From: Longimicrobiales bacterium | GTDB lineage: Bacteria > Gemmatimonadota > Gemmatimonadetes > Longimicrobiales > Gaopeijiaceae | Direction of reading: 5' to 3' | Length of the DNA: 64,000 nt | Assembly: GCA_028278645.1 (NCBI GenBank) | Contig: JANQDZ010000034.1 | Span: 198,261 to 262,260 of the forward strand | In this document: piece by piece, positions 1 through 64,000 of the stretch | Position numbering within the stretch: position 1 is the stretch's first letter | Layout of the letters: every line of letters starts with the position of its first letter | The notes under the pieces: model-generated | The model's input: the letters and a program-made list of their open reading frames with translations, nothing else | Told to the model about the DNA's origin: nothing | The model's database searches: none | Made by a program: the position numbers and the translations under genes

Positions 1-501
1 CACCCCGACACTCGGGTGATCGCTGACACCGGTGAAAGAAACTACCGGGCCTATCCGTACGGAGGTTACGCCCAACTGAACAACACTTCCCTTCTTTTCC
101 CCGGAACTATCGACCCTCGGCGTCCCCCCAAAGAGAGGGTGCTGGGGATACCCTCGGGGACCGGCGGGATCACCTATCCATATGGCGCCTTGGACGAAGT
201 CGGACCCGTGGCGGTTGTCCACGGAAGCCTCTCCGGCGCCCCACATGTGGTCTTCTGGGATCGGGACCGGGAAGCGGCCATGGCGTTTCACCCGAGCCTG
301 GACGGGCAAGAGCTGACCTTCTCAGTGGTAAACGGAGCCATCGTCGATGACCAGTCTGGGTCGACCTGGCAGGTCGATGGAACCGCCGTGGAGGGGCCGA
401 ACGCTGGCATGCGTTTGGTAGGCGTGGCCGAGGCATTCATCGCTTTTTGGTTCGCCTGGCCAACGTTTTACCCCGCCGTCGAGCTCTGGGGCGCCCAATG
501 A
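1..501 (+). CDS. DUF3179-family protein, 5'-truncated at the window edge
   Basis: The frame is open from position 1, so the gene starts upstream of the window. The C-terminal ...HVVFWDRD...GSTWQVDGTAVEGP...AFIAFWFAWPTFYP motif resembles the DUF3179 C-terminus (H..FWFAW..F.P). Its stop overlaps the next start as ATGA at 498-501. Confidence 0.5.
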   Translation, partial: HPDTRVIADTGERNYRAYPYGGYAQLNNTSLLFPGTIDPRRPPKERVLGIPSGTGGITYPYGALDEVGPVAVVHGSLSGAPHVVFWDRDREAAMAFHPSLDGQELTFSVVNGAIVDDQSGSTWQVDGTAVEGPNAGMRLVGVAEAFIAFWFAWPTFYPAVELWGAQ

Positions 502-1469
502 CAACTCGAAAGACGGCGGCGGGGACAGCCCCGGGATACCGGATCGGCACGCTCCGAGCGGCTCTCTGGATTGGTGTCTTTGTCCCGCTCCCGCTGGTGG
601 GTCAGGCGATCTGCTCGGCCCCACACTCCTCCCCGACCTTGGCTCAATCCGGGTCGCTGAGGACCCTTCCCAAGGGAGGTGGATGGATCCAGGTGGCGGC
701 ATACAGTCAAAGGGCAACCGATTTTTTCGATCCGAATGGTGACCGGCAAGCCTTCCTGGCCGATTCGGAATTCGACACCCGGTCCATTTATCTCACCGGA
801 GCGGTGGGGCTCGCCACCGGGGTCGAGATCTGGGCTCAGGTTCCCGTGCACAATTTAGACGTGGAAAGTCTGGGAGGGGATTCGCGAACCTCCGGCCTTG
901 GCGACATCCGGGTGGCGGCCCGCATTGGTTCGGAGCTTCTGGGTCTGGACCTTCCCCTCTCCCTTCGCCTCGGAGCGAAGATCCCAGGGAGTGACTTCCC
1001 CGTGGACGCCACCATCCTCCCGCTGACCGAAGGGCAGCGGGATTGGGAAGCAAGCCTGGAGGCCGGATTCATCCTCCCCGATCGGTCCGAGTATCTCATG
1101 GGATGGGTGGGGTACCGGTGGCGCGAAGAGAACAAAGAAGCCGCCAGGGAACCTGGCGATGAGCTTTTTGCGTCCCTCTCGGTGGGCGGAACGCTCGGCA
1201 CCCTGAGCTGGGGGATCACGGCAGACGCCCTGTGGGGTGGGGTCCCGTTGGCTCAGGGGTTCGAGCTGCCAGGGGACAAAAGGCGGTTGGTCCAAATCCT
1301 CCCGACCATCGGGACCCAGGTGGGACCAGGCCGGTTGGAGGTCACCGGTCAGGTACCTTTATCCGGTCAGAACCTCCCGGTTGGCGTCGGGGCCAGCCTG
1401 GGATACCGGATTTCGTGGGGCCTCGAACCCTCGCCTCTGACAGACCTGAGGGACTTCTTCGGAGTGTAG
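498..1469 (+). CDS. Outer-membrane beta-barrel protein (putative porin/transporter) with a signal peptide
   Basis: ATG at 498 overlaps the upstream TGA. The N-terminus MTTRKTAAG...ALWIGVFVPLPLVGQA is signal-peptide-like. The rest shows alternating hydrophobic beta-strand periodicity and ends in an aromatic residue region (ISWGL). Confidence 0.45.
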   Translation: MTTRKTAAGTAPGYRIGTLRAALWIGVFVPLPLVGQAICSAPHSSPTLAQSGSLRTLPKGGGWIQVAAYSQRATDFFDPNGDRQAFLADSEFDTRSIYLTGAVGLATGVEIWAQVPVHNLDVESLGGDSRTSGLGDIRVAARIGSELLGLDLPLSLRLGAKIPGSDFPVDATILPLTEGQRDWEASLEAGFILPDRSEYLMGWVGYRWREENKEAAREPGDELFASLSVGGTLGTLSWGITADALWGGVPLAQGFELPGDKRRLVQILPTIGTQVGPGRLEVTGQVPLSGQNLPVGVGASLGYRISWGLEPSPLTDLRDFFGV

Positions 1470-1658
1470 CGCCGGGTCTTCGGGTGAGGGCGCCGAGCCC
1501 TTGCAGGTTTAGCCGGCCATTGGCTGATCCTGGCAGAAGGGTCATCTTTCCTCGCCCAAGGAGGTGACCCTGAAAGCCGAAACACCCAACCGTCTGCTCG
1601 AGCCCTCTCGCCCTGGCCCACCGGTCCAAGCCGATCACTGGACGGGGGGGTGCGGAAA

Positions 1659-3626
1659 ATGACCCTCCTGGCCCTTTCCTCGGTGTCCGTTCAGTTCGGC
1701 GCGGAACCCCTCCTGACCGATGTGAGCTTCACCGTTGCCGCTGGGGAGCGCTGGGGAATTGTCGGGCGAAACGGAACAGGGAAAACCACTCTCCTCAACT
1801 TGATCCGAGGCACTCAACCCCCGGAGTCGGGGACCATCCACCGAAAGCCGGGTGTGCGGATGACGATGCTGGATCAGCATCGTGAATTCGGAGCTGCCAC
1901 CACCGTTTGGGAGGCCGCCGCCGGGGGATACCAAGACCTTCTTGCATTGGAAACCTCCGTTTCCGGGGAGACAAACCGCCTCGGATCCCTCGGCACGGCG
2001 GTCACCCAGGCCGACCTGGATCGACTGGACCGGCTCCAGGAACGGTTCCACCACGAAGGAGGCTACGCCTACCACGCGCGAGTCGATGCGGTGCTACAGG
2101 GACTCGGATTCGACGCGGAAGCCTCCCGCACGCGGTCCCTGTCGGAGTTGAGCGGGGGCGAGAGAGGCCGGGTGGGATTGGCAGCCCAGCTTGCGGCTCC
2201 CGCCGATCTAGTACTTCTGGACGAGCCCACCAATCATCTGGATCTGGACACCATCGAGTGGCTGAAGCGACACCTGGAAGAGTCGGGGCGGGCCGTGCTG
2301 GTGATCAGCCATGACCGTGCCTTCCTCGATGATTTCGCGGGCCATGTCCTCCACCTCTCCGGCGGATCGGCCGTTCCATATCGGGGCGGATACTCGGCGT
2401 TCGCTACCCAAAGAGCCCAAGCCCTTCTCACCCAACAAAGGGAAGCCGAAGAACAGAGGCGCGAGGTGGCGCGGCAGGAAGAGTTTGTCCGCAAAAACAT
2501 CGCCGGACAGAAAACCCTCCAAGCCCAGAGTCGCCGGAAGATGTTGGCCCGGTTACCGCGCTTATCACCGCCCCCGACGGAAGACGACCCCATGGCTGTC
2601 CGGTTCGAGGCCGCTCACCGCGGCGGGGACCAAGTCCTGGTCATCCAGGACTTGGGGATTGGAATCGGTGACAAACACCTGGTCGACGGGTTCTCCGCCG
2701 TCGCCCGGAGGGGGGACGTGATCGCTGTCGTAGGCCCCAATGGCTCTGGAAAGTCGACGCTCCTCTCCACGGTCCTGGGTGATCGACCGCCCACCACCGG
2801 ACAGGTGAAGATCGGCGTCGGGATCTCCCCAGCTTGGTTCCGACAGGACCACGCTCACCTACCCCCGGACCGAACGCTTTTCGACTGCATCGGCGACGCA
2901 AGGCCCACCTGGAACCGTGGGGACATCCAAGCACATCTGGGCCGTTTTGGTTTCTCAGGGGATACGGTCAAGCGCACCACCAATTCCCTTTCCGGAGGGG
3001 AAAGAGCCCGGGTCGCCCTCGCTCTCATCACCCTCCAGGGGGCCAATCTCCTGGCACTGGACGAACCCACCAATCACCTGGATGTAGAGTCCATCGAAGC
3101 GCTGGAGGACGCTTTGGAGAACTACCCCGGAACGGTCCTCCTCGTCAGTCACGACAGAGCTTTGCTCAGAGAGCTGACCACTCGTGTTTGGGCCTTCGTC
3201 GACGGAGGCCTTCACGACTATCCGGGACCTTTCGTGGATTGGGAGGAGAAAGTGGCCCGGGAGACCGAAGTCCGGGCCGCAGCAAAGGCAGAATCCGAGC
3301 GCCTTGCGAGAGCCGAGGCGAAGGAACAGAGCCGAAAGGCGACTGAGGCGAAAAAGGCGGCAGAAGCCCCCCTTCGATCTGCTCGGAAAACCCTCCGGGA
3401 GGCGGAGGAAAGAGTCCAGGAGGCCGAATCAGAGGTGGCCGGACTGGAGGCTGCGCTGGCCGATCCAACCCTATATGACGGTAGCCCGGAGCAATCCGAG
3501 GAGGCAGGCCGTTTGACCGCCAGCCTTCGAGAGGCTAGGGAAGCTCTTGACCAAGCCATGGGAGCCTGGATGGAAGCAGGGAACGCCCTCGAGGGCCTTG
3601 AAAGCTCCGATCCGGAGGAAATCTGA
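1659..3626 (+). CDS. ABC-F family ATPase (Uup-like; two ABC cassettes plus a C-terminal coiled-coil)
   Basis: Two Walker A motifs (GRNGTGKTT, GPNGSGKST), two LSGGE signatures and two Walker B motifs (LLDEPTNHLD, ALDEPTNHLD). The lysine/glutamate/alanine-rich C-terminal extension looks coiled-coil. A GGGGGTG purine run precedes the ATG at 1659. Confidence 0.85.
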   Translation: MTLLALSSVSVQFGAEPLLTDVSFTVAAGERWGIVGRNGTGKTTLLNLIRGTQPPESGTIHRKPGVRMTMLDQHREFGAATTVWEAAAGGYQDLLALETSVSGETNRLGSLGTAVTQADLDRLDRLQERFHHEGGYAYHARVDAVLQGLGFDAEASRTRSLSELSGGERGRVGLAAQLAAPADLVLLDEPTNHLDLDTIEWLKRHLEESGRAVLVISHDRAFLDDFAGHVLHLSGGSAVPYRGGYSAFATQRAQALLTQQREAEEQRREVARQEEFVRKNIAGQKTLQAQSRRKMLARLPRLSPPPTEDDPMAVRFEAAHRGGDQVLVIQDLGIGIGDKHLVDGFSAVARRGDVIAVVGPNGSGKSTLLSTVLGDRPPTTGQVKIGVGISPAWFRQDHAHLPPDRTLFDCIGDARPTWNRGDIQAHLGRFGFSGDTVKRTTNSLSGGERARVALALITLQGANLLALDEPTNHLDVESIEALEDALENYPGTVLLVSHDRALLRELTTRVWAFVDGGLHDYPGPFVDWEEKVARETEVRAAAKAESERLARAEAKEQSRKATEAKKAAEAPLRSARKTLREAEERVQEAESEVAGLEAALADPTLYDGSPEQSEEAGRLTASLREAREALDQAMGAWMEAGNALEGLESSDPEEI

Positions 3627-3876
3627 AAAAACCACGGGATTCTCGGTTCTTAGCACGGCCGGAAAGAAGGTACCGGAGCGACCAGAAGAGTTTTCCACCC
3701 TCCAACTCACCGTTTTTCCACACCGTCCTCTGTTTCTGCGTAACCTCTTGATTTAAAACGTCTTACAGCTAACGACCGCCCCGCCAGGGATCGGGGGACG
3801 GATGGCGTGGCCGTTGCAGCCTACCTGGTTTTGTATCGCCCTTCCCGACCACCCCACCACCGGCGAGGACAGACCA

Positions 3877-6800
3877 ATGGCTACGAAGAGGCTCGTACTG
3901 ACAGCTGTGGTCCTCGCCTTTTTGACCTCCTCCTGCGACGGCGGAGCCCCGAAGCTCCCGGTTGAGGCCCCTTTTCAAGGAAGGGTTGAAGGTGTGGTTT
4001 CAGCGGAGGGATCCGTTCTCTCCGGGGTCACCGTAAAACTCACCGGGGCCAGGTTCCTCACCGGCCAAACCTCCACGACCGGAGGTTTCTCCTTCCGGGA
4101 TCTGCCGGTCGGCGATTACGTGGTGGAGATAGCCGGCTTCCCCGAGCACGTGGAGTTCTCGGTTACTACCAAAACCGCAAGCCTCAAAAAAGGAAGCGGG
4201 CACGCAAAGGTTGACTTCACGGGAGCAAAAAAACGAGATGCCGGGATCCAGGGCATAGTGACAGTCGAAGGGACCGGGTTGGCCGGGATCGGGGTTTCCG
4301 TGACCGGTCCCGAATCCCGGACTTCCACAACCACCGCCCAGGGATCCTTCTCAATCAGCGGCCTGATCCGAGGCGTCTACTCCGTGGCCGTATCCGGGTA
4401 CGATCCCACCATTTACGCTTTTAATCCCGAAAGCCAGTCGGCAGACGTTCAAGACGGGAGTACCGCTGAGCTCACCTTCTCCGGCACCCTCGTTCCTCAA
4501 CCCCCTTCCCCACCGACAGACCTCTTGGCCGTCGCCGTGGGGTCTGCGGCCGTTGCGTTGAGTTGGACCGATGCGTCCGACGACGAAACCAGATTCGATA
4601 TCGAACGGAAGCTCGGTTCGGACGGAAGCTGGGGCCAAATCGGAGCCAACGCTCCAGACCAAACAGCCTTCGAGGATCTGGGGCTGAGCCCGAACACGAC
4701 CTACTTCTACAGGGTCCGAGCATGCAACGACGTGGGTTGCTCGGAGTTCGCCACGGAAGCGGAGGCCACGACCGACGAGGTCCCTCCTCAAGCCCCCACC
4801 GGGCTGCACGCCTCGGCCACCGGGCCTTTCACCGTCGCCCTCACCTGGAATGACGAATCGGTCAACGAGTCCAGCTTCGAGATCGAGCGAAAACACGCCA
4901 GCGCCGGCACCTGGGCCCAGATCAGCACCACAGATCCTGACGCGACGGCTTTTGGGGATTCGGGGTTGGATCCGAACACCGCCTACGTCTACCGGGTCCG
5001 GGCCTGCAACGAAGTCGGCTGCTCCGACTATACAGGGGAGGAAGACGTAACCACCGATAAGGTGCCACCCGACGCCCCCACTGGCCTGGTGGCCTCCCCC
5101 ACCGGATCGGCGTCGGTATCGGTGAGTTGGACGGACGGCTCGAACAACGAAAGCCGGTTCGAGGTGGAGCGAACCCAGGGGTCCGGGAACCCATGGGCCC
5201 CGGTCGGGCAGGTGGGCGCCGATGCACAGGTCTTCGCTGACGCCGGTCTGACACCGAACACGGCGTATACCTATCGAGTCCGAGCATGCAACGTGGCAGG
5301 GTGCTCTGCTTTTTCCAACGAGGGGAGCGCGGTCACCAACGAAGTCCCGCCGGATGCACCTGCGGAGTTGGCAGCTACTGTCACGGGCCCTTACTCGGCG
5401 GACCTGAGTTGGACTGATGCCTCCAGCAACGAGTCCACATTCCGTCTGGAGCGGAAGGTTTTCCCCGCCGGTAGCTGGACCGAGGTGGGAACCACGGGAG
5501 TCAATACAACTTCTGCGGCGGACGGCGGCCTCACCCCCGCAACGACCTACGCCTATCGGCTGCGGGCCTGTAACGACGTGGGCTGTTCTCCTTACTCCAA
5601 CGAGGCCACCGCGACCACCCCTGATATCCCCCCGACCGAACCATCGAACCTGGCAGCCAACGCCACCGGGCCCACGAATGTGGATCTGAGCTGGACCGAC
5701 GAATCCACGAACGAGGACCTGTTCCGCGTCGAGAGGCGGGAGGGAGCAGCTGGAAGCTGGACGGAAGTGGGAACGCCGACAGCCAACTCCAACGGCTTCT
5801 CCGACGGCGGCCTGACACCGACTACCGAATACTTTTACCGGGTTCGAGCATGCAACACATCCGGCTGTTCCCCGTACTCGGGTGAAGCCAGCGCCACTAC
5901 AACCCAGGCGCTCCCCTCCGCTCCCACCGGCCTGACCGCATCCCTGGTCCCCCTCAACACCGTCGATCTCGGATGGACGGACACCTCCGGCGACGAGAGC
6001 TACTTCAAGGTCGAAAGAAAGCAAGGCGCCGCCGGATCCTGGGGGGAGATCACGACCCGCCCTGCCAACTCCACCTCCCATTCCGACGCGGGCCTGGGCT
6101 TCGGTACCACGTATTTCTATCGGGTATCAGCCTGTAACACCGGGGGTTGTTCGGCCCCCTCCAACCAGGCCGGGGCCACGACCTCGGAAAGCATCCCGAA
6201 CGCTCCGACGGGATTGATCCCCACGGTCACCGGCTCCACTACCGTGGAGGTGGCGTGGACCGACGCGTCGGGGAACGAGACGGGGTTCCGGGTGGAAAGG
6301 GACGAGGCCGGAGCTGGAACGTTCGCCTTCTCGTCGAACTTGCCGGCCAACTCAACCTCCTTCAGTGACTCCGGGCTGACCCCGAATACTCTCTATTCCT
6401 ACCGGGTGTTCGCATTCAACGCATCAGGAGAGGCAGTATCAACCACCGAGAGTGTCACCACTTCCGCCGGGGGAGGCGGTCCGAACCTCACGATCGGGAA
6501 CCTCTACCTGACCCAGAGTAGCCAGAGCCTGGCCGGAGACGTCCCCCTGGTGGCCAACAAAGACGGGTATCTGAGAGTGTTCGCCCTGGCCTCCGAATCC
6601 AACACTCTCCAACCCTCCGTCCGGGTCCAGTTCTTTCACGGTGGGTCTCCGGTCCACACCGAAACCCTCCTGGCCCCTGGAACCTCCGTACCGACATCGG
6701 TGGACGAATCCACCCTGGCGGCCTCCTGGAACGTACCGGTCTCGGGGAGCCTGATTCAGCCGGGCTTGTCAATCCTGGCCGAAGTCGATCCTTCAAACTC

Positions 6801-8043
6801 CGTGGCCGAAGGGAACGAAGGGGACAACTACTTCCCGGTGAGCGGTTCCCCTCAAGCCATGGACGTGAGAACCACCTCGGAGTTCGAGGTCACCTTCGTA
6901 CCTGTTAAGCAGAGCGTGAATGACCTCGTTGGGGACGTGTCGGCCGGAAACGTGTCAGACTTCATGGACGTGACCATGCGGATGCTTCCCATCGCCCAGG
7001 CCGATGTTGATATCCACGCCGAGTACGTCACCAACGCCCCGGAGCTGGAGAGCGACAACGCCAATGGTGCTTGGGGCACGATCCTGAGCGAGATCAACTC
7101 GCTCAGAGTCCTGGAAGGCTCGTCCAGGTACTACTACGGTGTGGTTAAGACCAGCTACGGAAGTGGAGTCGCCGGGATGGGGTACCTCGGTTGGCCGGCA
7201 GCCATCGGATGGGATCATCTGCCCAGTGGTTCGGGTGTAGCCGCCCACGAGTGGGGGCACAACTGGGATCTTCGCCACTCACCTGGATGTGGAGCGGGGA
7301 ACCCCGATCCCCTGTATCCCTACGCCGACGGGAAGATCGGCGTCTGGGGTTTTGACGTGAACCCCGAAGCGCTCAAGTCCCCCTCCACCCGCTATGATTT
7401 CATGACCTACTGTAATCCGGATTGGATCAGCGATTACACCTACAAGAAGGTCCTGGAGTACCGACAGATGCACGGCGCCCACGGAGCTTCCGGAGGCCCG
7501 GAGCCGAGTCTTCTGGTTTGGGGACGGGTCGAAGGCGGCCAGATCATACTGGAACCGGCCTTCGAGGTGACGGCTGTTCCGACCCTGCCCACCGAGGTTG
7601 GGGACTATGTCCTCCAGGGTGCGGACCAAGACGGCACCGCCCTTTTTTCCCTTTCTTTCCAACCCATCCCAGTTCCGGACGCCGAGGGGGCCGAGGGCCA
7701 CTTCGCCTTCGCCATCCCCCTCGACACCTTCGACCGGCGGGAGCTCACCCAGCTCAGGGTGACCGGTGGTGGACAGGCCCCAGCCGTCATGCAGCGCCGG
7801 GTAGGGCCCCAAATGGTGTCAGGACCTGGAGCGGAGTTCACCCCACGCGGTACCGCCTCTGTCGAGGTGACCTGGGACGCCGCGGCCTTCCCCATGGCCT
7901 TGGTCAGGGATCCCAACACCGGAGAGGTCCTGAGTTTCGCCCGAAACGGACGGATCGAGCTGCCGATTCAATCGGCCGAGGTGGAGATTCTTTTTTCGGA
8001 CGGAACCAACAGCCCGGAACGGATCCGCAGAACGGTGCGGTAG
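3877..8043 (+). CDS. Surface lipoprotein: two Carboxypeptidase-regulatory-like domains, seven FN3 repeats, and a C-terminal metzincin-like zinc metalloprotease domain
   Basis: ATG at 3877 follows a GAGGA run. MATKRLVLTAVVLAFLTSSC is a signal peptide with a lipobox (LTSS|C). Seven ~96-aa repeats share the pattern APTGL..T....V.LSWTD.S.NE..F.VERK..GSW..VG...AN.T.F.D.GL.PNT.Y.YRVRACN..GCS. The C-terminal domain carries HEWGHNWDLRH, i.e. HExxHxxxxxH, which resembles the reprolysin/M12B extended zinc-binding motif. Confidence 0.8.
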   Translation: MATKRLVLTAVVLAFLTSSCDGGAPKLPVEAPFQGRVEGVVSAEGSVLSGVTVKLTGARFLTGQTSTTGGFSFRDLPVGDYVVEIAGFPEHVEFSVTTKTASLKKGSGHAKVDFTGAKKRDAGIQGIVTVEGTGLAGIGVSVTGPESRTSTTTAQGSFSISGLIRGVYSVAVSGYDPTIYAFNPESQSADVQDGSTAELTFSGTLVPQPPSPPTDLLAVAVGSAAVALSWTDASDDETRFDIERKLGSDGSWGQIGANAPDQTAFEDLGLSPNTTYFYRVRACNDVGCSEFATEAEATTDEVPPQAPTGLHASATGPFTVALTWNDESVNESSFEIERKHASAGTWAQISTTDPDATAFGDSGLDPNTAYVYRVRACNEVGCSDYTGEEDVTTDKVPPDAPTGLVASPTGSASVSVSWTDGSNNESRFEVERTQGSGNPWAPVGQVGADAQVFADAGLTPNTAYTYRVRACNVAGCSAFSNEGSAVTNEVPPDAPAELAATVTGPYSADLSWTDASSNESTFRLERKVFPAGSWTEVGTTGVNTTSAADGGLTPATTYAYRLRACNDVGCSPYSNEATATTPDIPPTEPSNLAANATGPTNVDLSWTDESTNEDLFRVERREGAAGSWTEVGTPTANSNGFSDGGLTPTTEYFYRVRACNTSGCSPYSGEASATTTQALPSAPTGLTASLVPLNTVDLGWTDTSGDESYFKVERKQGAAGSWGEITTRPANSTSHSDAGLGFGTTYFYRVSACNTGGCSAPSNQAGATTSESIPNAPTGLIPTVTGSTTVEVAWTDASGNETGFRVERDEAGAGTFAFSSNLPANSTSFSDSGLTPNTLYSYRVFAFNASGEAVSTTESVTTSAGGGGPNLTIGNLYLTQSSQSLAGDVPLVANKDGYLRVFALASESNTLQPSVRVQFFHGGSPVHTETLLAPGTSVPTSVDESTLAASWNVPVSGSLIQPGLSILAEVDPSNSVAEGNEGDNYFPVSGSPQAMDVRTTSEFEVTFVPVKQSVNDLVGDVSAGNVSDFMDVTMRMLPIAQADVDIHAEYVTNAPELESDNANGAWGTILSEINSLRVLEGSSRYYYGVVKTSYGSGVAGMGYLGWPAAIGWDHLPSGSGVAAHEWGHNWDLRHSPGCGAGNPDPLYPYADGKIGVWGFDVNPEALKSPSTRYDFMTYCNPDWISDYTYKKVLEYRQMHGAHGASGGPEPSLLVWGRVEGGQIILEPAFEVTAVPTLPTEVGDYVLQGADQDGTALFSLSFQPIPVPDAEGAEGHFAFAIPLDTFDRRELTQLRVTGGGQAPAVMQRRVGPQMVSGPGAEFTPRGTASVEVTWDAAAFPMALVRDPNTGEVLSFARNGRIELPIQSAEVEILFSDGTNSPERIRRTVR
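4497..6470 (+). repeat. Seven in-frame tandem repeats of ~288 bp, each encoding one FN3 module
   Basis: The periodic protein repeats listed above lie inside the CDS. The repeat DNA yields a long spurious antisense ORF (4351..6081, minus strand). Confidence 0.7.
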
Positions 8044-8136
8044 ACGGAGGTCCGGGGCCGGTGCACTTGCCGGCCCTCGGCCTCCCACCCCAGAGTACCC
8101 TCAGGACTAACCCGATATCGTGGCCCTGAGGCGTTT

Positions 8137-9897
8137 ATGAGATACCTACCCGCCATCGTCATCTTTTTGACCTCGGTACCCTTCGCTCCGACCTCTCAGC
8201 TGATGGGTCAGACCAGGAAGCCACCCCCCACTCTGCCCCCTGCCCTGGAGACCTACCAGGCCTACGCCCAGGAAGTCGTGTCAGGGGATCGAGCCCGGGC
8301 CATGGTGGATTTTATGGACCCGTCCTACCGGGTCCCGGGAAACCGCAGCTTCAACGCGGCCATTCAAGAAGTCGTAAGGGCTTTGGAGGCGGTCGGCTAT
8401 GTGAAAGAGTCAGAGGCCGCCGCGGACCGTCTGACCTACCGCATCGAAACCCGTGAGATGACCCGCCCGGCTTGGGATCCGGTCCATGCCTCCCTGAGTA
8501 TCGTCGGGCAAGAGCGGCCCCTCATGACGCTGGACACCAACATCAACCTGATGGCGGCGTACTCCCATTCCATCCCAGGAGGTGGGGTGGAGGCTGACCT
8601 GGTGGATGTCGGTCGGGGCTCCCCCCAGGACTTCGAAGGCAAGGACGTCCGCGGAAAGATCGTCCTGGGCGATGGGAGCCCTGGCCAACTCTTCCGGAGG
8701 GCGGTTCAGGAACATGGGGCCCTGGGCGTCCTGGCCTATCGCCTCTCCTCGTTTAACCGTCCCGAGGTGAACAGGACCATCGCCGCCATGTCGTCGATTC
8801 CCCACGACGAGGAACTAAAAGCCTGGGGCCTGGCCATTTCTCTGAACGTCCGAGATGTCCTTCGAGATGCAATCGCCGCAGGACCGGTACGGGTCCGCGT
8901 TGAGGTCGAGAGCGAGATGTACCCCTCTGAAGAGCTGACCCTGGTTGCAGACGTCCTGGGTTCCACAATCCCCGAGGAGAGGTTCGTCTATAGTGCCCAC
9001 GTCCAGGAATCGGGGGCCAACGACAATGCCACCGGGGTGGCTGCTCTGGCGGAGGTCGCTCGCGTGTTCGGAGAGGGTGTCCGAGCCGGGACCTTCGATC
9101 CCAACCGTTCTATCTCCATGATCTGGGGCGACGAAATCAGCTCCACGAGGAGGTACCTGGAGGACGACCCGCAAAGGACACAGGGCATTCTTTGGGGACT
9201 GAGTCTGGACATGGTCGGAGAGGACACAGAAAAAACCGGGGGCACCTTCCTCATCGAGAAGATGCCGGATCCGTCGGCAGTATGGACCCGAGGAGACGAC
9301 CAACACACGGAGTGGGGCGGCCGACCCATGACCACGGACCAGATGACGCCTCACTATTTCAACGACTTCGTCCTGAACCGTTGTGAGAATCAGGCGGCCG
9401 AAACCGGGTGGGTGGTCCGGACCAATCCCTACGAGGGAGGAAGCGACCACGTACCCTTCCTGAGGGCCGACATTCCTGGGATCCTCCTCTGGCATTTCAC
9501 CGACCAGTTTTACCACACCGACGGCGACCGGCTGGAGATGGTATCGGCCGAGACCCTGGAGAATTCCAGCGTATGCTCAGCAGTGTCGGCCATGGCCCTC
9601 ACCACCGCCGACGCCGAGTTGGCATCTCATTTCATCGACGAGATCGAGTACGCGGCCCATCGGAGACTCGAGAGGGAGGCCCAGCTAGGCCGGGCCGCCT
9701 TGGAGGCAGGTGGGGACCTCGAAGAGCAGCGCCTTATCCTCACGACCTGGGCCAACTGGTATCTGGACGCCATTCGGGCCACTGAGGACATTCAGGTGGG
9801 AGGCGCCGCTCCAGCCGTCCTATCCCGCATCGCCAGAGCCCTGGACGCTGTGGCAGAAGCAGAAAGGGTTGGCATCGGGGTCCTCGGAGGAGGATGA
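8137..9897 (+). CDS. M28-family zinc aminopeptidase, secreted
   Basis: N-terminal signal peptide MRYLPAIVIFLTSVPFA. Motifs HVQESGANDNATGVAALAEVARVF and GGSDHVPFLRADIPGIL are typical M28 zinc-ligand regions. Confidence 0.7.
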   Translation: MRYLPAIVIFLTSVPFAPTSQLMGQTRKPPPTLPPALETYQAYAQEVVSGDRARAMVDFMDPSYRVPGNRSFNAAIQEVVRALEAVGYVKESEAAADRLTYRIETREMTRPAWDPVHASLSIVGQERPLMTLDTNINLMAAYSHSIPGGGVEADLVDVGRGSPQDFEGKDVRGKIVLGDGSPGQLFRRAVQEHGALGVLAYRLSSFNRPEVNRTIAAMSSIPHDEELKAWGLAISLNVRDVLRDAIAAGPVRVRVEVESEMYPSEELTLVADVLGSTIPEERFVYSAHVQESGANDNATGVAALAEVARVFGEGVRAGTFDPNRSISMIWGDEISSTRRYLEDDPQRTQGILWGLSLDMVGEDTEKTGGTFLIEKMPDPSAVWTRGDDQHTEWGGRPMTTDQMTPHYFNDFVLNRCENQAAETGWVVRTNPYEGGSDHVPFLRADIPGILLWHFTDQFYHTDGDRLEMVSAETLENSSVCSAVSAMALTTADAELASHFIDEIEYAAHRRLEREAQLGRAALEAGGDLEEQRLILTTWANWYLDAIRATEDIQVGGAAPAVLSRIARALDAVAEAERVGIGVLGGG

Positions 9898-9920
9898 TCC
9901 CTTCGGTCAGAAGATGGTTC

Positions 9921-11600
9921 TCAGGCCGAGAGCTTCTTGTATTTGATCCGGTGAGGCTGGGCAGCCTCCTCACCCAACCGCCGCTTTTTGTCCTCTTCGT
10001 ACTCCTGGAAATTCCCGGGGAACCAGAACACCTGGCTATCCCCTTCGAACGCCAGGATATGGGTGGCGATCCGGTCCAAAAACCACCGATCGTGGGAGAT
10101 CACCAACACGCACCCGGCGAACTGTAGGATGGCCTCCTCCAAAGCCCTCAAGGTATCCACGTCGAGGTCATTGGTCGGCTCGTCCAGCAGAAGGACATTC
10201 CCACCCTCTTTCAAAAGCTTGGCAAGGTGGAGACGATTCCTCTCGCCACCGCTCAACACTCCGACCTGCTTCTGTTGGTCCGGGCCTTTGAAATTGAACC
10301 AGGAGAGATATGCCCTGGGGTTTATTTCCAGGCGGCCGAACTCGAGAACGTCCGCTCCCCCGGAGACTTCCTCGAAAACGGTCTTGTCCCCGTCCAGCGC
10401 TTCCCGGGATTGATCCACGTAGGCCAGTTTCGCCGTCTCCCCTACCTCCAGCTTCCCGCCATCAGGATCCTCCCTGCCCGTGATCATCCGGAACAGGGTT
10501 GTTTTCCCAGCCCCGTTGGCACCGATGATGCCCACGATGGCCCCGGGCGGTACGTCGAAAGTGAGCCCTTCCATGAGGAGCCGATCCCCATACCCCTTCC
10601 TCGCCTCGTCCGCTTTGATGACCAGCCTCCCCAACCGGGGCCCCTTGGGAATCAGGATCTCGGCGGTTCGAATCTGCTCGCGCTCGTCGGCGGCAAGGAG
10701 GTCTTCGTACGCGTTCACCCTGGCTCGACCCTTGGCGTGACGAGCCCGTGGGGCCATCCGGACCCATTCCAACTCCCTCTCCAGCGTTCTTTGCCTGGCA
10801 CTCTCCTGCTTCTCCTCCACCCGGAGCCGTTCTCTTTTCTGCTCGAGCCACGAGGAGTAATTCCCCTCCCATGGGATCCCCTGACCGCGATCCAACTCGA
10901 GAATCCACTCGGCCACGTTGTCCAGGAAATACCGATCATGCGTGATGGCCACGACCGTTCCGGGGTAGTCGGCAAGGAACCGTTCGAGCCAGGCTACCGA
11001 TTCGGCATCCAGGTGGTTGGTGGGCTCGTCCAGAAGGAGCATGTCGGGAGCTTCCAGAAGCACGCTGCACAGGGCCACGCGACGGCGCTCTCCACCGGAC
11101 AGCGTCGATACGTCGGCCTCCCCCGGTGGGACCCGTAGCGCGTCCATGGCAATCTCGACCTTCCGGTCCAAGTCCCAGGCGTCAGCGGCTTCGATCCGGT
11201 CCTGGAGTTTCGCCTGCTCCTCCATGAGGGCGTTCATCTCCTCGTCCGTGGAGATTTCGGCGAAGGCCATGCTGACATCTTCGAACCGCACCAGGAGGTC
11301 GCGGATCCCTTTCACTCCGAGTTCGACATTCCCCCTTACATCCAGAGAGGAGTCCAGCTCCGGCTCCTGGGACAGGTATCCGATCCTGGTCCCCTTGGCC
11401 GCCCAGGCTTCGCCCAGGATGTCGGTGTCCAACCCAGCCATGATCTTCAGGAGCGAGCTCTTCCCGGATCCATTCGGGCCCACTACGCCAATTTTCGCAC
11501 CAGGAAAGAACGACAAGCTGATGTTCTTCAAGATCTCCCTCTTGGGCGGGACAATCTTGGAAAGACGGTACATGTGGTAGATGAATTTCTGCTCAGTCAT
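9921..11600 (-). CDS. ettA: Energy-dependent translational throttle protein EttA (ABC-F)
   Basis: The N-terminus MTEQKFIYHMYRLSKIVPPKREILKNISLSFFPGAKIGVVGPNGSGKSSLL is near-identical in pattern to E. coli EttA. Length is 559 aa with two ABC cassettes. Confidence 0.9.
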   Translation of the reverse strand: MTEQKFIYHMYRLSKIVPPKREILKNISLSFFPGAKIGVVGPNGSGKSSLLKIMAGLDTDILGEAWAAKGTRIGYLSQEPELDSSLDVRGNVELGVKGIRDLLVRFEDVSMAFAEISTDEEMNALMEEQAKLQDRIEAADAWDLDRKVEIAMDALRVPPGEADVSTLSGGERRRVALCSVLLEAPDMLLLDEPTNHLDAESVAWLERFLADYPGTVVAITHDRYFLDNVAEWILELDRGQGIPWEGNYSSWLEQKRERLRVEEKQESARQRTLERELEWVRMAPRARHAKGRARVNAYEDLLAADEREQIRTAEILIPKGPRLGRLVIKADEARKGYGDRLLMEGLTFDVPPGAIVGIIGANGAGKTTLFRMITGREDPDGGKLEVGETAKLAYVDQSREALDGDKTVFEEVSGGADVLEFGRLEINPRAYLSWFNFKGPDQQKQVGVLSGGERNRLHLAKLLKEGGNVLLLDEPTNDLDVDTLRALEEAILQFAGCVLVISHDRWFLDRIATHILAFEGDSQVFWFPGNFQEYEEDKKRRLGEEAAQPHRIKYKKLSA

Positions 11601-11738
11601 GGCATTCGGGATAAGAGTGCGGGCCTTGAGGAGACGGTGACGAATCTAACGCCGGGGGACGAATCCAGGGGTTTGGCAGCCTGCCCTGTTCAGGCTTCCT
11701 CCCGGACACAAGATTGCCCATCTCAAAGGAGGGCACAA

Positions 11739-12920
11739 ATGTCCAAACAGAACCCCAGGGTCCCGGGCAGGCACTTCCTTCAAATCCCCGGCCCGTCCAA
11801 CGTTCCAGATCAAGTCCTCAGGGCCATGGCCCGGCCCACCATCGACCATCGCAGTGCCGAGTTTGCCCAGCTGACCCACCGGGTCCTCAAAAACCTCGGG
11901 AGGGTGTTTCAGACCGAGGAGCCCGTCCTTCTCTTCCCATCTTCCGGAACCGGTGCATGGGAAGCATCGCTGGTAAACACTCTCTCCCCGGGGGACCGGG
12001 TCCTGGCGTTCGAAACCGGACACTTCGCCACCCTCTGGAAAAAAGTGGCGATCCGGTTGGGCTTGGAGGTGGAATGGGTGGAGGGGGATTGGCGACACGG
12101 CGTCGATCTGGAAGCGCTGGAGACCAAACTCGCCCAGGACGCCGACCAGCGCCTGAAGGCGGTGCTCATCGTCCACTCGGAAACTTCCACCGGGGCCCTC
12201 AGTGACATTGAGGGTGCTCGCCGGATCCTGGACGCCACCGGGCACCCGGCACTCCTGATGGTGGATACCATCTCCTCCTTGGCCTCGGTGGACTACCGCC
12301 ACGACGAATGGGGCGTAGACGTGACGGTGTGTTGTTCCCAGAAGGGGCTCATGCTTCCGCCGGGTCTGGGAATGACCGCTGCGAGCGAGAAGGCTCGAGC
12401 AGCATCTGAATCGGCGAGTCTTCCCAGGTCATACTGGGACTGGGGACCCGTGCTGAAGATGAACAGGAAGGGATTCTTCCCTTACACCCCCCCGACAAAC
12501 CTCCTCTACGGGATGGATGAAGCCCTGGACATGCTCCTGGACGAGGGGTTGGAGGCGGTTTTTGCCCGCCACCGCCGACTGGCCGAGGCTACGAGGGCAG
12601 CCGTCACCGCGTGGGGCCTGGAAAACTGCTGCCTCGATCCCGACGGCCTCACGGATAGCCTGACCGCGGTTTGGATGCCTGATGGACACGACGCGGACGA
12701 GCTCCGAAAGGTGATTCTCGACCGGTTCGACATGTCGCTGGGAACAGGGCTGGGGAAGGTGAAGGGCCGGGTGTTCCGGATCGGGCACCTGGGCGACATG
12801 AACGATCTCATGCTGGCCGGCACCCTGAGTGGGGTCGAGATGGGGCTCGCTCTGGCGAAGGTCCCCCACCAGAAAGGGGGAATTGCCGCGGCTTTGGATT
12901 ACCTCTCTGGGTCGGAGTGA
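11739..12920 (+). CDS. Class-V PLP aminotransferase (serine/alanine--glyoxylate or serine--pyruvate aminotransferase family)
   Basis: ATG at 11739 is preceded by AAAGGAGGG. The sequence MSKQNPRVPGRHFLQIPGPSNVPDQVLRAM...SSGTGAWEA...VHSETSTG...QKGL resembles the AGXT/SGAT family. Confidence 0.8.
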   Translation: MSKQNPRVPGRHFLQIPGPSNVPDQVLRAMARPTIDHRSAEFAQLTHRVLKNLGRVFQTEEPVLLFPSSGTGAWEASLVNTLSPGDRVLAFETGHFATLWKKVAIRLGLEVEWVEGDWRHGVDLEALETKLAQDADQRLKAVLIVHSETSTGALSDIEGARRILDATGHPALLMVDTISSLASVDYRHDEWGVDVTVCCSQKGLMLPPGLGMTAASEKARAASESASLPRSYWDWGPVLKMNRKGFFPYTPPTNLLYGMDEALDMLLDEGLEAVFARHRRLAEATRAAVTAWGLENCCLDPDGLTDSLTAVWMPDGHDADELRKVILDRFDMSLGTGLGKVKGRVFRIGHLGDMNDLMLAGTLSGVEMGLALAKVPHQKGGIAAALDYLSGSE

Positions 12921-12966
12921 GTCCGAAGACCAGAAGGCTTAAGCCCAGCTCAACCCAGGAGCAAGC

Positions 12967-14334
12967 GTGGATCCAAACACCGCCGTAACCACCAACGTGG
13001 CCGTCGCCCTTATCGGGCTGGCCGGATGTATAGTCCTCCTGCTCTTCCTCATCGCCAAGTGGAAATGGCACGTCTTCTTGGCCTTGCTCCTACCGATCCT
13101 TCTCTTCGGGATCCTCCCGGGCGTGCAACGAAACAACTTCATAGACGCTTTCGAAACAGGATTCGGAAAAACCCTGGGATCTATCGGGATCGTCATCGTG
13201 CTGGGCTCCATCATCGCCGAAGCACTGCGGCACACCGGCGGGGTGCAGGTGATCACCCGGTCCATGGTGAGGTTGGTGGGAACCAAACGGATGCCCTTCG
13301 CCCTCACACTCTCAGGGTTCGTCCTGGGCATCGCCATCTTCTCGGACGTGGCCTACGTCATTCTCAATCCGTTGGTTCACTCCTCAGCTCACGCTATGGG
13401 GGTGGGGATCGGGACCATGTCCATCGGCCTGGTGGGAGCCCTCCAGCTCACACACGCCATCGTACCTCCCACCCCTGGGCCCCTTGCAGCAGCCGCCCTG
13501 GTGGGAGCCGACATCGGAAAGACCATCATCTTCGGCTCAGTGGCCTGCCTCGGGGGCGCGCTGACGGGTTGGTTCTTTGGCCAGTTCATCGCTGGCCCCC
13601 GGCTCAAAACCCCGCCGGATGCAGAGTTCGAGGACACGGGTACTCTGGGGGATGACCAAACGGAAGGTCTCCCTTCCACCCTCAGTTCTTACGCGCCCAT
13701 CGCAGTCCCCGTGGCCCTGATCAGCGCTCAGAGCGCCGGGAACCTCTTCCTGGAAGAGGGGACCTTCCTCAGAGAGGTCCTGGGGTTCGTAGGATGGCCG
13801 GTGGTTGCACTGAGCGTCGGCCTCTGGCTCGCTTTCCGAAACATCGGACCAGACGAGGACAAGACGGGGACAAAGAACCGTTGGGTGAAAGACGGCCTGA
13901 AAACCTCGGCGATGATACTCGTGGTCACTGGTTTGGGTGGATCGTTGAGTGAGATCCTGAAAGGGACTCCGGCGGTGGGGGCCGTGGCGGACGTCTTTGG
14001 ATCCTACGGCTTGCCGGCCATCCTTCTCCCATTTGTCATTGGCATTATCGGAAATCTGCTCACTGGCTCCACCACCGTCGGAGTGATCACGGCTGCTTCT
14101 TTGTCCGCACCGATGCTCGGTGACCTGAACCTCTCCCCCGAGGCCGCCATGCTTTCCGGAGCGTCGGGCTCGGTCATCATCAAATACGTGAACTCGAGCT
14201 ATTTCTGGGTCTGCACCTCTCTCTCGAAGATGGAGGTGAAGGAGGCTCTCTTGGGCTTCGGCGGCGTGACACTGGTAGGGGGACTGGCATCCTTCGCGGT
14301 AGTCTGGCTTATGTGGTCGGCGGGGCTGGTTTAG
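12967..14334 (+). CDS. GntP-family permease (gluconate/glycerate-type organic-acid transporter)
   Basis: Polytopic membrane protein. GKTLGSIGIVIVLGSIIAEAL...ALTLSGFVLGIAIFSDVAYVILNPL...THAIVPPTPGPLAAAALVGADIGKTI follows the GntP pattern. Confidence 0.75.
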   Translation: MDPNTAVTTNVAVALIGLAGCIVLLLFLIAKWKWHVFLALLLPILLFGILPGVQRNNFIDAFETGFGKTLGSIGIVIVLGSIIAEALRHTGGVQVITRSMVRLVGTKRMPFALTLSGFVLGIAIFSDVAYVILNPLVHSSAHAMGVGIGTMSIGLVGALQLTHAIVPPTPGPLAAAALVGADIGKTIIFGSVACLGGALTGWFFGQFIAGPRLKTPPDAEFEDTGTLGDDQTEGLPSTLSSYAPIAVPVALISAQSAGNLFLEEGTFLREVLGFVGWPVVALSVGLWLAFRNIGPDEDKTGTKNRWVKDGLKTSAMILVVTGLGGSLSEILKGTPAVGAVADVFGSYGLPAILLPFVIGIIGNLLTGSTTVGVITAASLSAPMLGDLNLSPEAAMLSGASGSVIIKYVNSSYFWVCTSLSKMEVKEALLGFGGVTLVGGLASFAVVWLMWSAGLV

Positions 14335-17282
14335 TGGTCGATTCAGCCGGCTCTCTCGAACAGGTTCTGAAAGCCTCCATCGAAGGTGAAGTCCGCTTCG
14401 ATCTGGTCACGAGGGGGATGTACTCCACCGATGCGAGCGTGTACCAGGTCGTGCCGGCGGGTGTAGTCATTCCCCGCAGCCAATCCGATGTGATTCGGAC
14501 ACTGGCCGTCTGCTCCGAACACGGTGTGTCGGTCACCGCGAGGGGGGGAGGGACCTCCCAATGTGGTCAGTCCATCGGGGCCGGAATCCAGATCGATTTC
14601 TCGAAGTACATGAGGAAGATCCTGGAGCTGGACCTCTCGAACAAAACCGTCAGAGTGGAACCGGGGATCGTACTGGCGGAGTTGAACCAGGAGCTCCAAC
14701 CCCACGGTCTGGTCCTGCCTTTGGATCTCTCCACCGCCAACCGAGCGACCATCGGAGGAATGATCGCGAACAACTCCTCCGGGACGCGGTCCATCGTGTA
14801 CGGTACCACCATCGACTACGTCCAGGAGTTGAAGGTCCTGTTGGCCGATGGATCCGTGGTGACGACTCAAAGGCTGGATCCCGGGACCTTGGAGTCGAAG
14901 TGCGACCAGCAAGACCTGGAGGGTTCATGTTATCGAGCCGTTCGAGACGTCGCCCGGGAGAGAGCCGACGAGATCCGAACCGGATTCCCTAAAATCAAAC
15001 GTCGGGTGGGAGGTTATAACCTCGACCGATTCCTTCCGCCGGACGACGCAGCCACCGGGGCCGATTCGGAGGCCTTCGACCTTACCCAACTGTTCGTAGG
15101 TTCCGAGGGGACCCTGGGTCTGGTTCTGGAGGCCACCCTGAAGTTGGTGGAGCCCCCCCGGGCGAAGGTCCTGGCGGTGGCCCAGTTCCGGGACCTTCGA
15201 GATGCCATGGTGGCCACACCCGTGATACTCGGCCACCAGCCCTCAGCCGTAGAGTTGATGGACCGGAACCTCCTGGAAATGACCCGGGGGAAGACCGAGT
15301 TCGAACCCCTGAGAGATTTTATCGTGGGGGATCCGGGGGCCATTCTCATCGTGGAGTTCATGGGGCAAACCGGGGAGGAACTCACCCCGAAAGTGAAAAG
15401 ACTCCAGACCGAGCTGGAAGCGGAGGGCCTGGCTAACCACGTCCACCGGGCCATCGAGCCCGGAGCCCAAGCCAAAATCTGGAAGTTGAGGCAAGCCGGG
15501 CTGGGCCTTTCTTTGGCTGAGGTAGGCGATACAAAAGCCATCTCCTTCGTGGAAGACACGGCCGTAGACCCGGGCCAACTCTCGGACTACATCGATCGGT
15601 TCCAGGAGATCCTGGACCGGCACCAGACCGAGGCCATCTTTTACGCCCACGCCTCGGTGGGCCTGCTTCATATCCGGCCCGCCATCAACATGAAAACCCC
15701 GGAGGGCGTTGGACGCTTTCAGGGCATCGCGGAGGAGGTCTCGGAACTGGTGTTGGAGTTCGGCGGAGCCCTGTCTGCAGAGCACGGCGATGGACTAGCC
15801 CGGTCCCCATTCCAGGAGAGAATGTTCGGTCCGGTCCTTTACCAGGCTTTCCGGAAGGTGAAGGAGACGTTCGATCCGGAGGGTGTCCTCAACCCCCAAA
15901 AGATCGTCAACGCTCCCCCCCTCACCAGCTCACTCAGATACGGGCCCGGGTACACGACCAGCCCACCGCCTACCGTATTCGATTTCTCCGATTTCCACGG
16001 CATCGGCGGTGCGGTGGAACAGTGCGGAGGGGTGGGAGCCTGCCGGAAGACGGTGGTGGGTAGCATGTGCCCATCGTACATGGCGACCCGCGAGGAGGCC
16101 GACTCCACCCGCGGCCGGGCGAACGCTCTGAGGATGGCTCTTTCCGGCCGGCTGGGTCCGGGGGGGCTCGCCAACCCGGACCTGTATCCCGTTCTCGACC
16201 TTTGCCTGGAGTGCAAAGCCTGTAAGGCCGAATGCCCCACCGGGGTGGACATGGCAAGGTTAAAAAGCGAGTTCCTCCACCACCACCATCATGCTCACGG
16301 GGCATCCCTTCGGTCGCGGCTCCTCTCCTCGGCGGAGGAGGCGGCAGTGTGGGGGAGCCGCCTGGCCCCCCTGTCCAACTGGATCGGGAGGAGCGCGCCG
16401 GCCAGGTGGTTCACCGAACGGGCATTTGGCATCGACCGGCGCCGGCGGGTCCCTCGAGCTGTTCGTCGCACATTCCTGGATTGGTGGGAATCCAGAGAAG
16501 CAGTAGGGCGCTCGGCTTCCGCCAGTGGACCGAATGGACGCATCGTCATCTTCGCCGACACGTTCATGAACTACTATGAGCCGGGACAGGGCAAGGCCGC
16601 TGTGCGGGTCGCTGAACACCTGGGGGCATCGGTGGAGGTCCCGCCGCGGGTGTGCTGCGGGAGGCCCAAAATCTCCAAGGGGTTCCTGGAAGAGGCCAGG
16701 GCCCAAGCCCGGGCCACGGTCCAGACCCTCTCTCCCCTCGCCCGTGCCGGAATCCCCATCGTCTTCTGCGAGCCGGGGTGTTTTTCGGCTGTCAAAGACG
16801 ACCATCCACACCTTCTCAGGGGTGAAGAGCGGGAAATGGCGGAGGAGGTTTCCCACCGGTGCTCCACATTCGAGGCGTGGGCAGAATCCGTCTTTTCGTT
16901 CGACGGATCACGGCCCTCCGATCTCGAGCATCCGCCGACCCTCGACAAAGGGCCCGAACACATCCTACTCCACCCGCACTGCCATCAGAAGGCACTGGGA
17001 GGACTCCCTCCCGTGCAGAGGCTCCTGGAACGAATCCCTGACAGCGCCGTGGAGGTCGCGGACGCCGGATGTTGTGGGATGGCCGGCTCTTTCGGGTACG
17101 AGAAAGAACACTACGAGACCTCGAAGGCCATCGGAGAACGGAAGCTCCTTCCGACGATCCGGCGGGCCGGGAAGGAAACGGTGGTCGTGGCACCGGGGTT
17201 CTCTTGCCGCCAGCAGATCCGACACTTCACCGAGGCAAAACCGGTGACGGTCATGGAGCTGATGGAAGGACTTCTACCATGA
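14313..17282 (+). CDS. Fused FAD-linked oxidase (GlcD-like) and Fe-S CCG-domain (GlcF-like) 2-hydroxyacid dehydrogenase, YdiJ-like
   Basis: 989 aa. The N-terminal FAD_binding_4 region (MYSTDASVYQVVPAGVVIPRSQSDV...ARGGGTS) is followed by C-terminal Cys clusters (CPSYMATRE..., CLECKACKAECPTGVD, CCGMAGSFGY). The start is GTG at 14313 or the in-frame GTG at 14334 (taGTG), either of which overlaps the GntP stop. Confidence 0.8.
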   Translation: MVGGAGLVVDSAGSLEQVLKASIEGEVRFDLVTRGMYSTDASVYQVVPAGVVIPRSQSDVIRTLAVCSEHGVSVTARGGGTSQCGQSIGAGIQIDFSKYMRKILELDLSNKTVRVEPGIVLAELNQELQPHGLVLPLDLSTANRATIGGMIANNSSGTRSIVYGTTIDYVQELKVLLADGSVVTTQRLDPGTLESKCDQQDLEGSCYRAVRDVARERADEIRTGFPKIKRRVGGYNLDRFLPPDDAATGADSEAFDLTQLFVGSEGTLGLVLEATLKLVEPPRAKVLAVAQFRDLRDAMVATPVILGHQPSAVELMDRNLLEMTRGKTEFEPLRDFIVGDPGAILIVEFMGQTGEELTPKVKRLQTELEAEGLANHVHRAIEPGAQAKIWKLRQAGLGLSLAEVGDTKAISFVEDTAVDPGQLSDYIDRFQEILDRHQTEAIFYAHASVGLLHIRPAINMKTPEGVGRFQGIAEEVSELVLEFGGALSAEHGDGLARSPFQERMFGPVLYQAFRKVKETFDPEGVLNPQKIVNAPPLTSSLRYGPGYTTSPPPTVFDFSDFHGIGGAVEQCGGVGACRKTVVGSMCPSYMATREEADSTRGRANALRMALSGRLGPGGLANPDLYPVLDLCLECKACKAECPTGVDMARLKSEFLHHHHHAHGASLRSRLLSSAEEAAVWGSRLAPLSNWIGRSAPARWFTERAFGIDRRRRVPRAVRRTFLDWWESREAVGRSASASGPNGRIVIFADTFMNYYEPGQGKAAVRVAEHLGASVEVPPRVCCGRPKISKGFLEEARAQARATVQTLSPLARAGIPIVFCEPGCFSAVKDDHPHLLRGEEREMAEEVSHRCSTFEAWAESVFSFDGSRPSDLEHPPTLDKGPEHILLHPHCHQKALGGLPPVQRLLERIPDSAVEVADAGCCGMAGSFGYEKEHYETSKAIGERKLLPTIRRAGKETVVVAPGFSCRQQIRHFTEAKPVTVMELMEGLLP

Positions 17283-18085
17283 AGATCGATCCGAGACTGT
17301 GCGTTGAGTGTGCAAACTGCGTCGCCGTTTGCCCCATGAGCGCCATCCACATTGATCCCGAGATACGCCGGGCTGTGGTGGACGAAGACGAATGCGTCGA
17401 GTGTTTTGCATGTTATCGAGGGATGAGTTCGGAGAACCTGAATCCCATGCTCATCCGGCTCGCCAGACGGACCCTCGGTCTCTTTCGTTTTCGGTTCGAT
17501 CCAGAGCCGGACGGGTGCCCTACCGCAGCTATCGTCCCACAGGAGTTGGAGTGGCCTCGGTCGATCCGCCGGGTGTTCAGCGATGTTCTGATGACTCACG
17601 AAGGAACGGGAATCCTGGGGCGTGGGACGGAAGAGGTAAAAACCAACGACGTGACGGGACGACTCGGCCCTGGGTTCGCCGGATTCGTGGTAGAGCTTGG
17701 CCGTCCTTCGGTTGGGGCCCGGTTCTACGACATCGAAAAGGTGTCCAGAGCGTTGGCCGCCGTCGGGGTGATCTTCGAAGAAAAGAACCCCATCACCGGT
17801 CTCATGACCGATGTCTCCGAAGGCGCCTTGGATCCGGAGGTCCTCGACGAGAAGGTCATGTCGGCGATCATCGAATTCCGAACACCTCTCGAGGGGACGG
17901 ACGCTGTGCTGCAGGTGCTGGAGGGCGTGGCTCGAGAGATCGACACGGTTATGGCAGTAGGCGTCGCTGCCCGATGTGGGGAGGACGGGCAGAACGACCT
18001 CGAAAGTATGCTGCCTGCCTTGGGATACCCCATCGTGAGAGCAAAAACCAATCTCGGCCTGGGCAGAGCGGAGGTGATCTCATGA
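17279..18085 (+). CDS. 4Fe-4S ferredoxin-domain protein with a C-terminal domain of unknown function
   Basis: ATG at 17279 overlaps the upstream TGA as ATGA. MKIDPRLCVECANCVAVCPMSAIHID...ECVECFACY gives a CxxCxxCxxxCP motif plus a second Cys cluster. Confidence 0.55.
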   Translation: MKIDPRLCVECANCVAVCPMSAIHIDPEIRRAVVDEDECVECFACYRGMSSENLNPMLIRLARRTLGLFRFRFDPEPDGCPTAAIVPQELEWPRSIRRVFSDVLMTHEGTGILGRGTEEVKTNDVTGRLGPGFAGFVVELGRPSVGARFYDIEKVSRALAAVGVIFEEKNPITGLMTDVSEGALDPEVLDEKVMSAIIEFRTPLEGTDAVLQVLEGVAREIDTVMAVGVAARCGEDGQNDLESMLPALGYPIVRAKTNLGLGRAEVIS

Positions 18086-18756
18086 CCCATTCCCTCCACC
18101 GATTCGGCCAACCGGAAGACCTCGCCGGCGACTACATCGTCTTCGCCATGCCTGCACAGGGTGTCGACCCGGAATCAGCGATTAGAACCGAGAAGGAGTT
18201 TCTGAGGAGATCCCTGAGACACCAACCGGTAAACCTGGGGGATGCAAAAAAGGGAGGTTGGTTCCAACCTCAGAAGAACCTGGGCCCCGGAGTCCACTGG
18301 CGACGAAACACCGAACCAAAACCCGAACTGGTCATAGATGGGGTGGATGCCCCAGGGATCGTCGCCGCCGTTTTCGACCGGTACGAGGCCATGGAAGCCT
18401 TTGTCGAGGAACTTCGGGAACTGGATTTGGGCGTCTCCATCAACATCAGTGCTCTCGCCGACCGGGCCGCCACCTGCTGCCGGGCGTGCGGAATCACCAG
18501 GCACAGCGTCGAATACTCCCTCGGGTTCTTGGGAAAAACCGAGAAGCTTCCCGAGAAGGAGATCCTGGAGTTGGCCACGATGTGTGGCCACGGAACCGTC
18601 TCCTTCGGGTTGGCCGAGAAGATGATGGATCGGGTTCGGTCCGGAAGGATGACCCCGAAGGCGGCTGCTCGGACTCTCGCCCGGTTTTGTGTCTGTTCGA
18701 TCTTCAATCCAGCGAGGGCCGAAGAGATCCTATCGGGGAAAAGAAAGAGGGGCTGA
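18083..18756 (+). CDS. Hypothetical protein (last gene of the operon)
   Basis: ATG at 18083 overlaps the upstream TGA as ATGA. The 224-aa ORF is followed by a hairpin terminator. Confidence 0.4.
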
Positions 18757-18807
18757 CCCACTGGTCAGCCCCACCTTCCCTTCCGGTCGACCCTCCGACC
18801 GATTCTC

Positions 18808-18834
18808 CCGCCCGAACCGGGCGGCTGGTTTAAT
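18808..18834 (+). terminator. Weak intrinsic terminator between convergent genes
   Basis: A 7-bp GC stem (ccgcccg/cgggcgg) with a 3-nt loop is followed by tggttt. Confidence 0.35.
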
Positions 18835-18838
18835 GCGC

Positions 18839-19060
18839 TCAGGAGAAGCCCGAATGTCCGCAACCCCTTCCAACCGCAGGGGGAGCGCTCGAGCTACTCC
18901 GGGATCCGACCAGAACCCCCACTGAAGTAAAACTCCGCTCTGCGTTCTCGGAACCGCACTCCGGACAGGGGGGCTTGTTCCCTTCGGAGTACTCAGACAT
19001 GGACATGCGGACCAAAAACGCATGGTCGCAGTCGGGGCATCGATAATCGTATCTGGGCAT
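18839..19060 (-). CDS. FmdB-family zinc-ribbon protein
   Basis: MPRYDYRCPDCDHAF...PCPECGS shows a CxxC...CxxC motif on a typical FmdB-type N-terminus. Confidence 0.65.
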   Translation of the reverse strand: MPRYDYRCPDCDHAFLVRMSMSEYSEGNKPPCPECGSENAERSFTSVGVLVGSRSSSSAPPAVGRGCGHSGFS

Positions 19061-19145
19061 GGCCCCTTAGCCAGGGATCACTCGAAACAAGAACTGCTCT
19101 CACCTTTAAATATCGACAACTCCAGGATCGGAATCCACCCTCCCC

Positions 19146-19598
19146 CTACTTCTTTCTGGCCTTCTCGAAGTTGTCGATGAACTCGTCCACCGGTTGGCCG
19201 GCGGCGATCTCACCGATCACATGGAGCGGGAGGTTTTCCAGCTTTTTGAACCGGATACAGGACTTCCCCATGTCGAGCTTTTTGTCGGCCTTCTCGAACT
19301 CGGACTTCAGCCAGCTCTGGCTGAGGGGATCCATGTAAACCCCGGAGGAATAGACGGCGTAGTAGTTCTTCTGAGCTGCCAGTGCCATATACAGAAGAGG
19401 CTGTTTGTTGTAGGTGTCGGGATAACGATCCAGGGGAATTTCGTAAGCGATCATCCCCCAGTTCATGGATTCCTCGTATCCCTTCGGCAGATTCTTCAGA
19501 ATCACATCTCTGACCTGGGAGATGACCTCCCTCCGGTCCTCGGGAAGCTCCTCCAGATACTCCCCCACCGTGCTGGCTTTGCTGCTCGCCATGCTCAA
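19146..19598 (-). CDS. DUF1801 (YdhG-like) domain protein
   Basis: 150 aa. The pattern VGEYLEELPEDRREVISQVRDVIL resembles the DUF1801 family. Confidence 0.6.
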   Translation of the reverse strand: MSMASSKASTVGEYLEELPEDRREVISQVRDVILKNLPKGYEESMNWGMIAYEIPLDRYPDTYNKQPLLYMALAAQKNYYAVYSSGVYMDPLSQSWLKSEFEKADKKLDMGKSCIRFKKLENLPLHVIGEIAAGQPVDEFIDNFEKARKK

Positions 19599-19709
19599 GC
19601 CTCCTGAATGTCTTGGGAACGGACGGTCCAGGGACCCTACCCACCCTGGAGGACCCTTGTACGTCGTTTCACCCCGACGGTTCCACTCCCCCCGGGTACC
19701 TGTTCCGGC

Positions 19710-20378
19710 TCAGGAGCCACCAAAACGGATCATTCCCATGGCGGGAAAGGCATCGACGAGGGCATGCAGGACGATACAGGTTGGCAAATTCTTCCCGGTG
19801 TACAGATAGAGGCCGCCAATGATCAGGCCGGCTGGGATGCCTTGCCCGAGAGAAGCACCCCATGCCGCACCCCAATCCCCTGCCGAGGGCCAGTTCGGGT
19901 TGAAATAGGCGTAGGGGAGGTGGTAGAGGCCGAAACAAACAGAAGTGACGATGAGTGCCCAGGCCTTGGAGTTGAATAGGGCTTCTAAGCGCGTTTGGAG
20001 GAACCCCCTGAAGAAGAATTCCTCCGTAAAACCCGCCAGGAATAGCAGCAGCGTGAAAGCGAGGGGAAACAGGTAGAGTGCCCTTCCAGATCTGAATGCT
20101 TCCAAGGAAGCCTCGCCGCTCCGACTCATGGAGACCTGGACCAACCCAAAAGCCACACCTACCCCCAGTGTGACCAGCCACCCGCGACGGAGATTCCCTG
20201 CACGAAATCCTAGGCTCGCCAGGGCGGAGCGGATTCTCGACCCCCTCACCCCGGGTCGGTGCATGAGCACCAGAAAGAATGGAATGGCGACCAGGGTCAC
20301 CCAGTGAAGGAATTCATGTTCCCGCCGCCAGAAAAGGTAGATCAGGTAGATCCCGAAGTAGGCGGGGGCCACCCACAT
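19710..20378 (-). CDS. CPBP-family (CAAX/Abi) intramembrane metalloprotease
   Basis: Conserved EExxFRG (FTEEFFFRGFL), FxxxH (FGLYH) and HxxxD (HALVD) motifs. ATG at 20378 is assumed. The open frame continues upstream but then overlaps chrA on the opposite strand, which is judged spurious. Confidence 0.65.
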   Translation of the reverse strand: MWVAPAYFGIYLIYLFWRREHEFLHWVTLVAIPFFLVLMHRPGVRGSRIRSALASLGFRAGNLRRGWLVTLGVGVAFGLVQVSMSRSGEASLEAFRSGRALYLFPLAFTLLLFLAGFTEEFFFRGFLQTRLEALFNSKAWALIVTSVCFGLYHLPYAYFNPNWPSAGDWGAAWGASLGQGIPAGLIIGGLYLYTGKNLPTCIVLHALVDAFPAMGMIRFGGS

Positions 20379-20495
20379 CTCTCGTCGAATGAAATAGACC
20401 GGACTGGCTCCCACCAGCACGCTCCATCGACCTCCGGCTTCGGAGTAGGGACCCTCCACTAGAAGAACCTTTCCCCTGGATATACGTTTCCCTTC

Positions 20496-21737
20496 GTGAA
20501 TAATACGCCAAATCAGCCGCCGAGGTTTTGGGACCTCCTTCTGACCTTCCTCAGGATTTCCCTCCTGGGGTTCGGGGGCCCTAACGCCCACCTGGCGCTT
20601 ATGCTGGACGAGGTCGTCGATCGACGGCAGTGGATCACCAGAGAGCACTTTCTTCATCTGGTGGCCGCCACGAACCTTCTTCCAGGCCCCAACTCCTCGG
20701 AAGTCGCCATTCATATCGGCTACACTCAGCGAGGTTGGCGCGGAGCTTTGGCCACAGGGCTCGCGTTCCTTCTTCCAACCCTCCTGATCGTCACGGTCCT
20801 CTCTGCACTCTATTTCCGATTTGGGACTCTCCCGGCGGTGGAGGGGGTCTTCTGGGGATTGAAGCCCGCGATCCTCGCGGTGATCCTGGCCGCCGGTTGG
20901 AAGCTGGGGAAGGCGGCGTTGGGATATCCTGAGAGTCTGAACGGGTTTCTGTTGGCTCTGGCCATCGGCGGAATCCTCATCTCGTTCTTCTTTGACCGCC
21001 TGGAAGTCCCAGCCATGGTGGTCGGTGGCCTGGCGGCCTGGGGTCTCTTCCGCATGAAGCGTGGAGAGGAGGGTGGAGAGAATCAGGACCGCCAGACAGG
21101 CCCGACCGAGCCGGGGAAGGACGGTTCCGATGGAACCCCCACCCGCGCCGGCCTTTTCCCACCCCTGGCAGCACCGGTTGCCATCACCGCTGGGATTCTG
21201 CCAGCGGTGGGGTCCATCGGGCACCTGTTCCTGTTCATGGTGGGGGCCGGGGCGGTCCTGTTCGGCGGCGGATATATGTTGGTAGCCCTCCTCGAGCCGT
21301 TTGTGGTCGGGAGCTTCGGTTGGCTCACTGCTGACCAGTTTTTGGACGGAATAGCTCTCACCCAAGCCGTACCTGGGCCCATCGTCACCCTCGTGGCCTT
21401 CGTCGGGTTCTCTGTGGCGGGTGTACTTGGCGCCGTCGTGGCAACCGTGGGAATCTACCTGCCCAGCTTTTCGGCTGTTTTGCTCGTTGCTCCACACCTG
21501 GAGCGGTGGCGTCGCGTCGATGGTTTTCGGGCCGCATTGAAGGGCGTCAACGCGGTGGTGGCCGGAGCCATCCTCGGGGTGGGCCTAACCCTCCTTCCTT
21601 CCGGGTTACCCGATCGGTGGGCCGCCGGCCTTTTCCTCCTGGCCCTCTTCGTTCTCGTCCGGTTCAAGGTCCCGGCCGTGTGGATCGTTGCCGGGGGCCT
21701 CGTCCTCGGTGGCGCCCACCTCGCTTTTCTAGGCTGA
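20496..21737 (+). CDS. chrA: Chromate ion transporter ChrA (CHR family, two-domain long form)
   Basis: GTG start. The N-terminus LLGFGGPNAHLALM...LLPGPNSSEVAIHIGY is a hallmark of CHR transporters. 413 aa with about 12 TM segments. Confidence 0.85.
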   Translation: MNNTPNQPPRFWDLLLTFLRISLLGFGGPNAHLALMLDEVVDRRQWITREHFLHLVAATNLLPGPNSSEVAIHIGYTQRGWRGALATGLAFLLPTLLIVTVLSALYFRFGTLPAVEGVFWGLKPAILAVILAAGWKLGKAALGYPESLNGFLLALAIGGILISFFFDRLEVPAMVVGGLAAWGLFRMKRGEEGGENQDRQTGPTEPGKDGSDGTPTRAGLFPPLAAPVAITAGILPAVGSIGHLFLFMVGAGAVLFGGGYMLVALLEPFVVGSFGWLTADQFLDGIALTQAVPGPIVTLVAFVGFSVAGVLGAVVATVGIYLPSFSAVLLVAPHLERWRRVDGFRAALKGVNAVVAGAILGVGLTLLPSGLPDRWAAGLFLLALFVLVRFKVPAVWIVAGGLVLGGAHLAFLG

Positions 21738-21844
21738 TCCACCGGCTTCCGCAGCCACCTTCTTGCCCTGGGCCCTCCTCTCCCGGGGAGATCCAATTGG
21801 CCCTGCCGAAAAAGGCCTTCACGTGTCCTGACGCCAGCTTGCCA

Positions 21845-22477
21845 TCAGCTGCCGCCGCCGGACACGACCTTTTCGACTGGATAGCGGATGAGGGTCAGAT
21901 ATTTTTCGGGGGTTCCAGCGAAGAGGAATCCGGGGCCTTTCAGGTACTCTTCCTCATGGAGACCGCTTATCTGATACCCCTGGGACCTGAGGAATCCATG
22001 TAGTGAGTCGACGGTTGGGACCTCCGCATCCCATCGTCCCACATGGAGAATCTGGGCTACTTCTCCGTACTCCCACGTGGTCAACTCCACCTCCAGGTCC
22101 CCGTCTTGGGCGTTTTCTGGAAGTTGGGTAACGCTCTCGGGAACCGGCATGGCATAAAGCCCTTCCCAGTCTTCCTTCGGGATTTGGGCCTGGATCGGCC
22201 ACCGGGCCCGGGGAGCCTTGAAGTCCGGGCCGCCCTTCGGGACCCCCTTAAGCCGGAAGTAGGTCTTCATGAGAAGGCCAAACGCAGCCTTCCCCACCAC
22301 ATTGGGATCGCCCTTCGCCCGAATCTGGAGAACCTGCTGGGGGGCCATCTCGAGGATCTGTGGAGTCCTGAGGTGGCCCACCTCTTCCAGGGAGGGCCCC
22401 TTCGGCATCCCCAGCCAGACCACCGCACCTACCAGAAGGACGGCAACTACGACAACAATAATCAGTAAGATTTTCAC
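21845..22477 (-). CDS. Membrane-anchored GyrI-like (small-molecule-binding) domain protein
   Basis: N-terminal TM segment MKILLIIVVVVAVLLVGAVVW. The C-terminal GEVAQILHVGRWDAEVPTVDSLHGFLRSQGY...HEEEYLKGP...LIRYPVEK matches a GyrI-like fold pattern. Confidence 0.55.
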   Translation of the reverse strand: MKILLIIVVVVAVLLVGAVVWLGMPKGPSLEEVGHLRTPQILEMAPQQVLQIRAKGDPNVVGKAAFGLLMKTYFRLKGVPKGGPDFKAPRARWPIQAQIPKEDWEGLYAMPVPESVTQLPENAQDGDLEVELTTWEYGEVAQILHVGRWDAEVPTVDSLHGFLRSQGYQISGLHEEEYLKGPGFLFAGTPEKYLTLIRYPVEKVVSGGGS

Positions 22478-22480
22478 TTG

Positions 22481-23206
22481 TCATTCCTCCTTTGGCGCCG
22501 CGGTCTTGGCCACATAAAGCCCGCGGCCAGTCAGTCCTTCCGGATCGAACTCCACGGAGTCGAATCCCCCCGCGTGGAGAGCTTCCATCATCTCTTCTTC
22601 AGTGAATAATCCCAGCTCATGGACTTCCTTCAAATGCCGTATGGCGCTGGGCTCCGCTATCAGGTACTGAAACTCCAGCCAGGAGATACGATCTCGGACT
22701 TCGGAACGGCTTACCCGGGCGATCTTCAGGTCCTCTCTATCGACGGAGTGAATGTGGGCCGAGCCTCCCAGGAAGGCGTCCGGAGTGAACCACGGCTCGA
22801 TGATTGCCACCCCACCGTCAGCCACATGTTTCCGCATGGTCCGGGCAGTCAGGGTGAGTCGATCAAAAGTTCTGACATAGCCGATGGACGAGAAGAGACA
22901 AAGGACCGCATCGTAGGAGGAGTCCAGGTGGAAACTCGCCATATCCCCACGAAAGAAACGACCCTTCGGACATCGGTCTCGAGCGATCTCAAGAAACCCC
23001 GACTCGATGTCGATACCGTCCACCTCGAACCCGTGGATCTCGGTCAAGGCAGCGGCGTGCCTTCCGGTCCCACACCCCACGTCCAAAATCCGGCGGGCCG
23101 TCGGGCACCTCTCTTTTAAAAGAGAGGCGACCTGAAGGGCCTCTTCCTCAAAATCCTTAAACTCGGAGTAGATGAGGTCGTAAAGCTCGGTTGATTCGGA
23201 AAACAT
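22481..23206 (-). CDS. Class I SAM-dependent methyltransferase
   Basis: Start at MFSES (23206). ILDVGCGTGRHAAAL is SAM-binding motif I. Confidence 0.75.
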   Translation of the reverse strand: MFSESTELYDLIYSEFKDFEEEALQVASLLKERCPTARRILDVGCGTGRHAAALTEIHGFEVDGIDIESGFLEIARDRCPKGRFFRGDMASFHLDSSYDAVLCLFSSIGYVRTFDRLTLTARTMRKHVADGGVAIIEPWFTPDAFLGGSAHIHSVDREDLKIARVSRSEVRDRISWLEFQYLIAEPSAIRHLKEVHELGLFTEEEMMEALHAGGFDSVEFDPEGLTGRGLYVAKTAAPKEE

Positions 23207-23226
23207 AGTCGCCCTCAGAACAAACC

Positions 23227-23940
23227 CTAATGGGGAATTCGCCCGTCGATGACCCGGTTCAATTCCCTCAAGATCGTTGGAACCGGAAAGGAGGTCTCCG
23301 AGCCCGGGCTCCCTTCCAGCCAGCCTCGAACCGCAACAAGAGAGGACCCTGGATCCAACCGGTATGCGGCCTCCGTGGGGAGTGCCCCGAGGAGTCCGAA
23401 AAACTCCATGACCGAAAGCCACCTCTCCGGCTCTTCTCGGGACCACCTCCAGTAGGGGATAAAATCCCCGACTGGATACGGCTGATGCCAGCCGAGGACA
23501 TCGAACACGGGGGGACCCGTCCGGGGCTCGTGGCTTCGGGTTTTGGTCAGGAGGAAAACAACCGTGTCTCCCGGCGGGACCCAGTCCGGTCTATCCCAAC
23601 CCTCCTCAGCACACCCGCAGCCGACGGTCCACGGCACTGCGACGAACATCCCCAGGGAGTCGGAGACAGATGTGCCCGTTTCGGCCTCCAGGACCCGAAA
23701 GACCTGGCCTCTAGTGTCATCTGTAGCATACGGTGGTAAGAACCGATAAGCCCCGAGGAGGTCATGGGAATCTGTGGGAACAGGGGCCCATCGAGGCGTA
23801 GCCACCGCAACCACTGCTGCAGCACCCGCCGGCCGATACAGAGGTAGCCCGGCACCGGCCGGTTCGAATCCTTCTGCGGCTTGGGATTGGGCTGACACCG
23901 GGGTCCCCGAAAGGGCCAGCAACAACGCCAAGGATGTCAT
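23227..23940 (-). CDS. Secreted hypothetical protein
   Basis: Signal peptide MTSLALLLALSGTPVSAQS. No recognisable motif. Confidence 0.45.
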   Translation of the reverse strand: MTSLALLLALSGTPVSAQSQAAEGFEPAGAGLPLYRPAGAAAVVAVATPRWAPVPTDSHDLLGAYRFLPPYATDDTRGQVFRVLEAETGTSVSDSLGMFVAVPWTVGCGCAEEGWDRPDWVPPGDTVVFLLTKTRSHEPRTGPPVFDVLGWHQPYPVGDFIPYWRWSREEPERWLSVMEFFGLLGALPTEAAYRLDPGSSLVAVRGWLEGSPGSETSFPVPTILRELNRVIDGRIPH

Positions 23941-23955
23941 TCCTCGCAACCGCAC

Positions 23956-24297
23956 TCAGGTCTCCTTTTCACCAGATTCCAGGGCCTGGATTTCCTTCTC
24001 GACCGACTCTACTTCCCGCTTGAATCGCCGGACCTCATGGCCCGCCATAAGGTGCAACCCCAACCCGAATACCGGTACTTGGAGGGCCACCACCGCGGAG
24101 GTCAGCCAGGACGTGTCCAGGGTGAGGCCGACCGCCAACGCCACCAGGCCAATTACGAAGAGCCCGAAGCCAATTCGCCCTCGGCTTCGATGGCGCTTCG
24201 CCTCGGCTTCGAAAGCGTCGTTCAGGTCGGCCCGCTCGACCAAAAGCTCCGTCTTTGAGTTCCACATCAGATCCAACGATTTCTCCGGGTCTGTCAT
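23956..24297 (-). CDS. Small membrane protein (start uncertain)
   Basis: One to two TM segments (IGFGLFVIGLVALAVGLTL). Lies directly upstream of the secreted-protein gene. Confidence 0.35.
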   Translation of the reverse strand: MTDPEKSLDLMWNSKTELLVERADLNDAFEAEAKRHRSRGRIGFGLFVIGLVALAVGLTLDTSWLTSAVVALQVPVFGLGLHLMAGHEVRRFKREVESVEKEIQALESGEKET

Positions 24298-24501
24298 CCT
24301 CGATCTCCAAGGATCCGATGTCTTCAATCCGGCTGTTGTTTTACCTGTCCTGGGAAACTCGGGATCATCCCAAAGGTTTCCTCCCGATCGGGGGGTCGCA
24401 AGGAATACGCGCTACGCCTTGCCTCCGGGAGCCCCCCCCATCACGTTGGTTTGGAAGTCCTGTCGAACCCAGCCAAAAGGCATCTGCACCCGAGGCTCCC
24501 A

Positions 24502-26859
24502 ATGCGAAACCTCCTGTTGCCCCTGGCCGTCTTTGTCTTCCTGGTCGCCCACCCCCCCCAAGCGGCTGAATCCCAGGAACCCTATTCCCCAGATGTTGTC
24601 ACAGCCGAGGAGTACGCACGAGCCCAAGGCTTCCTCGGATCCGCCATGAACCCGCTCGTATTCGGCACCGGAGTACGTCCGACCTGGCTCGATGACGGGA
24701 GATTCTGGTACCGGATCGCCACTCCCGAGGGCCAGGAATTTATCATGGTCGATCCCGAACGGCGGAATCGCGAGAGAGCTTTCGACCACGAACGCTTGGC
24801 CAGCGCCCTCTCCGAAGCCGCCGGAGAGAGCTTCGATCCATTCGATCTCCCGTTTTCCACCTTCACCCTGGGCGCAGACGGCCGGTCGATCATTTTCGAC
24901 TCGGGTGTCCGAACCTACACGTGTGATATCCGCAGCTATGATTGCACCCATGAGCGGCGGCAGGTAGGGAGAACGGAGGTCACCCCCCAGGACCCCAGGG
25001 GCCGGAGAGCGGCTCCAGAGGTCCTCTCCCCGGACGGCACGAACGCTGCTTTCATCCGAGATCACAATCTGTGGATGAGGGACAGGGAGTCGGGACGGGA
25101 GACACAGCTCACGACCGATGGCGTAGAGGATTTCGGGTACGGCACGAACAACGCCGGGTGGACGAAAAGCGACCGACCCGTCCTGCTCTGGTCGCCGGAT
25201 TCCAAGAAGATCGCCACCTTCCAGCATGACGGTCGAGGTGTGGGGATGATGTATCTGGTAACAACCAAGGTCGGCCACCCGGAGCTCGAAGCATGGAAGT
25301 ACCCCCTCCCTGAGGACTCGGTGATCTTCCGGATCCACCGAGTTGTGATCGAAGTGGACGGTCCCGAATCGCCCCGCGTGATCCGGCTTGACATGCCTCC
25401 GGATCAGCACAGATCCACCATCTGCGATCATATTTACTGCAACGGTACCTTCTCCGATGTCGAATGGGCACCGGACGGCTCCGAGCTGGCTTTTGTATCC
25501 TCTTCCCGGGACCACAAGGAGGCCCAACTCAGGGTCGCCGACGCAAGAACCGGGGCAGTCAGAGACGTCCTCTTCGAGCGGGAGGAGACGTACTTCGAGT
25601 CAGGGGAAGACATGGTGAACTGGCATTTCTTCCCCGAGTATGATGAGGTGGTGTGGTTCTCTGAACGAACGAACTGGGGCCACCTGTATCTGCACGATCT
25701 GGATACGGGAGAGCTGAAACACCCCATCACCTCGGGGGACTGGAGGGTTCTTCAGGTTCGCCACGTTGACCGCGCGAACCGCATGTTGTACTTCACCGGC
25801 ACGGGGAAAGAACCGGGCGATCCGTACTTCCAGTACCTCTACTCGGTGAGTATGGACGGGGGGGATGTACGTCTCCTCACCCCCGACAGCGCCAACCATG
25901 ACATCAGCTTTTCCCCCGATTTCGACTACTTCATCGATGCTTACTCCACCCCCCTCGATCCCGGGGACACCGTCCTGCGGGACATGACAGGCCGTGAAAT
26001 TGTGAGCTTGGAAACGGGGGACATCTCGCAGCTGGAAGCGGCCGGCTGGCAACCTCCGATACCCTTCTCGGTGAAGGCCCGAGACGGGACCACGGACCTC
26101 TACGGGATCATGTTCAAGCCGTCCCATCTGGATCCCAGCAAAAAATACCCGGTGGTCAACTACCTCTACCCGGGTCCCCAGTCGGGCAGCGTGGGAAGCA
26201 GGAGTTTCAGTGCGGCCCGTCGGGAGCACCAGGCCATGGCCGAGCTGGGCTTCGTCGTGGTGACCGTCGACGCCATGGGCACCCCCGGGCGTTCGAAGTC
26301 CTTCCACGACGCCTACTACGGAAACATGGGCGACAACGGCCTCCCCGATCAGATCGCCACCATCAAAGAACTGGCGTCGAGGAACCCCTGGATGGACCTG
26401 GATCGGGTAGGGATTTGGGGTGGATCAGGAGGAGGATTTGCATCCACCGCCGGGATCCTCCGGTATCCGGACTTCTACAAGGTCGCCGTCAGCACATCCG
26501 GGAACCACGACAACAGGAACTACGAGGACGACTGGGGTGAAAAGTGGCAGGGTCTCCTCGAAACCTATGCCGACGGCACGACCAACTACGACAATCAGGC
26601 AAACCAACTCGTCGCCGAGAATCTGAAAGGGAAGCTGTTCCTAGCCCACGGCTCCATGGACTCGAACGTCCCACCTTATAACACCATGGTCGTGGTTGAC
26701 GCCCTGATCGCAGCGAACAAGGACTTCGACCTGCTCCTCCTCCCGAATAGGGGCCACGGATTGGGCGAACCCTATATGGTCAGGCGAAGGTGGGACTACT
26801 TCGTCGAGCATCTCTTGGGAGCGGAGCCGCCGAAAGAATACCCCATGGGAGGAAGATAG
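24502..26859 (+). CDS. S9-family serine peptidase (DPP-IV/prolyl-oligopeptidase type) with a signal peptide
   Basis: Signal peptide MRNLLLPLAVFVFLVAHP. N-terminal beta-propeller region and C-terminal GIWGGSGGG (GxSxGG nucleophile elbow) ... HGSMDSNV ... GHGL. Confidence 0.85.
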   Translation: MRNLLLPLAVFVFLVAHPPQAAESQEPYSPDVVTAEEYARAQGFLGSAMNPLVFGTGVRPTWLDDGRFWYRIATPEGQEFIMVDPERRNRERAFDHERLASALSEAAGESFDPFDLPFSTFTLGADGRSIIFDSGVRTYTCDIRSYDCTHERRQVGRTEVTPQDPRGRRAAPEVLSPDGTNAAFIRDHNLWMRDRESGRETQLTTDGVEDFGYGTNNAGWTKSDRPVLLWSPDSKKIATFQHDGRGVGMMYLVTTKVGHPELEAWKYPLPEDSVIFRIHRVVIEVDGPESPRVIRLDMPPDQHRSTICDHIYCNGTFSDVEWAPDGSELAFVSSSRDHKEAQLRVADARTGAVRDVLFEREETYFESGEDMVNWHFFPEYDEVVWFSERTNWGHLYLHDLDTGELKHPITSGDWRVLQVRHVDRANRMLYFTGTGKEPGDPYFQYLYSVSMDGGDVRLLTPDSANHDISFSPDFDYFIDAYSTPLDPGDTVLRDMTGREIVSLETGDISQLEAAGWQPPIPFSVKARDGTTDLYGIMFKPSHLDPSKKYPVVNYLYPGPQSGSVGSRSFSAARREHQAMAELGFVVVTVDAMGTPGRSKSFHDAYYGNMGDNGLPDQIATIKELASRNPWMDLDRVGIWGGSGGGFASTAGILRYPDFYKVAVSTSGNHDNRNYEDDWGEKWQGLLETYADGTTNYDNQANQLVAENLKGKLFLAHGSMDSNVPPYNTMVVVDALIAANKDFDLLLLPNRGHGLGEPYMVRRRWDYFVEHLLGAEPPKEYPMGGR

Positions 26860-26924
26860 GGCCTCGTACCGGGGAGATCCGGCCGCCGGGGTCAGCCTAC
26901 CCCGGCCGACCGCCCGGAACGTGA

Positions 26925-26960
26925 GAAGGCCCCCCAATTCGGGGGGCCTTCTTTGTTTCA
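26925..26960 (+). terminator. Strong intrinsic terminator after the S9 peptidase gene
   Basis: An 11-bp perfect GC stem (gaaggcccccc / ggggggccttc) with a 5-nt loop is followed by tttgtttca. Confidence 0.75.
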
Positions 26961-26979
26961 CCCCAGCCGTAAATACCCG

Positions 26980-27489
26980 TCAGCCACCCACCAGCCAGCC
27001 CTTGTGCTCGATGTGGGCGGGGATGGGCTTGGCCGTGGTTTCCCTCTCCTCAATCCGCTCCGCAAGCCACTGAAACCACTCGTAGTAAGTGTCCCTGCCC
27101 CCAATCCTCCTCATCTCCTCCACATATCGCCGGAGCTTTTTCCATGAAAGGAGGATCGGCCCGCTGAAGAAGTCTTCAAGGAGATCGAGGTCGATCTCCC
27201 TCTTATAGGTCACGACTCCTAAGGCTTCCCATGTGGTCATCAGAAGGCTGATAAACCGAATGTCTTCTCCGAGGTGATGCTCGATCTGTTGTTTTGAGAG
27301 CCCGTCGGGGAGGTCGACCAGGCGGTTGAGCGCCACGGCGAACTCCAAGGTCTGGTAGGACTTCACCATCTCGAGCATGGATTCCCTGGTTCTCCGCTGT
27401 CGGTATCGTCTCAGCTCAAAGATGGCGAACCCGAAACCGATGACGACCGCCACGGCGGATACAATCTCGGCTGCTCCAACGAGATCCAT
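26980..27489 (-). CDS. Membrane-anchored hypothetical protein
   Basis: One N-terminal TM segment (AAEIVSAVAVVIGFGFAIF). Rest unclassified. Confidence 0.4.
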   Translation of the reverse strand: MDLVGAAEIVSAVAVVIGFGFAIFELRRYRQRRTRESMLEMVKSYQTLEFAVALNRLVDLPDGLSKQQIEHHLGEDIRFISLLMTTWEALGVVTYKREIDLDLLEDFFSGPILLSWKKLRRYVEEMRRIGGRDTYYEWFQWLAERIEERETTAKPIPAHIEHKGWLVGG

Positions 27490-27578
27490 CAGCGTTCTCT
27501 CTCTGTTTTCAGGGAGGAATCGGTATGGGAAAACCTACCCGCCGGCGGGCGGAAACGGTCCCTCCCGCGGGGCAGCCG

Positions 27579-27692
27579 CCTCAGCGGCGGTCTACGGCCT
27601 CAGCGGCGGTCTGCGGCCTCAGCGGCGGTCTCCGGCTCACCGGCAGTCGGCAGTTTCACCGGCGGTGGGCGGCTTCACCGGCGGTCCCAGTC
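27579..27692. repeat. Direct tandem repeat, six copies of 19 bp (cctcagcggcggtctNcgg degrading to ttcaccggcggtNNNNgg)
   Basis: Read directly from the sequence. Copies 1-3 are near-identical and 4-6 diverge. It sits 90-200 bp upstream of the minus-strand gene starting at 27489 and runs into the last codons of the DinB gene. Confidence 0.8.
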
Positions 27693-28139
27693 CCAGATGG
27701 CGTAGGCCGTGTTCTTATCCACCGCGTGGCCACTCTGTTTCAGGGTAAGGAGGATGCTGCCCCGGTGGTGGCTTTCGTGGGCCACCAAATAAGCCAGGGT
27801 TGTTATGACACCCTTCTTGAACCCTCTCCTCCCATCCAGACCCTGTGCCAACCCATCGAGAAAAGCCTCGATGGCTTCACCCGATACCATCAAGGCGTCC
27901 CGGACCGCCTTGCGATCGGGATGTTCTTTAGAGCGGAAGAACTGCAGGCCCTCAGCAAGATCCTTGGCCCTCTTCTCCAGGTGGTGAACTCGCACGTCGT
28001 GGATGTGGGCAAACTGCCGGGCCACGTCCCGGCCTCCCCTCGTCGAGAGCGTCGCCCTCATTCCCTCGTCACTGATCTGGTCCAACAGCAAGAGGCTGAT
28101 GCGGTTGTTCGTCCTCCAAGCCTCAAGAAGGTCATCCAT
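27675..28139 (-). CDS. DinB/YfiT-like (DinB_2) metal-dependent enzyme family protein
   Basis: MDDLLEAWRTNNRISLLLLDQI...HIHDVRVHHL...HESHHRG shows His-rich motifs typical of the DinB_2 four-helix bundle. Confidence 0.55.
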   Translation of the reverse strand: MDDLLEAWRTNNRISLLLLDQISDEGMRATLSTRGGRDVARQFAHIHDVRVHHLEKRAKDLAEGLQFFRSKEHPDRKAVRDALMVSGEAIEAFLDGLAQGLDGRRGFKKGVITTLAYLVAHESHHRGSILLTLKQSGHAVDKNTAYAIWDWDRR

Positions 28140-28566
28140 TCTTCCCCCCGTCTTCGAGCAACCCGTCGATCTCAGCAATCCTCTCCGCTGCTTCCGGGAA
28201 TCCCACCAGGAATGCCCCCATGGGCTTCAGGAGGGCGAACAACATCCTGGCTTTCCCCAGGGAATCCAAAGCCCTCCCGACGTCACCGGTTGCCTCCGCA
28301 TGGAGGCCATCGAGGTAGAGGGTTTCGGCTAGAAGCCAACAGCTCCCGGGTTCGATCTCCCCCGTCGGAGCGATGAGAAGGCGGACAGTCTCGGGTGTGG
28401 CGGCTCGAGCCAGATCAAGAGCCAACCCAGCTTGTTGGGAGACCTCCTGGAGTCCGTTTTCGACTTCCCCCTCTGGTGCACCTCCACCAAAGATCTTCTT
28501 CCGGATTAAAATCAGGGCAGCACCGAGCATCTCGATCTGCCTGAGAATGTAGTCTTTTTGTGGCAT
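28132..28566 (-). CDS. Hypothetical protein
   Basis: 144-aa ORF starting at MPQKDYIL. It overlaps the DinB start by 8 nt. Confidence 0.35.
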   Translation of the reverse strand: MPQKDYILRQIEMLGAALILIRKKIFGGGAPEGEVENGLQEVSQQAGLALDLARAATPETVRLLIAPTGEIEPGSCWLLAETLYLDGLHAEATGDVGRALDSLGKARMLFALLKPMGAFLVGFPEAAERIAEIDGLLEDGGKNG

Positions 28567-28568
28567 TG

Positions 28569-28844
28569 TCAGTCCGAAGGCGGTTTGGTCAGAAAGAGAA
28601 TCACCACGATGTACGAGAGCTGAAGGATCAGGCAGGCGTAGAGGATTCCCCACTCTCCCCCTGCCCGGCCAAGGGGGGTTTCGCTGGCGATCTCATCCAC
28701 CATGACCTTCGCGGCATCATGGCTACCAGCGTGCTGACGGCCAGGCTGACTGTTGGATCGTCCCGGCCTTCCATGGCCCAGCACATCCCGATGAGGTGGG
28801 GCACGGCGGACTTCGCGGATGGCTTCGCCATGTTCCTTTCCCAT
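28569..28844 (-). CDS. Possible small membrane protein (91 aa) translationally coupled to the upstream hydrolase
   Basis: ATG overlaps the beta-lactamase-like gene's TGA as ATGA at 28842-28846. C-terminal TM segment WGILYACLILQLSYIVVILFLT. The N-terminus is Arg/Gly/Pro-rich, so the call is weak. Confidence 0.3.
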   Translation of the reverse strand: MGKEHGEAIREVRRAPPHRDVLGHGRPGRSNSQPGRQHAGSHDAAKVMVDEIASETPLGRAGGEWGILYACLILQLSYIVVILFLTKPPSD

Positions 28845-29968
28845 CACCCCCGCTCCCTCAGCGGGTCCGGCGGTTGGAGTGGGTTTCGCCGATCCAAGAG
28901 ATAGAACCCGATATCGTCGATGCTTTGGGTTCCGTTGGTGAGAATCACCACAGCTCGTCCCCCCACCTTGTCCAGCCCGATGAAAGAGTGGAAACCCCCC
29001 GTCCCCCCGTTGTGCCAGGTTATTGGGCGGTCCGGGAATCGCTGGTTCACCAGCCACCCCAACCCCATGGAGAGATGCCGTGCTATCCCGGAAGCCCGGA
29101 CCTCGTGGGTTCGCTGAAGGATCGAACTGACCTGCGTGCCATCGGAAGCGAGGTTCGCGGCAGCGAAGAGGAGCATATCATCGGCCGTGGAACGGAGAGC
29201 GCCCGCTCCGGGCAGTGTCGGGAAATCCCAGAAGGGCGCCGTTTCAGCCAAGGCATTGTGCCCCTGGGCAGTAGGAGCACCCAATGGAGGTGCCAGGTCC
29301 ACCCCCGTGTTCTCCATTCCCAGGGCATCCAGGATTCGCTCCCTCACCAGCTGCTCGTAGGTCATCCCTGTCTTGACCGCCAGCGCATGCCCCAGAAGAC
29401 CCGTTCCGAGGTTGGAGTACTCCCAGGTCTCACCCGCTTCCCGCGGCAACCTAAAACCGGAGAGGAACTCGTACATCTGCTCAATCGTGTAGCCTGCGTA
29501 GGGATTTCTGAGGTCGGCCGGCCGGAAGTTCAGAGGCATTCTCGGTAGCCCGGACCGGTGGGTCGCCAGGTCCAGGAGTGTGATTTCCCTGTCACCCACC
29601 GAGGAAACCGTGACGTGGGAGGGGAGAAAAACGGCCACTGGATCGTCGAACTGAACCTCCCCCCTGGCGACCATGTCCTCCAGGACCGCCGCGGTGAATA
29701 CCTTCGTGACCGATCCTATTTCGAAGACCGTGGAGCCATCGAGGGCCACCCCCTCCCGACCCGAGACCCCCGACGTGACCACTCGAGGGCCCTCCCCGTC
29801 CAGGAGGCCAACGACGATACCGGGGTTTCGGCCCAGAGCCACCCGGTCCGCAAGGAGCCTTTCCACCTCCCAATCCGCGGGGAAGGACTGGCCGAACCCT
29901 CCCGAGGCGGAAAAGCCCAACAGCACCAACGACATCGCCAGACCCAGAGTCACCCTCGGTAGACTCAT
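28844..29968 (-). CDS. Beta-lactamase-related serine hydrolase (class C/PBP4-like)
   Basis: Signal peptide MSLPRVTLGLAMSLVLLGFSA. The SxxK motif is SVTK. Later YSN and HNGGTGG motifs are present. Confidence 0.8.
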   Translation of the reverse strand: MSLPRVTLGLAMSLVLLGFSASGGFGQSFPADWEVERLLADRVALGRNPGIVVGLLDGEGPRVVTSGVSGREGVALDGSTVFEIGSVTKVFTAAVLEDMVARGEVQFDDPVAVFLPSHVTVSSVGDREITLLDLATHRSGLPRMPLNFRPADLRNPYAGYTIEQMYEFLSGFRLPREAGETWEYSNLGTGLLGHALAVKTGMTYEQLVRERILDALGMENTGVDLAPPLGAPTAQGHNALAETAPFWDFPTLPGAGALRSTADDMLLFAAANLASDGTQVSSILQRTHEVRASGIARHLSMGLGWLVNQRFPDRPITWHNGGTGGFHSFIGLDKVGGRAVVILTNGTQSIDDIGFYLLDRRNPLQPPDPLRERG

Positions 29969-30146
29969 GATGGGGCCTGTCTCTTTTTGGCCAACATCCG
30001 TCGAAGTGTCCTGACCAGGAGGGGTAGGTCCCCTTGGACCCACTCCCGGCCCTCCAAGTGGGCGGTAACCTTGTCCAGGGCATCCAAACAAGCTCCCACT
30101 TCCTTCGGCGACCGACTAAGTGACCGTGCGTGATGGTTCGACACCC

Positions 30147-30422
30147 TCATCCTTGGTGCCCACTCGATTCCGAGCCTTCCTCAGGGTCCTGGTCGGGTGT
30201 TTTCTTCCGGCCTTCCCTCTCGGCATTCTCGGCTTCCGCCGCTTCCTTCTCCAGTTTTGCCTTGAGCTGGAGAATCTCCATCATGGCCGCGCTGTCCTTT
30301 TCCGGTGTCTCCTTCGGGAAGTAGAGGTTCCTTACCCACTTGGCCACCATGACCAGGAGACCCAAGACCAGAACGGTGACAAAGGCACCCAGAACCAGGC
30401 CGGACAGATAATTTGAACTCAC
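30147..30422 (-). CDS. Small membrane protein with a C-terminal acidic coiled-coil
   Basis: GTG start preceded by AAGGAGAG at -8. N-terminal TM segment LSGLVLGAFVTVLVLGLLVMVA followed by a KAKLEKEAAEAENAE helix. Confidence 0.5.
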   Translation of the reverse strand: MSSNYLSGLVLGAFVTVLVLGLLVMVAKWVRNLYFPKETPEKDSAAMMEILQLKAKLEKEAAEAENAEREGRKKTPDQDPEEGSESSGHQG

Positions 30423-30500
30423 GAACGCATCTCTCCTTGGAAAAAGGAAAGGCCCCGATCGGACGGCGGGAGGGTTCCGAATCCGACCTTTCCCGACCGG

Positions 30501-30719
30501 TCACAGATCCCAGAAGGATCCGTGAAGGCCAACCTGCCGGAAGATGTCCAGCGTCTCCTCTGCGGACCCACGGATCCAGTCGATCTCCTCCCGTCCGGCA
30601 TACCACAGTTTCGCCAGCTGCCAACATTGGTCCAACGGGATGACCTCCCCCGTCTCGAAATCCCGTTGATTGCACCACCGAACAGCATGTTCTTCCGCCC
30701 GGAAGAGGTGGATGCTGGC
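30501..30719 (-). other. In-frame continuation of the MerB-like reading frame past the TGA (72 codons, no possible start codon)
   Basis: Same frame as the upstream CDS. It translates to ASIHLFRAEEHAVRWCNQRDFETGEVIPLDQCWQLAKLWYAGREEIDWIRGSAEETLDIFRQVGLHGSFWDL, which has protein-like composition and contains no Met/Val/Leu start codon. See the finding for this region. Confidence 0.4.
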
Positions 30720-31181
30720 TCAGGTGAACCCGATATCCTCCCAGAAGCGTCGAGCCGGAACCAGGAAATGAACCACAGCATCCTGAGGCGAGACGTGCCC
30801 TTCTTCCACCGTGAGGATCAGCGACTCTCCACAGTCGGGGCAGAGGGTAACCGTCGTCGAGTCCTCACCCAGGAGGGCCGGGATGCCCAAAGCGTCCCAG
30901 GCACAGTTGGCCCAATACCTCGTCTCCCCCACCTGGACCGGATACGGCGTTGGGACGGCCGAAAAGGGGTGGGCCATCCAAATGGAGTGGGATCCAGGCG
31001 CCAGGACCAGAGCATGATCCCTCGCCAATCGGCCCAGCGATTCCTCAACCGTTCGGATGTCCGACCCGGCTTCCCGGGCAAGCATTGGAGTGTTTGGCGG
31101 CGAGCCCGTCTCGATGAAATGTCGATAAACGAGCCATCTCACCTGTTCATCGATGTCCTTCGTTCCCACAGGGGCCTCCAT
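30720..31181 (-). CDS. MerB-like (alkylmercury-lyase family) protein ending at an in-frame TGA
   Basis: ETRYWANCAWDALGIPALLG aligns to MerB RRLYAWCALDTLIFPALIG, with the Cys96/Asp99 equivalents conserved. CPDCGESLILTV aligns to HCAATGAPVSLTV. An in-frame TGA sits at 30720-30722. Confidence 0.6.
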   Translation of the reverse strand: MEAPVGTKDIDEQVRWLVYRHFIETGSPPNTPMLAREAGSDIRTVEESLGRLARDHALVLAPGSHSIWMAHPFSAVPTPYPVQVGETRYWANCAWDALGIPALLGEDSTTVTLCPDCGESLILTVEEGHVSPQDAVVHFLVPARRFWEDIGFT

Positions 31182-31347
31182 TGCGGATCCACGTCCAAGA
31201 CACACCGTGGAGTCGGAGAAAGCAAGCTTTCAATGCTCCTTCGCCAGATGAGGCTCGACAAACCCACATCTCCGGGAGCATGTTTAGAATACCCGAGTTG
31301 GAGGATCGGCCGGCTCGAGGCCTTCAAGCCCTGGACGTTGGAGTGGA

Positions 31348-31734
31348 ATGCGCCCCGTTGCTCTCGCCGTCGACGACGAACCCCAGGTTCTCCGGTTGGT
31401 CTCCCAATGCCTTCGTACGGAGGGTTTTGATGTCCTGAGCGCTCATTCGAGAGATGAGGCTGAACAGGCCGCGGGGCAGGTTGAGGCCGTGGACCTTCTG
31501 GTGACAGACATCTTTCTCGGAGATGGGTGGGGCGGAGAGCTCGCCTTTCGGCTTCAGGAAGAGAACCCCTCCCTTGCCGTGGTCTTTATCTCCGGGCGAG
31601 CCGGGGAGGATCCCATTCTCCGCCATGGGATCCAGGAACACATGGTGTTCTTGGAGAAGCCCTTCACCATGGTGGAGTTGGCTGACGCCGCCCGCCAAGC
31701 CATGGACGGCGTGCCAGGGTCGCCTCAAGACTGA
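31348..31734 (+). CDS. Stand-alone response-regulator receiver (CheY-like)
   Basis: VALAVDDEPQVL...DLLVTDIFLGDGWGG...FISGRAG shows the canonical DD, phospho-acceptor Asp and Lys regions. Confidence 0.7.
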   Translation: MRPVALAVDDEPQVLRLVSQCLRTEGFDVLSAHSRDEAEQAAGQVEAVDLLVTDIFLGDGWGGELAFRLQEENPSLAVVFISGRAGEDPILRHGIQEHMVFLEKPFTMVELADAARQAMDGVPGSPQD

Positions 31735-31782
31735 AAGTGGTCCCGGCTGACTCCAAAGAGACTATCCCCGAAGAGACAAAAA

Positions 31783-32310
31783 ATGAACGATCTGGACGCC
31801 CTGCGGTTTCCCATCGGCCCATTCCGCCCCCATGAGACCATGACCTCCCAGGAGAGGTCCGCCTTCATCGACGAAATCGAGGCCTTCCCCACCAACCTCC
31901 GTGAGGCGGTGTCGGATCTGTCCCGAGAGGAATTGGAAACCCCGTACAGGGAGGGAGGATGGACCGTGCGCCAGGTCGTCCATCATGTCGCCGACAGTCA
32001 TCTCCAGGGGTATGTGCGGTTCAAGCTGGCGATGACGGAGGACACTCCAACGATCCGGACCTACCAGCAGGCTCCCTGGGGGGAAACCGCCGACTCACGA
32101 ACCGGCCCGGTCGGACCTTCTCTGGATATCCTGGAGGCCCTCCATAAACGGTGGGTGTTTTTCCTGCGCACTCTTTCGGACGAGGACTTCCAGCGTACCT
32201 ACCTTCACCCGGATATGGGGGAGCTCAGCCTGGAGACCACTGTCCAGCTCTATGCGTGGCACGGGGAGCACCACCTTGCCCATGTAGGGCTGGTGTCTGG
32301 TGGAGCGTAA
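31783..32310 (+). CDS. DinB/YfiT-family putative metal-dependent hydrolase or thiol transferase
   Basis: WTVRQVVHHVADSHLQGYVRFKL...LYAWHGEHHLAHV is a YfiT-like His triad. Confidence 0.7.
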   Translation: MNDLDALRFPIGPFRPHETMTSQERSAFIDEIEAFPTNLREAVSDLSREELETPYREGGWTVRQVVHHVADSHLQGYVRFKLAMTEDTPTIRTYQQAPWGETADSRTGPVGPSLDILEALHKRWVFFLRTLSDEDFQRTYLHPDMGELSLETTVQLYAWHGEHHLAHVGLVSGGA

Positions 32311-32323
32311 TACAGCGGGGCCT

Positions 32324-32824
32324 CTAGTCCAAACCTACCGTCGAGCTTCTTCGCTCCATCAGCAGCACGTCACGCCAGGTGTCGCCCATCTTCCCCAGCC
32401 TTTTCCTGGTTCCGAGAACTCGGAATCCGCACTTCTCATGGATTCGAACGCTGCTCTGGTTTTCCGGGAAGATCCCCGCCTGGAGGGTCCAATAACCCTC
32501 CGCTTCAGAGGCCCTCACCAGCTCCCCCAGAAGGACGGTCCCGATGCCCCTACCATGTGCCCCGGTACCCACATAGACGCTCACCTCGGCAACCCCTCCG
32601 TAAACACACCGATCGGATGCGGGCCAAAGCGCGGCCCAACCCAGGATTGTTCCATCCTCCACGGCTACCACCCTGCAGGCCTGGATGTGTTTTGCATCCC
32701 AGTCGGCCCATTCGGGTGATTCGGTCTCGAACGTTGCGTGCCCGGTGGCAATACCCTCTTCATAGATCTCCCTGACTCGGGGCCAGTCCGAGGCTTCCAT
32801 GGGGCGAAGACTGATCTCGCTCAT
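32324..32824 (-). CDS. GNAT-family N-acetyltransferase (phosphinothricin-acetyltransferase-like)
   Basis: ISLRPMEASDWPRVREIYEEGIATGHATFE...GRGIGTVLLGEL...HEKCGF is a typical PAT/GNAT pattern. Confidence 0.8.
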   Translation of the reverse strand: MSEISLRPMEASDWPRVREIYEEGIATGHATFETESPEWADWDAKHIQACRVVAVEDGTILGWAALWPASDRCVYGGVAEVSVYVGTGAHGRGIGTVLLGELVRASEAEGYWTLQAGIFPENQSSVRIHEKCGFRVLGTRKRLGKMGDTWRDVLLMERRSSTVGLD

Positions 32825-33089
32825 TCCTTCCCTTTCGCGAACATCACGGTCTTTGTCAGGTGATTCCTGAAAGGCCGACCGCGGACGGGTTCCGGGTCGA
32901 AGATGAACATAGGCCCTCCCCCCGTCGTTCGAGAACCCTGACAGTCTCGTGACAACTTTTTGTCAACAAAATGCCGTCTCAAACGTATGAGAGAATGACG
33001 GCCGATGGGTCCGTTGAGGAACCCGGATGCACCTCCGGAGGAAAACAAGCCAAAAAAAGGCGCCCGACCAGCCCTTCCATGGAGGAAAG

Positions 33090-34001
33090 ATGCGAACGCT
33101 GGTGGCGCTGGTCATTCTCTTGACCTCAGGGGTAGGGAGCGGCACGACGCTGACCGGACAGGACAATCCCACCGGACCCAACCTTACCTCACCAGACACT
33201 CCGTTTTTGATTCATAACATCCGACCGGCCCAGGAAGTCACCCTCGGCGCCGGCGTGAAGGTCGGGATCCTGGATCACTCCTTTGAGGTTGCTTCCCATC
33301 CGGAACTTTATGCCGGAAGGAAGGAGTTCCGTGTCGGGGCCCGTGTGGTTGGTGAGTCGAGGGAAACCTATCGGGGGTATTGGACGGCCCTCACACTTCA
33401 TGAGGTAGCCCCGGGAGCCGAGATTTATGCCCTGGATCTCCCAGCACCCGATGGACGGAGTGACGCGGAGGCCATGGCCCGGGCCCTGGCCTGGGCCGTG
33501 GAGAACGGCCTGGACGTGGTCACCTATTGTGGCGGAGACCTCTCCCCAGAGGACCGGGAGATCCTGGATCCTGCCGTTGAAAAGGCTGTGCGGGCTGGGG
33601 TGGTGGTGGTATTCGCCGGCTACGCCCATCCCTCGAACCTCCTGCCGGGTAGCTTCGGACCCGTCCGGGCCGAGGACGGTCGGGCCCCGGACCTGAACAT
33701 CTTCAGCTATGACTGCACGGCCGTCATCGCCGACGAGATCGTGGCCTTCATGGACGTGGACGATGACGTGATCCGGAGGCGGCGACCATTCCTCTCCCGC
33801 TCCTCTGTCGCCCCCGTAGCCGCAGGTTTCGTGGCTCTGGTAAGGAGCGTGGACCCTGAGGCCACCCCCGGCGAGATCAAAAACCTGCTGATGGAGTCCA
33901 GCCGGCCGCTGGAGCACAAGGGGCGAGTGGAGCCCAGGGTACCCGACGTATTCGAGGCCATCAAAAGCGTGTCCGGGATGGGAGCTGGGAGGCCGGATTA
34001 G
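33090..34001 (+). CDS. Subtilase-like (S8-related) secreted protein, possibly degenerate
   Basis: GGAGGA precedes the ATG. Signal peptide MRTLVALVILLTSGVG. An Asp box (VKVGILDHSF) and a Ser motif (SSVAPVAAGFVAL, compare GTSMAAPHVAG) are present. The His box is atypical. Confidence 0.45.
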   Translation: MRTLVALVILLTSGVGSGTTLTGQDNPTGPNLTSPDTPFLIHNIRPAQEVTLGAGVKVGILDHSFEVASHPELYAGRKEFRVGARVVGESRETYRGYWTALTLHEVAPGAEIYALDLPAPDGRSDAEAMARALAWAVENGLDVVTYCGGDLSPEDREILDPAVEKAVRAGVVVVFAGYAHPSNLLPGSFGPVRAEDGRAPDLNIFSYDCTAVIADEIVAFMDVDDDVIRRRRPFLSRSSVAPVAAGFVALVRSVDPEATPGEIKNLLMESSRPLEHKGRVEPRVPDVFEAIKSVSGMGAGRPD

Positions 34002-34002
34002 C

Positions 34003-34371
34003 CTAGGAGCTGTCGGTGGAGGCGCCTCGATACGTAATGCCTAGATAGAGGAGGATTCCCAGGAGCATTCCCAACCCACCGGAAGCGACGCCGGTTCCGA
34101 AACCGGATTCACCCCAGACAACAGAAGCCAATCCGGCTGTCAAACCGGCTGAAACGGCAAAAGCCAGGGCCGCCGGCCCCGCCCATTGCCGTTTCAAGAT
34201 CGCCCCGACACCCGCCGAGATTCCGAACAACCCGAACGCGGCCTGCCCAATGGTGCACGCCCTTTGGCCCAGGTTTGCCGCCAGTTCCCAGTCGCTGAGA
34301 CAGCTTTGGATTCCGCTGAGGCCCAGGAACAGGAGGAACACCACCGAGACCCAAAAAACAATCCTACGCAT
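34003..34371 (-). CDS. Small polytopic membrane protein
   Basis: Start at MRRIVFWVSVVFLLFLG. Three or four hydrophobic segments. Confidence 0.4.
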   Translation of the reverse strand: MRRIVFWVSVVFLLFLGLSGIQSCLSDWELAANLGQRACTIGQAAFGLFGISAGVGAILKRQWAGPAALAFAVSAGLTAGLASVVWGESGFGTGVASGGLGMLLGILLYLGITYRGASTDSS

Positions 34372-34429
34372 AGCCGAAAAGTAGTGTGTAGATTTGATAT
34401 AGGCACTGTCGCCAAGGCTGGAGGTACCA

Positions 34430-34816
34430 GTGGCCAAGATTTTGGTAGTGGACTGGGAAGAGGACGAACGTGTCTACATGTGGTCCGTCCTGGAGGACGC
34501 CGGGCATCGACTCCTCTTCGCGGCCGATGGTAAGGCCGCATTGGAGGTTTGGAGCGAAAAGGACGTCGATCTGGTCCTGACGGAGCTCTACCTTCCCGAA
34601 ATGAACGGTCTCCGCCTGATCAAGGAGCTCAAGGCCCGGGATCCACACGGACTCGTTGTGGCAATCTCGGAGATCAGCGCGGACCAACTCGATCTGGCAG
34701 AGGATTATGGCGCTTGCCATATCCTTTACAAACCCGTGGACCCGGATACACTCCTGGCCGGAGTGACGGAAGCGCTGGAGAGTCATCGCACCATCCGGCG
34801 TCACGACTGGATGTAG
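34430..34816 (+). CDS. Atypical receiver-domain protein (pseudo-receiver: DW for DD, Glu at the phospho-acceptor position)
   Basis: KILVVDWEEDE...VDLVLTELYLPEMNG...LVVAISE. It aligns to canonical receivers, but the conserved acidic pair is D-W and the acceptor Asp is replaced by Glu. Confidence 0.55.
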   Translation: MAKILVVDWEEDERVYMWSVLEDAGHRLLFAADGKAALEVWSEKDVDLVLTELYLPEMNGLRLIKELKARDPHGLVVAISEISADQLDLAEDYGACHILYKPVDPDTLLAGVTEALESHRTIRRHDWM

Positions 34817-34820
34817 CTCC

Positions 34821-35969
34821 TTGTCAGCCGGGTTTGTCTCACCCGGGTTTCTCCATATCTTCTCTCGGAATCTTTTTCCCGGCAACCGGCATTTGGTTGG
34901 TTTCCCTCATCCGTTCGAAGTCCTGGAGGCAAAACTGGTGGTACAACCCCCTGACAGGGCCAAGGTGGCCTTTTGGAACCAGAGCCTGGCCCCTTTCGTG
35001 GGCCCGGACACACGCCGAAGTGTGACGCAGCTCCTTACCTCCGCTGTGCCTTTCTTTGCTCTTTGGACCCTTTCTTACCAAGCCCTGGCGGTGAGCTATT
35101 GGTTGACCTTGGTCCTATCGGTCCCGACGGCAGGGTTCCTGATGAGACTGTTCATGATCCAGCATGACTGCGGACATGGCTCCTTCTTCCATTCCAGGCG
35201 GGCCCGGGATACGGTCGGATTCTGGATCGGGGTCCTTACGCTGACCCCGTATGCCTATTGGAGGAAGACACACGCCTACCATCACGCCCACTCAGGGGAT
35301 CTCGACCTCAGAGGATTTGGGGATATCGACACGCTCACTGTGTCGGAGTATCTGTCCCTTCCCCGGCACCGGCGGTTTGCATATCGAGTTTACCGCCACC
35401 CACTTATCCTCTTCGGCATCGGCGCTGTACTCCATTTTGTGATCGTCCACCGGTTCCCCTGGACCACCCCACGGAACTGGACTGAAGCTTGGCGCAGTGT
35501 CTGGCTTACGAACCTGGCGCTTGTGGCTTTGGTGTCCGCCCTGGCCCTCACCATCGGACTCAAGAGCTTCATCCTCGTTCATGCCCCGGTACTTGTGGTG
35601 ACCTGTTCTCTGGGCGTTTGGCTTTTCTATGTCCAGCACCAGTTTGAGAACACCTACTGGCACCGGCACGAGAACTGGGACTACTACGACGCGGCTCTGG
35701 AGGGCAGTTCTCTCCTTCTCCTTCCCAGTCCTCTCCAATGGCTTACCGCCAATATCGGGATCCACCACGTTCACCACCTGAGTGCCCGGATCCCCAACTA
35801 CAAGCTCGAAGAAGCCATGTGGGCCGTTCCGGAGCTTCAGAACCCCACGCGGATCAGGATCGGAGATACGCTGGAGCTGGTGACCCGCACCCTTTGGGAC
35901 GAATCGGAGGAACGGCTGGTTCGGTTCAGGGATGTGAAGCGGTTGCCGCCGGGGAGAACCGCGGCGTAA
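34821..35969 (+). CDS. Membrane fatty-acid desaturase (di-iron, His-box type)
   Basis: Three His boxes are present: HDCGH, HAYHHAH and HHVHHL. The start is uncertain (TTG at 34821, or GTG near 34938). Confidence 0.8.
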   Translation: MSAGFVSPGFLHIFSRNLFPGNRHLVGFPHPFEVLEAKLVVQPPDRAKVAFWNQSLAPFVGPDTRRSVTQLLTSAVPFFALWTLSYQALAVSYWLTLVLSVPTAGFLMRLFMIQHDCGHGSFFHSRRARDTVGFWIGVLTLTPYAYWRKTHAYHHAHSGDLDLRGFGDIDTLTVSEYLSLPRHRRFAYRVYRHPLILFGIGAVLHFVIVHRFPWTTPRNWTEAWRSVWLTNLALVALVSALALTIGLKSFILVHAPVLVVTCSLGVWLFYVQHQFENTYWHRHENWDYYDAALEGSSLLLLPSPLQWLTANIGIHHVHHLSARIPNYKLEEAMWAVPELQNPTRIRIGDTLELVTRTLWDESEERLVRFRDVKRLPPGRTAA

Positions 35970-36006
35970 AAAACCGACCCGGGGGACCCGGGTCGGTTCT
36001 TGTTCG
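35970..36006. terminator. Bidirectional intrinsic terminator between the desaturase and FKBP genes
   Basis: A 12-bp stem (aaccgacccggg / cccgggtcggtt) with a gga loop. It is flanked by aaaaa on one side and cttgttc on the other. Confidence 0.75.
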
Positions 36007-36024
36007 AGCCGGCAACAGGTGAAC

Positions 36025-36453
36025 TTAGTCGATCTTCACCAACTCTATGTGGAAGGTGAGGTCTTTTCCGGCCAGAGGGTGGTTCCCGTCCATCCTTACG
36101 CTTTCGGCGTCCGAGAAGATTACAACCACGTCCATCTGTCGCCCATCCTTGGTCTCCAGCCTTAGGATCTCCCCTTCCTGCGGATCGTATCCAGGCGGCA
36201 GGTTCTCCCGGGGTGCCGTGAACACCAGTTGATCCAAACGCGGCCCATAGGCCTCGTCGGAGGGAATGGTCACGGTCTTCTTTTCTCCAACCTCCATCCC
36301 CGTGACCGCGGTGTCAAAACCCGGGACCACCTGACCCTTCCCCAGCTGGAAGGTGAGAGGGTCTCTACCGTCGGACGTATCGAAGATCGAGGCGTCATCG
36401 AGCTTCCCGGTATAGTGAACGTGTACGTGGTCACCGCTTTTTGCCTGGGGCAT
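36025..36453 (-). CDS. FKBP-type peptidyl-prolyl cis-trans isomerase (SlyD/FkpB-like)
   Basis: GDHVHVHYTGKLDDASIFDTS...LTFQLGKGQVVPGFDTAVTGMEVGEKK is a classic FKBP fold pattern. Confidence 0.85.
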   Translation of the reverse strand: MPQAKSGDHVHVHYTGKLDDASIFDTSDGRDPLTFQLGKGQVVPGFDTAVTGMEVGEKKTVTIPSDEAYGPRLDQLVFTAPRENLPPGYDPQEGEILRLETKDGRQMDVVVIFSDAESVRMDGNHPLAGKDLTFHIELVKID

Positions 36454-36478
36454 AATTCACTCTTTCTAGAAAATCACA

Positions 36479-36510
36479 GCGGGCTGGAGGAGCCTTTTCC
36501 TCCAGCCCGC
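36479..36510 (-). terminator. Intrinsic terminator downstream of the flotillin gene
   Basis: A perfect 12-bp stem (gcgggctggagg / cctccagcccgc) with an 8-nt loop. A T-rich run (gattttct) follows on the minus strand. Confidence 0.65.
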
Positions 36511-36570
36511 GATCATGTTGGCACTTCCGGTCCCCCCGAGATACACCCGGGGGTATCCTGAAGTTCTGGT

Positions 36571-37860
36571 TTATTCTCCCGACGTGACCTTCTTGGCAGC
36601 GCCTTGGAGGACATCCTGGATGTCGACACCCACTGCAGCCGAAATAGCCTCGACGGTACCCAAGGCCCCATGGACCCTCTGGTTCACGGCATTGCTCACT
36701 CCCTCGCCGCCTCCGCTGTCCAGCACCACCACCCGGTCGATGTCCACGCCTTCCACCGCGGCTACGGAGGTTTCGAGGAGCTCGGGTAGCTTCTCTGCCA
36801 GGAGGACGGCAAATGCCTCGTTCCCTCCCTGCTTAACCTGATCGTAGAGCATTCGGAGGGCTTCAGCGCTGGCTCGACCACGCTCCAAAATGGGTGCGGC
36901 ATCACCTTCTGCCCTGACCTTCGCCGCGGCCCTCTCGGCGTTCGCCGGCTCAACCACGTCGGCCTGGAGGCGGAGTTTCTCCCTCTCGACTCTTCTGCTT
37001 TCCAAAGCTTTCTGGGCCTCGACCTCCGATTCCTGGGCTTTCACAAGGGCGGTACGCTCGACGATCTGGGCCTCCCGGTCCAGCTCGGCTTTCCGCACCC
37101 GCAATTCGTTTTGCGCCTCGGCGATGGAGATGTCCGCCTCTGCTTCTTTGACCTCCGCGACCTGCCGCGCGGTGGCCTGTCTCTGCCGAGTTTCCGCAGC
37201 GGCATCGGCCTCGGCGATCTCAGCGTCCCGGACCGCTTCAGCCGCTTTTTTTCGCCCGATGGCCTCGAGGTAACCCCGCTCGTCGCTCACGTTCTGGATC
37301 TTCAACACGTCCAGGTGGAAGCCAAGAGCAGCCAGGTCTTCACCAGCATCCTCGGCCAGAGCCGCGGCAAACCCGAGCCGATCCTCATTGACCGCCTCAG
37401 GCGTGAGGGTGGCCAGCACGCCCCGGAGGTTCCCCATGAGGGTGTCCTTGGCCATGGCCACGATCTCATCCTCCGTCTTCCCAAGGATCCGCTCCACCGC
37501 GTTGTTGAAAACCGTCTCCGGCTCCGAGGCGATTTTCACGTTTGCGATGGCTTCGATGTTCAAGGGGATGTTCCCTTTTGAGAAGGCGTTCGTAACGGAG
37601 ATCTCGATGGGGAACGTTTCGAGGGACGTGTATTGGACGGTCTCGATGATGGGAACCCTGAGGGTACGCCCACCTATGACCGACCTGTAGCCAACCTGTT
37701 CTCCACTGGGGAGTTTTCGATTACGGCCCGTCAGGACCGCCGCCATGTTCGGGGGCACAATGACGATGAGAGACTTGATGGTGAGTACAGCCACCACCAC
37801 AACAACAAGGAGGGTGAAGCCAAGCGCTACAGCGCCAGCCACCAGATCATCGGTTGGCAT
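36571..37860 (-). CDS. Flotillin / SPFH (band-7) domain protein, YqiK/FloT-like
   Basis: N-terminal TM segment, an SPFH domain, then a long Ala/Glu-rich coiled-coil (EAEADISIAEAQNELRVRKAELDREAQ...). 429 aa. Confidence 0.85.
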   Translation of the reverse strand: MPTDDLVAGAVALGFTLLVVVVVAVLTIKSLIVIVPPNMAAVLTGRNRKLPSGEQVGYRSVIGGRTLRVPIIETVQYTSLETFPIEISVTNAFSKGNIPLNIEAIANVKIASEPETVFNNAVERILGKTEDEIVAMAKDTLMGNLRGVLATLTPEAVNEDRLGFAAALAEDAGEDLAALGFHLDVLKIQNVSDERGYLEAIGRKKAAEAVRDAEIAEADAAAETRQRQATARQVAEVKEAEADISIAEAQNELRVRKAELDREAQIVERTALVKAQESEVEAQKALESRRVEREKLRLQADVVEPANAERAAAKVRAEGDAAPILERGRASAEALRMLYDQVKQGGNEAFAVLLAEKLPELLETSVAAVEGVDIDRVVVLDSGGGEGVSNAVNQRVHGALGTVEAISAAVGVDIQDVLQGAAKKVTSGE

Positions 37861-37938
37861 TTGGGCCTCCGTATGTGGTTACATCCGAGCTTCGGAACTT
37901 CCGCCGCCCCAACCCGTCCGGGCACGGCTTCTATTTCA

Positions 37939-38679
37939 TTACGAACCGAGCAGTAGATCTTCATCAATGGGGGCCACTCTCGCGACCCCTTTTTCCATTT
38001 CGACGACAAACACAGACTTCCAGGTTGATGGGTCCCCTTCCGCGGAGGGGTGTGGGAGAGCCCTGAGTTCCACCCGCCTTCCGCCCCGTTCCACCACCAC
38101 ACGCCCAGGGGTCTCAGGTCGGATCGGCAAAGTGACGCGACCCTGGATGCCGGCGTACGATGCCTCGGCCTGAACCATCCCCGATTCTGAGCGCTTTACG
38201 TATCCGAACGCCGCGTTGATGAGAGCACCCGAGGTGACGCCGGAAAAAATGGCGAATCCTGCAGTGACGAGGGGGCTTCCGCTCCAGACGTAAGTCAGGA
38301 GAGTACCGACCGAGCCAAACCCGAAGAGAGAGTAGAAGAGGGTCCTGATGGAGAAGACCTTGGCCGCCAAGCTCCCGGCGTCCGCGTCCAGCTCGGCGTG
38401 GGCCGCGTCCACGTCCAGGTGGCCGGCATCCAGTTCCAGTCCACCAGCATCCAGGTCCAGCCCCCCAGCGTCCAGATCCAACCCTCCGGCGTCCAGCTCT
38501 AAGCCACCGGCGTCGAAATCGATCCCACCGGCATCCAGCTCCAGATCCCCGTCAAATCCGCCGAGGTCACCTCCTACGTCCATATCCACATCGCCATGAC
38601 CGCCCAGGAGATCCCCCAGGACCGACATGGCCAAAAACCCACCGCCCAGGATCAAGGAAAAGACATAAAGGGCAACCAT
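37939..38679 (-). CDS. NfeD/YqiJ-like membrane protein (flotillin partner) with an internal acidic repeat
   Basis: N-terminal TM segment, then a (LDAGGLE)n low-complexity repeat, then a hydrophobic region and a C-terminal OB-like domain (GRVTLPIRPETPGRVVVERGGRRVEL...VVE). It lies directly upstream of the flotillin gene. Confidence 0.6.
   Translation of the reverse strand: MVALYVFSLILGGGFLAMSVLGDLLGGHGDVDMDVGGDLGGFDGDLELDAGGIDFDAGGLELDAGGLDLDAGGLDLDAGGLELDAGHLDVDAAHAELDADAGSLAAKVFSIRTLFYSLFGFGSVGTLLTYVWSGSPLVTAGFAIFSGVTSGALINAAFGYVKRSESGMVQAEASYAGIQGRVTLPIRPETPGRVVVERGGRRVELRALPHPSAEGDPSTWKSVFVVEMEKGVARVAPIDEDLLLGS
38395..38545. repeat. Imperfect in-frame 21-bp tandem repeat (about seven copies) encoding LDAGGL(E/D)
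   Basis: Read from the sequence and the translation. It lies inside the NfeD-like CDS. Confidence 0.65.
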
Positions 38680-38840
38680 CCAGCCTCCTCACAAATTGGC
38701 GCTAGGAAACCTCGACATCTGCGATGTGGTTGGTCCTCAACTCATCCAGAATACGGCAACGGCTTTGGGGAGCTTCAGTAGAAGATCGCCCCAAAATGGC
38801 TGTGGCGACAGAGAGAACTGGGTACAGGGGGGTGAAGTAC

Positions 38841-38874
38841 AAAAACCGCGGAGACCCTGGATCGGGCCCCGCGG
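38841..38874 (-). terminator. Intrinsic terminator after the small Cys-rich gene
   Basis: On the minus strand, ccgcggggcccgatccagggtctccgcgg forms 6+3-bp GC stems and is followed by ttttt. Confidence 0.55.
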
Positions 38875-38917
38875 CTTACGAACTACCAGCCGGAAGACGG
38901 TCCTCGAAAAAACCGAG

Positions 38918-39154
38918 TCAGATCTTCGAGGAATCCCGCTGAGCAGCCTGCTGCTTGATCTTGTACTTCAGGATTGCGATCTGCGTCCTACCCGTGACCG
39001 TGTGGGGGGCAACCCGCCCGCACATGCCGATCCCCTCCTCGGGCACGCAAAGACCATGGCACCAGAGCGAATGACTCTTGGTGAGGGGACAGCCCAAAAC
39101 GGTGTACTCAGGGACACCTCTTTTTTCCCGCTTCACCACGCGGCGCTTTGCCAT
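38918..39154 (-). CDS. Small basic Cys-rich protein (78 aa, four Cys: C-x9-C-x3-C-x8-C), function unknown
   Basis: MAKRRVVKREKRGVPEYTVLGCPLTKSHSLWCHGLCVPEEGIGMCGRVAPH... It has its own AT-rich upstream region and its own terminator, so it looks monocistronic. Confidence 0.5.
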   Translation of the reverse strand: MAKRRVVKREKRGVPEYTVLGCPLTKSHSLWCHGLCVPEEGIGMCGRVAPHTVTGRTQIAILKYKIKQQAAQRDSSKI

Positions 39155-39159
39155 CTATC

Positions 39160-39240
39160 GGATCTCTTTTCTCTTAACCGAACTAAGTAATCAAGAATTA
39201 TTCTTGTTATGAATAATACCAAAAATCAAAGGAAAGTTCA
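39160..39240 (-). promoter_or_regulatory. AT-rich island (~30% GC) carrying a perfect 7-1-7 inverted repeat, caagaat-t-attcttg (39192-39206); candidate promoter and operator for the small Cys-rich gene
   Basis: Both features are read directly from the sequence. This is the only strongly AT-rich intergenic stretch in the window. TTGATT-like hexamers sit next to the palindrome. Confidence 0.5.
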
Positions 39241-39267
39241 TGCCCCGTTGGCGGTGTCCGTCGAGCT

Positions 39268-40479
39268 TCAGCTGCGGCCCGGCCCGTAATGTTTCGGTGC
39301 ATACTCGGCCATGATTCCCATGGGAGGCCGTCCGGCCCTCAACGCGTCGGCCATATAGTTCATCGCACCGGATGTGTGGTTGAAGAACGCCTTATAACCC
39401 TCGCAGAGCCAGTTCAATCCCTTCTCCCCCTCAGGCGTCTCGAGGATCCGATTCTTGGGGCACCCTCCGTTGCACAGAAACTTCACGTCACAAGACCGGC
39501 AGTATCCGGGAAGTGATTCCTTCTTTGCCACCCCGAACGCCTGCTGGGCCTCTGAAGTCACGAGAACAGGGAGAGGTTCTCGCCTGACATTCCCCACGAA
39601 ATGGTTGGGCTCGACGTAGTGGTCGCAAGCATAGAGGTCCCCATTGTGCTCCAAAGCGAGGGCCCTGCCGCAGGTCTCGTCAAAGATGCATAATCCCATC
39701 GGGCGACCTACCCAGCCGGCCAGCGTCACATCGAAGAGCTGCACGAAGACCCTTCCCACGTCGTTACAAACCCATTCGTCGAAGATCGCATTCAGGAACC
39801 GTCCGTACCCAGAGCCGGTGACGGACCGTTCGGTCACCTGAGTCCCCTCCTGGTATCCGGTCCGGTTGTCCCTTTGAACGATGGGAATAAACTGAATGAA
39901 CGACGTCTCTACCTCGTCACGGAAAAACCGGTACACGGGTAACGGGTGCTCGACGTTCGCAGCGTGAACCGTAGCCAGAATGTTGTATTCGACGCGGTGA
40001 TCCTTCAGGAGATCCAGACCTTTCATCACAGCAGCGTGGCTAGGCTTTCCCCCTTTATCCACCCGGTAGACATCGTGGAGGTCGGCCGGCCCATCCAAGC
40101 TGATCCCCACCAGGAAAGCATTCTCACGGAAGAAATGGCACCACTCCTCGGTGATGAAGGTCCCATTCGTTTGCAGGGTGTTGGAGATTCGTGTCCCAGG
40201 CCGGGCGTAGGCTTGCTGGAACTCCACGGCTTTTTGGAAAAAGTCCAACCCCATCAGAAGGGGCTCCCCACCCTGCCATGAGAAGACCACCTCCGGTACC
40301 TGCTGGGCGCGTATGTAATCCCTGGTGAAGTTCTTCAGGATCTCCTCCGACATCCGGAAGGCGGATCCCGGATAGAGGTCCTCCTTGGACAAGTAGTAGC
40401 AGTACGAGCAGTCCAGGTTGCAGATCGGGCCCCTTGGCTTGATCATGACGTGAAAAGGTGGGACCGGGGAAAGGCTCAT
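39268..40479 (-). CDS. Anaerobic sulfatase-maturating enzyme (radical SAM/SPASM, anSME/AslB-like)
   Basis: CNLDCSYC radical-SAM motif. FSWQGGEPLL, LQTNGTFI and LVGISLDGP follow. C-terminal SPASM cysteines are present (CRSCDVKFLCNGGCPKNR). Confidence 0.85.
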   Translation of the reverse strand: MSLSPVPPFHVMIKPRGPICNLDCSYCYYLSKEDLYPGSAFRMSEEILKNFTRDYIRAQQVPEVVFSWQGGEPLLMGLDFFQKAVEFQQAYARPGTRISNTLQTNGTFITEEWCHFFRENAFLVGISLDGPADLHDVYRVDKGGKPSHAAVMKGLDLLKDHRVEYNILATVHAANVEHPLPVYRFFRDEVETSFIQFIPIVQRDNRTGYQEGTQVTERSVTGSGYGRFLNAIFDEWVCNDVGRVFVQLFDVTLAGWVGRPMGLCIFDETCGRALALEHNGDLYACDHYVEPNHFVGNVRREPLPVLVTSEAQQAFGVAKKESLPGYCRSCDVKFLCNGGCPKNRILETPEGEKGLNWLCEGYKAFFNHTSGAMNYMADALRAGRPPMGIMAEYAPKHYGPGRS

Positions 40480-40591
40480 TAAAAAGGGTTACTCCTCTCG
40501 GGTGGGGGTGGCCGGAACGATCAACATCGCCCCGGCCACGGGAATATGCGAGATCGACGTCAGCTGTTCCGAGTAGAAAGGGGGTTTTCCC

Positions 40592-42088
40592 ATGCACCGT
40601 CCTTTGATCTTGGCCACCCTCCTGGCACTGGTGTTCGCTTGTGGTCCCCAGCCGGAACCTGAGTCGGAAGACACACAGGTCTACACGGCCGATCCCCATT
40701 CCCGCCCCAACATCATCGTCATCGTTGTGGACGATCTCCGATGGGACGAACTTGCCATTGCCGGGCACCCTTTCCTGGAAACGCCGAACATCGACGCCCT
40801 CGCCGAAGAGGGTGCGTTCTTCAGCAACGCTTTTCATTCGGTCCCCCTCTGCTCTCCCAACCGGGCCAGCATCCTTACGGGGCAGTACCCTTCCCGCCAC
40901 GGAATCATCGACAATGTCGCTCGAAACCGGATGAGCCACCGGCTCAACACCTTCCCCCAAGCTCTCCAAGCAGACGGGTACGAGACGGCCTACTTCGGCA
41001 AATGGCACATGGGGAACGATCCGACCCCCAGGCCCGGATTCGACCGGTGGGTCGCCATCCCGGGCCAGGGACGGACCATGAACCCCGAGCTGTTCGAGGA
41101 CGGCCGAATCCACGAGGTGGAGGGCTACATCACAGACGTCCTCACCGACAGGGCCGTGGATTTTATCTTGGCCGACCGGGAAAGGCCTTTCTTCTTCTAC
41201 ATCGGGCACAAGGCGATCCACCCTGATGCGGTCCAACTCGACGACGGCTCGGTGGACCTCTCCGTCCCCAGGGGATACGTACCGGCTCCCCGACACCGGG
41301 GGCAGTACGAAGAGATGGAGTTCTCACGAAGGCCCAACGCCATCACCACCCTCGGAGACCTGGAGGGTAAGCCAGCCATCCAACAGGCCTTGGCAGCCAA
41401 GTACTCAGCAGAGATCGTCGATGAGTTCGGGGAAGAAGAGCTGGACCCGGGGAGCAGCAATGAGACCATCAGGAGAAGGGCGGAAATGCTTCTGGCGGTG
41501 GACGACGGGCTGGGAAGGATCGTGGAGACGTTGGACCAGGAGGGGATCCTCGACGAAACGCTGATCCTCTTCACCAGCGACAACGGGTTCTTCTACGGGG
41601 AGCATGGGCTCTCTTTGGAAAGAAGGATGCCCTATGAGGAGTCGATCCGGGCCCCACTCATCGTCCGGTATCCTCCTGCGGCTACCCCCGGGACCATCGT
41701 GGAAGACCTGGTGGCCTCGGTTGACATCGCGCCGACGGTGCTGGAGATGGCGGGGACACCCATCGGGGACCACATACAGGGGCAGTCTTTTGTCGAATCA
41801 CTCCGGGGCGCCGCCACCCACCCCAGGTCTTCGATCTTCGTGGAGTTTTTCACCTACGAAAACCCCTTCCCCTGGCTCGTAAACATGGATTATCGAGCGA
41901 TCCGGACCGATCGGTACAAGTACATCCATTGGATGCAGTTCCCAGAGTGGGGGGAGCTCTACGATCTGACGGAAGATCCGTACGAACTCCGGAATCTGGT
42001 GGATGATCCCACCATGGCACCGGTGCTTGAACAGCTGAGGGAGGAACTCAGGGCGTCAGCTCTCCACGCGATGGGGCTGGGTCGTTAG
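40592..42088 (+). CDS. Cys-type sulfatase (arylsulfatase family), secreted lipoprotein-like
   Basis: Signal peptide with LVFAC. The formylglycine motif LCSPNRASILTG (C-x-P-x-R) is present, along with GKWH and other sulfatase motifs. Confidence 0.85.
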   Translation: MHRPLILATLLALVFACGPQPEPESEDTQVYTADPHSRPNIIVIVVDDLRWDELAIAGHPFLETPNIDALAEEGAFFSNAFHSVPLCSPNRASILTGQYPSRHGIIDNVARNRMSHRLNTFPQALQADGYETAYFGKWHMGNDPTPRPGFDRWVAIPGQGRTMNPELFEDGRIHEVEGYITDVLTDRAVDFILADRERPFFFYIGHKAIHPDAVQLDDGSVDLSVPRGYVPAPRHRGQYEEMEFSRRPNAITTLGDLEGKPAIQQALAAKYSAEIVDEFGEEELDPGSSNETIRRRAEMLLAVDDGLGRIVETLDQEGILDETLILFTSDNGFFYGEHGLSLERRMPYEESIRAPLIVRYPPAATPGTIVEDLVASVDIAPTVLEMAGTPIGDHIQGQSFVESLRGAATHPRSSIFVEFFTYENPFPWLVNMDYRAIRTDRYKYIHWMQFPEWGELYDLTEDPYELRNLVDDPTMAPVLEQLREELRASALHAMGLGR

Positions 42089-42108
42089 GCGAACCGGAAG
42101 CAGCCCGA

Positions 42109-42939
42109 TCAGCCCGGGTCCCCGACCCCCTTCCAGGCTCGGGCATAAAGGTCGGGGTAGGTTTTGAGGTAACCTGGATAATCCTCTCGCGCCTCTTCTA
42201 GGACCTTCCGGCTCAGCACAACAACGCTGATCCGGTCGGTGGTTTCCAGAAGGACCTCAGAGGTGGGGCTGATGGCGATGGACGGGCCACCGATCAATCC
42301 ATTCGGCGTCGGGGCCGGACGGTTCGAAGACACGACGTAACACCCGCTGGTAACCGCGTTCGCCCTCAAAACCAGCTTCCATCTCTCATACGTCTGTGGG
42401 GGGGTGCAGCGGGGCACCAAAACCACCTCCGCACCCATGGCCCCCAATAGTTGGAACCCTGTAGTCCGGTTCACATCCGAACAGACTTGAAAGCCAACTT
42501 TCAACGGAAGGCCGGAGACCACCGTCGGCGGCTCCTCTCCGGGCTCGTAATGGCTGGTCTCCCAAAAACCCTCCTCGGAGGGAAGGTGAACCTTCTTGTA
42601 CCTCGCGAGACACGATCCGGACTGGTCGTATAGAAGGGCGGTGTTGTGCCTCACACCGGTATCCGGGTCCCGAATGATGGCTCCTCCCAAGACCGCCACC
42701 CCCGTATCGGCTGCAGCCGCGGACAACACCTTTTGGCGAGGGCCATCCACCGGCTCTGCGTCCTCGTCCCGCGAGGCCTTCGATGCCGGGGACCATGGAT
42801 TCAGGGGGATCTCAGGGAGGACCGCCAGCTCCGCTCCCATGGCCTTCGCTTCTATCAGGGCGTCCGGGAGGCGATCCCAGGCGGCCTTGTCGGGGAACAC
42901 CTCTGTAATGATGGCGAGTGCCAGAGTTTCTTGGGCCAT
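42109..42939 (-). CDS. Carbon-nitrogen hydrolase (nitrilase superfamily)
   Basis: The Glu-Lys-Cys triad is present in context: LPE, YKKVHLP and GFQVCSD. Confidence 0.85.
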   Translation of the reverse strand: MAQETLALAIITEVFPDKAAWDRLPDALIEAKAMGAELAVLPEIPLNPWSPASKASRDEDAEPVDGPRQKVLSAAAADTGVAVLGGAIIRDPDTGVRHNTALLYDQSGSCLARYKKVHLPSEEGFWETSHYEPGEEPPTVVSGLPLKVGFQVCSDVNRTTGFQLLGAMGAEVVLVPRCTPPQTYERWKLVLRANAVTSGCYVVSSNRPAPTPNGLIGGPSIAISPTSEVLLETTDRISVVVLSRKVLEEAREDYPGYLKTYPDLYARAWKGVGDPG

Positions 42940-42978
42940 GGGTGCTTTTGCGTTTGGATTTTGGGGGGCAGGCGCGGG

Positions 42979-43851
42979 TCAACCCCGCCGGGACTTGGGC
43001 TTTGAGCGCTTCTTTGCGCCGAGGGCCAAGCCAACTCGGCGTCCCATCTGGTACCCTTCGTCGTAGCCGACGGCATACTCGAACGACACCTGGTCCGGAT
43101 CCTGGTCCTCCTCCATGGGCGGGTCCGGATCGGTGGGGCCCTCCTGGGGAGCCGCCTCATCAGCAGTTGCTTCAGCAGCCTCTTCGGCTGGTCCCTCCCC
43201 CTGTTCCGTCAATCCACCTAGGATCCGTGCCAAGCCCAGGAGGGTTTGCACCGCTTCCTCCCTGGTGGGGGCGTCGACGTTCCCTGACTCTACGGAGTCA
43301 CGCCACGATGACAGAGGGATCGAACGAAGTGCCTTGGCCGCAACATTCAGAGTTGCCGCGGCGCCAGGCATGAACGGCGCTTCCGGCGGGCTGACCGTCT
43401 CCTCGGTCACCTCCGCCACAGGAGCGGGGTCAGGGACCGCCGGAGAGAGCTCGGCTATCGAAGGAGCCGGGGCCACTCCGTCTACCTCGGTGTCGACCCA
43501 GAGGGAGGTAAGGTATCTCCGGATCCACTCCCAGGTCTCGTGGGATCGACGCCAGAGTTCCTGGTTCCCGTTAGCAACCTGGGCAAACTCGGCGCACCGA
43601 TCGGCGGCATGCTCCACATGGCGGAGGGCCCGCTCGACCTGAGATTCTGGTCCAACCCCTTCAGGGATCTCGTCCGTGGCCGGGAGGAGGAGACTGAGTC
43701 GCTTTCCCAAGGCGTCGAACGGTCCCCATGGCATCTGGGCGAGATCCATCTCCAGCCCGACCCGTGAGTTCGGTCCGTCCCAGGAGCGCACGATGACTGG
43801 CACCCGCCGTACGAGGGTCCCGTCGTCTTTGGTCGACTCTTCGCTCATTTC
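42979..43851 (-). CDS. Acidic hypothetical protein
   Basis: ORF starting at MSEESTKDDG, with a Pro/Glu/Ala-rich C-terminal half. No recognisable motif. Confidence 0.4.
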   Translation of the reverse strand, partial: EMSEESTKDDGTLVRRVPVIVRSWDGPNSRVGLEMDLAQMPWGPFDALGKRLSLLLPATDEIPEGVGPESQVERALRHVEHAADRCAEFAQVANGNQELWRRSHETWEWIRRYLTSLWVDTEVDGVAPAPSIAELSPAVPDPAPVAEVTEETVSPPEAPFMPGAAATLNVAAKALRSIPLSSWRDSVESGNVDAPTREEAVQTLLGLARILGGLTEQGEGPAEEAAEATADEAAPQEGPTDPDPPMEEDQDPDQVSFEYAVGYDEGYQMGRRVGLALGAKKRSKPKSRRG

Positions 43852-44039
43852 CACCTTGGGCGCAGGTGCCGGAAGCCCTGCATCTTGACGTGACACCTCG
43901 ACCCTGCGCAAGCCGAGAACGGCCAGCACGGGGTCGATTCCACCGAGGAGACTCTATGATTGAAATATAATGGATGGGCGGGGAGGGAGGGAAACAAATG
44001 TTGGGACGATTTGATTCCCGGCCCGGACCAGCAGACCCC

Positions 44040-44750
44040 TCAGGGATTTAGACGATACCCGGCTTTCCTCACCGTAAGGATGTACCGGGGATTGGCCGGA
44101 TCCTCCTCGAGCTTCCTCCGAAGTTCGGACAGATGGACGTCCACCGTCCGAGTGTTGATATCGGCATTGCCGTACCCCCAGACCTCCTTCAACAGCTCCT
44201 GGCGGCTGATTACCGCTCCCCTCCGTTCGAGAAGAGCAACGAGGAGATCGAACTCCTTCGGAGTGAGCTCAACCGGGTCGCCCCCTCGGGTGACCGTTCG
44301 TGTGGACGGAGAGACGTCCACCTCCCCGAAAGTCATGACCGCGTCCACACTCCCATCCCCCCCTGCCCCATCTCCCCCAACACCCGTCTGGACTCGCCGC
44401 AGGAGAGCCCTCACGCGAGCCAACAGCTCAGCAGTGGAAAAGGGCTTGGTGACGTAGTCGTCGGCTCCGAAGTCGAAGCCCAGGACCACGTCGGATTCCT
44501 GACTCCGGGCGGTGAGGATCAGGACGGGGAACTTGTGCCCGGTAGTTCTTAACTCCCGAAGAACATCGAACCCGCTTTTCTTCGGAAGCATGATATCCAG
44601 GATCAGGAGGTCCGGTGTGTTCTCCTTCGCCGATGCCAGTCCGGTCTCACCCTTGTTGGCCACCTCGACTTCGTATCCCTCGAATTCCAGGACCTTCCGA
44701 AGGCCGAAGGCCAGGTCCTCGTTGTCCTCAACGACCAGGATTCGGGACAT
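44040..44750 (-). CDS. OmpR-family response regulator (receiver plus winged helix)
   Basis: MSRILVVEDNEDL...LLILDIMLP...LTAR...YVTKPF, with a C-terminal ...RTVDVHLSELRRKLE...ILTVRKAGYRL. Confidence 0.9.
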   Translation of the reverse strand: MSRILVVEDNEDLAFGLRKVLEFEGYEVEVANKGETGLASAKENTPDLLILDIMLPKKSGFDVLRELRTTGHKFPVLILTARSQESDVVLGFDFGADDYVTKPFSTAELLARVRALLRRVQTGVGGDGAGGDGSVDAVMTFGEVDVSPSTRTVTRGGDPVELTPKEFDLLVALLERRGAVISRQELLKEVWGYGNADINTRTVDVHLSELRRKLEEDPANPRYILTVRKAGYRLNP

Positions 44751-44753
44751 GGG

Positions 44754-46457
44754 TCAGCTCCTTACCTCATTTCCACCTTCCGGCGGGTTTAGTGCAACAG
44801 CCCCAGTCACGAGCTCTTCAGGTTTGGGTAGGCGGATCACGAACCTGGCGCTACCGTCAGGGCCTTCCTCCACCCAGGCCGCGCCACCCGAGGCCTCGGC
44901 AAGCTCCGCCACCACCGACAGGCCGATTCCGCTTCCCCGTACCTGCCCCTCCAAATCCCGCTCCAGCCGGTGGTAGGGGTCCCAGATTCGAGACCGTTCT
45001 CCCACGGGAATCCCTGGGCCCTGGTCCTCCACCGAGATCCGGATCCACCCTTCCCTCTCCACCGCCACCAGTCGGATGCGCTGCCCCTCCGGCCCGTACT
45101 TCAGGGCATTGTCCAGTAGGTTCGCCAGCATGCGATGGAGGCCGCTACGGCTGGCCGAAGCTTCGAGGTCCGGCGGGTTCACCGTGATCTCGAGCTCACA
45201 GCCCTTCGACTGGACCAAAGGATCAAAAGCCTCCGCCAAGTCGCCTATGGCCTCTTCCACCAGGATCCGCTCGCTTGCATTCTGAGATCTAGGGGCCCGC
45301 CCCATCCTCGAGAAATGGAGAATATTCTCCACGAGATGGGTCAAACGACGTGCTTCCCGGTTGATGACCTCAGTGGACCTCAGCCTTTCCTCATCGGTCC
45401 TGAGCTTTCCATCGGCCAGGAGCTCGGTGAACATCCGAATGTGAGTGAGAGGCGTCCGGAACTCGTGGGAAACCCCCGAAATGAAATCGTCCCGGACCTG
45501 CGCCAATTCCTCCTCTTTCCGGATCTGGATGAAAGTGGCGATCCCAATTCCCACCGTCATCACCATCAGCGCCAGGAGCAGGGGCAAACGAGCCCTCGGG
45601 AGGCCACCGATCACCAGGGCGGCCGCGGCGTCGGGCCGAATGCCCACCTCGATTACGATGCCGCCGAACTCCTCCGAGAGAGTATCGGAGACCACGACCA
45701 CGTCCGGGGTCGGCCGTGGGGAGGAGAAGATGGGGTCCCCGTCCCAGGTCCTGACCACCAAGTGAAGGATCGAATCATTGGGCTGGCCACCCACGATGGC
45801 TTCCGGGAGGAGGGCCCCCCGCCGGTACCAGGAATCAAACAGTTCGGCTGTGGCTTCCAAGCCGGCTTGAAGAACATAGATGGCCCGGCCGACGCCCTCC
45901 GTTCCCGTGCGGTCCAGGGATGCATTGAAGAAGAGGACCGACGGCTCCCTCAAGCCCTGGGAGTCGCCCACGGTCCGGAGTGCGATCCGGACAGCCGGGG
46001 AAGCTTCCCACGCGGTACGAACGAACCCGGCGGCTCGGCTCTTTTCGCCGTAGGCGACGGAGTCCGGCTCGCTTCGAACCTGGCCGGTATAGAAGTCCTG
46101 CATGATCGAGGCTGCCGAAGCCCGGAATCGGCTACACTCACAGTTCACCTGTCGTAGGGCACGATCGATGTTCCGGCTTACTGCCTCCGGCCCAGGGGGG
46201 GGGCGATTGACGATTTGCCTGGGCACATCGCCGAAAACCACCCGGAAGAACCGGTCGAGGTCCCCCTGCACCCGTCTGGAGTACTCCGATACGGCAATGT
46301 CGGCATAGTCGCGTAGAACCCCTTCAGCGGTCTGGCGGTGGGACCTGGCCGCACCCACCGCCTGGAACCCGAGCCATAGAGAAAGGCCGAGGGTGACCAG
46401 GAGGAAGAACAGAAGTAGCGGCATCCGCCGCCTACCGCGGGGAGAGGTCTTCGTCAT
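44754..46457 (-). CDS. Sensor histidine kinase (two TM segments, periplasmic sensor, HisKA plus HATPase_c)
   Basis: H-box FISGVSHEFRTPLT. N, G1 and G2 boxes follow (...LDNALKY..., GSGIGLSVV). It lies 3 nt upstream of the response-regulator gene. Confidence 0.85.
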   Translation of the reverse strand: MTKTSPRGRRRMPLLLFFLLVTLGLSLWLGFQAVGAARSHRQTAEGVLRDYADIAVSEYSRRVQGDLDRFFRVVFGDVPRQIVNRPPPGPEAVSRNIDRALRQVNCECSRFRASAASIMQDFYTGQVRSEPDSVAYGEKSRAAGFVRTAWEASPAVRIALRTVGDSQGLREPSVLFFNASLDRTGTEGVGRAIYVLQAGLEATAELFDSWYRRGALLPEAIVGGQPNDSILHLVVRTWDGDPIFSSPRPTPDVVVVSDTLSEEFGGIVIEVGIRPDAAAALVIGGLPRARLPLLLALMVMTVGIGIATFIQIRKEEELAQVRDDFISGVSHEFRTPLTHIRMFTELLADGKLRTDEERLRSTEVINREARRLTHLVENILHFSRMGRAPRSQNASERILVEEAIGDLAEAFDPLVQSKGCELEITVNPPDLEASASRSGLHRMLANLLDNALKYGPEGQRIRLVAVEREGWIRISVEDQGPGIPVGERSRIWDPYHRLERDLEGQVRGSGIGLSVVAELAEASGGAAWVEEGPDGSARFVIRLPKPEELVTGAVALNPPEGGNEVRS

Positions 46458-46854
46458 GTGATCCGTTGGAGAAAACCTGGGTTCGCCGTCGCGAAAAGGT
46501 GTGTTCTTCCACACCGAATCAAAGCTAGGGAAACATCCGACGTGCCAGCAACAAAAAGAGGCCTGAAGCAGGTTCGTGTCTCGTAAGAAAGGCGTAAGTC
46601 AAAAACCGCTCACGGACCGGTTTATGCCCATCGAAGAAGCTGGTATTCCCAGGGGGCGGGCTGCATCTTCTTACTGAGACCCCGATGCGGCTTCGGGTGC
46701 TCATCCACCACCTCAGAAAAAACGAGAGTCGGCGACCCAGCGTCCATCTGCGAAAATGCAGGCGGCGGTAATGCAGCTTCCCCCCGCGGCCGGGGAAGCC
46801 CACGGGTCGGCGGCGTCACCTGTCCACATAATTCTCTGAGGGAAGGAGTCCACC

Positions 46855-47316
46855 GTGCATACGACACTCACCTCCCAGGAAGTATTCGGCTTCCTCCTCC
46901 CTGACCAGGTCAACTCCATTTCGGACGCATCGGAGAAGATCTCCGCGAAGGCTGGGGACCTCATCTATGAAAAGGGGGACGCAGCAAATGACTTCTTCAT
47001 CGTCCTGGACGGGGAGGTCACCCTCAAATTACCTGGAGCATCGGGCGTAAACATCGTCATCGACCAACTCCGGAGGGGAGCCATCTTCGGCGGGCCTCTG
47101 GGCTATGGACGGAATTCATACGCACTGAACGCGTACTGCTCGGGGGAGGCAAGACTGCTGCGGGTGAAGAGCTCAGCCCTGAAATCCCTCATGGATCGGG
47201 ATCCGAGGCTAGGGTACACCCTCCAGGGTTACATCTCCACGTCCTATTTCAATCGGTACATCGACACGATGAAGAAGCTCCAATCCATCGTGATGAACCT
47301 CCCGGTTGAAGCCTGA
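46855..47316 (+). CDS. Cyclic-nucleotide-binding domain protein (no DNA-binding domain)
   Basis: GTG start preceded by GGAAGGAG. GDLIYEKGDAANDFFIVLDGEVTL...RGAIFGG matches the cNMP-binding fold. Confidence 0.65.
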   Translation: MHTTLTSQEVFGFLLPDQVNSISDASEKISAKAGDLIYEKGDAANDFFIVLDGEVTLKLPGASGVNIVIDQLRRGAIFGGPLGYGRNSYALNAYCSGEARLLRVKSSALKSLMDRDPRLGYTLQGYISTSYFNRYIDTMKKLQSIVMNLPVEA

Positions 47317-47509
47317 CAGGATGCCGAGGACACCCGTCTCGGGAGTATCAGGGAGAAGTGAACTAGAGGCCGCTCATGGAACGGGGGCCAGGTAGGAGCT
47401 ATTCTGACCGCCAGCGCTGAAACCCCGTGGTGGGAAAAGTGCGTATTGATGGGCAGACAACTGCGCACGAGCCATCACCGCATTCCCGGGAAGCCGTGGG
47501 AGGAAAAGG

Positions 47510-47686
47510 ATGCCGGAACTCTCTGAAGTACTCGACCACCTCATGGAGAATCAGATCCTACTCGTGATGGCGGCTTTCCTCCTGGCCTTCCTCGGGTACG
47601 CTTTGGTGAAACGCCTGCTGAAGCTGGCCCTTTTTGCAGCCGTCTTCATCGGCATCTACTTCGGCCTGGTCTACCTCCTTGCCTGA
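47510..47686 (+). CDS. Small membrane protein (58 aa), absent from the ORF track because it is shorter than 60 aa
   Basis: ATG preceded by GGGAGGAAAAGG. The sequence MPELSEVLDHLMENQILLVMAAFLLAFLGYALVKRLLKLALFAAVFIGIYFGLVYLLA has two hydrophobic helices. Confidence 0.45.
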   Translation: MPELSEVLDHLMENQILLVMAAFLLAFLGYALVKRLLKLALFAAVFIGIYFGLVYLLA

Positions 47687-47764
47687 CTCAGGACGGCCCT
47701 GACCATAGGGAACCGCCGTCCTCGCTCATGGGAGGGTCGTCTGGCCCCAACAAACCCCTCGGCA

Positions 47765-50440
47765 TCACCTGGTCGAGCCTGGAAGGGCTCGCACTCTGAA
47801 TTCCCTGGGTTCGGCTAAGCGCCTGCTTTCCCCGTTCACCCTGGCCTCCAGGGTGGCCGTGTAAACCCCCTCCTCCACCAGCGGGGCCTGCCTCCGCCCT
47901 CCTCGTTGTCCAGCTTCGGTTTCGGCGGTAGGCGGACGATTCCTCAGATCCCAGGTTACCCGATTCCACCCTGGCCGATTCGGCACCGAGACCTCGCCTA
48001 CCAGAGTCCCCGTCTCGTCCCTGACCGAGAGAGCCACCTGGACGTCGGTCCCCTCCAAAGCCTCCGATAGGGAGTAGGTTAGGACCGCACCGTAGGGGGG
48101 ATTCTCGGCAGTAAAATCCCCCGCTCCGGACCCTGCCGAGTAGTAGCGTATGGGGTTATAAACCCATGCATCCCTGACCGGGTTGAGGGTTGCCGGGGCA
48201 GAGGTGACCGGGTCGGCGAAGCGGAGCGGCGTATAGTCGTCCATCACATAGAAGCCCCGGCCGAAAGTCGCCAGGACCAGGTCTCCCATCCCTTCGTGGA
48301 TCTCCATGTCCCTCACCGGGATCGTGGGTAAGCCCGACCTGGAGCCAAGATCAATCCACCCTTGGCCGCCAGTCGCTGACGCCCAAAGCCCCAGCTCCGT
48401 TCCCAAGAAAAGTAGGTTCTCGTCTTCGGGATCCTCGACCAGATCCCAGGCCACGTTCCGGTAGGGAATGCCACCTGCGATGGACGTCCAGGTGGCCCCA
48501 CGATCGTCACTTCGCAACACGTAGGGTGTGAAGTCGCCACGCTTGTGGTTGTTGAAGAGCGCATAGATGCGGTCGGGATTGTGGCGGGAAGCCACCACGC
48601 AGGAGACGTAGATCAGTTCGGGGATCCCTGGGAAGCCGTCGATCTTTCTCCAGGTCGTACCGCCATCCTCGGTGATTTGGATGAGGCCGTCGTCGGTCCC
48701 CGCGATGAGGTAATCCGGATCGAAGGGAGATTCGCTGAAGGCCACGCCGATGCCGTAATCGTTGGTGAATACGTTCTTCCACACAGCGTTCTCTGGCCAT
48801 ACCCTCCCCATGACCTCCAGGGTGTCACGATCGATCTGACGACTCAGGTTCGGACTAATGAACTCCCAGTCGTCGCCTCGGTTGTCACTCCGGGCCAAAC
48901 GGCTACCGAGGGCATAGATCCTGTTTCGGTCGTACCGGCTGATGGTGAGGGGGATATCCCAATGCCAGAGGACCGTGTCGCCAGCCTCATCGGATTGTGG
49001 AGGGGCGATACTCGTGGACACCCCGGTCTTCATGTCCACCCGATTGATTCGGGCGCCCTGGGACATCCCGTAGACGATGGTATGATCCTCCGGATCGATC
49101 CGGGCCTGGAATCCATCCCCGCCCACGATGCCGACCCAATCGGCGTTTCTCACGCCCACCGAGTTCCGGGTACCGGACGGGCCGCCAGGCGTCCCGTTGT
49201 CCTGAGTGCCCCCGTACACCCAGTAGAACGGCTCACGGTGGTCGATCCCAACCCGGTAGAACTGGGTGATGGGGAGGTTTCCATGGTGGCGCCAGGTCTG
49301 CCCTCCATCCCAACTCTCGTAGAGGCCACCGTCATTCCCAATCATCATGTAGCCGGGGTCGTCCCGATCGAAGACGATCTCGTGGTGGTCCACATGTACG
49401 CCCCTGGCTTGAAGGCGCTCGAAGGTCGCCCCGTCATCCTCTGTGCAGTGGATGTTCACATCCACGGCACAGACACGGCCCGGACGGTGGGGATCCGCGA
49501 AAAGCTCCCCGTAGTACTGGGGGTCGACCACGATGTAGTCGCTCATCTTCGTCCAGGTCTGGCCGTAATCCTCGGACCGGAAAAAACCGCTTTCCTCGTC
49601 CTGGGCAGCCACCAATGCGTACACGACCCCGGGCTGAAAGGGTGAGACCTCGAGGGCGATTCGCCCCAGGTCCACCTGCGGGATCCCGGCCATGATCTCC
49701 GACCAGGTGGCTCCCGCGTTGGTGGACTTAAAGATCTTCCCGTCCGGGCCGCCGGCTACGAGTAGGCCCACGTGGCGCCGCCGTTGATAGGATGCGGCGT
49801 AGATTACGTCGGGATCGAAGGCGTCGAAGACGATGTCGGCGATCCCGGTGTCGTCCGACACATGCAGGATCCGCTCCCAGCTGTCGCCTCCGTCGGTGGT
49901 CTTAAAGAGCCCCCTGTCACCCCCCGACGCCCAGAGGGGTCCCTGAGAAGCTGCATAGACCACGTCAGGGTCACGGGGGTCCACGAGGATATCCCCGATA
50001 TGTTCGGACCGCTCCAGACCCATGTGTCGAAATGAGCCCCCCCCGTCGACGCTCTTGTAGATCCCGTCACCGAAACCCGCACTCCTCTGGGAGGCGTTTT
50101 CTCCCGTCCCTACCCAGACCACATCCGGATTCACCGGATCCAAGGTCACCGCACCGATAGAATACGACCCGTAGTCATCAAAAACAGGCTCCCAGGTGGT
50201 GCCCCGGTTCACTGTCTTCCAAACGTTCCCGGACGAAACCCCCACATACCAGATGCTGGGGTCCTGGGGGTCCACGGCGACATCGCTGATCCGCCCTGAA
50301 ACCAGGGCCGGCCCCAGACTCCTGAATTCCAGGGCATCCGGAAGACCTTCTGGAACCCCGGCGTCCTGGCCTGCCAGACCTGCCATGGGGGTCAGGGAGA
50401 GCAGAACGGCAAAACAGGAAAAGGGTTTCATCCGCTTCAT
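47765..50440 (-). CDS. Secreted BNR/Asp-box repeat protein (GH74/sortilin-VPS10-like two-propeller architecture)
   Basis: Signal peptide MKRMKPFSCFAVLLSLTPMAGLAG. More than eight S-x-D-x-G-x-T-W Asp-boxes (SVDGGGSF, TTDGGDSW, STNAGATW, SEDYGQTW, TEDDGATF, SWDGGQTW, TEDGGTTW, SDDRGATW). Confidence 0.7.
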   Translation of the reverse strand: MKRMKPFSCFAVLLSLTPMAGLAGQDAGVPEGLPDALEFRSLGPALVSGRISDVAVDPQDPSIWYVGVSSGNVWKTVNRGTTWEPVFDDYGSYSIGAVTLDPVNPDVVWVGTGENASQRSAGFGDGIYKSVDGGGSFRHMGLERSEHIGDILVDPRDPDVVYAASQGPLWASGGDRGLFKTTDGGDSWERILHVSDDTGIADIVFDAFDPDVIYAASYQRRRHVGLLVAGGPDGKIFKSTNAGATWSEIMAGIPQVDLGRIALEVSPFQPGVVYALVAAQDEESGFFRSEDYGQTWTKMSDYIVVDPQYYGELFADPHRPGRVCAVDVNIHCTEDDGATFERLQARGVHVDHHEIVFDRDDPGYMMIGNDGGLYESWDGGQTWRHHGNLPITQFYRVGIDHREPFYWVYGGTQDNGTPGGPSGTRNSVGVRNADWVGIVGGDGFQARIDPEDHTIVYGMSQGARINRVDMKTGVSTSIAPPQSDEAGDTVLWHWDIPLTISRYDRNRIYALGSRLARSDNRGDDWEFISPNLSRQIDRDTLEVMGRVWPENAVWKNVFTNDYGIGVAFSESPFDPDYLIAGTDDGLIQITEDGGTTWRKIDGFPGIPELIYVSCVVASRHNPDRIYALFNNHKRGDFTPYVLRSDDRGATWTSIAGGIPYRNVAWDLVEDPEDENLLFLGTELGLWASATGGQGWIDLGSRSGLPTIPVRDMEIHEGMGDLVLATFGRGFYVMDDYTPLRFADPVTSAPATLNPVRDAWVYNPIRYYSAGSGAGDFTAENPPYGAVLTYSLSEALEGTDVQVALSVRDETGTLVGEVSVPNRPGWNRVTWDLRNRPPTAETEAGQRGGRRQAPLVEEGVYTATLEARVNGESRRLAEPREFRVRALPGSTR

Positions 50441-50559
50441 GTTTCGTATCTCCTTGTCCTATCCCATACCCAAGAAATTCTGCGCGAGGACAGCAACGAT
50501 CACCCCGAACGTGACGAGGGCAAGGGCCAACGCGGCCCAGTCGGCTGTTGTCATCCTCC

Positions 50560-51714
50560 TCACCGGTCCCCCCCTTTCTTCCCTTTCACCCACCGCTTCG
50601 CGTCCAGTACCACCAACTCAATAGTCCGCATCGGGCAGAAGAAGTTGCACCACGGCGTTTGTATGAGGAGAGAGACAGTGAGGACTATGAAAAGCAGGAA
50701 CCACTGAACGGTGGATCCATGCAAGGCAAACAAGGCGGCAAACGGTTCGTAACTCGCCAGCGCTGGTTGCAAGGTCAGGAAAGCCAGGAAAAGGGCCACG
50801 AAGACTACCAGATTTCGAGTCCCCTCCATAAAACGCACTGCCCAAAGGGGGACTTTCAGCTTGAACCCACCGATGGCACCGATCAACCGCTGAGCGGCCC
50901 CGAAAGGGCACGCATAAAGGCAGTAGAGGTTCCGGCCGAAAAAGATCGATGTCAGCAGGAACCCTGCGATGAGGAGATAGATTGCCAACGCGGTCCTAGG
51001 ATCGGGGAGGAAGCCGGAGAGAATCCCTGCGAGCTTCGCCATGGTGATGGGGGAGTTTTCCCAAAAGCCCAACACCAGCAATCCGACGATCTGCCCTGCC
51101 CAGCGCAAACGCCTCCGGATGGGACCCCTGAGGCGATGGCCGATGATGCCGATGGAAAACAGGGCCAGGATCGAAAGCTCGAGAATGCCGAACTCGAGGG
51201 GGCGGGGGGGAAGGGGTAAGCGGACATCGAACGCCACACCGGCAACCTCGGCTACCGAGACCCTCAAGCTTTCGACGATGGCATCGGCCGAGAGAGTGGC
51301 GCCTGTGACAGCCACGACGCTCTCATAGTCGTAGTCGATAGCATTGTACTGGGCACCGGTGATCTCCCGAATGTAATCCGGAGAGCGGACCATCCTCCAG
51401 AAAACCGGAGTCTCCCTCTGTTCCACCACCTGGACCCCGGCCACCAAGCCCAAGGTGTCGATCCCCACCACCAGGAGCATCGGCCCACCGTACCCATCGG
51501 CAGTTCCCACACCCGCCCAACCGATCAGAGTCCCGCCGGACCCCCATACGTGGTGCACACCCTGTCGGACCTCAATGCGCTGGGACTCCGGGAAAATGGT
51601 GCGGATGGGTGTAACGAAGTCCGGGGCGTTGTGGGTCCACCCGTACGCCAGAGCTCCGGCCAGAATCACCGAGGCCACGAAGAACCGGAGGAACCGGCCG
51701 CTAGGTCTGTTCAA
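50560..51714 (-). CDS. RdhC/NosR/NapH-like membrane protein (FMN-bind domain plus ferredoxin-type Cys motifs)
   Basis: The FMN-bind hallmark is VVAVTGATLSADAI. TM segments follow, then CLYACPFGAAQ and CNFFCPMR motifs. Confidence 0.65.
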   Translation of the reverse strand: MNRPSGRFLRFFVASVILAGALAYGWTHNAPDFVTPIRTIFPESQRIEVRQGVHHVWGSGGTLIGWAGVGTADGYGGPMLLVVGIDTLGLVAGVQVVEQRETPVFWRMVRSPDYIREITGAQYNAIDYDYESVVAVTGATLSADAIVESLRVSVAEVAGVAFDVRLPLPPRPLEFGILELSILALFSIGIIGHRLRGPIRRRLRWAGQIVGLLVLGFWENSPITMAKLAGILSGFLPDPRTALAIYLLIAGFLLTSIFFGRNLYCLYACPFGAAQRLIGAIGGFKLKVPLWAVRFMEGTRNLVVFVALFLAFLTLQPALASYEPFAALFALHGSTVQWFLLFIVLTVSLLIQTPWCNFFCPMRTIELVVLDAKRWVKGKKGGDR

Positions 51715-51738
51715 GGCACGAGTCCCGCGGTCGGACGG

Positions 51739-52059
51739 CTAGGCCTCCGAAACAACATCCCCACCGCCAGGCTCTGCACCGGCGAGGAGCACCCTCCAAA
51801 GGCCCACGCCTGCGATGATCGTAATCGCCCCGAAGAGGAGTCCGCCACGAGTGCCAGCCACGGACTCCCCCTCCCCGAACGACGTCCCTACAAAGGCGAT
51901 GGTGAAGCCGGCCAGGAGCAGCCAGATCATGAAGAGTCCCCACTTCCATACCGGCACCCGGAGCCCTCGGTCACGTGCCCAGGCTCCCATGCCCAAAACG
52001 ACAAATACGAAGAGTATTCCCTCGATGAACCAGAACAACCCTGAGTTGAAGATCTGCAT
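51739..52059 (-). CDS. RdhB-like small membrane anchor (three TM segments)
   Basis: 106 aa starting 3 nt after the rdhA1 stop. It shares a W.W.L...F...EG...G.L.G pattern with the second RdhB-like ORF. Confidence 0.5.
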   Translation of the reverse strand: MQIFNSGLFWFIEGILFVFVVLGMGAWARDRGLRVPVWKWGLFMIWLLLAGFTIAFVGTSFGEGESVAGTRGGLLFGAITIIAGVGLWRVLLAGAEPGGGDVVSEA

Positions 52060-52062
52060 TTT

Positions 52063-53568
52063 CTAGCCTAGATCGATGAAATCTTCGGTCTTGAGCCACC
52101 AGGGTGGCTCGCGATAGGAGGCGTTCGCTCCGCCCAGGGAAGGCATGTAATAGTCCTGAGGGTCCGGCCCGGGATAAAAGCTCTTTTGCATGGACGTGAG
52201 GAGCTTCTCCGACAAACCGGTGGGATCGTTCGCCGAGACCTTCATGGCCGTTTTATGAAGCCAGTTGGCCTTCCTGGTATAAGGGCAAACACTCACACAG
52301 AGTCGGCAGCCCATATTCCCCAAGGTGGAGGTCCAGAAGTTCTGGCACTTGGCAGTGTCGATGGCCCATCGCCGGTACCCGCGGACTTCTACCTTGTCAC
52401 CCATGGGGATCGCGCCGCTGGGACATTCCTCGGCGCAGACCTTACAGTGGAGACAGAAGTCGTCCACCCCGATATCGATGGGCTTGTCGCTGGCCATGGG
52501 AAGATTCGTCGTGATCACCGCCGGTCTGAAGTTGCAGCCTACCTCGGGGGTGATCATGATGCCGTTTCTCCCCTGTTCCCCCAGACCCGCATCAATGGAG
52601 ATGGGGGGGACGATCAAGTCATAGCTGGTCCCGGGGGTATGGGTCCTCGCAGGGTAGCCCAACGCCTTGACAAAGGCAGCCACCCTGGCTGCGATGATTC
52701 TGGATCGGGAATAGGCGTCGTTGGACGTCCCGTAGTTGGGGTTGGCGTACATGGGGTCCCACGACATGGGCGTCCCGACCACGATGGCGTAGGTCCACCA
52801 ATCCGGGATCTCCAAAGGCTGTTCCAGATCTTCGAATCCCCTGCCCCGAATCGGGTACCCATAAACCCAGTCGGGATTGAGCTCGGTGATCCCAGTCAAG
52901 GTTGACCCGAGCTGCATGGATATCACCTTGATGAGCTCAGCGGTTTTAGCCGGGTCCTTCATCTTCATGGGTTCGGGCCGGGTCCCGCCCCTGCCTCTTG
53001 GGAAGTCGTTGACTTCAGGAGGACCGTTGATGGGCCCCGGGCCCACGGCACCCATGGCTGCGGACCACGCCTGTGAGAGGATGAGCGGGTCACTATACTC
53101 CATGGCGTCGGCCCGGTTGAGGGGCTGGAGCTCTTCCGTGTTCAGGATATCCAGATCGAGATCCTGAGGTTTGGCCAGATAGTAACTCCGAAGGGGTTCG
53201 GGAAAAGACTCGGCGGTAATAGGGCCCGGACCACCCCTGAGCCGCATGTACTCCCGCATGAACCGACCCCGACGCTCGAAGATCTGCTCCACTCTAGCGT
53301 CAGGCCGACTGGTGGGCCCGACTTCCTGGTAGGTCGGCTCGTCGACTTCGTACCGCTTCCGGTTGAAGACGAGGCTCGCCCCCTCCTGGTTTTGCCACCC
53401 CAGGTACGTATTGGGGTCCTTCCCCGCGGCGTAGCCGAATGCGCCCAACCCGGCTCCCCCGGCAGCGGCGCTGGCGAGGCCAGCCAGCTTCAGGAAATCC
53501 CGGCGATTCACATCGCTTCCCCCGCCGGGGCCACCGGATCCATCATTCTTCGATTCATTGTCACTCAT
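52063..53568 (-). CDS. Reductive dehalogenase homologue RdhA (TAT signal, two [4Fe-4S] motifs)
   Basis: Twin-arginine motif NRRDFLKLAGLASAAAGGA. C-terminal CLHCKVCAEECP plus C...CRLCVSVCP. ATG at 53568 is preceded by GGAGA. An alternative ATG lies at 53580. Confidence 0.8.
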   Translation of the reverse strand: MSDNESKNDGSGGPGGGSDVNRRDFLKLAGLASAAAGGAGLGAFGYAAGKDPNTYLGWQNQEGASLVFNRKRYEVDEPTYQEVGPTSRPDARVEQIFERRGRFMREYMRLRGGPGPITAESFPEPLRSYYLAKPQDLDLDILNTEELQPLNRADAMEYSDPLILSQAWSAAMGAVGPGPINGPPEVNDFPRGRGGTRPEPMKMKDPAKTAELIKVISMQLGSTLTGITELNPDWVYGYPIRGRGFEDLEQPLEIPDWWTYAIVVGTPMSWDPMYANPNYGTSNDAYSRSRIIAARVAAFVKALGYPARTHTPGTSYDLIVPPISIDAGLGEQGRNGIMITPEVGCNFRPAVITTNLPMASDKPIDIGVDDFCLHCKVCAEECPSGAIPMGDKVEVRGYRRWAIDTAKCQNFWTSTLGNMGCRLCVSVCPYTRKANWLHKTAMKVSANDPTGLSEKLLTSMQKSFYPGPDPQDYYMPSLGGANASYREPPWWLKTEDFIDLG

Positions 53569-53592
53569 GCCGGTCTCCAAGTAGCTCCTCGG

Positions 53593-55029
53593 CTACATCT
53601 TCTCTCGAGCCGTGATGCTCTGGGATCCATCCAGACTCCAGAACTCGGTGTCATCCGTCTGTTTTCCGTATCCGCTGGCCTGATCCAGCTTCACCATAGC
53701 TTTGTCCGCCGTGACCAGGCGCCCCTCAATCATCCCACGGATCATTCGGTGTAACCAGGAGTTGTTCGGCTTGTTGAACGGGCAAACCCTTTTGCAGTTG
53801 GAGCAGCTGAACCCGTTGAAGTCATAACAACCCTCGGGCTCGGTATACCATTTCAGGGTCCCGGGATTGTTGGACACCGAGTTCCCTTCCCAGGTCTGAG
53901 GCCCCTTGGTGACAGACTCGCTGGGGCAATCGTCCGCGCAGAGCATACAGGCTTCGCAGAACTCGGTGACCCCGAAGTCGATGGGAGAGTCAGGTACCAA
54001 AGGCATATCTGTAATGACTTTGGCCAACCTTACCCTCGGGCCGTACTTCGGAGTCACCAGAAGGCCCATCCGACCCAATTGTCCCAGGCCGGCATCGATG
54101 GCGATTGGGATTGACAGGCCGACGCCGTTCCCGGCGGGGAGGGCCCGGTACCCGAGACCCCGGATGAAGTCCGCTACCTGGCTCGATGTAACGGCCATGC
54201 GGGAATACCCATTGCCCGTCGCTGCCGAAGCCAACCGCCCCGGGGAGTTGGAAATCCCGTAAAAGTCCTCTTCGAAAGCGAGGGCAACGACCCGGTTCAT
54301 GGATTCGGGGATGTACCAGGCGTCGTCGGTCCGTTCGAATCGGTCTTCGGTTCGGTGAACGGTGATGGTCCGCTCCCGGTTCTCGCTGGTCGGACTGTAG
54401 ATGTCTCGATAGAGCCAGAGGGGGTTCATCTCCGCCACGCCGGCCAAGGAGGCTCCGAGGAATAAAGCGGCATGGCGTGTGGCGAGAGTGGCTTCTTCCC
54501 AGCTCATCCCCAACTCCGACGGATTCCAGGGACCCATCCGGTCCAATCCAGCTCCTCGAACCTGACCCCCAATCCCGTCCCATTCGTAGTCCCGGCTCCC
54601 CCCCATGCTGGCGTGCCTCCACGCGGCGGCGTAGAGGGCGTAGTCCAGACGGGTTTGGTTCGGGAGCCTTCCCTCGCCTTCTACCAGATTCCGGGCAGTT
54701 ACGTTCTCGGCACTTGCCAGTTCGGCCAGCCGGGCGGGATCCCACCCGTTCCTACTGAAGACGTTATCGACCTCCCGCATGGGGGCTAACACGCCGGGAT
54801 CGACCTCGTAGGGGAAGCGGCCGCTCGTTAGCTTCTCGACCACGAAGCCGCCGTACTCCGCCTTCGACTCGACCAGGACGCCCCGGTCAGTGGCTCCCAG
54901 GACCCTCGGCGTGGCGAAGAGTCCCCCAAGCGCCATGGCAGTTCCTCCGAGGCCACCTGCCCCAGCCACCGCTGACCCGGACCCCAGAACGGTGAGAAAC
55001 CTTCGCCGATCCATACCGATCTCAGACAT
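53593..55029 (-). CDS. Reductive dehalogenase homologue RdhA, second paralog (TAT signal, two [4Fe-4S] motifs)
   Basis: Twin-arginine motif DRRRFLTVLGSGSAVAGA. CEACMLCADDCP plus C...CSNCKRVCP. AGAGGTGG precedes the ATG at 55029. Confidence 0.8.
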   Translation of the reverse strand: MSEIGMDRRRFLTVLGSGSAVAGAGGLGGTAMALGGLFATPRVLGATDRGVLVESKAEYGGFVVEKLTSGRFPYEVDPGVLAPMREVDNVFSRNGWDPARLAELASAENVTARNLVEGEGRLPNQTRLDYALYAAAWRHASMGGSRDYEWDGIGGQVRGAGLDRMGPWNPSELGMSWEEATLATRHAALFLGASLAGVAEMNPLWLYRDIYSPTSENRERTITVHRTEDRFERTDDAWYIPESMNRVVALAFEEDFYGISNSPGRLASAATGNGYSRMAVTSSQVADFIRGLGYRALPAGNGVGLSIPIAIDAGLGQLGRMGLLVTPKYGPRVRLAKVITDMPLVPDSPIDFGVTEFCEACMLCADDCPSESVTKGPQTWEGNSVSNNPGTLKWYTEPEGCYDFNGFSCSNCKRVCPFNKPNNSWLHRMIRGMIEGRLVTADKAMVKLDQASGYGKQTDDTEFWSLDGSQSITAREKM

Positions 55030-55393
55030 GACCACCTCTTTGGTCCGGCTGGACCGTCCCCCCTTCCGGACTGCCTTTCGTAGAGAAGGCCGTCCGCCCA
55101 AGGAGCACGGCCCATACGACGGTAAAGAAGCCCAACAGCGTGCCCATCACCGCAGCCCCTTTGGGTGTCCCTTCCTTCATGAAAGCCACCACAACCTCCA
55201 GGACAAACACGGCATACAAGAACCCTAGAAACGTCAGGAGCCACTGCCACCACTGGACCGTCAGCCCACGAAGCCGGGCAAACCGGATGAGCAGGGCAAA
55301 TCCGGTGGCGGCACAGGCACCGATCAACAACTCGGCCATGGATTCCCTCCCGAAGGACTCGGCGAACTCCAGGGAAGGTCCATCCTGGGCCAT
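55022..55393 (-). CDS. RdhB-like small membrane anchor, second copy
   Basis: Three TM segments. Its stop overlaps the rdhA2 start (ATGTCTGA). GGGAGA precedes the ATG at 55393. Confidence 0.5.
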   Translation of the reverse strand: MAQDGPSLEFAESFGRESMAELLIGACAATGFALLIRFARLRGLTVQWWQWLLTFLGFLYAVFVLEVVVAFMKEGTPKGAAVMGTLLGFFTVVWAVLLGRTAFSTKGSPEGGTVQPDQRGGHV

Positions 55394-55566
55394 TTTCTCC
55401 CGTTAAGCAACTCGGATCGGACCCCTTCAGACCCGGCTACGGCCCCGACCGGGTAAAGACCGAACTTCGACGCTGGAGACCGTCCGGGAGCTCAGCGCGC
55501 ACGTAGGCGCCCCGGGGAGATCCGATTCAGGTGTGATTCAGGTTTTTGGGCAGGTGGAAAAGTCCG

Positions 55567-55671
55567 TCAGATTCCCCAATCCTCGTCATCGAGAATCGGG
55601 TATCTCTTCTTGCCGTGGACTGGACAGGAGGGATCGGGAACCAGTTCGCACTCGGCCGTGTGCCGGTCCAT
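55567..55671 (-). CDS. Possible 34-aa Cys-containing micro-protein upstream of the rdh genes
   Basis: MDRHTAECELVPDPSCPVHGKKRYPILDDEDWGI. GGGAGAGGG sits 8 nt upstream of the ATG. This call is speculative. Confidence 0.25.
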   Translation of the reverse strand: MDRHTAECELVPDPSCPVHGKKRYPILDDEDWGI

Positions 55672-55969
55672 TGTCTGATTTCCCTCTCCCCGCATGATGA
55701 CCCAACAGGTGCACCTCTCCCCCGTGTCGCCGGGCCGCTCCCGCGACGCGCTTCCCCTCACATACATCCCGGAAGGCCCCCGTTTTCCGTCCACAGGGGG
55801 CCTGGTCCGGGTATACCGGTGCTTCAGGCTCATGTCTAAATCTGCAACCCCTTTTCGGCGAAGGGAATGGTCCCGTCAGGGGACACCCAAGCGGGGTGGT
55901 TCTGAAGTCGCGGTGGAGATGACGTAGTGGAGGAACCGGAGCGGAGCGGAGGGATGAGGAAAAGGCTGG

Positions 55970-56617
55970 TCAGGCCAGAGACCCCTTGGTCTTCATCTTC
56001 TTGTTGGAGCCGATGGCGGCTTTCAGGCAGAGGACATAGAGCTGTTTTGGGTCTCTGGGTGCGGAAGGAGACCCGCCGGAGGTAGCCCACTCGGCGGCTT
56101 GAGCAGAGTCCTCTAAACAGCCCAACGTCTCGAGGGCATCTGCCGCCGCCTTGAGGAATGTGGCATCGGAAACGAGGCGGGCCATCTCGAGGATCTGACC
56201 ACAGGCGAGACGCTCTCGTTGTCCCTCCTTGGCCACGGCCACGTACTCCTGGAGGCTGGCAACCGCGGCCCCGGCCTTCATGGAGGCCAGGTCCAACCAG
56301 GTCAGAGTGCAAAGCGTGCGGATGGCTTCCGGATGCAGTCGGATGACTTTTTTCGCAACAGCCCTGGCAGGCTCTGGTTGGTCGTCTTCCAAGAGGGCGT
56401 CGATGGCCTTACCGAAGTACCGAAGAGCCCGGAGCCGATCATCGGCTTTCAGGTAAGCATCTCCCAAACGGTTGAACACCGCCCAGCGAGCACCGGGCGA
56501 AGCTTTTTCGGCCTCCGCCGCCAGTTCCTTGAGGTGCCGATCAGAGGTCCCGGTACTTTCTGTCCCAAAAAGCCCGTTGAGCGACTCACGCCATTTGCGG
56601 AATAGACTCATCGCCAT
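55970..56617 (-). CDS. Hypothetical helical (TPR-like?) protein
   Basis: 215-aa ORF with Ala/Leu-rich helical repeats (LGDAYLKADDRLRALRYFGKAIDAL). Lies next to the rdh cluster. Function unknown. Confidence 0.4.
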   Translation of the reverse strand: MAMSLFRKWRESLNGLFGTESTGTSDRHLKELAAEAEKASPGARWAVFNRLGDAYLKADDRLRALRYFGKAIDALLEDDQPEPARAVAKKVIRLHPEAIRTLCTLTWLDLASMKAGAAVASLQEYVAVAKEGQRERLACGQILEMARLVSDATFLKAAADALETLGCLEDSAQAAEWATSGGSPSAPRDPKQLYVLCLKAAIGSNKKMKTKGSLA

Positions 56618-56849
56618 CCAGATAGAGCTTCGTTTTCACTCCACCAACGCATACCCGGGAACGCACCGCACGGTTTCCGACGGCGAGGACCGGAAAATGT
56701 CGTGGGGGATATCTCCGATACTCATAATATGGATTAAAAATCTGCCGGGAAAGGCACCTTATTCGGCTCCACTTACCAGTCGGCCGCCTGGCAGATCATG
56801 TAGGTGGGAGCCTAGATTTGTGGCCATCACCTGAACCAGGAGTGGGATT

Positions 56850-57968
56850 ATGGTCCGGCGCCAAAGCTTCTTCCTGAGTAACTGCCTTCTTTTCTTCTTC
56901 CTCCTCTTTCCGGCCCTGGCTACGGGCCAGAATGAGATCGAGCCCGTCTTCCCCGGGGAGGAGTGGGAGTATGTCAATCGACTTCAGTTGGAGCGGTACG
57001 GCTGGTCCAGGGCCGGACTGCAAGCCGCGTCGGAGTTCGTCCGGGACAGCGCTAATTCCACCGGGATCGTGGTCGTGGACCGTGGAAGAGTGGTCTTCAC
57101 GTATGGAGATATCGAAGAGCTTTCCTACATCGCGTCTTGCCGAAAAAGCGTTCTCGCAATGCTCTATGGTGACTGGGTCGAGCGGGGCATCATCGATCTC
57201 GAGCTGACTATGCAGGACATCGGATTCGACGATATCGGCGGGCTCTTGGACATCGAAAGACAGGCCACGGTCCACCATCTGATCACCGCACGGTCAGGCG
57301 TCTATCACCCTGCCTCGAATGGCGGGGACAACCTTGCCCAAGCACCGGAGCGAGGATCCCAAGAACCCGGCACCTACATGCTCTACAGCAACTGGGATTT
57401 TAACGCTGCCGGGGCCGCCTTCGAATATTTCACGGGCCGGAACATCTACGACGAGTTGCAGGCTCAGCTGGCCCTACCTCTCCAGTTTCAGGACTGGAAC
57501 CGGACCGTACACAGGAAAAGCGGCAATCTCTCGATCTCCGTGAATCCGGCCTATCACATGCACTTCTCCACCCGGGACATGGCCCGCCTAGGGTACTTGA
57601 TGCTGAACGAAGGAAACTGGAACGGGGAGCAGATCATATCCCGTGAATGGGCCAACCGGATCGTCAGCGTCGTGACTCCCCTGGAGGAGATGAACCCTAC
57701 CAGCCGGCGGGACGGATACTTCGGATACGGGTATATGTGGTGGATTTGGGATGGGCCGAGGGCGGTAGGACCCTTCGAAGGTGCCTATACGGCTCGGGGT
57801 GCAATGGGCCAGTGGATCACCGTTTTCCCCAAGCTGGACCTGGTCGTCGCCCACAAGACCAACAGTGTCTACGGCCGTACAACCAGCTGGGCATCGTACG
57901 AGCGTTTCATGGAACTCCTACTGGAGGCGAAAGGAGTCCAGATGGCGGGTCCCTATCCGTGGAGGTAA
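56850..57968 (+). CDS. Beta-lactamase-family serine hydrolase, secreted
   Basis: Signal peptide with hydrophobic core LLFFFLLF. The SxxK motif is SCRKS. Other family patterns are YSN(W) and HKTN(S). Confidence 0.7.
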   Translation: MVRRQSFFLSNCLLFFFLLFPALATGQNEIEPVFPGEEWEYVNRLQLERYGWSRAGLQAASEFVRDSANSTGIVVVDRGRVVFTYGDIEELSYIASCRKSVLAMLYGDWVERGIIDLELTMQDIGFDDIGGLLDIERQATVHHLITARSGVYHPASNGGDNLAQAPERGSQEPGTYMLYSNWDFNAAGAAFEYFTGRNIYDELQAQLALPLQFQDWNRTVHRKSGNLSISVNPAYHMHFSTRDMARLGYLMLNEGNWNGEQIISREWANRIVSVVTPLEEMNPTSRRDGYFGYGYMWWIWDGPRAVGPFEGAYTARGAMGQWITVFPKLDLVVAHKTNSVYGRTTSWASYERFMELLLEAKGVQMAGPYPWR

Positions 57969-58050
57969 CGAGGGTCAGCCATCCACGTCTCGATGCGACC
58001 TGACCTCAATGCCGGAACCGGGGGGACGGCCAGGGTCCCGTTCTACGGTG

Positions 58051-58087
58051 AAAAAAGAGCCCGGGCGATCTTCAGATCGCCCGGGCT
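58051..58087 (-). terminator. Strong intrinsic terminator (14-bp palindromic arms) after the thioredoxin-fold gene
   Basis: agcccgggcgatcttcagatcgcccgggct forms a 14-bp stem. On the minus strand it is followed by cttttttc. Confidence 0.75.
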
Positions 58088-58125
58088 TCTCGCGTGGACT
58101 GAACTCAGTCCTAGTATTTGACGCC

Positions 58126-62132
<4,007 letters not shown>

Positions 62133-62160
62133 AGGACATCCTGGAACCTGAAAGGCTTCC

Positions 62161-64000
62161 ATGACCAGAAAACCAGCTCTTTGGATCGCCTTGACCCTTC
62201 TGGGCCTGGCAGGATCGATCCTGGCCTTCAGGCTCTTTCCCGTCGCCTTCCCCATCCTCTCCGTGGATATCCAAATGGATCGCGAAGGGGCCTTGGCCGA
62301 GGCCGGCGCCCTGGCGGACCGCCACCAATGGGACCCTGAGGAGTTTCGGCAGGCTGCAACCTTTGCCCATCTGGACCCTGCCTTCCAGACCTACATGGAG
62401 TTGGAGGGAGGAGGGTTGGAAGAGCTGAACTCGCTGGTGCGAGAGGGCGTTCTCACCCTCTATGCCTGGCGCGTCAGGCACTTCGCAGAGGAGACCGTGG
62501 AGGAGGCCGAAGTGCGCTTCACCCCGGAGGGGAGACTCTATGGCTTCCGACTTCTCCTCTCCGAAGACACCCCGGGGCCCACCCTGGAAACGGACGAAGC
62601 ACTGACCCTGGCCGTGGAACGGGCCACCCTCGACTGGGGCATGCAGCCAGACCTGTACGAGCTCCTGGAATCGTCTCAAGAGGAGCTCCCCAGCGGCCGC
62701 CTGGACCACACGTTTGTCTTCGAACGCACCGATATCACCCTCGGAGAGGCGAAAGCCAGGCTACGTCTCGAGGTGGCAGGAGACCGTCTCGTTGAGGCCA
62801 CTCGGTTCGTCCATGTCCCCGACGCATTTCTGAGACGTTACCAGGAAACCAGGAACGCCAACGAGAGTGTGTCCCTGGCGGGGACCATCATCTTCGTCCT
62901 CCTGTTCCTCGTGATCGGGGGGGGTGTGGGAACCGTACACCTCCTCCGCAACCGGTGGATCCAATGGAAAGCCCCGCTCTTTTGGGGCGGGGTTGTTGCG
63001 GGCCTGATGGCCATGGACCAGGTGAATAACCTACCCCTCTCCTGGATGGGGTACAACACGGCTCTTCCGGAACAGATCCACATTGCCACCCTCGCCCTCA
63101 TGGCCGTGGTCACGTTCCTCGGCGGAACAATCTTCCTGGCGTTGATCTTCATGGCCGGAGAGGGTTTGATGCGCCGGGGATTCCCCGAAGAGGTGCAGCA
63201 GTGGAAGCTGTGGGCCCCAGGTGTCGCCAACTCCACTCCTGTCCTGGGTAAGACCCTGGCCCCCTACTTCGTGGTGGGAATCGAGCTTGGCTTCGTGGTG
63301 GTCTTCTACCTTTTCACCAGCCAGGTCCTGGGGTGGTGGAGTCCGGCCAGCGCCCTTGCTGCCCCGGATCTCCTCGCTACTCGATTCCCCTGGATCACGG
63401 CGGTGGGCACGTCCCTATTCGCGGCCCTCTCCGAAGAAACCCTCTTCCGTGCGATTCCTATCGGTGCAGCGGCCATTCTCGGGCGCCGCCACGGAAGACC
63501 CTGGGTGTGGATCTGGACAGCAGTAATCCTCCAGGCATTGGTGTTCGGAGCGAGCCACGCCAACTACCCCCAGCAACCGGCTTACGCGCGGGTGGTGGAG
63601 ATCTTCCCCACTTACGTGGCTTGGGGCATCGCCTGCGTCTTTTTCGGATTGGTCCCGGCCATCATCGCCCATTACATCTATGACCTGGTCTTCTTCTCTC
63701 TCCCCCTTTTCGCCGCCGAGACTGGAGGGTTATGGATCGATCGTTCCATCGTTCTTCTCGCTGGGGCCCTGCCCGTCCTGATCGTGCTTTGGTCCCGGTG
63801 GCGGAACGGCGGCGTTTCCAAAGCCCCCGAATGGGCGTTGAACCGAAGCTGGCAACCCAAACCCAAGCCTGAGGCGGAACCCCCTCCCAGTGACACCCCC
63901 GTGGGAGCCCCACCGGCCTCGGGGGAGCCTGATGACGGTTCCACCCCAGGAGGTCCTTCTCACGCGATCTCAGCTCCGGAGGCCGGAAAACCGGCTCGAA
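62161..64000 (+). CDS. CPBP-family intramembrane protease with a large N-terminal extracytoplasmic domain, 3'-truncated at the window end
   Basis: Not in the ORF track because no stop falls inside the window. I translated it by hand and the frame is open from 62161 to 64000. Motifs are SEETLFRAIP (EExxFR), FGASHANY (FxxxH) and AHYIYDL (HxxxD). Confidence 0.65.
   Translation, partial: MTRKPALWIALTLLGLAGSILAFRLFPVAFPILSVDIQMDREGALAEAGALADRHQWDPEEFRQAATFAHLDPAFQTYMELEGGGLEELNSLVREGVLTLYAWRVRHFAEETVEEAEVRFTPEGRLYGFRLLLSEDTPGPTLETDEALTLAVERATLDWGMQPDLYELLESSQEELPSGRLDHTFVFERTDITLGEAKARLRLEVAGDRLVEATRFVHVPDAFLRRYQETRNANESVSLAGTIIFVLLFLVIGGGVGTVHLLRNRWIQWKAPLFWGGVVAGLMAMDQVNNLPLSWMGYNTALPEQIHIATLALMAVVTFLGGTIFLALIFMAGEGLMRRGFPEEVQQWKLWAPGVANSTPVLGKTLAPYFVVGIELGFVVVFYLFTSQVLGWWSPASALAAPDLLATRFPWITAVGTSLFAALSEETLFRAIPIGAAAILGRRHGRPWVWIWTAVILQALVFGASHANYPQQPAYARVVEIFPTYVAWGIACVFFGLVPAIIAHYIYDLVFFSLPLFAAETGGLWIDRSIVLLAGALPVLIVLWSRWRNGGVSKAPEWALNRSWQPKPKPEAEPPPSDTPVGAPPASGEPDDGSTPGGPSHAISAPEAGKPAR

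Follow-up and report, generated by a model that had tools for sequence, protein, structure and literature searches.

A gene on the minus strand of the DNA analyzed here, a stretch of 64,000 nucleotides referred to below as the window, is very probably a genuine selenoprotein gene of the MerB superfamily (PF03243), in which an in-frame UGA would be read as selenocysteine (Sec) at the catalytic site. We put the probability of this reading at about 0.88. The conclusion follows from comparative data, in which the TGA is fixed, the extension downstream of it is conserved, a hairpin that follows it is constrained and distant homologues carry TGC. The same data upheld the central reading of the original prediction, that a UGA encodes Sec in a MerB-like protein with a SECIS-type hairpin. 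The gene belongs to a large family, found in many bacterial phyla, which annotation currently ends at this codon. The features of the gene are as follows.

30501..31169, minus strand: predicted full-length selenoprotein coding sequence (GTG start, 149 codons, UGA for Sec, 72 codons, UGA stop; 222 aa)
31175..31179, minus strand: GGAGG resembling a Shine-Dalgarno sequence, 5 nt ahead of GTG 31169, read from the sequence and with a putative function
30903..30905, minus strand: TGT, Cys93, corresponding to catalytic Cys96 of MerB (anCawD vs. awCalD in the HMMER alignment)
30894..30896, minus strand: GAC, Asp96, corresponding to Asp99, the proton donor of MerB (HMMER alignment; invariant D in the family alignment)
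30720..30722, minus strand: in-frame UGA, predicted to be read as Sec, aligned with MerB Cys159
30504..30719, minus strand: 72-codon C-terminal extension (ASIHLFRAEEHAVRWC...FWDL), corresponding to the final third of the MerB fold
30683..30717, minus strand: extended hairpin with the lower stem CAGCAU/AUGCUG (6 bp), present in the minimum free energy (MFE) structure
30691..30706, minus strand: conserved hairpin core, UCUUCC / GGGC loop / GGAAGA (fold and family pairing, codon bias, synonymous controls)
30633..30635, minus strand: in-frame TTG in the extension, from which gene callers begin a spurious orphan ORF of 44 aa (30501..30635)
30501..30503, minus strand: true stop codon UGA, at which the family C-terminus ...FWxL finishes

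The arrangement described originally, a TGA at 30722-30720 and then 72 open codons up to the TGA at 30503-30501, was seen in the translation. Translation of the frame also gives alternative starts at ATG 31181 (226 aa) and GTG 31205. GTG 31169 appears to be the likelier start; the GGAGG lies 5 nt upstream of it, an aligned GTG starts the closest homologue and the public gene call for the window gene (P0001) also begins there. Residues were numbered from ATG 31181 in the analysis, by which Sec is U154 (U150 counted from GTG 31169). Public gene calls end the protein at "…IGFT," that is, at the TGA.

The Pfam MerB profile (PF03243) matched the window ORF with 108 bits against a cut-off of 27 bits, over profile positions 1-125 of 126. 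The match extends from amino acid 73 to 194, and the domain therefore crosses the TGA. The earlier assignment of the ORF to the MerB family is confirmed. The CAWD motif aligned with C96 and D99 of MerB, as originally described, and Cys93 was nearly invariant across the family alignment. The TGA codon aligned with C159 of MerB (1s6l) and with its counterpart Cys in MerB2 (5c17), U-ASIHLFRAEEHAVRW being placed by HMMER opposite C159-CHVHFFASVPTAEDW. Two earlier claims fail on this alignment, namely the pairing of ASIHLFRAEEHAV with MerB LAIVSVHEAFGLG and the replacement of C159 by Asp; it is the TGA codon that occupies the place of C159. The suggestion that a Sec nearby could matter for catalysis was right as to the link but not as to its form, which is more direct than proposed because the predicted Sec replaces Cys159 itself. 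By alignment, the active site would be Cys93-Asp96-Sec154, equivalent to Cys96-Asp99-Cys159 of MerB.

The fold was examined with a full-length Cys homologue (P0025, 41% identical) as a stand-in for the window protein. The top PDB matches of its AlphaFold model were the crystal structures of MerB2 (5c17) and MerB (3f0o), with E-values of 1e-10 to 1e-9 for the top matches and 1.6e-10 for the best; the active-site loop of the model was of low confidence. The product of 222-226 aa is predicted by homology to have a complete MerB fold. Canonical MerB and MerB2 (EC 4.99.1.2; PDB 1S6L, 3F0P, and 5C17; NF033555 and PRK13239) thus have the domain and fold in common with the window protein, and the alignment gives the same geometry of a Cys-x-x-Asp motif and a third chalcogen ligand at position 159. 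However, identity is only about 20%, and the window protein missed the NCBIfam equivalog cut-offs of NF033555 (59.7 bits vs. 193) and PRK13239 (50.5 bits vs. 200). Where canonical MerB has Cys159, the window protein has the predicted Sec and no Cys160, and the window family has an invariant CxxC motif that is absent from canonical MerB.

The open frame downstream of the TGA is not significant by itself, because the window (61% GC) contains 37 TGA sites that are flanked on each side by at least 40 open codons of high GC3. A scan for TGA-interrupted frames is too noisy in so GC-rich a sequence. The combination of a TGA with a hairpin of this kind in an open frame was detected only in the window gene and in one antisense chance match at 7970. 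The case for the gene is significant because of the comparative data and not because of the window alone.

A genome scan detected relatives in at least 366 species-level genomes, and the best 80 of the 366 loci were compared. Together with an identical re-assembly of the window, these 80 species-level genomes from about 10 phyla gave a set of 81 loci. The groups represented among the best 80 include Gemmatimonadota, Acidobacteriota, Chloroflexota, Desulfobacterota, Marinimicrobia, Planctomycetota, Actinomycetota, Myxococcota, Bacteroidales, and SAR324. The codon equivalent to Cys159 was TGA in 80 of the 80 species-representative genomes (81 of 81 loci when the re-assembly is included) and also in the closest relative, a metagenomic sequence with 87% identity. 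The residue before U was Thr in all sequences except one, which had Ala (80 of 81). Ten distant full-length homologues (P0139, P0158, P0176, and others) had Cys at the site, encoded by TGC in all three for which DNA was read. An alignment of orthologues had been set as a test of the original prediction, and it came out in favor: the orthologues continue past the codon and non-Sec homologues carry Cys. An observation on the other side is TGG (Trp), detected with an intact hairpin in one 1-kb metagenome contig (L088).

These results bear directly on the view that the gene is a nonsense-mutated pseudogene, or that a sequencing or assembly error changed TGC or TGG to TGA. Either codon is one substitution from TGA, contig L088 does have TGG and the window probably comes from a metagenome-assembled genome. 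Yet all 80 genomes of other species, and the closest relative as well, have TGA at the homologous codon. In each of these the frame remains intact past the TGA and is constrained as coding sequence, and a second assembly of the window (Logan assembly of SRR20820740) was 100% identical over 11,137 bp, the TGA included. The comparative data effectively refute this view, which we consider extremely improbable.

The sequence downstream of the TGA behaves as coding sequence in the same frame. No in-frame stop was present in the extension in 81 of 81 sequences, compared with 0-8 stops in the other two frames, and across these sequences the residues were conserved and the third codon position was the most variable. 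Homologues were nearly all 147-155 aa long (best 120 of 2247), and the C-terminus was exactly ...GFT in 31 of the 31 homologues examined. Read literally, such entries would mean that the UGA is a real stop, which gives a 149-aa truncated MerB-like protein, and that the downstream sequence is a separate small protein or is conserved for some other reason. Gene callers do annotate a 149-aa ORF together with an orphan ORF of 44-70 aa, and the in-frame TTG at 30635-30633 is available as a start, contrary to the earlier statement that the extension contains no ATG, GTG, or TTG. We nevertheless regard a real stop as very improbable. Conservation begins at the codon right after the TGA, 28 codons ahead of the TTG, the MerB domain and fold are continuous across the TGA, and the Cys homologues are single uninterrupted proteins. 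Cys159 is essential in MerB, and the truncated product would be without this position.

The hairpin predicted downstream of the UGA was recovered for the most part. The 6-bp upper stem (UCUUCC/GGAAGA) beginning 13 nt past the UGA, the GGGC loop and a 6-bp lower stem were as described, but the lower stem begins 2 nt and not 5 nt past the UGA, and the internal loop is 5/2 and not 5/3. The apical loop begins 19 nt past the UGA. The MFE of the window hairpin was -15.9 kcal/mol (z = -2.14) and 4 of 200 shuffles folded equally well; as a single sequence, the hairpin is modest evidence. Rfam gave no match in the whole window at gathering thresholds, and a permissive scan of 30400-31300 gave chance matches only, including SECIS_3 on the wrong strand (E = 9).

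The family alignment was more informative. A hairpin at the same distance and with a stem of 4-9 bp was detected in 81 of 81 sequences; its conservation overlaps in part with the conserved peptide LFRSEE, which is a coding confound. The family consensus is CUCUUCC-GGUC-GGAAGAG, with the apical loop GGUC in 53 of the 81 sequences, whereas the loop of the window gene is GGGC. The lower stem is largely specific to the window sequence, with 39% of cells paired across the family. RNAalifold returned no consensus structure for the 81-sequence alignment because the stem registers of two subclades differ by one nucleotide, and explicit pair counting, codon usage and synonymous resampling were therefore used. 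By pair counting, the family helix was 83.8% paired and changes on both sides were detected at 5 of 7 pairs. Codon usage over the hairpin was strongly biased: Arg was encoded by xGG in 70 of 73 cases (background 37%) and never by CGC (background 36%), Ser by TCG in 72 of 74 (32%), Phe by TTC in 80 of 81 (66%) and Glu by GAA in 48 of 68 (35%). The MFE of the real hairpins was -11.6 kcal/mol vs. -9.1 kcal/mol in codon-resampled controls (p = 1e-10). The Cys homologues lack the GGUC loop because they encode the same region with CGC/AGG-AGC (three DNA sequences). With at least 81 sequences and the Cys forms as controls, the family constitutes a clean natural dataset for the study of SECIS elements and of the constraint that the hairpin places on the encoded LFRSEE.

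As a bacterial SECIS we counted a stem-loop that follows the UGA immediately, has G in an apical loop some 16-37 nt away and is conserved beyond coding need. The window hairpin has these properties, with the caveats that its loop is GGGC instead of GGUC and that its lower stem is not conserved. In E. coli and Moorella, SelB makes contact with the G-U dinucleotide, and the GGGC loop of the window gene counts against the selenoprotein reading. The GGUC tetraloop of the family, at 19 nt, is presumably the same as in the fdhF-type SECIS of E. coli. The fdhF-type element is a hairpin within the coding sequence that directly follows the UGA, with a loop that starts 19 nt past the UGA and has G as its first base; the window gene is like it in all of these respects and differs in having GGGC where the fdhF type has GGUC.

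The loop of the window gene, which is without the U of GGUC, would also be compatible with read-through of the UGA without a Sec pathway, either by near-cognate insertion of Trp or Cys or under a code in which UGA is sense, the hairpin merely stimulating the event. Three database entries (P0014, P0020, and P0076) show W at the site, and selA, selB, selD, and tRNA-Sec are absent from the 64-kb window, in which ARAGORN detected no tRNA and Pfam detected no SelA, SelB, or SelD among the 20 ORFs of suitable size. When the E. coli SelA, SelB, and SelD proteins were searched by tblastn against the window and the 80 loci, only a selD was detected (L026:117-1043), 9 kb from the MerB-like gene of that relative; no tRNA-Sec was detected in the 60 locus flanks scanned. 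Read-through of this kind is nonetheless highly unlikely. The carriers are spread over about 10 phyla, and UGA as a general sense codon is incompatible with the data because the gene's own terminator is UGA, as it is in many relatives. Drift to TGC or TGG would be expected, yet the site is TGA in every locus compared and TGC in distant homologues, which is the classic Sec/Cys pattern. The match of the consensus tetraloop and its spacing to the fdhF-type SECIS also argues against this explanation, and genomic loci that share the extension sequence of P0020 (L056) have TGA where this entry shows W.

The selenoprotein reading of the window gene has one close precedent. SaoL (NF040728) is a MerB-like organometallic lyase selenoprotein (Haft and Gwadz, bioRxiv 10.1101/2022.07.06.499078), which is also listed in reviews (PMC9312934; PMC13188914). 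The original expectation that a MerB-family selenoprotein would be new was therefore overstated, but the family itself is distinct from SaoL. Both proteins belong to the PF03243 superfamily, keep the equivalents of Cys96 and Asp99, and have Sec, predicted in the window protein, at the site of MerB Cys159, encoded by UGA within the frame (for SaoL, bioRxiv 10.1101/2022.07.06.499078). The window family is not SaoL because the window protein scored 39.4 bits against the 140-bit cut-off of the SaoL HMM, with residues 10-131 only, because its motif is T-U-A where that of SaoL is C-U, and because it has no SAO locus; SaoL is a marker of the SAO locus, which comprises nine genes (an ABC transporter and an efflux pump among them), whereas the window gene is solitary. 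SaoL occurs in strict anaerobes, e.g., Clostridia and spirochaetes, and the window family mainly in Gemmatimonadota, Acidobacteriota, Chloroflexota, and marine groups. Literature searches on the window family yielded only SaoL, and a search on Sec use in Gemmatimonadota found nothing.

The window gene stands alone, without a mer operon and without an SAO locus. Its neighbors encode a response regulator, DinB, GNAT, and a beta-lactamase-family protein, with no merR, merT, merP, or merA near the gene, and clustering across the 80 loci revealed no conserved neighbors. The lack of a mer operon weakens the assignment to organomercurials. In the mechanism we propose, the ribosome would start at GTG 31169 or ATG 31181 and reach the UGA at 30722-30720, where the hairpin would act as a bacterial SECIS and, by the SelB mechanism, recruit SelB·GTP·Sec-tRNA(Sec). 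Sec would be inserted, and translation would run on through 72 codons and end at the UGA at 30503-30501. By analogy to MerB, the Cys thiolate and the Sec selenolate would bind the metal in the organometallic compound used as substrate, by default guess methyl- or aryl-mercury, and the leaving carbon would receive its proton from the Asp. Sec, with its lower pKa and as a softer ligand, would aid the capture of substrate at trace concentrations. We offer only tentatively, as possible but rather doubtful, the proposal that these proteins are a large, so far undescribed family of stand-alone selenoenzymes that cleave carbon-metal bonds (e.g., in methylmercury demethylation) with a Cys/Sec site or, in one subclade, a Sec/Sec site.

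If the UGA is read as Sec, thousands of database entries for the family are artefacts, which take the form of a 150-aa "organomercurial lyase" or "hypothetical protein" and of orphan ORFs of about 45 to 90 residues, some with W for the TGA. Surveys that use merB as a marker of methylmercury degradation would either include catalytically incomplete fragments in their counts or overlook the family. Sec as a metal ligand in a MerB-type site is known from the anaerobe-restricted SAO system, and the window family would extend it to abundant phyla whose habitats seem not to be limited to anaerobes. It becomes possible to test for a direct link in mechanism between the availability of selenium and the detoxification of organometals such as mercury. 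If the functional proposal is true, a selenium-dependent, mer-operon-independent route in the environmental cycle of mercury or another organometal would exist in at least 366 species-level genomes, which belong to about 10 phyla that are common in soils, in sediments, and in the ocean. This route would be unrecognized so far and invisible to current merB surveys because annotation truncates every member.

A second TGA, at the Cys96 codon, was detected in 15 of the 80 relatives. These form a subclade in which Sec is predicted also at the Cys96 position, unlike in SaoL, and in which both metal-binding residues would be Sec. The hairpins of this double-Sec subclade differ from the fdhF-type SECIS in having 5-nt loops (AGUUC, AGGUC) and a register shifted by one nucleotide.

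Translation of the minus strand from 31205 to 30420 bore out the central part of the original prediction, a MerB-like frame that meets a TGA and stays open for 72 further codons. The elements of the gene are as follows.

31169, minus strand: likely GTG start, with GGAGG 5 nt upstream; used by public gene calls and matched in the alignment by a GTG start in the closest relative.
31205 to 30420 (stretch translated), minus strand: MerB-like gene up to the TGA at 30722-30720, the protein reading ...FWEDIGFT before it.
Same frame to a second TGA at 30503-30501, minus strand: extension of 72 codons after the first TGA, ASIHLFRAEEHAVRWCNQ...GSFWDL.

Residues are numbered from the ATG at 31181, the end coordinate of the original prediction. 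When the read-through protein, with Cys put at the TGA, was used as the query in a domain scan, Pfam MerB (PF03243) matched residues 73-194 over profile positions 1-125 of 126 with 108 bits against a 27-bit cut-off, so the domain extends about 40 residues beyond the TGA. The extension had been described as free of ATG, GTG and TTG; an in-frame TTG is present at 30635-30633 and is taken by gene callers as the start of a 44-aa orphan ORF.

Within the window alone the feature does not exceed chance, since the sequence (61% GC) holds 37 TGA codons flanked on each side by 40 or more open, coding-like codons and the z-score of the hairpin after the MerB-like TGA is only -2.14. Scanning the window for open-frame TGA codons with a suitably spaced G-loop hairpin downstream left the MerB-like site and one antisense chance match. 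Comparative genomes, the extension and codon bias strongly support the reading of the gene as a selenoprotein gene (probability about 0.88).

Protein databases contained 2247 homologues, the best 120 of which were nearly all 147-155 aa long and covered about 65% of the query; when truncated homologues were aligned, 31 of 31 ended at the identical residue (...GFT). When one genome per species was scanned, 366 genomes held a relative, and the best 80 of the 366 were examined (Gemmatimonadota, 27; Acidobacteriota, 21; Chloroflexota, 10; Desulfobacterota or 'delta', 10; Marinimicrobia, Planctomycetota and Actinomycetota, 3 each; Myxococcota, Bacteroidales and SAR324, 1 each). The match reached residue 224-226 and the codon aligned to residue 154 was TGA in 80/80; the closest relative, a separate metagenome contig of 87% identity, likewise has TGA. 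With a re-assembly of the window the 80 gave 81 sequences, whose extension was free of in-frame stops throughout, the other two frames showing 0-8; its consensus was ATILLFRSEEHVxRWC…WY..RL…GLTGxFWxL, with most variation at third codon positions. An independent Logan assembly (SRR20820740) was 100% identical to window positions 26323-37459, TGA included. The comparative genomes, the extension and the second assembly therefore exclude three alternatives: that the gene is a pseudogene, that the TGA is a local sequencing error, and that the orthologues end at the TGA. In NCBI, members are entered in truncated form as 'organomercurial lyase' or 'hypothetical protein'; four database proteins in which RNase HI (PF00075/PF13456) is joined N-terminally to the MerB-like domain (P0075, P0101, P0109 and P0113) are likewise cut off at this TGA.

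In a HMMER alignment with proteins of known structure, Cys93 and Asp96 correspond to MerB Cys96 and Asp99, and the TGA to MerB Cys159 (…sf-C159-C-h-v-h-f-f…) and the equivalent Cys of MerB2. By this alignment the catalytic residues are kept, with predicted Sec standing for Cys159. The proposed tie between Sec and catalysis is corrected: the Sec would be not nearby but at the Cys159 position itself. The third Hg ligand had been thought to be replaced by Asp; its position is the TGA codon, and the alignment offered no support for the earlier pairing with LAIVSVHEAFGLG.

The 72-aa extension was also searched against 1.84 billion cluster representatives. Among the best 150 matches the majority were orphan fragments some 45 to 90 residues long, which arise because the extension is called as its own ORF, and a smaller set was full-length (about 220-238 aa). 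The check for Cys in orthologues was answered by these distant full-length homologues: ten have Cys at the Sec site (YTCKT, YTCAT, HTCGT, TTCAS, FACGT and others), with TGC in the three whose DNA was read. The TGA family and the TGC homologues form a classic Sec/Cys pair at the catalytic residue. One Cys form, P0025, carries a LuxR/GerE HTH domain joined C-terminally.

Trp occupies the Sec site in the public entries P0014, P0020 (91 member sequences), P0076 and P0201. P0014 and P0020 also have W at the Cys96 site and continue beyond the true UGA stop; the W of P0020 is an annotation artefact in which TGA was translated as a sense codon, since the genomic loci that share its extension (L056, for example) carry TGA at the Sec and Cys96 sites alike. 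A genuine TGG (Trp) was found in L088:255-950 (JGI 3300064045, a 1067-bp contig; protein P0205), which keeps a perfect 7-bp hairpin (CUCUUCC-GGUC-GGAGGAG) despite the TGG; it is either an error in the reads or a TGA→TGG mutation that happened very recently.

The hairpin had been described correctly in its upper stem (UCUUCC/GGAAGA), GGGC loop and 13-nt distance from the UGA; the lower stem follows the UGA after 2 nt rather than 5 nt, and the internal loop measures 5/2. The 81 sequences aligned gap-free over the TGA and 60 nt, and all had the hairpin at the same position, with a stem of 4-9 bp and an apical loop that starts 19 nt after the UGA and is GGUC in 53. Pair counting showed 83.8% of cells paired in the upper helix and both-side changes at 5 of 7 pairs; the lower stem, only 39% paired across the 81 sequences, is not a family feature. 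Because the hairpin overlies the conserved peptide LFRSEE, a codon-usage control was run to find constraint beyond the protein. Codons at the hairpin were strongly skewed: xGG for Arg in 70/73 (background 37%) with no CGC (background 36%), TCG for Ser in 72/74 (32%), TTC for Phe in 80/81 (66%) and GAA for Glu in 48/68 (35%). Folding energy was -11.6 kcal/mol for real sequences vs. -9.1 kcal/mol for synonymous-resampled ones (Wilcoxon p = 1e-10). Cys forms spell the region with other codons (CGC-GAC, AGG-AGC, CGC-ACC) and have no GGUC loop. The U of this loop contacts SelB in E. coli and Moorella, and it is gone from the window's loop because of a T→G change relative to the closest relative that also makes Ser Ala; the resulting GGGC loop is common to the window and one other family member (L042). 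RNAalifold gave no consensus structure for the 81-sequence alignment because the subclade with two TGA codons is shifted in register by one, and Rfam had no matching model for the hairpin.

In that subclade, 15 of the 80 relatives (L024, L031, L032, L037, L038, L044, L048, L053, L056, L058, L069, L077, L078, L079 and L080), TGA also stands at the Cys96-equivalent codon (window 30903-30905), in the motif N-U-[AIV]-W-D. The members belong to Desulfobacterota, SAR324, Anaerolineae and one Bacteroidales bin. A second, longer hairpin follows the Cys96-site UGA, and the C159-site hairpin has 5-nt loops (AGUUC or AGGUC) and the one-nucleotide shift. A Sec/Sec metal site is predicted for these proteins.

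The AlphaFold model of P0025 (pLDDT 73.5, active-site loop poorly modelled) best matched the MerB2 and MerB crystal structures (E = 1.6e-10 to 1e-8), which indicates a MerB fold. The window protein scored far under the NCBIfam cut-offs for canonical MerB (59.7 bits vs. 193 and 50.5 vs. 200). By analogy we infer a substrate of the carbon-metal class, and the reaction would most likely be protonolysis of the carbon-metal bond, with Cys and Sec as ligands and Asp as proton donor. In contrast to canonical MerB, the family has a CxxC motif (CPDCG; Cys114 and Cys117, window 30840-30842 and 30831-30833, minus strand) that is invariant throughout, accompanied by a near-invariant His138. The motif may form a second metal site or a structural one; the only Pfam signal for it is a weak zinc-finger match (E = 0.07). 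Cys171 of the extension (RWC) is common, not invariant.

A selenoprotein in the MerB family had been expected to be new, and this novelty must be narrowed: SaoL is an earlier Sec-containing MerB relative, with Sec likewise at the Cys159 position (Haft & Gwadz, bioRxiv 10.1101/2022.07.06.499078), and the only MerB-like selenoprotein in two reviews, one dated 2026 (PMC9312934, PMC13188914). The window protein is not SaoL, as each SaoL-specific test speaks against it: its score of 39.4 bits is under the cut-off of 140, it has T-U where SaoL has C-U, and it is encoded outside any SAO locus. The taxa are very different as well. No description of this MerB-like family was found in the literature searched, and it is apparently a distinct, widespread and undescribed family that includes the double-Sec subclade.

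No tRNA gene was found in the 64-kb window, and none of its 20 suitably sized ORFs was SelA, SelB or SelD. The only Sec-pathway gene in 1.2 Mb of flanks was a selD homologue in an acidobacterial genome (L026:117-1043; product 45% identical to E. coli SelD), some 9 kb upstream of that genome's MerB-like gene, and the 60 locus flanks scanned held no tRNA-Sec. Around the window gene there is no mer operon; its neighbours encode a response regulator, DinB, GNAT, a small membrane protein and a beta-lactamase-family hydrolase, and no neighbour is conserved across the 80 loci. A MerR-family regulator gene (PF13411; L085:2843-3262) lies about 1.8 kb from the Cys form P0139 and is the only mercury-operon-like neighbour seen, the Sec forms having none. 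Elsewhere in the window, and with no bearing on the MerB-like gene, a radical SAM/SPASM protein (39268-40479, minus strand) is encoded next to and divergently from a sulfatase (40592-42088, plus strand). This is the common arrangement in which a sulfatase gene lies beside that of its anaerobic sulfatase-maturating enzyme, and it is nothing unusual. An Fe-S protein cluster (50560-55101, minus strand) encodes an FMN_bind and Fer4_5 protein and two 4Fe-4S dicluster proteins of roughly 500 aa.

Follow-up and report, generated by a model that had tools for sequence, protein, structure and literature searches.

In the genome of an uncultured marine-sediment Gemmatimonadota, positions 50560-55339 of the window (the whole stretch of 64,000 nt that was analysed) hold five co-directional genes of the minus strand, in the order rdhB2-rdhA2-rdhA1-rdhB1-rdhC. 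We consider it likely that these genes form one operon that encodes two distinct corrinoid/iron-sulfur reductive dehalogenases, each anchored to the membrane and facing the periplasm; this judgement covers the mechanism proposed below. The most likely function is that of two quinol-dependent periplasmic organohalide reductases.

Organization of the rdh locus

All five ORFs were found consecutively on the minus strand where the first-pass annotation had placed them (Table 1). The 8-nt overlap between the rdhB2 stop and the rdhA2 ATG and the 3-nt gap between the rdhA1 stop and the rdhB1 ATG, which it had also reported, were seen in the sequence. The rdhA1 ATG lies 24 nt past the rdhA2 stop, and rdhC starts 24-60 nt past the rdhB1 stop, depending on the choice of start codon. 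The gene call of the public contig includes a 34-aa ORF that shares 4 nt with the end of rdhC. The junctions are, in order, -8, 24, 3, 24-60 and -4 nt. Orthologue alignments and an independent gene call place the start of rdhB2, most likely, at 55339 and not at 55393, to which the longest ORF extends; the same two sources gave the starts of rdhA2 and rdhA1. The GC content had been put at about 65%. This value is too high: it is about 0.61 (range 0.59-0.63) for the region and for the entire window.

Table 1. Coordinates of the rdh genes and neighbouring features in the window
Feature	Position	Strand	Description
rdhB2	55022..55339	-	105-aa three-helix membrane anchor for RdhA2
rdhA2	53593..55029	-	478-aa PceA-like catalytic subunit, TAT signal
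rdhA1	52063..53568	-	501-aa catalytic subunit, distinct TAT-dependent clade, NpRdhA-like core
rdhB1	51739..52059	-	106-aa three-helix membrane anchor for RdhA1
rdhC	50560..51714	-	NosR/NapH-like membrane flavoprotein; TTG start 51714 or GTG start 51678
34-aa single-helix ORF	50459..50563	-	conserved; translationally coupled to rdhC (GTGA overlap)
BNR/Sortilin-Vps10 beta-propeller protein	47765..50440	-	891 aa, exported
Histidine kinase + OmpR/PhoB-type response regulator	44040..46514	-	HisKA/HATPase_c, Response_reg/Trans_reg_C domains
cNMP-binding protein	46855-47316		153 aa, cNMP-binding domain

Catalytic subunits and their membrane partners

Both RdhAs exceed the cutoff of the NCBIfam reductive dehalogenase profile TIGR02486 (160.35 bits), RdhA2 with 223.8 bits and RdhA1 with 162.6 bits, only 2 bits above it. 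Pfam PF13486, the second profile with which the first-pass annotation had proposed to check them, matched neither protein at E <= 0.01. As had been described, each RdhA has a twin-arginine signal (DRRRFLT in RdhA2, NRRDFLK in RdhA1) and two Fe-S motifs. The first motif is CEACMLCADDCP in RdhA2 and CLHCKVCAEECP in RdhA1; the second is C-x7-CSNCKRVCP and C-x12-CRLCVSVCP, respectively. The two proteins share 27.6% identity over 293 aa (E 2e-32). The catalytic Tyr and Arg are kept in both and are invariant in both 40-sequence family alignments.

The best solved relative of RdhA2 is S. multivorans PceA (4UQU; E 3e-65; 39.7% identity over 297 aa). RdhA2 is 38-40% identical to this protein and to the PceA of D. 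hafniense PceA2B2 (8Q4H) across the corrinoid and Fe-S core, and shares with PceA the TAT export and the two Fe-S motifs. It keeps the equivalents of PceA Tyr246, Asn272 and Arg305 and of the polar menaquinone-pocket residues K489, H495, R499, D515 and Y520 of DhPceA (PMC10624902); all are invariant in the 40-sequence family alignment. At the sequence level, RdhA2 resembles PceA, with the menaquinone-pocket residues retained. Its partner is, like PceB, a three-helix B subunit. However, the gene order is B-A instead of the A-B of pceABCT, and the host is an uncultured Gemmatimonadota instead of a Firmicute or a member of Campylobacterota. In the cprBA-type chlorophenol dehalogenase operons of Desulfitobacterium, rdhB precedes and overlaps rdhA. 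The order and overlap of rdhB2 and rdhA2 are alike, and the same arrangement is found in every A2-family locus examined.

RdhA1 is closest among solved structures to the cytoplasmic, catabolic NpRdhA (4RAS, 6ZXU; E 4e-46, 34% identity over 250 aa, versus 5e-33 for PceA). With NpRdhA it shares three core indels: the WxY strand is not followed by an insertion, the linker that joins the Fe-S motifs is short, and the spacer of the second motif has 12 residues. The equivalent of NpRdhA Tyr426 is kept. In contrast, the substrate-hydroxyl-binding residues K488 and R552 of NpRdhA are Arg and Trp in RdhA1. RdhA1 also differs from NpRdhA in length (about 500 versus about 700 aa) and in carrying a TAT signal. 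Moreover, RdhB and RdhC are encoded next to it, and its C-terminal K..NWLH segment, in which the K..WLH part of the quinone site is present, is of the respiratory type. Its N-terminal ~170 aa are conserved and clade-specific, and residues before ~190 aligned to no PDB chain. The N-terminal vestigial cobalamin-binding domain that cytosolic RdhAs possess according to a cold-seep metagenome survey (Han et al. 2025, Microbiome; PMC12219181) was likewise not matched in this part of RdhA1 in the PDB alignment. RdhA1 is best described, from these predicted features, as a member of a tight clade that combines a catabolic-type (NpRdhA-like) core with a respiratory-type export, anchor and C-terminus.

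In its main text, the same survey describes a 'novel clade' between the cytosolic and prototypical types, whose members have TAT signals, rdhB partners and a helix at the N-terminus, with the phylum QNDG01 among the carriers (PMC12219181). RdhA1 has exactly this combination of features, and the loci of its family include cold-seep MAGs (CSMAG_*) and the QNDG01 type assembly (L020). From the match of features and sources, we infer that RdhA1 belongs to this clade. The main text describes no B-A-A-B-C cassette, shared RdhC or small ORF.

RdhB1 and RdhB2 had been described as RdhB-like three-TM proteins, which is supported by three hydrophobic helices in each and by matches of both to PF27193 VcrB (precomputed for the identical public contig). 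They share 32.5% identity over 80 aa (E 3e-6), and a comparison with the PDB sequence set, which includes the PceAB complex 8q4h, detected no similar chain for either. The loop between TM2 and TM3 of RdhB1 carries a GEGE/GENE (ExE) motif, kept in 26 loci, which matches the loop glutamates E61/E63 of PceB (PMC10624902). RdhB2 orthologues begin with MAELxIG and have a conserved [RKE]EG loop motif (11 orthologues aligned); of the two loop glutamates, RdhB2 retains a single one in Gemmatimonadota.

RdhC possesses TGATLS at residue 137, CX3CP motifs at residues 265 and 356 (CLYACP and CNFFCP) and 5-6 hydrophobic segments, and no ferredoxin-type Cys clusters were found in its sequence. The published definition of RdhC is [S/T]G[A/S]TX[S/T], two CX3CP motifs, multiple TM helices and no 4Fe-4S motifs; PceC likewise has the covalent-FMN and CX3CP motifs (PMC5928378). 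Thus, the NosR/NapH-type protein with TGATLS noted at first is an RdhC by this definition. Pfam FMN_bind and Fer4_5 matched RdhC, and partial matches to NosR, RnfG and NapH were all far below the cutoffs. An rdhC gene is present in 22 of the 31 related loci. The 34-aa ORF lies at the same position and strand right after rdhC in 11 loci (Gemmatimonadota, Planctomycetota/Phycisphaerales and Latescibacteria). It has the motif G(L/V)I(V/I)(A/G)(I/V)LxQ(N/S)FL and shows pN 0.22 and pS 0.62 against locus L003. Taken together, the TIGR02486 scores, the best solved relatives PceA and NpRdhA, the VcrB matches and the RdhC motifs confirm the gene identities first assigned.

Distribution and neighbourhood of the cassette

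The five-gene cassette recurs in one Latescibacteria MAG and in nine further MAG loci that are Gemmatimonadota or unclassified. The A1-B1-C and B2-A2-C halves stand alone in at least five other phyla from sediment. Fused cassettes have only one rdhC, whereas standalone halves have their own rdhC each. All genome matches (27 of 27) are MAGs, and neither RdhA family has a cultured member. In NCBI and JGI records, members of the family already bear the name 'reductive dehalogenase', and the main text of the cold-seep survey lists rdhA-like genes for MAGs of Gemmatimonadota and Aminicenantaceae (PMC12219181). The first-pass annotation had suggested an undescribed, lineage-specific system; the spread across phyla and these earlier records speak against both adjectives. 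As judged from synteny and homology, the cassette is real and conserved over several uncultured phyla, and the kind of system is already catalogued.

Across phyla, identities are 59-88% for RdhA1 and 62-86% for RdhA2, whereas RdhC retains only 28-50% outside Gemmatimonadota. The conservation of the two RdhAs is unusually high for substrate-diversified RdhAs and could reflect a single housekeeping substrate. The dN/dS values across six genes (0.02-0.19) indicate purifying selection in all, with 0.02-0.035 for rdhA1 and 0.10-0.13 for rdhB2.

The gene for the BNR protein starts 18 nt past the stop of the 34-aa ORF, with an AAGGAG Shine-Dalgarno sequence. It is probably co-transcribed with the rdh cassette; any role in the system is putative. 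The protein matches Pfam Sortilin-Vps10 and BNR and, partially, the F510_1955 glycosylhydrolase family, and orthologues lie downstream of rdh genes in loci L004, L020 (KSB1, 45% identity), L021 and L029. Other exported hydrolases nearby are a GH2 beta-galactosidase, a serine hydrolase and an arylsulfatase with its maturase. An anaerobic or facultative lifestyle would be in line with the anaerobic sulfatase maturase encoded in the window.

Classic rdh regulators had been reported as absent. Near the cluster, no CprK or MarR regulator was found, nor a PceT-like chaperone as in pceABCT. CprK of the cprBA operons is a CRP/FNR protein with a helix-turn-helix; the cNMP-binding protein here gave a match to the cNMP-binding domain only and none to a DNA-binding domain. 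Two-component systems, however, are a classic type of rdh-associated regulator in Dehalococcoides, and a histidine kinase/response regulator pair is encoded some 3 kb downstream of the cluster. Both this pair and the cNMP-binding gene lie just beyond the BNR gene. Therefore, the reported absence is true only for the CprK and MarR types. Orthologues of the pair occupy the same position in L003 and L006, and pairs of an unrelated kind lie near A1-B1-C in L018, L026 and L027; the pair is a candidate regulator of the cassette. Because the cassette is kept together with its flanking genes in related Gemmatimonadota MAGs and a two-component system is nearby, the first view of the context as unusual is not supported. 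The window contains neither a gene for an ApbE flavin transferase nor any cobalamin, tat or menaquinone gene, and a cobalamin riboswitch was likewise not found.

Proposed mechanism and alternative functions

We propose that each RdhA would fold in the cytoplasm with its cofactors loaded, be exported by the Tat pathway and dock with its own three-helix RdhB. Electrons from menaquinol, bound between RdhB and the C-terminal helices of RdhA, would then pass through the two [4Fe-4S] clusters to cobalt, as in the solved PceA2B2, and the organohalide would lose its halogen with a proton from the conserved Tyr. The single RdhC, covalently flavinylated and NosR/NapH-like, and the coupled 34-aa membrane peptide may serve both enzymes as accessories in electron transfer or maturation. 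An electron-transfer role of RdhC is disputed, since PceA is about 50 times more abundant than PceC and many organohalide respirers lack PceC (PMC10624902).

The enzymes might instead be genuine periplasmic dehalogenases that act in detoxification, or that remove halogens to enable degradation of marine organic matter, with no energy conservation. Halogenated or sulfated algal or sponge products would be the targets, which is consistent with the exported-hydrolase neighbourhood. Four other loci, which represent three lineages, also have the BNR protein beside rdh genes, and GH2 is found again in L002 and the Latescibacteria locus. In addition, the RdhA1 core is nearest to a catabolic enzyme, and Aminicenantes-type B2-A2-C loci adjoin an aromatic amino-acid ammonia-lyase and a MatE exporter. 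However, most related loci have no hydrolase neighbours. Moreover, TAT export, RdhB anchors, quinone-pocket residues and RdhC are hallmarks of quinol-linked respiratory enzymes, and quinol oxidation on the membrane's outer face would conserve energy whatever the purpose of the reaction. We regard a non-respiratory role as unlikely.

It is rather improbable that one or both proteins, especially the RdhA1 clade, are RdhA-fold corrinoid enzymes for a non-halogenated substrate that were over-annotated by homology. QueG, in which the same fold reduces an epoxide, offers an analogy for such an activity. The narrow TIGR02486 pass of RdhA1 without a PF13486 match, its replaced hydroxyl-binding residues and its N-terminal region without known relative are in line with this idea, and its conservation and low dN/dS, far above the conservation of the RdhC partner, suggest one fixed, widespread substrate. 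Nevertheless, the catalytic Tyr and the adjacent basic residue of PceA/NpRdhA halide chemistry are invariant, and sequence and fold are much nearer to proven dehalogenases than to QueG. No RdhA homologue that is TAT-exported and RdhB-anchored is known to have an activity other than dehalogenation.

That the two proteins are themselves QueG or generic ferredoxin-type Fe-S proteins, the identity against which the first-pass annotation had set its reading, can be dismissed: weak TIGR00276 and ferredoxin-domain matches occur in both, and some JGI family records are labelled 'epoxyqueuosine reductase' or 'ferredoxin', but the QueG matches of the two RdhAs, at 43.8 and 50.6 bits, stay far below the cutoff of 200 and extend over no more than the Fe-S region and part of the core, PDB matches to QueG reach E 1e-10 to 1e-5 versus 1e-65 (RdhA2) and 1e-46 (RdhA1) for RdhAs, and in a fold search the AF2 model of RdhA1, of moderate confidence (pLDDT 63.8, termini < 50), matched PceA, NpRdhA and DhPceA with E 1e-17 to 4e-15 and QueG, about nine orders of magnitude worse, with 3e-8. 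QueG is also cytoplasmic and has neither a TAT signal nor RdhB/RdhC partners. Because QueG is not the best match and the corrinoid core is not missing, the dehalogenase reading stands.

As two quinol-dependent organohalide reductases, RdhA1 and RdhA2, which are 28% identical, probably take different natural marine organohalogens.

Gene organization and base composition of the cluster

The five co-directional minus-strand rdh genes of the first-pass annotation were all present in the six-frame ORF list (see the table). An independent gene call was taken from a public contig that is 100% identical to the window (Logan SRR20820740_35274; locus L001). The shorter start of rdhB2 in this call was backed by orthologue alignments. 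As had been claimed, the rdhB2-rdhA2 overlap is 8 nt long and 3 nt separate the rdhA1 stop from the rdhB1 start; the gap between rdhA2 and rdhA1 is 24 nt (all read from the sequence). The motifs reported at first reading were also all found, namely RRDFLK, RRRFLT, two Cys motifs in each RdhA and TGATLS, and each B protein has three hydrophobic helices, in agreement with the three-TM topology proposed. The functional labels of the cluster genes appear to be right. The products A1 and A2 share 27.6% identity, and B1 and B2 share 32.5%. The GC content had been put at about 65%, but it measured 0.59-0.63 across the cluster and the entire window. A genomic island or recent transfer into this genome is unsupported, since GC is uniform, the flanks keep their gene order in related MAGs, and the window showed no integrase, transposase or tRNA gene (tRNA by ARAGORN). 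Scanning 47-57 kb for promoters and terminators gave counts not above the shuffled expectation. Therefore, the transcription-unit boundaries were drawn from spacing only.

Coordinates of features in the window and in the numbered public loci compared with it
Feature	Sequence	Coordinates	Strand	Remarks
rdhB2 ORF	window	55022-55393	-	six-frame ORF list; gene-call start 55339, 105 aa
rdhA2 ORF	window	53593-55101	-	six-frame ORF list; gene-call start 55029, 478 aa
rdhA1 ORF	window	52063-53580	-	six-frame ORF list; gene-call start 53568, 501 aa
rdhB1 ORF	window	51739-52059	-	six-frame ORF list; gene-call start 52059, 106 aa
rdhC ORF	window	50560-51714	-	six-frame ORF list; gene-call start 51678, 372 aa
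small ORF	window	50459-50563	-	34 aa, VRRMTTADWAALALALVTFGVIVAVLAQNFLGMG; called as gene on L001
small-ORF counterpart	L003	10440-10544		
small-ORF counterpart	L004	5720-5827		
small-ORF counterpart	L009	~2940-3055		
small-ORF counterpart	L010	~9360-9470		
small-ORF counterpart	L011	~5077-5190		
small-ORF counterpart	L021	~10995-11108		
small-ORF counterpart	L026	~10418-10530		
small-ORF counterpart	L031	~12360-12460		
BNR/Sortilin-Vps10 propeller	window	47765-50440	-	exported, ~890 aa
BNR orthologue	L004	6627-9170		3' of rdh genes
BNR orthologue	L020	2353-5115		3' of rdh genes
BNR orthologue	L021	11240-13777		3' of rdh genes
BNR orthologue	L029	16678-end		3' of rdh genes
B2-A2 fragment	L012	7691-8624		upstream of intact A1-B1-C
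rnfD/G/E/A/B and ApbE genes	L031	1-4757		precede cassette
GH2 beta-galactosidase	L031	12541-15768		directly after rdhC
GH2 beta-galactosidase	window	58926-62132	+	LacZ-type, ~1070 aa
radical-SAM sulfatase maturase	window	39268-40479	-	divergent pair with arylsulfatase-like gene
arylsulfatase-like gene	window	40592-42088	+	
215-aa ORF	window	55970-56617	-	no Pfam or NCBIfam match
88-aa ORF	window	55567-55833	-	no Pfam match
GntP-family permease, then 989-aa fusion	window	12967-17282	+	FAD-linked oxidase/4Fe-4S/CCG fusion

Features of the RdhA, RdhB and RdhC proteins

A check of both RdhA proteins against TIGR02486 and PF13486 had been proposed. With the NCBIfam reductive dehalogenase model TIGR02486 (curated cutoff, 160.35 bits), A2 scored 223.8 bits and A1 passed marginally at 162.6 bits. 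PF13486 (Dehalogenase) matched neither protein at E <= 0.01 in the Pfam scan, which gave ferredoxin domains only, plus a weak TAT signal. This match is a supporting feature of RdhA, not a strictly defining one, and a precomputed PF13486 match is present in a few A2-family members. The Fe-S motifs CX2CX2CX3CP and then CXnCX2CX3CP lie at residues 372 and 408 in A1 and at 358 and 401 in A2, and their cysteines are invariant in both RdhA family alignments. The twin-arginine motif (RRxFxK type) is NRRDFLK in A1 and DRRRFLT in A2 and is nearly invariant in both families; A1 also passes the cutoff of the TAT signal model TIGR01409. A best match to the epoxyqueuosine reductase QueG with a missing corrinoid core, the outcome named as contradicting a dehalogenase, is excluded by the HMM, PDB and fold scores: the QueG model TIGR00276 (cutoff, 200 bits) gave partial matches of 43.8 and 50.6 bits, and PDB sequence matches and Foldseek likewise dismiss QueG or a ferredoxin.

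The nearest solved structures to A2 are the respiratory dehalogenases PceA from S. multivorans (E 3e-65) and D. hafniense (DhPceA; 5e-53). In the alignment, which spans the core, the equivalents of PceA catalytic Tyr246, Asn272 and Arg305 are kept in A2. K489, H495, R499, D515 and Y520 are the polar residues lining the menaquinone pocket in the PceA2B2 cryo-EM structure (PMC10624902), and all five equivalents are kept in A2. These catalytic and pocket residues are invariant in the family alignment (40 sequences). Separately, an NCBI-sourced version of A2 (protein P0130) has 447 aa. Because it covers 94% of the query, its deposited start would fall past the twin-arginine signal, and this looks like a start-codon mis-call.

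In contrast, the nearest solved structure to A1 is the catabolic NpRdhA (E 4e-46), before PceA (5e-33); no PDB chain aligned with A1 residues before ~190. When the cores of A1 and A2 were aligned with those of both PceAs and NpRdhA, A1 showed three indels of NpRdhA: nothing is inserted behind the WxY strand, the two Fe-S motifs are joined by a short linker, and the second of them has a 12-residue spacer. The equivalent of NpRdhA catalytic Tyr426 is kept, and the position of NpRdhA K488 (PceA R305) is Arg, as in PceA. Unlike the NpRdhA type, A1 possesses the respiratory traits of a TAT signal, an RdhB partner and a C-terminal K..NWLH segment, which is the only part of the DhPceA menaquinone-pocket set that it retains. 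The catabolic/cytosolic type is cytoplasmic, lacks a TAT signal and RdhB, and carries an extra vestigial N-terminal B12 domain, described in a cold-seep survey (PMC12219181), and/or a C-terminal reductase domain. The TAT signal, the RdhB partner and the 501-aa size led us to reject this type for A1, which resembles it in the core alone. The AF2 model of A1 has moderate confidence (mean pLDDT 63.8; block means mostly ~60-90 over residues 90-410, apart from a low-confidence loop at 269-284) and was therefore used for fold-level comparison only. In Foldseek, this model matched PceA, NpRdhA and DhPceA at E 1e-17 to 4e-15, and QueG at 3e-8.

Among 1.84 billion cluster representatives (50% identity library), A1 had 2,898 matches at E <= 1e-3, about 15-20 of which are full-length, at 40-53% identity. 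RRxF[LFMI]K was found in 7 of the 8 full-length relatives inspected; the exception, P0256, has a degenerate ARNFLK after an N-terminal hydrophobic segment. A1 therefore falls within a distinct subfamily that is TAT-dependent and has a conserved N-terminal region of its own. What is notable in this clade is that catabolic-type core features are joined to respiratory-type export and anchoring. All 27 genome matches were MAGs, so no cultured source was found. The locus had been suggested to be undescribed; however, NCBI and JGI records already name members of both families "reductive dehalogenase", and the cold-seep survey lists rdhA-like genes from Gemmatimonadota and Aminicenantaceae. It also sets out a "novel clade" that falls between its cytosolic and prototypical types and combines an N-terminal helix, TAT signals and rdhB partners, with phylum QNDG01 among its carriers (PMC12219181). 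A1 fits this clade by the description given there, and the A1 locus L020 is of the QNDG01 type assembly. RdhAs fused to N-terminal TM helices (PMC6797604) are a different type, without TAT or RdhB. A Mariana Trench paper lists Gemmatimonadota (order Longimicrobiales) among dehalogenating MAGs and gives no rdh cluster detail.

Both B proteins carry precomputed PF27193 (VcrB) matches. Neither B1 nor B2 was placed in a family by local Pfam or NCBIfam scans, and nothing was found against PDB sequences at E <= 10. Therefore, we assigned them as RdhB from the PF27193 matches, topology, position and loop motif. A B1 partner adjoins the A1-family gene in 26 of 31 loci, and the TM2-TM3 loop reads GEGE or GENE in all 26, matching the ExE pair of the PceB anchor (E61/E63). 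The corresponding B2 loop has [R/K]EG in the Gemmatimonadota loci and EEG in those of other phyla; one Glu is universal.

RdhC is defined by [S/T]G[A/S]TX[S/T] with a flavinylated Thr, a pair of CX3CP motifs and several TM helices; unlike NosR and NapH, it has no 4Fe-4S motifs at the C-terminus (Buttet et al. 2018, PMC5928378). The cassette protein agrees with this definition. TGATLS is at residue 137 within the Pfam FMN_bind domain, the CX3CP motifs are CLYACP and CNFFCP, and a simple hydropathy scan gave 5-6 hydrophobic segments; there are four Cys in the whole protein and no ferredoxin clusters. NosR and NapH models gave partial matches far under their cutoffs. ApbE, cobalamin, tat and menaquinone genes were not found within the 64-kb window. 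No RNA family was detected in the window by Rfam at gathering thresholds, and thus there is no cobalamin riboswitch there. In the Latescibacteria locus L031, rnf genes and an ApbE flavin transferase (three genes upstream) precede the cassette, an arrangement consistent with RdhC flavinylation and ferredoxin-linked energy metabolism; the window, unlike L031, contains no rnf genes.

Distribution of the cassette and its neighbouring genes

The nearest genomes are uncultured Gemmatimonadaceae/Gemmatimonadota MAGs from marine sediments, with A1 identities of 83-84%. When the window proteins were compared with 28 loci by tblastn, the entire B2-A2-A1-B1-C cassette was found in eight Gemmatimonadota-related loci (L002, L003, L004, L005 (partial), L007, L008, L010 and L021), and the flanking genes are also conserved in L002 and L003. 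A lineage-specific system had been proposed. However, the identical five-gene order is present in a Latescibacteria MAG (GCA_030631625.1, L031), and the halves occur alone in other sediment phyla: A1-B1-C in Planctomycetota, Phycisphaerae, Acidobacteriota/Aminicenantes and KSB1/QNDG01, and B2-A2-C in L029/L030 and L033/L034, found via an NCBI-labelled Candidatus Aminicenantes protein and a close relative. A decayed cassette is present in L012 (unclassified MAG BLK6-1.bin.45), where the B2-A2 half matched A2 residues 118-159 and 268-478 only; this fragment may reflect pseudogene decay or a fault in the assembly. Among the database matches, 14 A1-family/A2-family pairs share an identical longest-contig size, which suggests that many more cassettes exist.

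Across phyla, A1 and A2 are unusually conserved (59-88% and 62-86% identity), and RdhC identity drops to 28-50% beyond Gemmatimonadota. In comparisons with the two nearest orthologous loci, where synonymous sites are close to saturation, dN/dS came to 0.02-0.035 (A1) and roughly 0.08-0.13 (A2, B1, B2 and C).

The rdhC stop is overlapped by a small ORF in a GTGA arrangement. Its motif, G(L/V)I(V/I)(A/G)(I/V)LxQ(N/S)FL, occurs on the same strand directly 3' of rdhC in 11 loci spanning four phylum-level groups, among which Gemmatimonadota, Planctomycetota/Phycisphaerales and Latescibacteria are named. The conserved ORFs encode ~30-40 aa with a single helix and adjoin or overlap the rdhC stop. Single matches are each weak, and the support comes from positional consistency. 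Between the window and L003, pN was 0.22 and pS was 0.62. The small ORF is missing from B2-A2-C loci and after RdhCs of greater divergence (28-31% identity). It may represent a sixth cassette component that had gone unrecognised.

The BNR gene starts 18 nt past the small ORF and has an AAGGAG Shine-Dalgarno sequence. Because of this spacing and the Shine-Dalgarno sequence, it is probably co-transcribed with the cassette. A BNR gene lies downstream of rdh genes in 5 of 31 non-redundant loci, and several of the 31 end too early to reveal what lies downstream; the bearers are Gemmatimonadota, KSB1/QNDG01 and an Aminicenantes-type locus. The orthologue in the KSB1/QNDG01 locus L020 shares 45% identity over 886 aa. 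The neighbourhood had been called unusual, but this does not hold: a histidine kinase/response regulator pair is located just downstream of the cluster and is syntenic in L003 and L006. Other, unrelated two-component pairs are near A1-B1-C at further loci. A CprK-like role for a 153-aa cNMP-binding protein was rejected because no DNA-binding domain was found.

Several further neighbours were recorded. The 215-aa and 88-aa ORFs just upstream of rdhB2 keep their position in the closest MAGs only (L002 and L003) and are outside the cross-phylum cassette. L029 and L033 have in common an aromatic amino-acid ammonia-lyase (PF00221), a MatE exporter and a metallophosphoesterase, and a 394-aa poly-ferredoxin is encoded directly after rdhC in L033; these neighbours could hint at substrate or electron supply. 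The 989-aa fusion resembles glycolate or D-lactate dehydrogenase; with the GntP-family permease before it, it may form a pathway for a possible electron donor. The anaerobic sulfatase maturase scored 484 bits with TIGR03942 (cutoff, 349 bits), and its pairing with the arylsulfatase-like gene hints at an anaerobic or facultative lifestyle and the use of sulfated organics. The GH2 gene of the window is a few kb from the cassette, as is a GH2 gene in L002, a close Gemmatimonadaceae MAG.

Proposed function and significance

The best-supported reading is that the cassette encodes two Tat-exported, RdhB-anchored corrinoid/[4Fe-4S] reductases, which would act on the outer face of the cytoplasmic membrane. 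The gene identities, motifs, synteny and selection are observed; we infer the dependence on quinol, the conservation of energy, the part played by RdhC and the substrates. Electrons would pass from menaquinol, at the interface of the RdhA C-terminus and RdhB, through the two Fe-S clusters to cobalt, a path modelled on the PceA2B2 structure (PMC10624902). The conserved Tyr would be the proton donor. RdhC and the small peptide would be accessory parts common to both enzymes; that the fused cassettes keep one rdhC argues that it serves both.

A less probable rival to this respiratory reading is a non-respiratory detoxifying or scavenging role, linked to the hydrolase-rich neighbourhood; against it stand the menaquinone-pocket residues, complete in A2 and retained in part in A1. 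For the highly conserved A1 clade, another less probable rival is non-dehalogenase chemistry, and here the marginal TIGR02486 score stands beside the retained Tyr and Arg of the active site. We think it unlikely that the cassette, instead of coding for two independent isoenzymes, is a fixed module moving between sediment phyla and assembling one hetero-oligomeric A1B1·A2B2 quinol:organohalide oxidoreductase, with a shared RdhC, the ~34-aa membrane subunit and possibly the BNR propeller, an abundant natural compound as its substrate and the A1 clade as an evolutionary intermediate between catabolic and respiratory dehalogenases.

Natural organohalogens are stored in large amounts in marine sediments, and the organisms that turn these over are still mostly inferred from metagenomes. 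As annotation, the locus is a cluster of an expected kind, from a setting in which genes like these are known to be frequent. We regard it as modestly interesting for the mixed A1 clade and for the conserved small ORF coupled to rdhC. It is a well-resolved Gemmatimonadota example of sediment organohalogen genes: the compact, strongly constrained, cross-phylum cassette joins a single shared RdhC and a coupled small membrane ORF to two RdhA/RdhB pairs that have diverged deeply, which makes it a good candidate for heterologous expression. The cassette could bear on the role of RdhC proteins, PceC included, and, because A1 combines features of both, on the relationship between catabolic and respiratory dehalogenases.
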